DNA of 24,698 nucleotides from a virus. Taxonomy: Duplodnaviria; Caudoviricetes. Below, piece by piece: positions 1 through 24,698 of this stretch. Under the pieces are notes generated by a model that saw only the letters and a program-made list of their open reading frames with translations, did no database searches and was not told where the DNA came from. The position numbers were made by a program, and so were the translations under genes. The stretch is taken from the IMG/VR virus record IMGVR_UViG_3300042453_001085, positions 1 through 24,698 of that record; one strand, given 5' to 3'. Each line of letters begins with the position of its first letter. Within the stretch, counting starts at the first letter, position 1.

Positions 1-180
1 CGGATGCGGGAACCAAGTCGAGAACCCGACAGCCGGGTCATCAAAAGTATGCTGAACGGTGTAATTCACCGTGCCAGTCACCAGAACGCCAAAACCCACA
101 TTAAACGGGGTCACATTGGTGTTCATTACTAGCGATGATGTACTACCAGCGCCAGTCTGCGAAACGATCTGAACTTTCAT
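1..180 (-). CDS. Virion structural protein, partial (runs off the window edge)
   Basis: Not in the ORF track. ATG at 178-180 translates as MKVQIVSQTGAGSTSSLVMNTNVTPFNVGFGVLVTGTVNYTVQHTFDDPAVGFSTWFPHP with no stop. T/V/G-rich and in line with the structural operon. Confidence 0.75.
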   Translation of the reverse strand, partial: MKVQIVSQTGAGSTSSLVMNTNVTPFNVGFGVLVTGTVNYTVQHTFDDPAVGFSTWFPHP

Positions 181-197
181 ATCAGAGCCCCATAGAT

Positions 198-221
198 GAC
201 AGGGAGCCGAAGCTCCCTGCC
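198..221 (-). terminator. cUUCGg-tetraloop hairpin (weak terminator or mRNA stabiliser)
   Basis: Minus strand GGCAGGGAGC-TTCG-GCTCCCTGTC directly after the stop at 226; no U-tract follows. Confidence 0.6.
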
Positions 222-225
222 GTTC

Positions 226-1299
226 TTAACACATACCGCCACGCTTTTTGCCGGGGGTTACTGTGCGACTAATTTCACGCTCAGTCGTCGTTACCGACCG
301 TTGCCCTTTCATACCCTTCTTGAGTGCATCGTAGCCTTGTTTTAGGCGTGATGGCAGCTCTTTCATGGTTTCGATCGGGCTTTTTAAGGCTCGTATTACT
401 GCGGCGCGTTCAGCTTCGTTTTCAGCTCTTTCATCCGAGTAAAACTTATCGTAAGCCTTGCTTTGAGCATCGGTAACAGCATCACCGCCGTCTGAATACT
501 TCTTTACCTTGCCACCCTTTTTATAGGTGCCAGACAGTTGGTTGATGCTGACAGGGGTGGGCGGTTTTTTATGACCCTGCGGCATTTCTACCGCTTTACC
601 TGAATCGTTTACCGATCCACCCCTAGCAAACTTTTTTGGGGCACCGCCCTTCTTGTAGCCGCCACCGTTGCCCTTTTTAACACTACCTGTAGTCGTGTTA
701 ACTACGCCCGGAGGGGTTGTGCTGACGTTGCCCTCAACACCGCCACCTTTGGCGTACTTCGCAACACCACCCTTCTTGTAGCCACCGCCGTTACCCAGCT
801 TCACGCCACCTGTTTTTGCAGGCGAACGATCAGGGTGTGCAGTGTTCATCTTGGTGTTGACGTACTCTTTGGCGCCCTTCTCAGATGCGCTCACAGGAAT
901 GACGCTGCCGCCATCCTTGTAGCCGCCCTGACCCATGGCAACGCCACCTGTTTTCAGACCCTTGTGAGCCTTCGAAGCAGGCATGTCGGCGTGCTTTTTC
1001 AACGCCTCAGGCATACCACCGTCCTTCATGACAGGACGTACAGGCATCTTCGCAGACATCATTGCCTTACGGCGTGATGCCATCGATGGCTTCTTAGGCG
1101 CCGAACCCATCGGCATTGCCGGAGGAACGCCCATAGCTGAAGCAGGCGCAGGCATACCGCCCAAGCCGCCCATCGCCATCTTCTTTGCCTTGGTGGTAGA
1201 GCCACCCTTTTTCATTGCTACGGCACCGCCTTTTTTGAGCTTTAGCTCAACGGTAGGCTCCGTGGTCATCATTTTGACCATAGGTTTGAATTGGCCCAT
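226..1299 (-). CDS. Lys/Gly/Met-rich low-complexity protein with about 14 x-[KAS]-x-GG motifs; likely internal virion or DNA-binding precursor
   Basis: ORF 226..1314; start moved to ATG 1299 (MGQFK), which follows GAGGAGG. Very basic and lies in the structural operon. Confidence 0.75.
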   Translation of the reverse strand: MGQFKPMVKMMTTEPTVELKLKKGGAVAMKKGGSTTKAKKMAMGGLGGMPAPASAMGVPPAMPMGSAPKKPSMASRRKAMMSAKMPVRPVMKDGGMPEALKKHADMPASKAHKGLKTGGVAMGQGGYKDGGSVIPVSASEKGAKEYVNTKMNTAHPDRSPAKTGGVKLGNGGGYKKGGVAKYAKGGGVEGNVSTTPPGVVNTTTGSVKKGNGGGYKKGGAPKKFARGGSVNDSGKAVEMPQGHKKPPTPVSINQLSGTYKKGGKVKKYSDGGDAVTDAQSKAYDKFYSDERAENEAERAAVIRALKSPIETMKELPSRLKQGYDALKKGMKGQRSVTTTEREISRTVTPGKKRGGMC

Positions 1300-1310
1300 G
1301 ATGTGCCTCC

Positions 1311-1760
1311 TCAAACTTTCTGAGCATACACAACGGTCAGACGGACGATCGCCTGAGTTGTGCTGATCGTGCCATTCGGGTCAACAGTGATGACGACAGA
1401 CTGGTTGGTACCAATGTCAGCCATTGCTGCCAATTGAGCGGCGGTAAAGGTTAGTGCGGCGCGACCACCAGCGAAAATGTTGGTCGAGGACACGTACTGT
1501 GTACCCGCCGCAGCAGTTCCGATAGTCATCGCAATCTGTGTCGCGGTGCCACCACCAACAACTTCATCCTGAACCATGTCAACAAAAAATTCGATGATCT
1601 GGGACGAGGCTGGAAGCGTGACAGTTGCACTTGTTGCAGTTCCGGCTGACGCAGTGGTAACGGTCGTTGTCTGACTCAAAACGACAAAACCGCCGTCAGT
1701 TGAATCAGTCAACGTGCCAGAACCGGAGCGCAAGGCAGAACCAAAATAGGTCTGGGCCAT
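1311..1760 (-). CDS. Virion structural protein (T/A/V-rich, beta-type), downstream of the major capsid gene
   Basis: 149-aa ORF with AGGAG RBS; composition and position. Confidence 0.7.
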   Translation of the reverse strand: MAQTYFGSALRSGSGTLTDSTDGGFVVLSQTTTVTTASAGTATSATVTLPASSQIIEFFVDMVQDEVVGGGTATQIAMTIGTAAAGTQYVSSTNIFAGGRAALTFTAAQLAAMADIGTNQSVVITVDPNGTISTTQAIVRLTVVYAQKV

Positions 1761-1778
1761 ATCAATCTCCTGTGAAGA

Positions 1779-1796
1779 GGGAGGCCGAAGCCTCCC
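1779..1796 (-). terminator. cUUCGg hairpin after the major capsid gene
   Basis: GGGAGGC-TTCG-GCCTCCC followed by TCTTC on the minus strand, just after the capsid stop; a typical position for partial termination or stabilisation. Confidence 0.65.
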
Positions 1797-1804
1797 AACC
1801 CATT

Positions 1805-2719
1805 TTAGACGCCGGGAGTGCCGTACATGGCACGCCAGTCGGTGAAGCCAACGTCGTAACGCTCGGTCGCCTTGTAGCGCATCGAGTCAGTTTCGAAGTC
1901 ACCTTCCATGGTCTTCTCCAGACGACGACGCATCAGAAGCTTCATGCCTTCTGGAGCATCAGTCTGAACCCACCATGCGGTCGAAGAAGTCAGACGCGAC
2001 AGAACTGCAGCGCCTTCGTCCAGCAGACCGATCGACTTGATTGGGTTGATGTCGTTGTTGGCGTTGCCAGCACGGAGAACGCTCTTCAGCAGAACTTCTG
2101 CTTGGAAGATGTTGCCCGGAGCAACCACCAACTGACGTGGCACCAGACGGATCTTCTTGCCGTTGTTGTCAACAGCTTGACGGATCTGGATCAACATCTG
2201 TTCCAGCGAAGTCTGCGACAGAACCGCAGCAGTCGCCAGCAGGTTAGATGCTGTACCGTTCACGATCGGGTGAGCATTGCTGTTCAACTGCACGCCATCA
2301 CCGCCGGGATATGCCGAGTTAAACGCACGGTTCAGTACGTTTGCCGACAGAGTCTCCTTGGTCTCGATCAACGACTGCGCCAAGTGACGAGCGTAGACTT
2401 GACCAATGCGGATGTGGTCGCCGTCTTCAACGAGGACTTTGGTCAGGGCAAATGCCAGACCATAGACCTGATAGACGTAGCGCTTGAGGAACAGCACACC
2501 GCCCTGCTGATACGATACTGGCGTACCGTCAGGCAGTTGCGGAGCCGCGCCAAAGCCATACAGAACTGGCTCTTCGTGGTAGTTACGTGGGATGCCTTCC
2601 GATTCACGGAAGACGCGAGACCATTCGTCAGTACGCTGATCGTAGACACCGTCAAAGCACTCATTCAGAATGGGTTCAACGATGCTACGAAAGTCGGTAC
2701 TTCTCATCGGAGCTGCCAT
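1805..2719 (-). CDS. Major capsid protein (HK97 fold, Mu gpT-like family)
   Basis: 304 aa, GGAGG RBS. Motifs include GGDGVQL..NAHP, PRQLVVAP and C-terminal EGDFETDSMRYKATERY..GFTDWRAMYG. Lies after the scaffold and decoration genes. Confidence 0.88.
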   Translation of the reverse strand: MAAPMRSTDFRSIVEPILNECFDGVYDQRTDEWSRVFRESEGIPRNYHEEPVLYGFGAAPQLPDGTPVSYQQGGVLFLKRYVYQVYGLAFALTKVLVEDGDHIRIGQVYARHLAQSLIETKETLSANVLNRAFNSAYPGGDGVQLNSNAHPIVNGTASNLLATAAVLSQTSLEQMLIQIRQAVDNNGKKIRLVPRQLVVAPGNIFQAEVLLKSVLRAGNANNDINPIKSIGLLDEGAAVLSRLTSSTAWWVQTDAPEGMKLLMRRRLEKTMEGDFETDSMRYKATERYDVGFTDWRAMYGTPGV

Positions 2720-2734
2720 GATTAGTACCTCCTA

Positions 2735-3307
2735 TCAGATGGCGTTAGACACAGCAACATACTGATGCTTTGTGATCTGTGCCTGTACGATTACAAAATT
2801 ATCACCCCAAGCATTATCCGCGTACGGAGCAAGGTTGATCACACGCATTTGCGCGTTATTACCAGAGCCCGCAGGAGTGATGCTTAGAGTAGCCTGAGAT
2901 AGACCTGTGGTGGTCGAACCAGCGGTAGTGTTGCTGAGATCGAATTCCTCACCAATTGAAGCTTGCGACAAAGTACCCGCAGCCTGAATCTCGTAAACGA
3001 TGTTCGGGTCGGAGTAGTAGTACGCAACGCACGAACCAGTCTGGTATGCAGTGTTTGCAGGCCAGTAGTTCGAAACGCGACGACGACCAGTGGTGTCAGT
3101 CCACTCGACGCCAGCAAAGGCGCCTTGGAATGCATCACTAGCGCCAGCGACAATAAGGTTGCCACTGGTATTAAGTCTTACAGGCTGACCTTTGAGAATG
3201 TCAGTGTTGTAAGCTGAAGCGATACCGTCAGCCAGCGCGACAGCGCGATCCAGACCACTCGGGTGGAACGCGGGGCGCAGACCGAACGGAGCAGAAGTTG
3301 CAGACAT
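2735..3307 (-). CDS. Putative capsid decoration / minor head protein
   Basis: ORF 2735..3319; start moved to ATG 3307 after GGAG (MSATSAPFGLRP). Immediately upstream of the capsid gene. Confidence 0.65.
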   Translation of the reverse strand: MSATSAPFGLRPAFHPSGLDRAVALADGIASAYNTDILKGQPVRLNTSGNLIVAGASDAFQGAFAGVEWTDTTGRRRVSNYWPANTAYQTGSCVAYYYSDPNIVYEIQAAGTLSQASIGEEFDLSNTTAGSTTTGLSQATLSITPAGSGNNAQMRVINLAPYADNAWGDNFVIVQAQITKHQYVAVSNAI

Positions 3308-3335
3308 AATTTGCTCCAATCGTTAAACAATTGCC

Positions 3336-3878
3336 TTAACCAATAAAAGTTGGCGTTGGCACTTGATCATCTAGTTGCCTAATACCTTCCCCTTCGGTCT
3401 GTCCGAGACTACGTCCCGAACTATCTCTGCCTTGAATGTTTTCTGCCTGTACGCGGATCTTATTCGCCTCTTCCAACGGTGCATCATGGTGGAAGTGCGC
3501 CATAATTTCTTGGTACTGATCCATAGGGATCTTAAACAGCAACATCTCATTGCAAGCGATGTAACCCACATTCTCGCCAGCCTTTACGCGGTAGTTTTCG
3601 TAACCCTTGATGTCGTCAGCCATTACTGGGACGTAACCAAGGCGAACCCGCTTATCGATACTGTCGTATGTGTTTGTCGTAGATAACCAGATAGTGTGCC
3701 ATCCGGGAATCTTGGGGGCATCAGGCAATGCGCTTTGTGTCCATTCGTCTTTCCACATCTTTCGACGCTCTTCTGACGATACGAACTGTTCCTCCGGTGC
3801 CTCACGAATTGGATCGTGACTCACGCGACTTGTTTCGCGTCCACCTGCAGAGAGAGATTTCTTTAAACGAGAATCCAT
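3336..3878 (-). CDS. Head-module hypothetical protein
   Basis: 180-aa ORF with AGGAA RBS, tightly packed between the scaffold and decoration genes. Confidence 0.7.
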   Translation of the reverse strand: MDSRLKKSLSAGGRETSRVSHDPIREAPEEQFVSSEERRKMWKDEWTQSALPDAPKIPGWHTIWLSTTNTYDSIDKRVRLGYVPVMADDIKGYENYRVKAGENVGYIACNEMLLFKIPMDQYQEIMAHFHHDAPLEEANKIRVQAENIQGRDSSGRSLGQTEGEGIRQLDDQVPTPTFIG

Positions 3879-3880
3879 GA

Positions 3881-4891
3881 TTAGTTCCTTCCTTGACGGT
3901 TGCGGGCTTCCATTGCATAGCGCTTGATCATGCGGTTACGTGTTTCTATGTTGTCCCACATGCCGGCATCTTTCATAGCTTTCACCTGATCGGGTGAGAG
4001 GGTAAAGGTATTCCTGCCCCCACTATTACTCGACGCTACTTCGCGACCACCACTAGTTACCACGCTCCGAGGACGGCGTTGAACCGGTTTCTCGTTGCTG
4101 CTTTCAGTATAGCGTTTCGGTAGTCTTTCTGACAAGCGATTGTCAAGCTCTTCCCAATATTCTTGGGTGGCTGGATCCCAGCCCTCTTCCGCCAACTGCT
4201 GGTCAACCGTTAGGGCGATCTTTGAGTCCAGATCACCGCTCTGAGGGTCGTACCATGGATTGGTTTCCATCCACCGGGATGCGTACCGCTGCACCCGCGG
4301 GTCTTGCTTAATCGTCTGCTGGCGCTCAGGCTGAACCATGCGCTGCTTGTAGGACTCCAAGTCCTCCGCCTTGCGCCGTGCCTCAAACCACATCTCCTGA
4401 GCGGAGGTCAGCAACTCGCCGTCACCGTTCTGGGTCGCCTCGGCAATCTTGCGCTTAGCAAACTCAATCCGGTGGTGCTGGTCTTCAATCGCCTTATCCA
4501 GCCGAGCCAACTCACCCGTCGCAGATTTCTTTTCCAAAGTGCTAATGCGCTCCAGAAGCTCTTGGTTTTGTCGATGCAAGTTTTGCAACCTAGCATCTTT
4601 TTCGTTGGAGACCTGACGGTGGTATTCCTTACGAGCCTTGCGCTTTGCCCGCTTAGCCGCACGGATGCGCTCTTGCTCAGGATCGACTTCGCCATTAGCG
4701 TCAATCTCAGCCCGCTCAGCCGCCTCGTCTTCCTCATCGGAGCCGTGATCGTCTTCAACAGCCCCACCTTGCTTCATCAGCTCTTCATCATCCGCCGGCA
4801 AGTCGCCCGGCAGCGTTACCGTCGCCGAACCGTCTTGACCTTCGTTGATCAATAGGTCAGATGTTGCTTTATCGTTAATGTCTGTAGCCAT
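3881..4891 (-). CDS. Putative capsid scaffolding protein
   Basis: 336 aa with an acidic N-terminus, long coiled coil and basic C-terminal helix; lies between portal and capsid. Confidence 0.65.
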   Translation of the reverse strand: MATDINDKATSDLLINEGQDGSATVTLPGDLPADDEELMKQGGAVEDDHGSDEEDEAAERAEIDANGEVDPEQERIRAAKRAKRKARKEYHRQVSNEKDARLQNLHRQNQELLERISTLEKKSATGELARLDKAIEDQHHRIEFAKRKIAEATQNGDGELLTSAQEMWFEARRKAEDLESYKQRMVQPERQQTIKQDPRVQRYASRWMETNPWYDPQSGDLDSKIALTVDQQLAEEGWDPATQEYWEELDNRLSERLPKRYTESSNEKPVQRRPRSVVTSGGREVASSNSGGRNTFTLSPDQVKAMKDAGMWDNIETRNRMIKRYAMEARNRQGRN

Positions 4892-4900
4892 AACGCCCCC

Positions 4901-5338
4901 TTAGATGAAAGCCCGCATTTCCAGCGGATCACCAGTTACTTTTGCGATAACTTCATGGTCGTTCAGGATCATGAATAGCGCCGGATCTTCGAAGTCATCT
5001 TCACCAGTGACTTCAACTTCCCAGCGGTCACCGCCCCACTTCGGAACGCGAATGTAGTCGCCTACCTCGCACCAAGCCCCTTCAGGCCATGGCTCCATCG
5101 TGTCGCGCTTCCTGAATGCCAAAGGGCCAATCATCAGCACCTTGGCAACCATGTTGTTCCACTTCTCGGTCTCTTTGGTCTCTTCAACCAAGATAATCCC
5201 AGCACTGGTTGCTTTCCTCTTGGTACGACGTAGCTGTACCAAAATTCTTGCCCCTAAAGGCTTCGCACCGGGTTCAGCGCTCGGGAATGCCCAAGCTAAA
5301 TCAGCTTCGTTAGAAGCTACCGGTTCATTCATGTTCAT
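4901..5338 (-). CDS. groES: GroES/Cpn10-like co-chaperonin
   Basis: Motifs KPLGARILVQ, mobile loop TSAGIIL, AKVLMIGP, EVGDYI and ILNDHEVIAKV match the GroES fold. Confidence 0.88.
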   Translation of the reverse strand: MNMNEPVASNEADLAWAFPSAEPGAKPLGARILVQLRRTKRKATSAGIILVEETKETEKWNNMVAKVLMIGPLAFRKRDTMEPWPEGAWCEVGDYIRVPKWGGDRWEVEVTGEDDFEDPALFMILNDHEVIAKVTGDPLEMRAFI

Positions 5339-5510
5339 CTTCTTCCCTTAAAAGATTGTTAAGAATATCGAGGGCTTCTTGCAGCCCCCGGTGTTGACCC
5401 ACCAGCCGTTGATATGCCTCAAACGTAACAGCGTTTCCGCTTGCTAAAGCAAAGGCAATCTCGTGCTGACGCGCTTTTACAGCACCAATGAAGTCAGACT
5501 CGTATCTCAT
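5325..5510 (-). CDS. Small helical head-module protein
   Basis: 61 aa with motif YQRLVGQHRGLQEA; translationally coupled to both neighbours. Confidence 0.7.
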   Translation of the reverse strand: MRYESDFIGAVKARQHEIAFALASGNAVTFEAYQRLVGQHRGLQEALDILNNLLREEDEHE

Positions 5511-5686
5511 GCGTTACGCTTGTCTATACCCTTGTTGCTGGAAAAATTGCCATGATCAGAGTTGGCCTTTGGCTGCGTAGCCGAACCCTGCTCTTTAAGT
5601 TCTTGACCAGTGATCCATGCACCAGTCGCATTACGGTGTTGTTGACGAACGGCTTCGGACTGCTCGTCTTTCAAAGTAACGGTCAT
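5507..5686 (-). CDS. Small hypothetical protein (59 aa)
   Basis: Not in the ORF track. AGGAG RBS, then MTVTLKDEQSEAVRQQHRNATGAWITGQELKEQGSATQPKANSDHGNFSSNKGIDKRNA; ATGA overlap with the next gene fills the gap exactly. Confidence 0.75.
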   Translation of the reverse strand: MTVTLKDEQSEAVRQQHRNATGAWITGQELKEQGSATQPKANSDHGNFSSNKGIDKRNA

Positions 5687-5688
5687 GA

Positions 5689-8175
5689 TTAAACTCCTAA
5701 GTTACGTTGTGCTGCTTCCTGCAGCGATAGGGCAGTTTCCTGCTGTTCCTTCTGTAAATGGGCACCCTCAACCGTCAGATCAGCCGCCTTCATGCGCTCT
5801 TTCGTCAGGTTGTTCTCTGTGTTCATCGCCACCTCAGTCTGCAGCTTCTGGGTCTGCAACTGGATGTCTGCCTGATCACGCATCTGGCGACGCTGAGTCT
5901 CAGCCATAGACGCCTGCAAGACCGCCTGCGAATCTGGATCGGCCTGTGTCATCTGCTGCTGGCGCTGCTGCGTCATCTGAGACACGATCTGACCCAACTG
6001 CTGCAGGGCAGGCATCACCTTCTCGAACACCTTCTGCGTATCCATCTTGACGTGCTCGGAGGCCACCGCAATCGTCTGGTCGATCGGCTTGGTCATCTTG
6101 CGCTCGTCGTACTTCTGCAGATTGATGCCAGTATCGCCCGAAGCGTACTCCGTCATCTGATCTTTGTACCAGAGCACCATGTGCTGCTTGATGTGCTCCA
6201 TCTCTTGCGGCAGGCAAGACATGGCAATGATCGGATTGCTGCCTAGCGTTGGGTCTAATGAGAAGTTCAGGTGGCTTTGGATGTGCGCCAAGTGATCTTG
6301 ACCCGGATATGCAAAGGCTGGCTTGCCTAACGCCATTGACATGTTCTCGTCAATCGCATTCATCTCGCCCGGCTTGATCGCTGCAGGCATTAGCTCTGCT
6401 ACGTTCGGCACTTTCATCTGCTTTAACGCACGGGAAACAACAGCTCGGCGGTCAAACAGGTCAGGATTCTGTTGCGACAGCGAAATAACCGCCTGCATCT
6501 GCGCAATACGCTGCGTCTCGCTGAAAATATGCGGGTCAGATACCGGTACAACGTCGGAATTGCGCTGGAAATCCTCTTTTGAGATGGGCAAGTCGGCGAC
6601 AACGTCACCTTTTTGCTGCTCGTCCAGATACCAGCGGTTAATCCGCCCCAAAATCATCAAAACGCGCTTCTGGGACTCGTGCAAACGGGCGTGAATGCTC
6701 GAAAACACCGCGGCGCCCTGCTCAATTAGCGCCTGAGTCGTGCCAACAGGGGCATTTGACGTCACATCGGCGATCTTTTCCTCCGCCGTGGTCACAACAC
6801 CCTTAGCCTGCGTGGTCAACCAGCCCAAAAGCTCGAACAAAACCTGACTTGGCGGGTTAAATGGCAGCGGCATAGCGATCTTGCGAACGTCATCAACGCC
6901 CGGAGCGCCTTCAATCTCGATTACCTGCGTCACATCGATCTGATCAGACTGACCAGAGATCTTCCCGCCCTTCAACTTCATCATCGTGGCGGAGTTATTG
7001 ATGTGCGCTGTGTCCAAAAGCGCCCGCAAAGCACCCGTCAGGGCTGCAGACATGCCGCCAATAATGTGCGGCAGACCCACGGCATAGGCACCGCGCCATG
7101 GAATGAACTTAAACTCGACGATCCAGTCGAGCTTCGTCATCGTCTCGTCACCCTCTTCCCAGTTCCGGTACAGACCCAGCATCTCGTGGTCGTGGGAATC
7201 GATCATCATGATGTACGGCGCCCACTTGCCGCCGCTTCGGGTGTCATCCTCTAGCTCTAACCACGTATAAACGTGATAAACGGTGCGTAGGCCGTCGATA
7301 TTGTCGCTGAGGCTCTTGCCCTCAATCTTGTCGTTCGCCTTCTCTGCGCCGCTCTGCTCGGGTTCTAGGGTGCTTCTGATGAAGGCAACGTCCCGATACA
7401 GTCCGCGGTCGATCCGCTGCTTGAATTCGAAGTCGGTAATCTCGTGAACTTCGGTCACGCGCTGGGCAGTGTAGAAGTTGCCGGCAGCAAATGGCAGGTA
7501 GATGTTGTCGATCGGCACGAACTCAGCGCACGGACGGCGCTTCTTCTCGTCATACCAGAGCTTCAGGTACTGTGAGCCACCCAACGGGAGCTGCGTCAGC
7601 ATCTGTTCCTGCTCGTCGCGGTATTCTTCGATCTGCTCGGTCAACTGCCAGTTCATGTAATCGCGCTTGCGCTCGGCTACTTCCGACTTCTCAGGCGTTA
7701 CTTCGCCCAGAATCTTGGTGCGCGTCGGGCCATCAGGCGGGAACAGCTCTTTAATAGCCCTCGATGCGAAGTCAATACAGGTCTCCACCATGATTGGGTG
7801 CACAACCTTCGAGGCGCCGTTGAAGTTCGCACCACCCGGAGCGTCGTTACCCATACCAGTACGGCGCAGTCCATCCTCATACTGCTTGTCACGCCCCTTG
7901 CGATCCTCTTTGTCCTTGTCGATCAGGTCGAGGTAGCGCATCGCAATGGCGTTCAGATCCATTGGATTCAACTCATCGGCGAGGTTTTGGTAGAAGTCTT
8001 CGTCTTCAGAAGGCGTCTTAAAGCCCTTCTCCATCGACACAACGACGGAACCGTCTGGCAACTCTTCCAGATCGTCCTCATCAATGTCCAACTCCATCTC
8101 AGCACCGCCATCAGGCGTCTGCTTCAAACCACTGATGAATCGCCCGAATTCGGGATCGACAGGCATCTCAGGCAT
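5689..8175 (-). CDS. Portal protein (P22-like, with long Gln-rich C-terminal barrel)
   Basis: 828 aa. Motifs HPIMVETCIDF, LPLGGSQYLKLWYD and APVGTTQALIEQG, plus a Q-rich helical tail; position in the head module. Confidence 0.85.
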   Translation of the reverse strand: MPEMPVDPEFGRFISGLKQTPDGGAEMELDIDEDDLEELPDGSVVVSMEKGFKTPSEDEDFYQNLADELNPMDLNAIAMRYLDLIDKDKEDRKGRDKQYEDGLRRTGMGNDAPGGANFNGASKVVHPIMVETCIDFASRAIKELFPPDGPTRTKILGEVTPEKSEVAERKRDYMNWQLTEQIEEYRDEQEQMLTQLPLGGSQYLKLWYDEKKRRPCAEFVPIDNIYLPFAAGNFYTAQRVTEVHEITDFEFKQRIDRGLYRDVAFIRSTLEPEQSGAEKANDKIEGKSLSDNIDGLRTVYHVYTWLELEDDTRSGGKWAPYIMMIDSHDHEMLGLYRNWEEGDETMTKLDWIVEFKFIPWRGAYAVGLPHIIGGMSAALTGALRALLDTAHINNSATMMKLKGGKISGQSDQIDVTQVIEIEGAPGVDDVRKIAMPLPFNPPSQVLFELLGWLTTQAKGVVTTAEEKIADVTSNAPVGTTQALIEQGAAVFSSIHARLHESQKRVLMILGRINRWYLDEQQKGDVVADLPISKEDFQRNSDVVPVSDPHIFSETQRIAQMQAVISLSQQNPDLFDRRAVVSRALKQMKVPNVAELMPAAIKPGEMNAIDENMSMALGKPAFAYPGQDHLAHIQSHLNFSLDPTLGSNPIIAMSCLPQEMEHIKQHMVLWYKDQMTEYASGDTGINLQKYDERKMTKPIDQTIAVASEHVKMDTQKVFEKVMPALQQLGQIVSQMTQQRQQQMTQADPDSQAVLQASMAETQRRQMRDQADIQLQTQKLQTEVAMNTENNLTKERMKAADLTVEGAHLQKEQQETALSLQEAAQRNLGV

Positions 8176-8186
8176 GATTGTTTCCT

Positions 8187-11100
8187 TTAGTTAACCGTTC
8201 GGATTGATTTCACTGCGCCACCTTCAGCAAATGCAGGCGCTTGCACAAACATCCCTTGATCAGACATGTCGGGGTCAGCGTTGTACGGGGCTTCTACTTC
8301 CCCGCCTTCAGCCATGCCATGATGCTGGCGCAACAGATTATTTAGCTTCTCTTCTAAGTTGACAGCGCCACCTTCTGCCATGCCGTGGTGCTGACGCAAT
8401 AGGTTATTCAGGTGTGCGGTCAGGTCTTGGGGCGCTGCAACGTCTTGCGATACCGAGCCGCCGTCTTTGTATGATTGACCGATCTTTGCTGACTCACGCA
8501 TCTTAGGCGGGATGTCGATGTAGTAAACGGTTTCGTACTTGTCACCCAGAGACTTTTCAAATTCTTTGACAAATTTGTTGTTTGCGCCCTCTTCCCATTG
8601 ATAAAGCGCCGTTCCAGAGCCACCCCTAGCGCTCCCGGGCGGGTATTTGGCAGCAAACCATTCTCTGAAAGCAGGCCAATCATTTTGCTGCTTACCAACG
8701 ATTAATTTTGTCTCCCCCACTTTGCCGCCGAACTGCTTGGCATACTTGTCGAGGAAGTTCTTGTACTGCTTGTCGTACCAGTGCTCCATGCCTTTGCGTT
8801 GGTCTTCACTGTAACGCAGCGTCTGCCGATTACCAGTCGTCAGGTACACGCGATCCATGCCGGTGTCTGCAGCTTCTTTGATCGCACGCTTTAGGCCAAG
8901 CTGGTACCAGTTGTCTTTGAAGGGGGCGTTAGGGACGCTACGTTTTGTTTTAGTTGCTAAATCTCGTTCCGCAATTAGAGCATCTGCTTTAGCCATAATT
9001 TCAGGATGCTTTGCCCAATCATCGGCTGATGGCGCATAACTTACTCCGGGCTTTGAGCGCAATTCTGCCAAAACCGCATCTATGTCTTTATCAATCTGAC
9101 TAAATGGCCTTGCAGATGATGCTTTATACCCCTTCTCCCTACCCTTTTGATGCCAGTCAGACTGCAGCTCATCAATCAGTAGGCCACGCTTACCTTCGGC
9201 GTCAGTGTGATCAGCTACGCGTAGGTGGAACAGGACGTTAGGCTCATCGCCGTGGTGATTGCGGTCATAAAACGCAGGATTTGATTCAGACACCTCGACC
9301 TTTGCAAGAACACTGCCGGGCTTGTTTTTAATCGCCGCTCTTGCCTCAGCCTCTGTTGCAAACATTTGTCCAGATGGATTGGCTGGGTCAAACGCCTCCC
9401 AAGCAAATTCTTTTTTGCTGGTGTCGGGTAAGCCAACGCGAATCTCACGGTAGTTCTCACCGCCCGGCATGTTGTATTCAGGATGTGAGTCGGGGCCATA
9501 CAGCGATGGCTGCTTCGCAGCAATCCTCTCTTTGTTCTGTGCGATCTTCTCTTGCATCGCTTCAATCTTGCGCTCAAACTGAGCAATCATCGGACTGTCA
9601 GGCGCCATCGCGCTGACCCGCGCAATCTCATCACGCATTTGCTGGATGCCGCCTTCGTAAAAACGGTTGCTTTCTTTTAAGCCGTCAAGCGTCTCGCTGT
9701 ACTCCGAGCCCTCTTCGTAAGGACGGCGCACCGTCTCACGCAACGGGATGCGGTTCTGTTCAGCAGCCTCTAAAATCTCGTCTCGCGTCACATCAGGACG
9801 GCTTGCCAGATCACCTAGCCCTAAGTCATTCAGGCGCTCTTGGTTAACGCCCGGGGTCTTCTGCATGTCTGACACAAACGCCGAGCCGGGGCCTTTCTTA
9901 CGCTGCAAGTTCAACGCGGCCTTCTCTGCAGGGTTGTAGAAGCCCACTTTGTTTGCAGGCGCCTTCACCTTGCCAGCCTTGCCCTCGGGGGCTACAGCCA
10001 TCTGGTAAGGCTTCATTGACTTCTCTAGCTGCATCTCCAGCACGTCGCGTGCGGTCGGGGCTAAAGCCTTACCGGTCTTCAATGTGGCAGCACCAGCGAT
10101 AGGCGCAGTGATACCCGCTCCCATCTCAAACAGCGGGCGCTCTTCGTCAGTGGTCAGCCCTGCTTGCTTCAGCAAATCCTGCGCAGCCTCCGTGCCATAC
10201 CGGCCTTCAGGTGCCAGCGAAACCTTCGGGGCATAACCCATCGTCGGCACGCGCTCAGGGCCTGTGTCCATCACGGACGCACGCTCCCGCAGCCCGGGGA
10301 TCTTGGTCTGCAGATAATCTAGCGCCTCGCCACCCATGCCGATGATGTCCATCGGGGCGCCCATTGAAAACGCTACAGGGCCACGCATCAAGACATCCTG
10401 CACGGCTCCCGGCTTTCTCATCGAGCGACGCTCTTTTTCGAACTGCGCCTTCAGCTTAGCCGCGGCATCCGCGAATATCGAAGGCATCTCAAGCGGCTTA
10501 GGCTTAAACATATCGCCCGACACTTCGCCCGGGTTGCCACCGCCCTGCATATGCACAACGCCACCCTCAGCCTTACCAGTTAGCTCTTTGATTCGGCGGC
10601 GGTACTCCCCAATCTCGTCGAGCAACTGCCGATCGATAATCTGCTTACCGCCGAGGAACTGCAAGGTGCCAAACTCTTGAGCAGCCTGCCTTGGATTAGC
10701 GCGGATTTCCGCAACCGTGTCCGGGAAAGTCATCTCATATGGATACAAGATGTCGGTACGCCCGAGAAACTTCCCGGGGATGTCATAGCCGTAAGTCGGG
10801 TGCGCTGATGGCTTTAGCCGCTCAACGCCGGGCTGCATTTGCAACAACGAATAACCAGTCGTCCCCGGCTCGATGTCACGCAACTCAGGCTCGGTGATCG
10901 CATGGCGCACATTCAGTCCGCTTGGCAAGCGGAGCCCTTCCGTTGTTTTGGTAAGCTGCATCAAGGGATTGAAGACTAACTTACGGGCAACAGGGTTATT
11001 CGCCAAATACAGATACGCCGCTTCTGGATTCTCAATGCCGGGGAAGTCAGGCGCTTTAACACCTTGTCTACCATAGCGCATCATACGGTTGAAGGCATCG

Positions 11101-12776
11101 ATGTCGTCTGCGCTCATCTTTGACAAGTCAATGTTTTTCAACAATGCGTCGGCGAAGTGAGTTGCATAGTTCAAACCATCCGGCCCCATTGCTAAAAAAT
11201 TAGCCAGCACCGGAACGTCGCCATACTGTTGAGATGCGTCATTTACCCTGCGCTGGAATGCGGCTGCTTGATCTAAGCCAGATGCCCAGACAGAATCATC
11301 TGGACGATCTAAACCAAAACGCGATCCACCGTATTGACGGGATGGACGACTCAATGGGTTTCCGCCAATCCCGAAGATGTCCATGTCGGAAATTGAAGTA
11401 TCGCCCGGCAGGGTGAGCATCACCTCATTGAGATGCTTCTCCAAATCAATATCTTCCGCCTCGCGGACATCACGGCTGCGCTGCATGTCGTGCTCAAGAT
11501 CTTGCTCGATGTCCCATTGCTTACGGCTTTTGCCAACAGGATTAGTAGACTTACTTGGGTCAAGACGAACAAACTGCCCTTCTATCATTTGAGGGGCTAC
11601 GCGCTCGGCAATCTCGCTGATCTCGGCTTTGGTCTTCGGCTTAGCGCGGGCAGGCTTTGGGGATGGCCCCTTTGACTTACCTTTGGTAGCGACAGGCGCC
11701 GTCTCAGCAGGACGCAGGCGGGCAAGCTCTTCGCCCTCTCGTGCAGCCATCTCAGCTAAATACGCACGTTCTGCAGCGGTCAGTGGGCGAGTAGCCTCAA
11801 CCATCGACTGCAGGTCTTTGCCAGCCTCAACGCCTTGCTCACCCTTCCGTAGCGCCTTTAGCAACTTGCCGCCTTTAGCCATATGCGCTACGCCTCCCTC
11901 GGCTTTAGTGATGTCGGGGTTCTCGATGTCGTAGGTGCCTTGGTTGCCGATGGCGCTCTTCACAGCGTTTGGATTGTAAGACACCACTTCACTCAAGTCC
12001 CCGTCACGGTACTGCATAATGCCGTCGTATCCAGCGGCCTGCGCTCTGCTCTGCACTTGCTTGCCGATGTAACCCCTCTCCTCATAAGCTCGATCAACCA
12101 TACTGCGGGCTTTGTCTTCATCCATACCCAGTTTGGTTAGCGCCTCAACCATTGGATCATTATGCGTACCCTCAAGAATGAGAGGATTGCGTATCTGCGC
12201 ATAAACAGGCAAGACATTTGGCGAATGCCTATCAAGGTTCAAATTGCCATCCCAAGGTGATTCTGCGTACCCAGATGCTCGGCCTGTATTCGGCGTCATA
12301 TAAACGCCAGACCCTAACGAGCCTTCCTTGCTTGGTTTGATGCGTTGGATAGCCTCATTCCCCTTACCGCCCTCGGTAGCCGTCGTGCCATGATAAAGCC
12401 GCATCTGCGCTTTGCTGGGCTCAAGGAATGCCTCCCTACCAGCCTGCAGACGCTGAAGCTCGGCCTCTAGCACCTGCCGTTGCAACTCAGCCCTAGGATT
12501 AAACTGCTTGAGTACCGGCTCCTTACTTGCCAGTAGCCTCTTAGCATCCGCTAACGCAGCCTTGCCAGTCTTTTTAGATGTCTGCGGGACTTTGTACGCA
12601 TCCCGGCGCTTCTGTTCGATCGCGTCTAGCTCTGCGCTGATCCGCGCCTGTAAGGCAGGGTCAATGTCCGGGAGCCGACCCATGATCTCATCAAGCGTCG
12701 CCGCCTTCTTCGCGGTCTTCTCGCCACGCGCCACGTTCAACAGCTTCTTGATGTCTTTAGGACTAGGCATAATCAC
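8187..12776 (-). CDS. Large polyvalent protein with an N-terminal ADP-ribosyltransferase (ART-PolyVal-like) domain; probably packaged and ejected
   Basis: 1529 aa. RLYHGT...GSGVYMT...NVLPVY...GYDGI...EVVSYNPNAVKSAIGNQGTYD matches an H-Y-E-type ART. The C-terminal region (NYRE..., HLRV.D, DELQSDWHQKGR) resembles phage internal proteins. Confidence 0.75.
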   Translation of the reverse strand: MIMPSPKDIKKLLNVARGEKTAKKAATLDEIMGRLPDIDPALQARISAELDAIEQKRRDAYKVPQTSKKTGKAALADAKRLLASKEPVLKQFNPRAELQRQVLEAELQRLQAGREAFLEPSKAQMRLYHGTTATEGGKGNEAIQRIKPSKEGSLGSGVYMTPNTGRASGYAESPWDGNLNLDRHSPNVLPVYAQIRNPLILEGTHNDPMVEALTKLGMDEDKARSMVDRAYEERGYIGKQVQSRAQAAGYDGIMQYRDGDLSEVVSYNPNAVKSAIGNQGTYDIENPDITKAEGGVAHMAKGGKLLKALRKGEQGVEAGKDLQSMVEATRPLTAAERAYLAEMAAREGEELARLRPAETAPVATKGKSKGPSPKPARAKPKTKAEISEIAERVAPQMIEGQFVRLDPSKSTNPVGKSRKQWDIEQDLEHDMQRSRDVREAEDIDLEKHLNEVMLTLPGDTSISDMDIFGIGGNPLSRPSRQYGGSRFGLDRPDDSVWASGLDQAAAFQRRVNDASQQYGDVPVLANFLAMGPDGLNYATHFADALLKNIDLSKMSADDIDAFNRMMRYGRQGVKAPDFPGIENPEAAYLYLANNPVARKLVFNPLMQLTKTTEGLRLPSGLNVRHAITEPELRDIEPGTTGYSLLQMQPGVERLKPSAHPTYGYDIPGKFLGRTDILYPYEMTFPDTVAEIRANPRQAAQEFGTLQFLGGKQIIDRQLLDEIGEYRRRIKELTGKAEGGVVHMQGGGNPGEVSGDMFKPKPLEMPSIFADAAAKLKAQFEKERRSMRKPGAVQDVLMRGPVAFSMGAPMDIIGMGGEALDYLQTKIPGLRERASVMDTGPERVPTMGYAPKVSLAPEGRYGTEAAQDLLKQAGLTTDEERPLFEMGAGITAPIAGAATLKTGKALAPTARDVLEMQLEKSMKPYQMAVAPEGKAGKVKAPANKVGFYNPAEKAALNLQRKKGPGSAFVSDMQKTPGVNQERLNDLGLGDLASRPDVTRDEILEAAEQNRIPLRETVRRPYEEGSEYSETLDGLKESNRFYEGGIQQMRDEIARVSAMAPDSPMIAQFERKIEAMQEKIAQNKERIAAKQPSLYGPDSHPEYNMPGGENYREIRVGLPDTSKKEFAWEAFDPANPSGQMFATEAEARAAIKNKPGSVLAKVEVSESNPAFYDRNHHGDEPNVLFHLRVADHTDAEGKRGLLIDELQSDWHQKGREKGYKASSARPFSQIDKDIDAVLAELRSKPGVSYAPSADDWAKHPEIMAKADALIAERDLATKTKRSVPNAPFKDNWYQLGLKRAIKEAADTGMDRVYLTTGNRQTLRYSEDQRKGMEHWYDKQYKNFLDKYAKQFGGKVGETKLIVGKQQNDWPAFREWFAAKYPPGSARGGSGTALYQWEEGANNKFVKEFEKSLGDKYETVYYIDIPPKMRESAKIGQSYKDGGSVSQDVAAPQDLTAHLNNLLRQHHGMAEGGAVNLEEKLNNLLRQHHGMAEGGEVEAPYNADPDMSDQGMFVQAPAFAEGGAVKSIRTVN
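8301..8411 (-). repeat. Tandem duplication encoding LNNLLRQHHGMAEGG twice (66-nt period)
   Basis: 8301-8345 and 8367-8411 encode identical peptides with many synonymous differences. Confidence 0.85.
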
Positions 12777-14209
12777 ACCGCGTAAGGGTTAGAGCGCTTC
12801 CGACTTGCTTCGACGTAATCGTCGTCGTCATCTTCCATTTTAGGATCAATGTCAAGCCATCCGGCGTCTCGCAAGTATCGCAGAGCCTGCGTACAACTGT
12901 CCACAAAGTCGTCATGGGTAGACTCGGGGAAGCTGCATATCTGGCTGACAAACCCCTCAGCCCAGTCCCGCACGTAGCCCTTCTTGACCGTGCTCTCGGG
13001 GATGTACACCCGCTTATGGGCGATGATGTTCGCTACGATCGACAGGCGCTGGATCTTGTCCGCCTTCCCGGGGTTGTACGCCCTGACCGGCAGGTGCGCC
13101 CGCTGTAAGTCTTGGATCAGCGAGATGCCAGCAGCCTTGTCTTCAATAAGCACGAGGTCAACCTTCTTGCCGCCGGTAAAGTTTCCACGAGACTCTTCCT
13201 CGGGGTCAGCGCCATACGACACCTTAAACTCCTCGATAACCTTCGGGCGGAGATCCGGGTACTGCAGGCGGTCTTGCCACGCATCGATGAGCATAACAGC
13301 CATCGGCCCGTCTTCTGGTTTGAATACGCCCCACGTCGTCGCCGCCGTAGGATCGTTGACAGTCTTCTCAGTGTAGGCGCAGTCATAGCTCTGTAGGATG
13401 TACTCGAACTTAGGGAAGGGCTTGTTGGCAGGCCAAAGGCGGAACATGTCCCGCTTCACGATGCCGCCCTCTTCGGGGTCGATCAGCTCGGCATAGATCT
13501 CTTGCCGGCCTAGCTTCGTGCCCTCGTACTGCAGGATCTGCTTCTTGAAGTTGTCCGCCAGATTGCCGAGGTTCTCATACGTCGAGGCGGTCACCAGCAC
13601 CACATCGTCGCCGTCCCGGTCTACCAGATCGATGATCAGATCCTTCGGCTTCGGGGTCGTGGTACAGATCAGCCGCACCTTCTTACCCAGACGCAGGCCG
13701 AACTGCATCATGTCCCACGCATCTTGCAGGTAGTCCCACGCTGCCAGCTCGTCGCACCAGCCGCCGTGAAACTGCGGCCCCCGGAAACGCTCGGGCTCCG
13801 ATGCCGGGATGCCTTTGATCATGCTCCCGTTGACTAGCGTCAGCTCGTGGAGCGCCTTGTTGTAGTCTTTGATCAGGATCGGCGGGATGACAGACAGTAG
13901 GCCAGAGTCACCCTCGAAGCAGGTCGAACGGACGTCCGAGCTCGTAGGCGCTGCCACTACCCAGCGGGTGCCGGGGTGCTCCCAAGCCCACCATCCGAGC
14001 TGCTCAGCCGCTGTACGGGTCTTACCGGCGCCTCGCCCGGCTAACATCAGCCAGATGTCCCACCACTCGCCTGAGGGCAGGATCTGGTACTTATGGGCCT
14101 GCAGTAGCCAGTTGGTGCGCCACTCGAATGCAGCGCGGTATTCAGCAGGCAACTTAGCGTACTGCGCCCGGGTCGCTGGGTCTTTGAGGATCTCGACCAA
14201 GTCGCTCAT
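12773..14209 (-). CDS. terL: Terminase large subunit
   Basis: Walker A AGRGAGKT, Walker B GWCDE, coupling motif TTTP and an RNase H-like C-terminus (SYDCA, HDDFVDS). Confidence 0.95.
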   Translation of the reverse strand: MSDLVEILKDPATRAQYAKLPAEYRAAFEWRTNWLLQAHKYQILPSGEWWDIWLMLAGRGAGKTRTAAEQLGWWAWEHPGTRWVVAAPTSSDVRSTCFEGDSGLLSVIPPILIKDYNKALHELTLVNGSMIKGIPASEPERFRGPQFHGGWCDELAAWDYLQDAWDMMQFGLRLGKKVRLICTTTPKPKDLIIDLVDRDGDDVVLVTASTYENLGNLADNFKKQILQYEGTKLGRQEIYAELIDPEEGGIVKRDMFRLWPANKPFPKFEYILQSYDCAYTEKTVNDPTAATTWGVFKPEDGPMAVMLIDAWQDRLQYPDLRPKVIEEFKVSYGADPEEESRGNFTGGKKVDLVLIEDKAAGISLIQDLQRAHLPVRAYNPGKADKIQRLSIVANIIAHKRVYIPESTVKKGYVRDWAEGFVSQICSFPESTHDDFVDSCTQALRYLRDAGWLDIDPKMEDDDDDYVEASRKRSNPYAV

Positions 14210-14421
14210 CGGCGCAGCTTCAGGTAGATGGCGATCAGCATCATGGCGCAGCAGGCTTCGGGCTTACTCGCCACCCCGAACATCAGCCCTATCAGCACAG
14301 ACAGGTACTCCGCGGCGTACAGGGCGATCTCCGGGAACTCCATCAGCTCACGGTCTTTGGTGGCCTGCAGCTCCGCCTTGCGCTCAGCAATCCGGCGCTT
14401 TAGCTCTTCGGTTATGTCCAT
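14206..14421 (-). CDS. Small hypothetical protein
   Basis: 71 aa; ATGA overlap with terL. Confidence 0.65.
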   Translation of the reverse strand: MDITEELKRRIAERKAELQATKDRELMEFPEIALYAAEYLSVLIGLMFGVASKPEACCAMMLIAIYLKLRR

Positions 14422-14606
14422 GGTCGATTCGCCATCCGCCTGCGCTCCGCTGGGGATAAGGGCTCAGGCTCTCCGGTAAACTTCTCAGGGTTGCGCATAA
14501 CCTCATAAGCCTTCGACTCACCCGACTGGGCGCCCACCACGTAGCCGATCGCTATGCCGACTAGCGTAGCTCCTATCAGGGATACGATCCATAGGAAGGT
14601 CACCAT
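14412..14606 (-). CDS. Small membrane-anchored protein
   Basis: ORF 14412..14636; likely start at ATG 14606, coupled to the upstream stop. N-terminal TM segment FLWIVSLIGATLVGIAIGYVVG. Confidence 0.65.
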   Translation of the reverse strand: MVTFLWIVSLIGATLVGIAIGYVVGAQSGESKAYEVMRNPEKFTGEPEPLSPAERRRMANRPWT

Positions 14607-14743
14607 AGTCTTTTCTGGCACTCGGGAGGTTTGCATACAGGGCGATCAGGCATAGTCAGGGTCACCGCGGCAAACCATGTACTGATCACCGCCACGATCA
14701 TGAGATACAGCACCAATAGGACGCCGCCCATCCTGCGCATCAT
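14600..14743 (-). CDS. Small membrane protein (47 aa)
   Basis: Not in the ORF track. MMRRMGGVLLVLYLMIVAVISTWFAAVTLTMPDRPVCKPPECQKRLW; ATGA coupling upstream. Confidence 0.6.
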   Translation of the reverse strand: MMRRMGGVLLVLYLMIVAVISTWFAAVTLTMPDRPVCKPPECQKRLW

Positions 14744-14904
14744 CGTCTCCAATTAGGGTAGGGCTCTTTGTTGTATGACTTGTACGGGCTCGGGCTTCTG
14801 CGCTCAAGGCATCCCTTGCAGATCCAGCGGAAGACTTTACCCCGCTGCTGGCGCTCACCACCCTCAGACGGCTTGTCCGCCTGACAGGATGTACAGAACT
14901 TCAT
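14740..14904 (-). CDS. Small CxxC...CxxC zinc-finger protein (54 aa)
   Basis: Not in the ORF track. MKFCTSCQADKPSEGGERQQRGKVFRWICKGCLERRSPSPYKSYNKEPYPNWRR; ATGA overlap with the terS stop. Confidence 0.75.
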   Translation of the reverse strand: MKFCTSCQADKPSEGGERQQRGKVFRWICKGCLERRSPSPYKSYNKEPYPNWRR

Positions 14905-15413
14905 TTGGCTTGCTTAGTCAGCTCGATGTTCTTCAGGACGGCGTCGAACACGCTGGTGTCTACCTTCAGCTCTAACGGGCTATCAGCATCGCCTGCAACG
15001 ATCTGGCGGTCGCCGTACTTCTTAGGCTTCAGCTTACTCGCTACCCACTTACGGGCGTCTATGCGGTTCTTCTGCCATGTCACCCACCCACTATCGGTGC
15101 GGCTTACGCCCTTGTCATCAACGATCTCTGCAGGGGGCTCATCAGCAATAGCTTGTATCTCATCAGCGAGTGTATCGGCCTGCTCTTCTCTGGCCTTCGC
15201 GTAATTGTCTGAGAATTGCTTATTCTGCAACAGCCACAGATAGACTGTACTGTGTACAGGCATTCTGTCTTCCATGCAGATTTGTCTTAGGGATTCACCG
15301 CAGGAGATTCTTGTGCATATCTCTGCGGCGATTTGGGGATCGTATTCAGTCTTACGACCGGCACGCTTTTTGGGCGGCTTTGACTCTTGATTGATTGTGG
15401 CGTCTTCAGACAT
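14901..15413 (-). CDS. terS: Terminase small subunit (Sf6-like)
   Basis: HTH region EICTRISCGESLRQIC...HSTVYLWL and RIDARKWVASKLKPKKYGD; upstream of terL. Confidence 0.9.
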   Translation of the reverse strand: MSEDATINQESKPPKKRAGRKTEYDPQIAAEICTRISCGESLRQICMEDRMPVHSTVYLWLLQNKQFSDNYAKAREEQADTLADEIQAIADEPPAEIVDDKGVSRTDSGWVTWQKNRIDARKWVASKLKPKKYGDRQIVAGDADSPLELKVDTSVFDAVLKNIELTKQAK

Positions 15414-15437
15414 ATCTCAGTCTCTCTATTGCCTTTT

Positions 15438-15641
15438 TTACATGAATAACTTCTTGATGAACTCGGCTGCGGCACCCGGGCCTAGCAGTACCATAATCAT
15501 TACGCCATAGATCAGCATCTCAATGCGGATCATCCGCTGGTCGCCTTTCTCTAGGCGCTTTTCGATTGCCTCATACCGGGCGTTTGATAGCGCCTCGTGT
15601 ACAGCGAAGCGCGTCTCTAAGTCCTTGTCCATCTCAGTCAT
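15438..15641 (-). CDS. Holin-like / XhlA-like small membrane protein
   Basis: ORF 15438..15683; likely start at ATG 15641 (or 15632). Coiled coil (HEALSNARYEAIEKRLE) followed by a C-terminal TM segment. Confidence 0.5.
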   Translation of the reverse strand: MTEMDKDLETRFAVHEALSNARYEAIEKRLEKGDQRMIRIEMLIYGVMIMVLLGPGAAAEFIKKLFM

Positions 15642-15909
15642 AACCCCTGATGGCTTTGCGGGTCTTCTTGACTGAGCCGCCACGCTTCTTCTCGTAGTCA
15701 GTGTCAGGCTTCATACCCAAACCCTCTTTGTATGAACGCCCATAGTTTCGGGCGCCTTTACCAAGGTTCTCAACGAGCTCAGCCGCCTTTTCTTTGGCGG
15801 CGGCTACGTAGTCCTTATCAGGGTCAAGACCTAAACCGGCCTTGTACGTCTTACGGTAGTCGTCAGCGAACTCTTGCAAGTCCTCAACTATTCCCTTGCT
15901 CTTCGGCAT
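15634..15909 (-). CDS. Small basic protein with an internal repeat and a C-terminal KKRGG motif
   Basis: ORF 15634..15966; start moved to ATG 15909 after GAGGAG (MPKSKG). Confidence 0.7.
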   Translation of the reverse strand: MPKSKGIVEDLQEFADDYRKTYKAGLGLDPDKDYVAAAKEKAAELVENLGKGARNYGRSYKEGLGMKPDTDYEKKRGGSVKKTRKAIRGYD

Positions 15910-16072
15910 CTTGTTTCTCCTCGGCAATTGGCAACTGCGGCATCGCCTGCATTCGAATGTTGTCAATGATAGGCGCAGATTGGTTAAAAGGCAAAGCCCC
16001 CAGCAATGTCAGCAGGTGGTTTACCTCTTCCAAACTATAGCTCAGGGTAATGCGAATGTCTTTGTTTTCCAT
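15884..16072 (-). CDS. Small hypothetical protein
   Basis: ORF 15884..16117; start moved to ATG 16072 after AAGGA (MENKDIRITLSYSLEEVN...LGALPF). Confidence 0.7.
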   Translation of the reverse strand: MENKDIRITLSYSLEEVNHLLTLLGALPFNQSAPIIDNIRMQAMPQLPIAEEKQDAEEQGNS

Positions 16073-16100
16073 AGCTGTTTCCTTTCTTGTAATTGAGATT

Positions 16101-16161
16101 GTTGGTACTCGCTGCACTGCCTTTGCATTTCAGCTAACTGGTCAGCATCCGCTTTCCCAAC
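16101..16161 (-). ncRNA. Candidate structured RNA A with a loop-E/sarcin-ricin-type motif
   Basis: GTTGG/CCAAC closing stem flanking GAA...AGTA, with inner GCG/TGC and CTG/CAG pairs; intergenic. Confidence 0.5.
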
Positions 16162-16237
16162 TGGTATGGAGACCGACTCTGCTACGCAGGTTCCAGTCTA
16201 CGTGGGCGGGGGTAGTGCCCAGCCGGCCTCCATGCCA
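16162..16237 (-). ncRNA. Candidate structured RNA B (76 nt, three-way junction, 3' ACCA; C4/CI-like shape)
   Basis: Closing stem TGGCATGGAGGCCGGCT/AGTCGGTCTCCATACCA pairs at 16 of 17 positions with 2 G-U. Inner hairpins GGGC-ACTACCCCC-GCCC and CTGC-GTA-GCAG. Confidence 0.65.
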
Positions 16238-16238
16238 C

Positions 16239-16308
16239 TTGGTGCTGTACGCAGTCGGCTCAGCCGCCGTCCTTGACGTCTCATTGTTATGGCACTGCGC
16301 TTGCCCAA
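16239..16308 (-). ncRNA. Candidate structured RNA C (cloverleaf-like, 3' ACCA)
   Basis: TTGG/CCAA and GCGCAGT/ACTGCGT stems enclose CAT-AACA-ATG, CGTC-AAG-GACG and CGGC-TGA-GCCG. Confidence 0.5.
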
Positions 16309-16324
16309 TGATCCGTCAGTCTAC

Positions 16325-16516
16325 CTACTTTTCAGCATTCACGAGGCCGATCGCATATTCCGCGATCTCCCGGATACTCGCCGTACAAGTCCCGTCCTCA
16401 AGGATGTCCTCCATCGCGCTCATCAGGATCATCCGCTTGCAGTGCTCTTCATACGCCGCATCCACTACTTTATCAAATTGCTTTTCCATTCTATCTAGTA
16501 CCTGTAAGTCATCCAT
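16325..16516 (-). CDS. Small acidic hypothetical protein
   Basis: 63-aa ORF collinear with its neighbours; weak RBS. Confidence 0.55.
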   Translation of the reverse strand: MDDLQVLDRMEKQFDKVVDAAYEEHCKRMILMSAMEDILEDGTCTASIREIAEYAIGLVNAEK

Positions 16517-16530
16517 GGGATTGAAGCCTT

Positions 16531-16553
16531 AAAAAAGCCGGGGTTCCCCGGCT
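16531..16553 (-). terminator. Rho-independent terminator
   Basis: AGCCGGGGAACCCCGGC followed by TTTTTT, just after the stop at 16560. Confidence 0.85.
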
Positions 16554-16559
16554 GGTTGA

Positions 16560-16868
16560 TCAGAAGTTGTAATCGTATTTCTTATGAGGCCGGTCTGACA
16601 GGCCGTAGCGCCCGCCGTGGGCATCTTTCCAGCCGTTCTTACCAAGGCGGATACGCTTGACAGGCGCGGCCTCGTCGCTGGTGATAATCCACTTCTGTTC
16701 GCTCTGGTTCGAGCAATGGGCGCTAAAGCCGCCAACGTGGAACTCCAACTTGACCGACTCGTCGCGCTCAGCCTTCATGGGGCGGATCTCAATGGTCTTC
16801 TCGCTGACAACCCGAACAACTTCGTATGGCTCAACGTCGCTGTACATGTAGTGATTTGCGTATTGCAT
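16560..16868 (-). CDS. Hypothetical early protein
   Basis: 102 aa with a strong AGGAG RBS, bounded by hairpins. Confidence 0.8.
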   Translation of the reverse strand: MQYANHYMYSDVEPYEVVRVVSEKTIEIRPMKAERDESVKLEFHVGGFSAHCSNQSEQKWIITSDEAAPVKRIRLGKNGWKDAHGGRYGLSDRPHKKYDYNF

Positions 16869-16880
16869 AGCGTTTCTCCT

Positions 16881-16904
16881 AAATAAGCCCCGCCGGAGCG
16901 GGGC
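16881..16904 (-). terminator. Probable terminator or attenuator hairpin
   Basis: GCCCCGC-TCCG-GCGGGGC followed by TTATTT. Confidence 0.65.
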
Positions 16905-16912
16905 GGGGTTAA

Positions 16913-17293
16913 TTAAGCGGCTTGACGATCTGCGTAGGCACGCTGGAATTCGATGCCCTGAGCCAAATACTCGTCAGAGCCATACGCAGGATCAACCTCG
17001 ATCCAATACGCCCAATCAACACCCTTACCAGTAGCGAAAGCAGCGTTTACACGAGCCGCCAGACGCTCAGCCTTGGCTGCAGCCTCTTCGCGCAGATTAG
17101 GGAAATAAGCCTCACCAGTCTCTTCGCAAACCACCATCTCAGTGCTATGAAACGTGGAAACATGACGGAAACGGGTACCGCGGGCGTTCTCGATAAGAAC
17201 GTAAAACGCCTCAGCGATGTAAGGATGACCGTCGCAGGAATAACCTGCGCTGTACAAGTCGCTAACCACTACTGCTTCGTATGCTGTGTTCAT
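16913..17293 (-). CDS. Hypothetical early protein
   Basis: 126 aa with AAGGA RBS, behind its own promoter. Confidence 0.8.
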   Translation of the reverse strand: MNTAYEAVVVSDLYSAGYSCDGHPYIAEAFYVLIENARGTRFRHVSTFHSTEMVVCEETGEAYFPNLREEAAAKAERLAARVNAAFATGKGVDWAYWIEVDPAYGSDEYLAQGIEFQRAYADRQAA

Positions 17294-17316
17294 TTTCGCT
17301 TCCTTTCGCTTGGTTT

Positions 17317-17375
17317 CACATCCTGACCAAAGTGTCAGTGGTGTAATCTTAAGTTAAACGATCGGGGGCGGTCAA
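17317..17375 (-). promoter_or_regulatory. Sigma70-type promoter plus 5' leader hairpin (copy 1)
   Basis: TTGACC-18 nt-TAAGAT, then A-CTGAC-ACTTTG-GTCAG-GATGTG. Confidence 0.75.
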
Positions 17376-17395
17376 CCCCCTTTCGCAAAAAATCT

Positions 17396-18001
17396 TTAAA
17401 CTTTTTTGGGGCGCTGGATAATTGTCTGTTTGACACCGTTACGCACACCGTGCTCTTTGATGGTTGCCGTCAGGGATACCGTATCACCCTCGTCCAGCTC
17501 CATTAGAGCGCCGCTACGGCCTTTGTAGATCACCACGTTCTGATCAGCATCTTCCATGATGAAAAGGTAGCTGAGGCCGCTGTCGTAACGGCTGAATGCC
17601 ATGCCCTCGATCTCGATGACCTTCTTGATGGTCAGCTCCAGCGTGAGCTTCTGACCGGTCTCACCAAGGTGCTGGCGGGAGGCGTTCAGAGCAGCCTGCT
17701 TGTCAGCCCACTCGGCTTTGCGGGCAGCGCGGGCGTCAATGCCCTTCAGGATAGCTGCGCACTGATTTGGGGTCAGCTTGCCATACGTGTCGTATGCCTT
17801 CGCCATGCTGCCCATAAAGCCTTCGGCGTAGGACACGCGACCATTGTTGTAAAGACGACCATCGTCAAGTACCGACTCGATCTCTTCAGCCCGCTCGGTG
17901 TTCTTGCGCCAAGTGATCTGGGCGTTAGCAATGATGCGACGCTTGACTGCCGCGTCGTATGCCGCTGGGTTCTCGATGATAGTGCCGATCATATTTACCA
18001 T
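17396..18001 (-). CDS. Hypothetical protein with a probable C-terminal OB fold (nucleic-acid binding)
   Basis: 201 aa, AGGAG RBS. C-terminal beta pattern LTLELTIKKV...FIMEDADQNVVIYKG...GDTVSLTATIKEH...KQTIIQRPK. Confidence 0.65.
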   Translation of the reverse strand: MVNMIGTIIENPAAYDAAVKRRIIANAQITWRKNTERAEEIESVLDDGRLYNNGRVSYAEGFMGSMAKAYDTYGKLTPNQCAAILKGIDARAARKAEWADKQAALNASRQHLGETGQKLTLELTIKKVIEIEGMAFSRYDSGLSYLFIMEDADQNVVIYKGRSGALMELDEGDTVSLTATIKEHGVRNGVKQTIIQRPKKV

Positions 18002-18015
18002 GGTTCGCTCCTGTT

Positions 18016-18075
18016 CGCATCCGGTCTTAAGTGACCGTGATGTAATTCTACATTAAACAGTCACCCCCGTGTCAA
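18016..18075 (-). promoter_or_regulatory. Sigma70-type promoter plus 5' leader hairpin (copy 2)
   Basis: TTGACA-19 nt-TAGAAT, then A-CGGTC-ACTTAA-GACCG-GATGCG. Confidence 0.75.
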
Positions 18076-18083
18076 CAACTTTT

Positions 18084-18251
18084 TTAGGTGAACCACAAAT
18101 AAAATCCGTGCAGGATACCGATCGGGAAAAAGATCGCCCCGGCTATCAAAAAGCCCCATGCCGCGGTCACAAAGCACGTAAACACGTGCGTCAGCCAAGC
18201 CGCTATGCAGCCCACGATTACGATAATTGCAAACATGCTACCGTCATCCAT
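18084..18251 (-). CDS. Small membrane protein (55 aa, about 2 TM segments)
   Basis: Not in the ORF track. MDDGSMFAIIVIVGCIAAWLTHVFTCFVTAAWGFLIAGAIFFPIGILHGFYLWFT; TAATG coupling. Confidence 0.75.
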   Translation of the reverse strand: MDDGSMFAIIVIVGCIAAWLTHVFTCFVTAAWGFLIAGAIFFPIGILHGFYLWFT

Positions 18252-18415
18252 TACTCGTCCCCCATGATTTCCCGCAGATTATTGATCGCCTCTTCAGGCG
18301 TCGCCCCGTAACCAATATCATCCTCAACGCACCCGCCCTTGGGTACCGCAATGAAGCGGTACTGGGACAGGCGCAGAGGGTTGTCACCCTCCCAGACTTC
18401 GTATTCACCCCTCAT
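18251..18415 (-). CDS. Small HicB-N-like protein (54 aa)
   Basis: Not in the ORF track. MRGEYEVWEGDNPLRLSQYRFIAVPKGGCVEDDIGYGATPEEAINNLREIMGDE, with a GxTxEEAxxNLRE motif and GAGG upstream. Confidence 0.6.
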   Translation of the reverse strand: MRGEYEVWEGDNPLRLSQYRFIAVPKGGCVEDDIGYGATPEEAINNLREIMGDE

Positions 18416-18593
18416 TTTTAAGCACCTCGATAACCTGCTGCAACGCTGCGATCATCTGCTGGGCACCCTCGGGGCTGATGCGCATGTATGCACTGCCGCC
18501 CGGCACTATCAGGTTAACCCAGACGTTCTCTAATTGCGTACCCACAAAGATCCGGTGCAACGGATCTACCCCATCAATAACGATTGATTCCAT
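18405..18593 (-). CDS. Small hypothetical protein
   Basis: 62 aa with GGGGA RBS. Confidence 0.7.
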   Translation of the reverse strand: MESIVIDGVDPLHRIFVGTQLENVWVNLIVPGGSAYMRISPEGAQQMIAALQQVIEVLKNEG

Positions 18594-18606
18594 GTTGTTC
18601 CCCTAA

Positions 18607-18894
18607 TTAACGTGAAGTGACTTTGACGCTGAAGACTGCGGTGGTTTTGGTGTAGCCGGCAAGCTGCTCTTCGGTAATGCCAAGGTCAGCAGCCAGACGC
18701 TTCCAGTCAATGACGCTGCGGTTAGCCTCGATGACCGTAGCCTTGAACATGTCACCCTCGAAGACGTTAGATCCGCCGGGTGCGGTAGCCGAGTCTTTGA
18801 GATCGGCTTTGATGGCGTCAGCCTGCTTCTCAAGATCAGCGATCTGAGCCAGCAGTGTGCCGAGAGTGTCGATAGTGTTGAGGTCGTTTTTCAT
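18607..18894 (-). CDS. Hypothetical early protein with an N-terminal coiled coil
   Basis: ORF 18607..18912; start moved to ATG 18894 after AGGAG (MKNDLNTIDTLG). Confidence 0.8.
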   Translation of the reverse strand: MKNDLNTIDTLGTLLAQIADLEKQADAIKADLKDSATAPGGSNVFEGDMFKATVIEANRSVIDWKRLAADLGITEEQLAGYTKTTAVFSVKVTSR

Positions 18895-18907
18895 AATTCG
18901 CTCCTGT

Positions 18908-18966
18908 CGCATCCGATCAACTTGACCGTGAGACAGAGTTTAATTCCGAATTAAACGACAAGTCAA
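18908..18966 (-). promoter_or_regulatory. Sigma70-type promoter with palindromic operator plus 5' leader hairpin (copy 3)
   Basis: TTGACT-18 nt-TAAACT; inverted repeat TTTAATTC-N-GAATTAAA at 18939-18955; then A-CGGTC-AAGTT-GATCG-GATGCG. Confidence 0.75.
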
Positions 18967-18973
18967 ACACTTT

Positions 18974-19267
18974 TTAAAATATTCTTTCCTCTTGCTCGAT
19001 TGGCAACCCATCGCTCAGCAGGCGCTGGATGGTGACGTCAAGGGCGCCCAGCTCATCCATCTTGCGGATAGCCCATGCCCGCTTCTGCCCGTGCCAGCCC
19101 ATTAGGGAGCCTTGGTGGCAGTCATAGCACAGGGCTACCGTGGTGTACTGTTGGCCTTGGTTGATGTGGTGAGCTGAGCTCGGGGGCGGGGCATTGCAGA
19201 CCGAGCAAGGCAGGCTCTTGACCCTTGCCAAATGCTTACGCTCTGCTGCGGTCAGCTTGTTGTTCAT
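18974..19267 (-). CDS. Ref/DUF968-like HNH zinc-binding nuclease
   Basis: LPCSVC...AHHI...VALCYDCHQG...GWHG pattern with a basic N-terminus. Confidence 0.75.
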   Translation of the reverse strand: MNNKLTAAERKHLARVKSLPCSVCNAPPPSSAHHINQGQQYTTVALCYDCHQGSLMGWHGQKRAWAIRKMDELGALDVTIQRLLSDGLPIEQEERIF

Positions 19268-19808
19268 GTTGGTCGAATAACAATAAAAAGTCTGACGGGT
19301 CGTACCTATAAATATTAATTACCCGCTTACTGGTTTGCTTCCATGTGTTTTTATGGCTTATCCCAAATCGGGAAGCAATGTTGATCCATCCCATCGCCTG
19401 CCAAAAAAGATTGGACTCAAGATCATTAGCGCAACCAGCACTGAATGCAAGCGTTCCCTGTGTTTTGCCGTACTCAACCACTTCATCTAAAAGTTTCCTG
19501 CCGCGCAAAAGCTTTCGAGCATCCGTTTGCAAGCAGATTTGAGCAATCTTCCCCTTCTTGCTTATGGCGTTTGGAATCCCAAAGCTTGCCATGCAAAACC
19601 CAACCAAGTCTTTATTGCATTCAATGACGAACAACTTGTCATTACACACATTGCTCCACCGGTCGCCTGTTTTTATTCCTGTAATGGCAGCTTCGTATGC
19701 CATCTTTGGGATAAAACCAAGGCTATGATTTTCTTTCTTCGACAACGAAATTACATATGGAAGATCAGCAAGCGTTGCCTGTCTTACCGTTCCTAGATCG
19801 TCCGTCAT
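19236..19808 (-). CDS. GNAT-family acetyltransferase
   Basis: VRQATLADL N-terminus, LVGFC, motif A IAQICLQTDARKLLRGRKLL and motif B SNLFWQAMGW. Confidence 0.78.
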   Translation of the reverse strand: MTDDLGTVRQATLADLPYVISLSKKENHSLGFIPKMAYEAAITGIKTGDRWSNVCNDKLFVIECNKDLVGFCMASFGIPNAISKKGKIAQICLQTDARKLLRGRKLLDEVVEYGKTQGTLAFSAGCANDLESNLFWQAMGWINIASRFGISHKNTWKQTSKRVINIYRYDPSDFLLLFDQHEQQADRSRA

Positions 19809-20137
19809 AACGTAATCTTGTCCATCGCTCGGTTGCTGGCTTCCTGTGAACGCCAGACCTCGACCCTAGCCTGAGCTGCGACCATCTCCCACCGAAGGCG
19901 CTCTTCGGTCTCTACGGCTTCTTTCAACCCATTGAGCAGCTCGACGTACTCCGGGTGGCTATACGCCTCCCGCTCTTGCGCGTTGACCGCGGTCTCCATC
20001 GACCGCTTCATCAGGATGGCCTTTAAGCTCTTGCGGTACTCTTCCATGTAGATTCTGTCAGCCTTAGCTTTCGCATACACCTTGCCGTTATCCCGGATGA
20101 AATCTACCGCCTTATTCGGGTCTATGTCTCTCTCCAT
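19805..20137 (-). CDS. Helical hypothetical protein of the recombination region
   Basis: 110 aa, coiled-coil, coupled to its neighbours. Confidence 0.75.
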   Translation of the reverse strand: MERDIDPNKAVDFIRDNGKVYAKAKADRIYMEEYRKSLKAILMKRSMETAVNAQEREAYSHPEYVELLNGLKEAVETEERLRWEMVAAQARVEVWRSQEASNRAMDKITL

Positions 20138-20300
20138 GCTCTACCCCTTTCGCAATCTTTAGCTGTCGTTTTTTATAGCACTGCTCACATAACCAGCGTT
20201 GCCTCATACCACCTGCAAGTCTTTCATACGTCCCGCCGCTCACCGGCTTCGTCTCCCGACAACTGGAGCATTGTCTCGGGACTGCGTTGCTCAATAACAC
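20112..20300 (-). CDS. Small CxxC...CxxC zinc-finger protein
   Basis: CSSCRETKPVSGG...RWLCEQC, similar to 14740..14904; exact start uncertain. Confidence 0.65.
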   Translation of the reverse strand: MLLSNAVPRQCSSCRETKPVSGGTYERLAGGMRQRWLCEQCYKKRQLKIAKGVEHGERHRPE

Positions 20301-20412
20301 GATTCACTACCTTTCTTACTTGGGTCTTTTGTAACTTGTACCGCTTGGCAATCGATCCAATTGAATCGCCATTCATCCACGCCTGATACATCTCAATGTC
20401 TGACGGATTCAT
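20224..20412 (-). CDS. Small HTH-like protein
   Basis: YQAWMNGDSIGSIAKRYKLQKTQVRKVV resembles an HTH; overlaps the next gene by 77 nt. Confidence 0.55.
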   Translation of the reverse strand: MNPSDIEMYQAWMNGDSIGSIAKRYKLQKTQVRKVVNRVIEQRSPETMLQLSGDEAGERRDV

Positions 20413-20578
20413 TCCTGACCCCCATCATCATGTCCGCCATATCAAACGCAGCTTCTGCAATAAACCTACGGTTATGCTCGTTATCCAACACTTCCCACTC
20501 CACCGACGCCATAATTCCCTGTAAAGCAAACGCAGCAAAAGCACACCGCATCTGCTCTTCTGTGTCAAACATGCTCAT
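20393..20578 (-). CDS. Small phage hypothetical protein
   Basis: RxxFAAxALQG...AxxAFxMADxM motif seen in small phage proteins; ATGA coupling. Confidence 0.75.
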   Translation of the reverse strand: MSMFDTEEQMRCAFAAFALQGIMASVEWEVLDNEHNRRFIAEAAFDMADMMMGVRNESVRH

Positions 20579-21033
20579 GAGAATGTCCTCCGCGCATACT
20601 CTGCAATCAATAAAGCTTCCGCCTTGCCGTGATCTTTTTTGAGAAGTAACTTCGCCTGCGGGAATGCAATCCTTGCCGCGGCTAACGATTCATTCTTATC
20701 TGCCGTCACACTCATGGCTTTCTTCCAAACTTGTGGCGTAACGTAAAAAACCCTCTCGCAGCAAAGTTCAGCGACAGCACTAATAGCCCCAAAGGCACGC
20801 ATAAAGCGACCAGTAGAGGCTGCACCTTGTTTTGGCATCGCCCAAACCTGTTCCAGACAGATCGCATAGTCATCCCCCGGTATCGTCATTGCTAAGATCA
20901 TAGCCTTTAATGCACGCACATCGATCCGATCCTGAACCGATGGTATATCGAGCGCATCGACCAACGCCCCGTTGTGATCAATCGCTGCGATAGCGCCTGA
21001 TCGTAAGCCCGGGTCGATACCAATCCAAATCAT
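20575..21033 (-). CDS. ruvC: RuvC-like Holliday junction resolvase
   Basis: Start moved to ATG 21033 (MIWIGIDPG). Motifs ICLEQV, VTPQVWKK and DHGKAEALLIA. Confidence 0.85.
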   Translation of the reverse strand: MIWIGIDPGLRSGAIAAIDHNGALVDALDIPSVQDRIDVRALKAMILAMTIPGDDYAICLEQVWAMPKQGAASTGRFMRAFGAISAVAELCCERVFYVTPQVWKKAMSVTADKNESLAAARIAFPQAKLLLKKDHGKAEALLIAEYARRTFS

Positions 21034-21314
21034 TGACGTTGCGCAGGGATACGGTTCTTGATGGCCTCCGCTGCATCTCGAAGCGCCGTGCAAAGCTCAC
21101 CCTCATCCTCTTCGCTTGCCAGCCCCAGAATCAAATCAGCACAAGCCTCTCGCTCGATTTTGATCGCGGTCTTTGTTGTTTCGATCGCCACCGTCATGAT
21201 CTCAGCCTTGGCAATCGCCAACGCCTCGTCGAATTCTTTTTGGGTGAACACTTGTACGTGTCCACTGCCGGCTAAAAACTTCTTTTGAAAGTCACTCATA
21301 TCAGTCATTTCCAA
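21030..21314 (-). CDS. Small phage hypothetical protein
   Basis: 94 aa with IEREACA...AEAIKNR motif; start may instead be 21305 or 21296. Confidence 0.7.
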   Translation of the reverse strand: MEMTDMSDFQKKFLAGSGHVQVFTQKEFDEALAIAKAEIMTVAIETTKTAIKIEREACADLILGLASEEDEGELCTALRDAAEAIKNRIPAQRQ

Positions 21315-21496
21315 TCTCCCCTTTCACCGCGGTTGCCTGCGTCCCACTGAGTTTTAACCACAGCCCTGAGCTGTACGTCATCATGGTTCTTTTCCCACAT
21401 TCGCAAAAACTCATGAGCTTGATTCCTGTCTTTGATCCGCATTCTGATAACTTCTCTGACGAGACACTGCCATATTTCGGTTGGAACATTCTTCAA
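21305..21496 (-). CDS. Small hypothetical protein
   Basis: 63 aa with TTG start overlapping the helicase stop; C-terminal GNRGERGDW. Confidence 0.6.
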   Translation of the reverse strand: MKNVPTEIWQCLVREVIRMRIKDRNQAHEFLRMWEKNHDDVQLRAVVKTQWDAGNRGERGDWK

Positions 21497-22452
21497 AAAT
21501 CACCCTTCGTATCAAACGCCATCGGCATCCCGTTTAAACGATCGATGAACTGCTGCGAGTCAAGGTGAAAGTAAAACTCAAACCAAGGCTCACGTTCTCC
21601 GTTTCGCTGCTTCTCGCACATCAGGTAGGCGTCAGGGATCATCGGATCTACTGACTCGCCACGCTCCATGCTGTGCTGCTTTTTCTTATTGCGCCACAGA
21701 ATCAGGACGTTGTCTACCTGATCGGTAATCGCCGACGACCCACGTAGGTCAGACTTACTCGGGCGCACCTCTTCGCTTGAGAGCTTTCGGATGTGATGCA
21801 CCAAGTGAATGTGAATGTCGTGGTCTCGCGCAATCGCCGTCAGTCGATCAACGAAATCCTTCTGCTCGTTGTACGAGTCCTCCCCCGGCACGCACTTCAT
21901 CAGGCTGTCGATGACAACATGTTGGATACCAAGCTTGGTCGCGCAATGATGGCACATCGCTTCGATCATCCGGCTGTTGACGGTACCCTGCTGGTCGTAC
22001 AGCCAGAGCCGGTTATCAATGAACCCAAAGAACCGATCGTAGGCGTCACGCTTCTGCTGCGTCGGGGTCTGCACGTAGTGGTTCGACTCCAACGACTTGC
22101 CGGCGAACTGCCGAATCATCCGCTTCAGGGTGATCTTGGGCTTCATCTCGAAGCTGGCGATGCAAATCTTCTGGTTCTGCTTGATCAGCCCCAGCATCAC
22201 CTGCCCGGTCATCAGCGACTTACCCGAACCGTTCCCACCAGCCCAGACCGACACCTCACCCGGGCGGAAAGCAAACGAGTCAATCGTGCTACCCCACGGC
22301 AAAGAGACAGACCGGTCAACCGGTGGGGAGATGAGCTCAGCCTCGAACTCTTCCTTCCATACCCCAGCCTGCTTGACCTTTGCGTCACTGTCGGTTGCCG
22401 CAAGGTAACTATCAAAATCAATATCGTCGTCACTCAGGAACGTAGCCATCAA
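21493..22452 (-). CDS. DnaB/SF4-like replicative helicase (C-terminal ATPase domain only)
   Basis: Walker A GGNGSGKS, ASFEM, Walker B VVIDSL, HLVHH, DLRGSSAITDQVDNV and KQRNG. Confidence 0.9.
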   Translation of the reverse strand: MMATFLSDDDIDFDSYLAATDSDAKVKQAGVWKEEFEAELISPPVDRSVSLPWGSTIDSFAFRPGEVSVWAGGNGSGKSLMTGQVMLGLIKQNQKICIASFEMKPKITLKRMIRQFAGKSLESNHYVQTPTQQKRDAYDRFFGFIDNRLWLYDQQGTVNSRMIEAMCHHCATKLGIQHVVIDSLMKCVPGEDSYNEQKDFVDRLTAIARDHDIHIHLVHHIRKLSSEEVRPSKSDLRGSSAITDQVDNVLILWRNKKKQHSMERGESVDPMIPDAYLMCEKQRNGEREPWFEFYFHLDSQQFIDRLNGMPMAFDTKGDF

Positions 22453-22774
22453 ATTCTCCCCTTTCGCTATCGATCAGCAAATCGCCGATCACACTGATCA
22501 CGCGCCGGGCGCCAGCCGCCCGTAATGCGTCGTGAAGTCTTTTTCCTTTTTGGTAATCACCGCAGCCGTTAACGTGAACCGTCAACCCCACCACAAACCG
22601 GAGATCCAGCGCCGCGGGATTCTCTGTCGGCAGTATCTCGATCTCCGGGTACGGCAGGGTGTCCGCATACAGGTGCCAGCTCAGGCAGTCAGAAGACCTG
22701 CTGTGGCTGATCCAGACGCCCTGTGGGCGTTTTTTTTCGCGCCGTAGGGTGATGAGTGCTTCGTGGCCTCTCAT
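22430..22774 (-). CDS. Hypothetical replication-module protein
   Basis: 114 aa, ATGA-coupled between the initiator and helicase genes. Confidence 0.7.
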   Translation of the reverse strand: MRGHEALITLRREKKRPQGVWISHSRSSDCLSWHLYADTLPYPEIEILPTENPAALDLRFVVGLTVHVNGCGDYQKGKRLHDALRAAGARRVISVIGDLLIDSERGEFDGYVPE

Positions 22775-23433
22775 GAGCCTGTAGCCCTTTTTGGAGCCCA
22801 GTCCGGCATCGCTGTCGTTTTGCCAACAACGCGACCACCGCCAGCCTTCTCGTTACGCACCCAGTTCCGCCAAGTAGCATCCCAATCGAGCTTTACCCCT
22901 TTGGAGCCGGGCTGCGCAATCCAAAAGTCTCTAAAGCGATCAGCAACAGCCGTCGGGTTTAGGTCAGGCCGCTCCGCTTTGCAAAAAGCTATTTGGTCTT
23001 CGGTAGGCACCCAGTCAGCAGGCAGTCGAGTTCCACGAGACTGCTTTGGCTTTGCCTCTACATTGGTTATTGGTTCTTGGTTATTGGTTGGTTGAACGTC
23101 CGTTGAACGGGCGTTGATCCTGCGTTCAGCGGATGCCTTACCAGCTCTGGACGCTTGTTCGCGTTTGGCTTGGAAATGCTCGATTTCCCTGTCTGCCCGA
23201 CGGCTTACCCAGCCCTCTTCTGTCAGCTCAAAGAACTCTTCAAGCACCGCTTTGACCTCGGCCTCATGCTCACGCATGTTGATCTGACGAGCAACGGACG
23301 TTAAACCGGTGTTCAGCGGACGTTCCTGAAGATAGTAAGCATCAAGAAGCCTGCGGTACGCAAGATCCTCAAGCAAAGTCAGGTGACGGGTATGGCTGGC
23401 GTAATCGCCAATATTGAATTGGTAGTAATGCAT
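22771..23433 (-). CDS. DUF1376/YdaU-family replication initiator-like protein
   Basis: Start moved to ATG 23433 (MHYYQFNIGDYASHTRHLT..EDLAYRRLLD.YY). C-terminal FRDFW...KLDWDATWRNWVR domain; contains internal repeats. Confidence 0.82.
   Translation of the reverse strand: MHYYQFNIGDYASHTRHLTLLEDLAYRRLLDAYYLQERPLNTGLTSVARQINMREHEAEVKAVLEEFFELTEEGWVSRRADREIEHFQAKREQASRAGKASAERRINARSTDVQPTNNQEPITNVEAKPKQSRGTRLPADWVPTEDQIAFCKAERPDLNPTAVADRFRDFWIAQPGSKGVKLDWDATWRNWVRNEKAGGGRVVGKTTAMPDWAPKRATGS
23062..23134. repeat. Putative replication origin: four 7-bp repeats plus four 11-bp iteron-like repeats
   Basis: ATTGGTT ATTGGTT CTTGGTT ATTGGTT at 23062-23089; GTTGAACGTCC GTTGAACGGGC GTTGATCCTGC GTTCAGCGGAT at 23091-23134. 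Confidence 0.65.
23289..23324. repeat. Second cluster of 11-bp iteron-like repeats
   Basis: GAGCAACGGAC GTTAAACCGGT GTTCAGCGGAC GTT, with the same consensus and period as 23091-23134. Confidence 0.5.
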
Positions 23434-23468
23434 AGCAACCCTCATCAAAGGTTTCATCACGAATAGGT

Positions 23469-23524
23469 GGGAGTCAGCAGGCCGGTGATGAATCGGCTTT
23501 TCAGGAGCTACCCTAGCTGTTCCC
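23469..23524 (-). ncRNA. C4/CI-like antisense or cis-regulatory RNA upstream of the initiator gene
   Basis: GGGA-ACAGC/GCTG-AC-TCCC closing stem with hairpins AGG-GTAGCT-CCT and GCCG-ATTCATCAC-CGGC; the loops are complementary to downstream sites. Confidence 0.7.
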
Positions 23525-23534
23525 GTTAATCATA

Positions 23535-23735
23535 CTAGCCGAAAATGTCCGCACGCAAGGTCTTTTTGGTAACTTTGCCTTTGGTATAGTGGCTCATCGC
23601 AACTGCCAGAGCTGGGCTTGGAAGCACCTTCTCAGAGATAACCAGTGACAGCCATGTCTTGCTGATCCCTAGTGCCCGAGCCATCGCGCTCTTTGCCCCG
23701 TGTGGCTGGTTGGCAAAATATTCTTGTAACGTCAT
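23535..23735 (-). CDS. Cro/YdaS-like HTH transcriptional regulator
   Basis: HTH KSAMARALGISKTWLSLVIS and C-terminal TKGKVT...LRADIFG; first gene of the replication operon. Confidence 0.85.
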   Translation of the reverse strand: MTLQEYFANQPHGAKSAMARALGISKTWLSLVISEKVLPSPALAVAMSHYTKGKVTKKTLRADIFG

Positions 23736-23759
23736 GGTAAACCTTTCGTTGAATGCCTA

Positions 23760-23788
23760 ATTACACCATGGCAAAAAAAATTTAGCAA
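23760..23788 (-). promoter_or_regulatory. Leftward sigma70 promoter for the cro/replication operon
   Basis: TTGCTA-17 nt-TGTAAT on the minus strand. Confidence 0.65.
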
Positions 23789-23792
23789 GGGC

Positions 23793-23821
23793 TTGTAATG
23801 AAGAATTAAATGTTGTATCTT
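23793..23821 (+). promoter_or_regulatory. Rightward sigma70 promoter
   Basis: TTGTAA-17 nt-TATCTT; AAGAATTAA direct repeat at 23801 and 23825; GGAGG RBS downstream. Confidence 0.6.
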
Positions 23822-23847
23822 GTCAAGAATTAAGCGGAGGTTACACG

Positions 23848-24093
23848 ATGGAAGACGTACCAATGACATTTTCTAGCGGCTACAAAAAGGTTACACCGTA
23901 CCGCACAAAGACAGGCATTGAGATTGGCAAGTATTACGAGCCCCAGCCTGAGTGGAAGGAATCCCGTGACATGGAGCTGCTGCAGGAATCCCTGTTGACA
24001 GACATCAACATCTTGCGCCGGATTCGCATGAAGAACATTACTTACGCTTGGGTTGTTGGCATAGCGTTGTTTTTCTTAGTGGTTGCTAAGTGA
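23848..24093 (+). CDS. Small protein with a C-terminal TM segment
   Basis: 81 aa, GGAGG RBS, PYRTKTGIEIG motif and hydrophobic C-terminus. Confidence 0.75.
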   Translation: MEDVPMTFSSGYKKVTPYRTKTGIEIGKYYEPQPEWKESRDMELLQESLLTDINILRRIRMKNITYAWVVGIALFFLVVAK

Positions 24094-24194
24094 TTACCGC
24101 CTTCGTCGGGATCATGCTGATGGGCGCAGGTGTCGCCGTATTGGCTATTGGCCTGACGATCGCTGTTGCCATCTTGCTTGGGGACGATAAGTAA
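24090..24194 (+). CDS. Tiny membrane peptide (34 aa)
   Basis: Not in the ORF track. GTG start, MITAFVGIMLMGAGVAVLAIGLTIAVAILLGDDK; GTGA and TAATG couplings on both sides. Confidence 0.65.
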   Translation: MITAFVGIMLMGAGVAVLAIGLTIAVAILLGDDK

Positions 24195-24508
24195 TGCCAC
24201 TAGGACTTGCTACAGCGGCAATTGTGATCGCTGCCAGCACTCCAAGCACTGTGCCGGGAAGGATGGAATTAATACGTTATGAAAATGAAAAGGTAATTCT
24301 TTACTACCGTAGGTGCAGCGAGAACGAAGGCAGGCTGGCGGTGTATGAGATGCCGAATAAAAAACCCACGAAGGGCTGCTGGTACTCCGAACTGGGCACC
24401 GTTCAGATTATTTGGGATAGCGGCAAAAGCAACGTGTTTGAACTAAATGAATTTACTTTCTTCAGCAAAGAATTACCCGGCACTGCCAAACAAATAGGGG
24501 GCTACTAA
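24194..24508 (+). CDS. Putative secreted/periplasmic protein with a C...GCWY motif
   Basis: 104 aa with a hydrophobic N-terminus and two Cys. Confidence 0.7.
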   Translation: MPLGLATAAIVIAASTPSTVPGRMELIRYENEKVILYYRRCSENEGRLAVYEMPNKKPTKGCWYSELGTVQIIWDSGKSNVFELNEFTFFSKELPGTAKQIGGY

Positions 24509-24698
24509 TGAGATGGGTTTTACTTTTAGCATTGTGGTGCGGGGCTGCGCAGGCAGAAGAATGGATGGAAATGCCTAATCAAGCCGGCGGCAAGATCCTA
24601 CTGCTAAGCGGGAAATGCAGCAGCAAAAGTAACAATGATGGGCGCATGGTGATTGCCACAACACCTGCGGGTGCTAACGTCAATGGCTGTTGGTACTT
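24508..24698 (+). CDS. Putative secreted protein, paralog of the previous gene, partial
   Basis: MRWVLLLALWCGAAQA/EEWMEMPNQAGGKILLLSGKCSSKSNNDGRMVIATTPAGANVNGCWY...; Sec signal with an AQA cleavage site; TAATG coupling. Confidence 0.75.
   Translation, partial: MRWVLLLALWCGAAQAEEWMEMPNQAGGKILLLSGKCSSKSNNDGRMVIATTPAGANVNGCWY

Follow-up and report, generated by a model that had tools for sequence, protein, structure and literature searches.

The prohead proteases of T4 (gp21), phiKZ (gp175), and SPN3US (gp245) are products of a dedicated protease gene, cut after Glu, and process the capsid protein as well. As is proposed for the system described here, a short code occurs on many internal head proteins, and scaffold and cargo are processed in the prohead. 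The proteases of adenovirus and ASFV and the C39 proteases cut after Gly-Gly. Phage polyvalent proteins are multi-domain virion cargo, for which the accessible passages of the paper describing them propose domain release by proteolysis, with embedded MPTase or assemblin domains as cutters; these passages hold no linker motif (PMC5512222).

The tape measure protein pb2 of T5 matures to pb2* and pb2C by a cut after R1127, mapped by MS (PMC10038345). The sequence at the cut, R1127-A-E-G-G, resembles KAEGG, MAEGG, and FAEGG of the window studied here and is retained in 28 of 28 T5-like loci. Scans for more diverse homologues of the T5 and lambda proteins yielded near-identical sequences only. The substrate exits the virion, as would the cargo considered here, and is cut without a known catalyst. 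However, pb2 is a siphophage tail protein with one site, whereas the window belongs to a podophage with many sites on several head proteins. Lambda gpH gives published fragments of ~78 and ~14 kDa; site and catalyst of this cleavage are called unknown in the accessible part of a 2025 paper (PMC12617516). The protein contains F733-ATGG, and a cut there would yield 79.8 and 12.4 kDa. In two further tape measures, namely an internal module of an actinophage protein (8ZDO) and the "hook" of JBD30 gp46 (8RK3), a domain starting with [FY]AxGG is significantly homologous to the E1 domain treated below. The region in gp46 is described only as a predicted hook, and the authors place a speculative cut at R1066, not at FASGG 1019 (PMC11445458).

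The protein gp45 of crAss001 is cargo protein C1 (PDB 7QOG, PF25725), with residues 425–552 on the portal wing. It was modelled as a single chain, and peptides from the connecting region were detected; the accessible passages of the paper mention neither motif nor cleavage (PMC10172136). Like the system described here, gp45 is encoded by the first cargo gene past the tail stabilisation gene and features several AxGG-type sites that join basic modules, the last one preceding a short basic tail. The first resolved residue of the portal-bound domain is 425, which is the motif Ala in N-AFGG, and the tail-bound piece 214–245 falls between sites at 207 and 261. The density beginning at A425 may be a mere domain boundary. 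In contrast to the window, the pattern occurs in none of the 29 other late crAss001 proteins scanned (gp50 outside the scan).

The window is the whole 24,698-nucleotide stretch of a freshwater-type Caudoviricetes virus (IMGVR_UViG_3300042453_001085). Dissimilar proteins share the motif [MFYLK][KAS]xGG, a recurrence claimed in an earlier note on this DNA and confirmed by 2000 shuffles of each protein and by 14 other genomes; the pattern was derived from the window itself, and the window p-values are therefore post hoc. The 357-aa protein (226..1299, minus strand) is basic (net +41), of low complexity, without match in Pfam or PHROG, and predicted to be an internal head polyprotein. It carries 13 strict copies, at residues 21, 29, 41, 91, 115, 127, 174, 182, 215, 224, 259, 268, and 351 (0.82 expected, shuffle maximum 5); AKTGG completes the "about 14" of the note. 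The 1529-aa polyvalent protein (8187..12776, minus strand) adjoins the head genes and has an ART-PolyVal domain at residues 125–281 (PF18760, E 1e-14). Seven strict copies (0.68 expected, shuffle maximum 6) become the eight noted earlier with MQGGG. Tandem pairs lie between its domains at 11868–11906 and 10536–10574, and a C-terminal cluster is formed by 8457–8471, 8367–8381, 8301–8315, and 8217–8231. The putative scaffold (3881..4891, minus strand), assigned from position and composition, carries in its acidic N-terminus the one noted copy, MKQGGAV at 4763–4777 (0.03 expected by shuffling, p 0.03). KKRGGSV at 15676–15690 is likewise present in the basic-tailed 91-aa ORF (15634..15909, minus strand), but is not significant alone (1 versus 0.14 expected by shuffling, p 0.13); the ORF has no homologue in any fetched locus, and its membership in the motif set is uncertain.

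The strict motif is absent from the major capsid protein (1805..2719; PF25209, E 6e-12), TerS, and helicase, as had been stated, and also from the portal (5689..8175; phrog_1216, E 5e-18), the terminase large subunit (12773..14209; PF03237 and PF17289), and the GroES co-chaperonin (4901..5338; PF00166)—those with coordinates lying on the minus strand. The lack on capsid and portal sets the window apart from the codes of T4 and phiKZ. Two occurrences had been overlooked: KAGGG in the non-structural 22771..23460, probably a chance match, and LSAGG in a conserved 180-aa head-module protein (3336..3878, minus strand). The latter, LSAGGRE at 3840–3854, is conserved and atypical since RE comes next.

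The independent test was made on the 14 other genomes, one of which, G001, is a close relative (portal 95% identical). The counts against shuffled controls called for in the note revealed enrichment restricted to certain protein classes. Homologues of the 357-aa protein, present in 13 of the 14 genomes, hold 142 copies (9.3 in shuffles), polyvalent proteins 59 (6.7; motif in 14/14 proteins), small basic proteins 18 (2.2), scaffolds 4 (0.3), and the pre-ejection class 42 (10.9). Shell and tail proteins are at 13 versus 22, terminase and GroES at 1 versus 1.9, late ejection proteins at 1 versus 4.2, and the remaining proteins at 40 versus 34. Enrichment thus amounts to 4- to 15-fold for basic proteins, polyvalent proteins, scaffolds, and first-ejection proteins, whereas counts for shell, tail, terminase, and the remaining proteins match chance. 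A related pattern picked after the homologues were viewed, [AK]xGG-small-hydrophobic, lies within residues 19–100 of 31 of 68 full-length scaffold homologues, compared with 0.3 in shuffles. One code is hence common to scaffold and internal proteins. About half of these 68 scaffolds lack the motif, which counts against the cut-site reading given below. The motif was seen in phages of E. coli, Bacteroides, Caulobacter, Pelagibacter, and cyanobacteria, and capsid patterns match about 1900 IMG/VR stretches.

The motif sits at module joints and near C-termini. Small basic modules are separate genes in some relatives; in other relatives they are fused, with the motif at the joint in 54 of 55 contexts. 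For three such modules, the GG motif comes ahead of the fused copy in 16/17, 34/34, and 4/4 distinct contexts (80 loci), whereas stand-alone copies (4 and 8) begin with Met and 3 to 7 residues without GG; the GG therefore accompanies the internal position. Along the 1529-aa protein, homology is mosaic, and of the 102 internal alignment ends, 28 are no more than 15 aa away from a motif (13% in the background, the hits not being independent). In 13 of 13 homologues of the 357-aa protein, the final copy lies 2 to 5 aa before the C-terminus. Tandem copies 8 residues apart occur in 12 cases; such pairs exceed the need of one cut and suit avid binding. Val is preferred at +2 and Met, Phe, or Tyr at −3, with KL values at −3, −2, and +2 of 0.65, 0.50, and 0.42 in cargo proteins versus 0.05, 0.07, and 0.12. 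Synonymous codons are free to vary, the GGC/GGT mix at the motif being that of the background; GGA is the first Gly codon in 3% of 273 motif sites (8% background). The constraint acts on the protein, not on the DNA.

The reading preferred here, with a probability of roughly one half, is that X-[A/K]-x-G-G-(small)-(V) is a maturation cut site at joints and ends of likely head-internal proteins, cleaved between X and Ala/Lys after prohead entry. Class enrichment and module joints support the common address label on internal and late proteins suggested in the note, and processing is better supported than docking; the cut after Gly-Gly suggested with it, as in adenovirus, ASFV, and C39, does not fit the only mapped cut at such a motif, R1127|A-E-G-G of pb2, two residues before GG. 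Together with the start of gp45 at A425, this cut predicts cleavage before Ala/Lys. Motif-bearing proteins would be packaged into the head and cut there at the motif. The cuts would shred the basic 357-aa filler to peptides of 6 to 83 aa and release polyvalent blocks of 291, 436, and about 690 aa for ejection via the short tail. They would also trim off basic C-terminal tails, possibly used for loading. No paper describing the motif was found in the open-licence literature.

A phage factor distinct from the classical prohead proteases would read the motif. Pfam and PHROG revealed no protease of the prohead, CE-clan, or C39 type among the 27 window proteins, in agreement with the note, or beyond the window, where it had advised a search for a cysteine or prohead protease, among 96 ORFs (late strand, 90 aa or longer) of two near-complete relatives, G001 and G010. 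This differs from T4 and phiKZ as well as from adenovirus, ASFV, and C39 systems. The only peptidases met in the protease scan were tail-fibre S74 and cell-wall M15. Unlike the proposal for polyvalent proteins, no MPTase, assemblin, or other peptidase was detected in the 1529-aa protein with Pfam or PHROG; HExxH strings occur in three of seven members of one polyvalent cluster. The 180-aa protein 3336..3878 found no support as a candidate protease: its model has a pLDDT of 68 with no PDB match at E <= 0.001 and no solved relative, although a remote fold match may exist, and the gene persists in CRP-901, where neither the motif nor the E1 domain is present.

The only candidate reader found, outside the window and at well below even odds, is E1, a tape-measure-type domain in which an Asp and a Glu are invariant and which is located at the C-terminus of the first ejection protein. 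It occurs in 14/14 genomes and matches 18,247 clusters (50% identity), tape-measure PHROGs (E 1e-8), and 8zdo (E 7e-7). Of nine GenBank relatives, four have no E1, and their motif counts are at chance level (4 versus 5.2). In the window clade, in contrast to tape measures, the motif mostly stands apart from the domain and recurs many times on other proteins. The E1 profile has no significant match to T5 pb2, lambda gpH, or crAss gp45 (hhalign probability 0.3, 2.6, and 1.2), so that the link to mapped cuts is a five-residue likeness; the domain after the pb2 site has no detectable homology to E1, E1 has no PF25725 match, and an atlas score of 0.85 with gp45 is a lead only. The predicted fold is unusable (pLDDT 53), and a predicted complex of E1 with 65 motif-bearing residues of the 357-aa protein (score 0.00) counts neither way. 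A wider proposal, quite unlikely as it stands, would make the domain a self-processing module: in tape measures it would cut X|AxGG in cis (T5 pb2; lambda gpH F733|A734), and on the first ejection protein of these podoviruses and crassviruses, located at the portal, it would work in trans as prohead protease for all motif-bearing cargo—one maturation chemistry across tailed phages.

Several of these observations would also suit a peptide that stays uncut and brings cargo into the prohead by binding portal, scaffold, or E1; it would dock or pair with itself, for instance as a short hairpin or an extra strand. Multiple and tandem copies, the residue preferences at +2 and −3, gp45 425–552 held on the portal wing, and the empty protease search all point this way, as does the C-terminal copy of the 357-aa family, where a cut removes almost nothing. 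Yet stand-alone modules of the same location lack GG and, in the viewed examples, any other canonical copy, and T5 pb2 is cleaved exactly at such a motif; docking is unlikely, though by no means negligible. Host proteases that act while virions assemble or once the proteins have been ejected into a new cell would account for the missing phage protease (window; late-strand ORFs of G001 and G010), and a 1973 T5 paper names selective host involvement in pb2 cleavage in its title. This is highly improbable given that very different hosts share the motif and that counts fall to chance level in the four relatives without E1.

Two further explanations place the cause in DNA or RNA. An unread flexible linker, spread by short similar DNA as recombination joints during module shuffling, would fit the position of the motif where modules are fused and at part of the alignment breakpoints, in a Gly-rich, disordered context. 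It is very unlikely, since synonymous codons vary freely, positions −3, −2, and +2 are constrained in cargo proteins only, C-terminal copies join nothing, and Gly-rich tail proteins are not enriched. Gly-Gly codons as Shine-Dalgarno for in-frame internal starts at a Met three codons on could be read from 29 motif GGs followed by xxxM; this is rejected on codon use, GGA being as rare among these 29 (3%) as among all sites.

The cut-site reading would reach beyond this locus. For lambda, the motif predicts the exact gpH cut, F733|A734, and a candidate domain, also for T5. If true, it explains the pieces of one crAss cargo protein on both portal sides. A short, portable code for loading and release would serve phage cargo engineering in laboratory hosts, and the motif would provide a rule to recognise proteins that are internal or ejected, along with their mature domains, across a very large phage group.

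The motif, a bulky residue X followed by Ala or Lys, any residue, and Gly-Gly (strict pattern [MFYLK][KAS]xGG), recurs in dissimilar proteins of the window, as the earlier note had observed. The 357-aa basic protein (226..1299) carries 13 strict copies versus 0.82 after shuffling, slightly below the 14 or so first counted, and the 1529-aa polyvalent protein (8187..12776) carries 7 versus 0.68, or the original 8 if MQGGG is included. The scaffold and 15634..15909 carry one copy each, the latter with p 0.13 by itself. By the strict pattern, capsid, TerS, and helicase are free of it, in line with the first description, and so are TerL and the portal.

The 24.7 kb window is half of a podovirus-type genome; related IMG/VR phages have genomes of 50–58 kb. 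It encodes, all on the minus strand, TerS, TerL, the 1529-aa ART-PolyVal protein, portal, GroES, a putative scaffold, two small head genes, the major capsid protein, and the 357-aa protein. The nearest cultured relatives by capsid are the Caulobacter phages RW, GB2A, RLK, and KcrB (76%), followed by CRP-901/902, HTVC023P/027P, DSL-LC04, and Pag-Yong1 (36–43%). The window does not extend to the tail and ejection genes, which were examined in relatives. The phage GroES (4901..5338) sits between portal and scaffold, as in every GenBank relative whose head region was viewed; cleavage of T5 pb2 depends on host GroE. A homing-endonuclease-like gene directly follows the major capsid gene in RW (L081:34153-35658) and in the close relative G001 (L087:9219-9887), and a GNAT acetyltransferase is found at 19236..19808 of the window among replication-side genes.

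Because the pattern was derived from the window itself, it was tested on a further 14 genomes (RW, MW202545, and 12 from a set of 15 near-complete IMG/VR records), with crude ORF calls and protein classes set by family and gene order. The enrichment over shuffled controls that the note had proposed to look for is seen in the cargo classes: 142 motifs versus 9.3 in homologues of the 357-aa protein (carried by 13/13), 59 versus 6.7 in polyvalent proteins (14/14), 18 versus 2.2 in small basic proteins (12/13), 4 versus 0.3 in scaffolds (4/13), and 42 versus 10.9 in the pre-ejection class (15/25). The second ejection protein has 7 versus 3.5, late ejection proteins 1 versus 4.2, shell and tail proteins 13 versus 22, terminase and GroES 1 versus 1.9, and all remaining proteins 40 versus 34. 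An unbiased count of every GG gives M/Y/K/L/F at −3, K/A at −2, and V/A at +2 as favored in 416 cargo contexts and no residue preference in 1343 non-cargo contexts.

The copies lie at module boundaries. Small basic modules downstream of the 357-aa homologue, one of them DUF6321, occur as genes of their own in some relatives and as fusions in others. Among distinct contexts from 80 loci, which are related by descent and do not count as independent, fused copies of three modules are preceded by the GG motif in 16/17, 34/34, and 4/4 cases, whereas stand-alone copies (4 + 8) open with Met plus a few residues and lack GG. In the 1529-aa protein, tandem motif pairs divide three blocks, among them the ART block and a 436-aa block whose position differs among relatives. 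Of 102 internal alignment ends, redundant hits included, 28 lie ≤15 aa from a motif versus a 13% background. The final copy lies 2–5 aa from the C-terminus in 13/13 homologues of the 357-aa protein and 6–24 aa from it in 9/14 polyvalent proteins. Before the first motif, some 22 N-terminal residues of the 357-aa protein (226–300) are near-invariant among homologues, with the remainder variable, and form a candidate anchoring segment.

Data on other phages bear on which bond would be cut. T5 pb2 is cut after R1127, as placed by mass spectrometry in the accessible text of Linares et al. (PMC10038345); the GenBank sequence there is R1127-A-E-G-G, identical in 28/28 T5-like loci. In crAss001 gp45, AxGG-type sites occur at 207, 261, 330, 371, 425, 560, and 826, taken by reading the sequence; a regular expression caught four of them. 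The accessible text of Bayfield et al. (PMC10172136) gives residues 425–552 as resolved on the portal and 214–245 in the tail; the former segment starts on the motif Ala, and its GG is invariant in 16/16 homologues. Lambda gpH contains F733-ATGG and Y778-ATGG, and a cut at the first would yield 79.8 + 12.4 kDa versus the published ~78 + ~14 kDa; the available part of PMC12617516 states site and catalyst as unknown. If the motif is cut at all, the T5 cut, the A425 start, and the gpH sizes by analogy favor the bond between X and Ala/Lys as most likely, rather than the cut after Gly-Gly proposed earlier, which does not fit the T5 cut before Ala.

One pre-ejection protein per genome ends in a conserved ~90-aa domain (E1; 14/14 genomes), usually with one to four copies of the motif ahead of it. 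Homology links E1 to a tape-measure module (PHROG E 1e-8; 8ZDO E 7e-7; 84 phage records) that itself starts with [FY]AxGG; E1 has five invariant residues including Asp and Glu in 75 sequences, and matched 18,247 clusters; the JBD30 copy is a predicted 'hook' in the available text of PMC11445458. E1 is a candidate reader of the motif but rather improbable as the enzyme: it is small, carries no recognizable catalytic signature, gave no confident fold in structure prediction, and shows no significant profile link to T5, lambda, or crAss domains. The head module is shared by nine GenBank relatives, compared over their late regions (in DSL-LC04 over part of it); five with E1 have 31 refined motifs versus 8.8 expected, 17 of them from MW202545 and only 1 versus 1.2 expected in RW; four without E1 have 4 versus 5.2, none preceding a recognizable domain. 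This co-occurrence in few, related genomes is suggestive. MW202545 has E1 in two tandem copies (L083:12075-13994), a subclade feature with many two-stretch matches in the cluster search, which would suit self-pairing; two of its ejection-type proteins (L083:10833-13994) are cysteine-studded, including a long CCS/CCC run. The first ejection protein of DSL-LC04 (L538:13138-15417) contains, at aa 144, another module led by the motif, G-R-G-x-D-T-x-L-A-H-I-T-P-x-E-A, a loose echo of E1; a pattern search of the 14 close genomes did not find it. In several relatives, genes for an acyl-carrier-like protein and a beta-ketoacyl synthase stand immediately upstream of the ejection genes (L083:14438-15816; L102:1376-2829; cluster in 4/14 genomes), a hint that some virion protein is lipid-modified.

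We infer packaging, cleavage, and a reader, and give the motif a probability of roughly 0.5 of being a maturation cut site in packaged head cargo. Basic and polyvalent precursors would enter the prohead together with scaffold and first ejection protein, and every motif would be cut before its Ala/Lys once inside. The 357-aa protein (net +41) would yield peptides of 6–83 aa and the polyvalent protein ejectable domains; cutting would also trim basic tails.

That the motif docks cargo without being cut is a possible, less probable reading. The gp45 authors, in the accessible text of PMC10172136, take that protein as an intact chain, and the detected peptides 275–300 and 307–320 fall between motif sites and are therefore compatible with either a cut or an intact chain. 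The Gly codons vary as in the background and are not GGAGG-like, so selection acts on the peptide; this makes a neutral linker unlikely and leaves internal starts at the motif codons with next to no probability. Reading by a host protease is slightly more doubtful than the linker. As first seen, no prohead or cysteine protease matches in the window, and none does among 96 late-strand ORFs of two relatives; a conserved 180-aa gene considered as the protease has no protease match.

T4 and phiKZ have head-protein processing codes. Cleavage at the motif would resemble these by analogy in mode of working, unlike them with no protease gene found and no sites in the capsid. It would also resemble the release by proteolysis that the available text of PMC5512222 proposes for polyvalent proteins; that of PMC10721106 and PMC11053796 holds nothing further on cleavage. 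No description of the motif was found in the open-access text searched. The present analysis contributes the class-wise enrichment in the clade, the comparison of fused with stand-alone modules, the start of the resolved gp45 segment at A425, and the co-occurrence of motif and E1.

Follow-up and report, generated by a model that had tools for sequence, protein, structure and literature searches.

Three conserved structured RNAs, one a double pseudoknot, form an array before the packaging genes of a phage

Introduction

RNase III processing stalks include the stems of rRNA precursors and intercistronic sites of phage T7 such as R1.1. Phage tRNA clusters can carry stable RNAs that are not tRNAs, and RNA C and RNA D of T4 are examples. 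HDV-like ribozymes have the nested helix order P1-P2-P3-P1.1. E. coli RNase III prefers G-C/C-G at the two pairs between its cuts and A-U/U-A at positions D and D' (PMC6212723). A weak consensus for the enzyme includes CWUNNN^NAWG (PMC4357697), and a single proximal-plus-distal set can be enough (PMC1540722). Pairing of RNase P with RCC (PMC11143913) is the rule used here in the comparison with the P1 C4 and P4 CI RNAs; the c4-2 family is taken from PMC5737381. Ribozymes linked to tRNAs are known, and the theta ribozymes begin no more than 5 nt from the 3' end of a tRNA (PMC10879173).

A sequence-only reading of a phage fragment had proposed that one gap is tiled by three tRNA-mimic RNAs, each opening with TGG and closing with ACCA, which host tRNA-processing enzymes cut from a single transcript. 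We find that this gap encodes three RNAs, termed C, B, and A in the order of transcription, that are real, conserved, and uncatalogued in Rfam.

Results

Genomic setting of the array

The window, meaning the whole 24,698-nt stretch that was analyzed, is a 24.7-kb phage fragment that contains genes for a cro-like repressor, a replication protein, terminase subunits, and a capsid protein. The capsid protein is 90% identical to that of a freshwater-spring phage and 76% identical to those of Caulobacter phages. Inspection of the matching place in the freshwater-spring phage (MW202545.1) by eye and by pattern showed no array. A 1529-aa ORF (window 8187-12776, minus strand) between terminase and portal has only a weak C-terminal PHROG match.

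The array lies in a 252-nt minus-strand gap flanked upstream by a 63-aa ORF and downstream by a 62-aa ORF, beyond which come the packaging genes (Table 1). The earlier description of the gap as the largest non-coding one in the window agrees with the ORF list, by which it is ranked informally. All three minus frames contain stops in 28/28 homologous loci (29 B contexts minus L282, a chance match), and a 160-aa plus-strand ORF (16050-16532) is not kept in one frame across loci; the region is non-coding, as first read. A terminator-like hairpin lies upstream of the gap and no terminator was found between the array and the downstream genes, so the gap transcript probably continues into the packaging genes. 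An invariant TARACT hexamer is kept with different upstream genes; it is a -10-like promoter box or else belongs to the RNA. No -35 was seen by eye for this hexamer, and a second family of C, described below, has GGTCTG at its position.

Table 1. Features of the array and its neighbors in window coordinates
Feature	Position	Strand	Remarks
Terminator-like hairpin (intrinsic type)	16536..16553	-	upstream of 63-aa ORF
63-aa ORF	16325..16516	-	upstream of array; no PHROG family; kept in some relatives only
TARACT hexamer	16318..16323	-	invariant; just 5' of C
Element C, double pseudoknot	16244..16317	-	covariation, 22 sequences
C hairpin H1, P1	16317-16306 with 16286-16275	-	
C hairpin H1, P2	16305-16302 with 16294-16291	-	
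C knot 1	loop 16300-16295 with 16254-16249	-	
C P3 hairpin	16269-16256	-	
C knot 2	loop 16264-16261 with 16247-16244	-	
Element B, stalk of ~22 pairs	16157..16242	-	24 sequences; core 16237-16162
B basal extension	16242-16238 with 16161-16157	-	
B cargo, two hairpins	16184..16220	-	C-rich loop 16220-16204; GGAAC loop 16203-16184
Element A, rod	16101..16161	-	5-bp closing stem, GAAA/GAGUA internal loop, invariant bulged core, variable apex
A variable apex	16142-16120	-	
62-aa ORF	15884..16072	-	directly after A; first of run toward terminase small subunit
Terminase small subunit	14901-15413		downstream of array via the 62-aa ORF run

Element C is a double pseudoknot

In element C, the 7-nt loop of a long hairpin pairs with a strand downstream of it, and the loop of a second hairpin pairs with the next strand, which follows a single A. 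In 22 distinct relatives, 10 of the 31 pairs change on both sides and 90.3% of the cells are paired, compared to 28-47% in slid controls of the alignment. The relatives are close kin, 7 of them have lost the outer stem, and this set on its own provides moderate evidence for the fold. The first C pattern scan gave 25 matches, 15 true and 10 chance. The C model found no match in 86 A loci. The three self-contained folds drawn in the sequence-only reading correspond to three real, conserved RNAs, but its boundaries and fold for C were wrong. A cloverleaf-like MFE fold of 16308-16239 has only 2 two-sided pairs, a count reached by 492/500 shuffles, and loses to the pseudoknot.

A distant element was found with the C model at E 0.0086. 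The pattern made from this element returned 31 stretches; 25 rows minus three (L447 and L453, which have no pairing, and L460, a truncated duplicate) gave 22 distinct rows. In this second family, two-sided changes affect 5 of the 6 knot 1 pairs and all 4 of the knot 2 pairs, with most knot positions lying outside the search pattern, and every one of the 523 cells is paired. The second-family model did not find the C of the window (best first-family score 8.9 bits, E 2.1). The two families share one fold. Their common origin is probable and not certain because it is based on a match in one direction and a common topology, and the reverse search fails. Invariant unpaired bases are present in C, and few unpaired bases are common to both families. 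A descriptor of the topology gave 30 matches in 317 kb around known modules, all from the two families, and 1 false match in ~400 kb of background.

Second-family copies often precede a jumbo-phage tRNA by 3-7 nt or stand close upstream of a stalk, and at L467, L468, and L474 they lie 35-45 nt after the preceding tRNA or tmRNA. L474 is the cultured Rhodobacter phage RcRudolph, in which a copy with both knots is found just after a two-piece tmRNA. The tmRNA (within L474:2200-2860) overlaps the annotated CDS RCRUDOLPH_61, and the double pseudoknot in the same interval is followed by ~300 nt more of unannotated, apparently structured sequence. A small GNRA-tetraloop hairpin is often located 5' of the second-family double pseudoknot (L352, L381, L442, L448, L474) and may dock on it.

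C was also compared with known ribozymes. Membership in the theta/HDV-like class was rejected since the covarying topology differs from the nested P1-P2-P3-P1.1 order. Distance was the other ground, as relatives of C lie at 35-45 nt rather than within the 5 nt described for theta ribozymes (PMC10879173). No family core or model match was found for hammerhead, twister, pistol, or hatchet.

Element B is related to a family of stalks

Element B is a stalk that closes two hairpins, which we call its cargo. In 24 sequences, 7 of the 32 pairs show two-sided changes and 95.4% of the cells are paired; the basal pair switches between G-C and A-U (14 and 9 of 24). The B pattern scan of viral contigs returned 105 stretches that were mostly chance matches. 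The B model matched related stalks, with 32 at E<=1 in 78 loci (best 3.6e-5), and it detected one related stalk in 86 A loci. The related stalk family is widespread (~230 viral stretches by pattern), lies among tRNA and tmRNA genes, and has varied cargo that is sometimes tRNA-like (L450, L458). Related stalks alternate with modules whose closing stem is GTTGG/CCAAC, and one of these modules is a tRNA body. In L371, one array slot is occupied by a tRNA body with the same closing stem. This body (L371:1574-1677) has a 42-nt insert in its anticodon arm, and one of the tRNA-like stalk cargoes (L450:1392-1464, minus strand, and L458) was called with a four-base anticodon by ARAGORN.

Element A is a rod with a variable apex

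The A pattern returned at least 119 stretches, and ~520 viral stretches are estimated. Seven GTDB contigs also carry copies, and these include Cupriavidus gilardii, Fluviibacter, a betaproteobacterium, and four bins from other groups. Outside the search pattern, covariation is seen in the closing and upper stems; the core is fixed by the pattern and is uninformative on covariation. The GAAA/GAGUA internal loop is presumably bulged-G-like. The apex ranges from about 10 to about 100 nt, and the apex of the window recurs identically in 6 upstream contexts. The pattern missed the A copy in G011, probably because its apex exceeds the allowed gap. Cargo common to A and stalks was found in 19/128 compared to 11 in the control, a weak signal. 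An anti-Shine-Dalgarno-like loop is present in a subfamily of apices (6/128; L005, L028, L051, L219, L264, L272). Frames with the same closing stem and internal loop and another upper core (L014, L019, L129, L162, L190, L328) suggest a wider scaffold superfamily.

A follows many different genes and precedes unrelated ones, and stand-alone copies lie mostly after a stop codon. Among the matches listed, 81/118 stand-alone copies have RCC directly after the stem, with 0-7 at later offsets, and 15/118 have ACCA. RCC is absent from the window's own copy of A, where the trailer is AATC, and from 12 of the 16 copies that follow B (4/16 have it, and ACCA follows 0/16); these 16 are one clade, and the contrast in trailers is not independent. 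Modules after a related stalk mostly end in AACC or AACT (67/124). A -10-like box is found 5-8 nt before 18/118 of the listed stand-alone copies, where nearby stop codons confound the count.

The CCA ends are paired and not conserved

The letters are as first read. TGG is near each start, GCACCA, ATACCA, and GTACCA are at the three ends, and the units are tiled with 1 base between C and B and 0 between B and A. The three-unit pattern, chosen after being seen, occurs in 0/5000 shuffles. It occurs in 1/28 homologous loci, which is the window itself, and CCA follows C in 9/28. The CCA of B pairs with B's own TGG, and the ACCA of A straddles the closing stem of A. The overlap of A's first five bases with the base of B explains the TGG and CCA that were noticed. 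These data do not support tRNA-mimic ends.

ARAGORN found no tRNA and Rfam gave nothing in the gap at E<=10, in agreement with the earlier statement that D- and T-loops are lacking. A cloverleaf with D and T loops and a conserved unpaired 3' CCA are both absent. Rfam searches of the window, of 9 + 20 + 20 loci, and of two annotated stretches returned no family match to C, B, A, or any related stalk, and the C4, c4-2, tRNA, and ribozyme models suggested for comparison had no match in the gap; weak sub-threshold overlaps were seen near modules in the scanned loci. When the gap and an A copy were compared by blastn with 50,697 phage records, only chance-level matches resulted. B alone folds better than its shuffles (z -3.41, 0/200), as does the whole 208-nt region (z -3.6, 1/300), and C alone (z -1.59, 15/200) and A alone (z -1.22, 26/200) do not stand out. 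Covariation, which had been named as a check, is found in all three elements as two-sided changes in the pseudoknot fold of C, in B, and in the stems of A.

The B/A junction and the fit to RNase III

The first five bases of A have two mutually exclusive partners, the base of B and the 3' end of A itself. Both pairings are kept in 28/28 loci, with 4-5 of 5 and 5 of 5 pairs in the two alternatives. The B-first fold dominates at equilibrium, with pair probabilities of 0.83-0.99 versus 0.01. In 130 related stalks the basal pairs outside the search pattern are also kept, and the overlap is therefore a feature of the stalk family.

One register of B satisfies all four RNase III pair preferences in 24/24 sequences by the E. 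coli rules. None of 15 other registers does so in any row. The same register satisfies all four preferences in 125/130 related stalks, where three of the four rule positions lie inside the search pattern. At D', a pair not covered by the pattern, 123/130 stalks have A-U and 2/130 have U-A. The four positions are among the 6 never-varying pairs of 22 in B, shuffled stalks have a 4-of-4 register by chance in 17%, and a second register scores 4 of 4 in 98/130 related stalks. The apical side of B matches CWUNNN^NAWG of the weak consensus (PMC4357697), and the basal half, judged by eye, fits the consensus poorly with ~8 pairs and a G-G mismatch. The apical helix has 13 pairs and one mismatch, compared to the at least 11 pairs expected beside a cut. 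The sole RNA-library contig (run X1, share 0.06) is 156 nt long at depth 2.2, runs uncut through the C|B and B|A joins, and is either uncut RNA or DNA; the flanks that it leaves uncovered are uninformative.

Modules are exchanged between loci

There are 15 module orders in the 28 loci, some of which end at contig ends. Between C and the next gene are 3 to 7 modules, sometimes followed by another element. B-A occurs without C before a different gene in L162 and L190. Further uncatalogued modules, E, H, and G, extend the array in relatives (L004, L005, L007, L010, L011, L049, and others). Module G ends in a terminator-like run, and H can nest within the apex of A (L147, L270).

Other small elements in the window

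A weak int-alpA match (window 23455-23523, minus strand; 31.5 bits, below the 35.8 threshold) follows a -10-like box in the interval that separates the cro-like from the replication genes. Its leader and ACC trailer are the same as those of stand-alone A, and it is kept in G001, G002, G004, and G005. Two genes of the window (18014 and 18907, minus strand) have a common leader consisting of a small hairpin, the tag ACAGGAGCGAA, and then the start codon; this leader is also present in G001, G003, and G004. The first loop of the int-alpA-like element is complementary over 7 nt to this early-gene tag.

Discussion

We put slightly better than even confidence in a model in which the array is a cassette punctuated by RNase III, and the B stalk would release C, the B cargo, and A from one transcript. 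B would fold first and hide the 5' strand of A. Staggered RNase III cuts are predicted at 16235|16234 and 16163|16162. Cutting would leave a weak basal duplex of ~5 pairs, and melting of this duplex would allow A to close. The 3' tail of C, tied in two knots, may resist exonucleases. The predicted products of C, B, and A are, in turn, a double-pseudoknot RNA, a two-hairpin cargo, and a rod RNA. Stand-alone A copies have no stalk and would instead depend on RNase P or a promoter. The weakest step is the function of the products. We tentatively suggest, at somewhat less than even confidence, that they serve in trans as ligands or decoys of host proteins, a role favored by the conserved internal loops with a free apex and by the shuffling of modules between unrelated contexts.

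The proposal that host enzymes cut a polycistronic array holds in part. The elements are independent structured RNAs that are probably host-processed, and evidence for an array comes from the shuffling of modules, the relatives of C in tRNA clusters, the tRNA body in the L371 slot, and the RCC trailer of stand-alone A. The part that assigns the cutting to RNase P, at the 5' G of tRNA-mimic units that end in free CCA, is unlikely. RNase P pairs with RCC (PMC11143913), RCC directly follows the stem in 81/118 of the stand-alone A copies listed, L371 has a tRNA body with the same closing stem, and RNase P would form the 3' end of C where second-family copies lie 3-7 nt before tRNAs. However, the CCAs of the array are paired and poorly conserved, ACCA is infrequent after stand-alone A and absent after B-linked A, RCC is present in a minority of the B-linked copies and missing in the window's own copy, neither Rfam nor ARAGORN detects a tRNA shape, and A is predicted to be open while B is intact. 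It is improbable to a similar degree that C represents a new class of self-cleaving ribozyme and forms the ends of the array or of neighboring tRNAs, an idea compatible with the stalk model. The compact double pseudoknot with two covarying knots (5/6 and 4/4 pairs), the invariant unpaired bases, the location of C-fold copies in tRNA clusters and beside tmRNA, and the precedent of tRNA-linked ribozymes (PMC10879173) would fit such an activity. The small number of unpaired bases common to the two families, the helix order unlike that of HDV-like ribozymes, the 35-45 nt that separate C from a preceding tRNA or tmRNA, and the lack of a ribozyme family match or hammerhead core argue against it.

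Two regulatory readings explain less of the data. The array as a cis-acting leader of the late operon, serving as antiterminator, 5' stabilizer, or translational control, is quite improbable. Its position downstream of a terminator-like hairpin and upstream of packaging genes, with no intervening terminator, the switch-like alternative pairing of B and A, and the single uncut RNA-library contig are consistent with a leader. A leader does not fit with the variable number and order of modules before the next gene, the many different genes that A follows and the unrelated ones that it precedes, the B-A pairs that lack C and precede a different gene, or the second-family C in tRNA clusters. It is very unlikely that B and A are antisense RNAs of the C4/CI type, with loops that pair with phage ribosome-binding sites. 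B has a three-way fold with a C-rich loop, CCTCC occurs in 6/128 A apices versus 0 with GGAGG, and G004 has a perfect loop match at a start codon. Against this, A apices do not pair better with the start regions of their own loci (mean 7.17 nt) than with those of other loci (7.30 nt; n=58), the fetched flanks of 9 genomes or fragments have no common target for either B loop, and C4, c4-2, and int-alpA have no match in the gap. The cis target expected for the antisense action suggested at first was not found in the fetched sequence.

In the literature searched we found no description of the C, B, or A motifs. Supplementary files 3-6 of PMC10690425 contain no motif match, and the three RNAs may be among the unnamed candidates of that work. 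The double-pseudoknot fold is the part most likely to be new in kind. A broader idea, which we regard as rather doubtful, is that proteobacterial phages run a plug-and-play RNA display in which RNase III stalks and rod scaffolds carry swappable cargo, headed by an undescribed double pseudoknot that would be a new class of ribozyme or of protein decoy. Three covarying families, one with an unusual double pseudoknot and two with viral copies in the hundreds, are absent from Rfam 15 and point to an extensive layer of phage RNA that lacks annotation. The stalk model yields exact predicted cut sites, and the RcRudolph copy provides the double-pseudoknot fold in a phage that is cultured with its host. 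Should the products prove to be decoys or a new ribozyme, they would bear on counter-defense and on the processing of phage tRNA clusters. The natural carrier scaffolds could also serve RNA expression.

The array has features of four described systems. Like P1 C4, P4 CI, c4-2, and int-alpA, its elements are small stem-closed phage RNAs, and stand-alone A has the RCC trailer; in contrast, the array has no free RCCA, no cis target found, and no match to these families in the gap. HDV-like theta ribozymes (PMC10879173) are also double-pseudoknot RNAs that adjoin phage tRNAs, but in C one 3' tail reads two hairpin loops in turn, C lies upstream and not at the 3' terminus of the tRNA, and it occurs in freshwater-type rather than gut phages. 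The array resembles the tRNA clusters of the T4 type in being a polycistronic non-coding block, and relatives of the C topology and of the stalks lie among tRNA and tmRNA genes, whereas the array in the window has no tRNA; the T4 RNAs were compared through Rfam. B resembles the RNase III stalks in being a long imperfect helix that closes a cargo, and it fits the pair preferences of PMC6212723 and half of the consensus of PMC4357697. Its cleavage is a prediction, and B differs from those stalks in that the cargo is a small swappable RNA and the stalk base sequesters the 5' strand of the next module.
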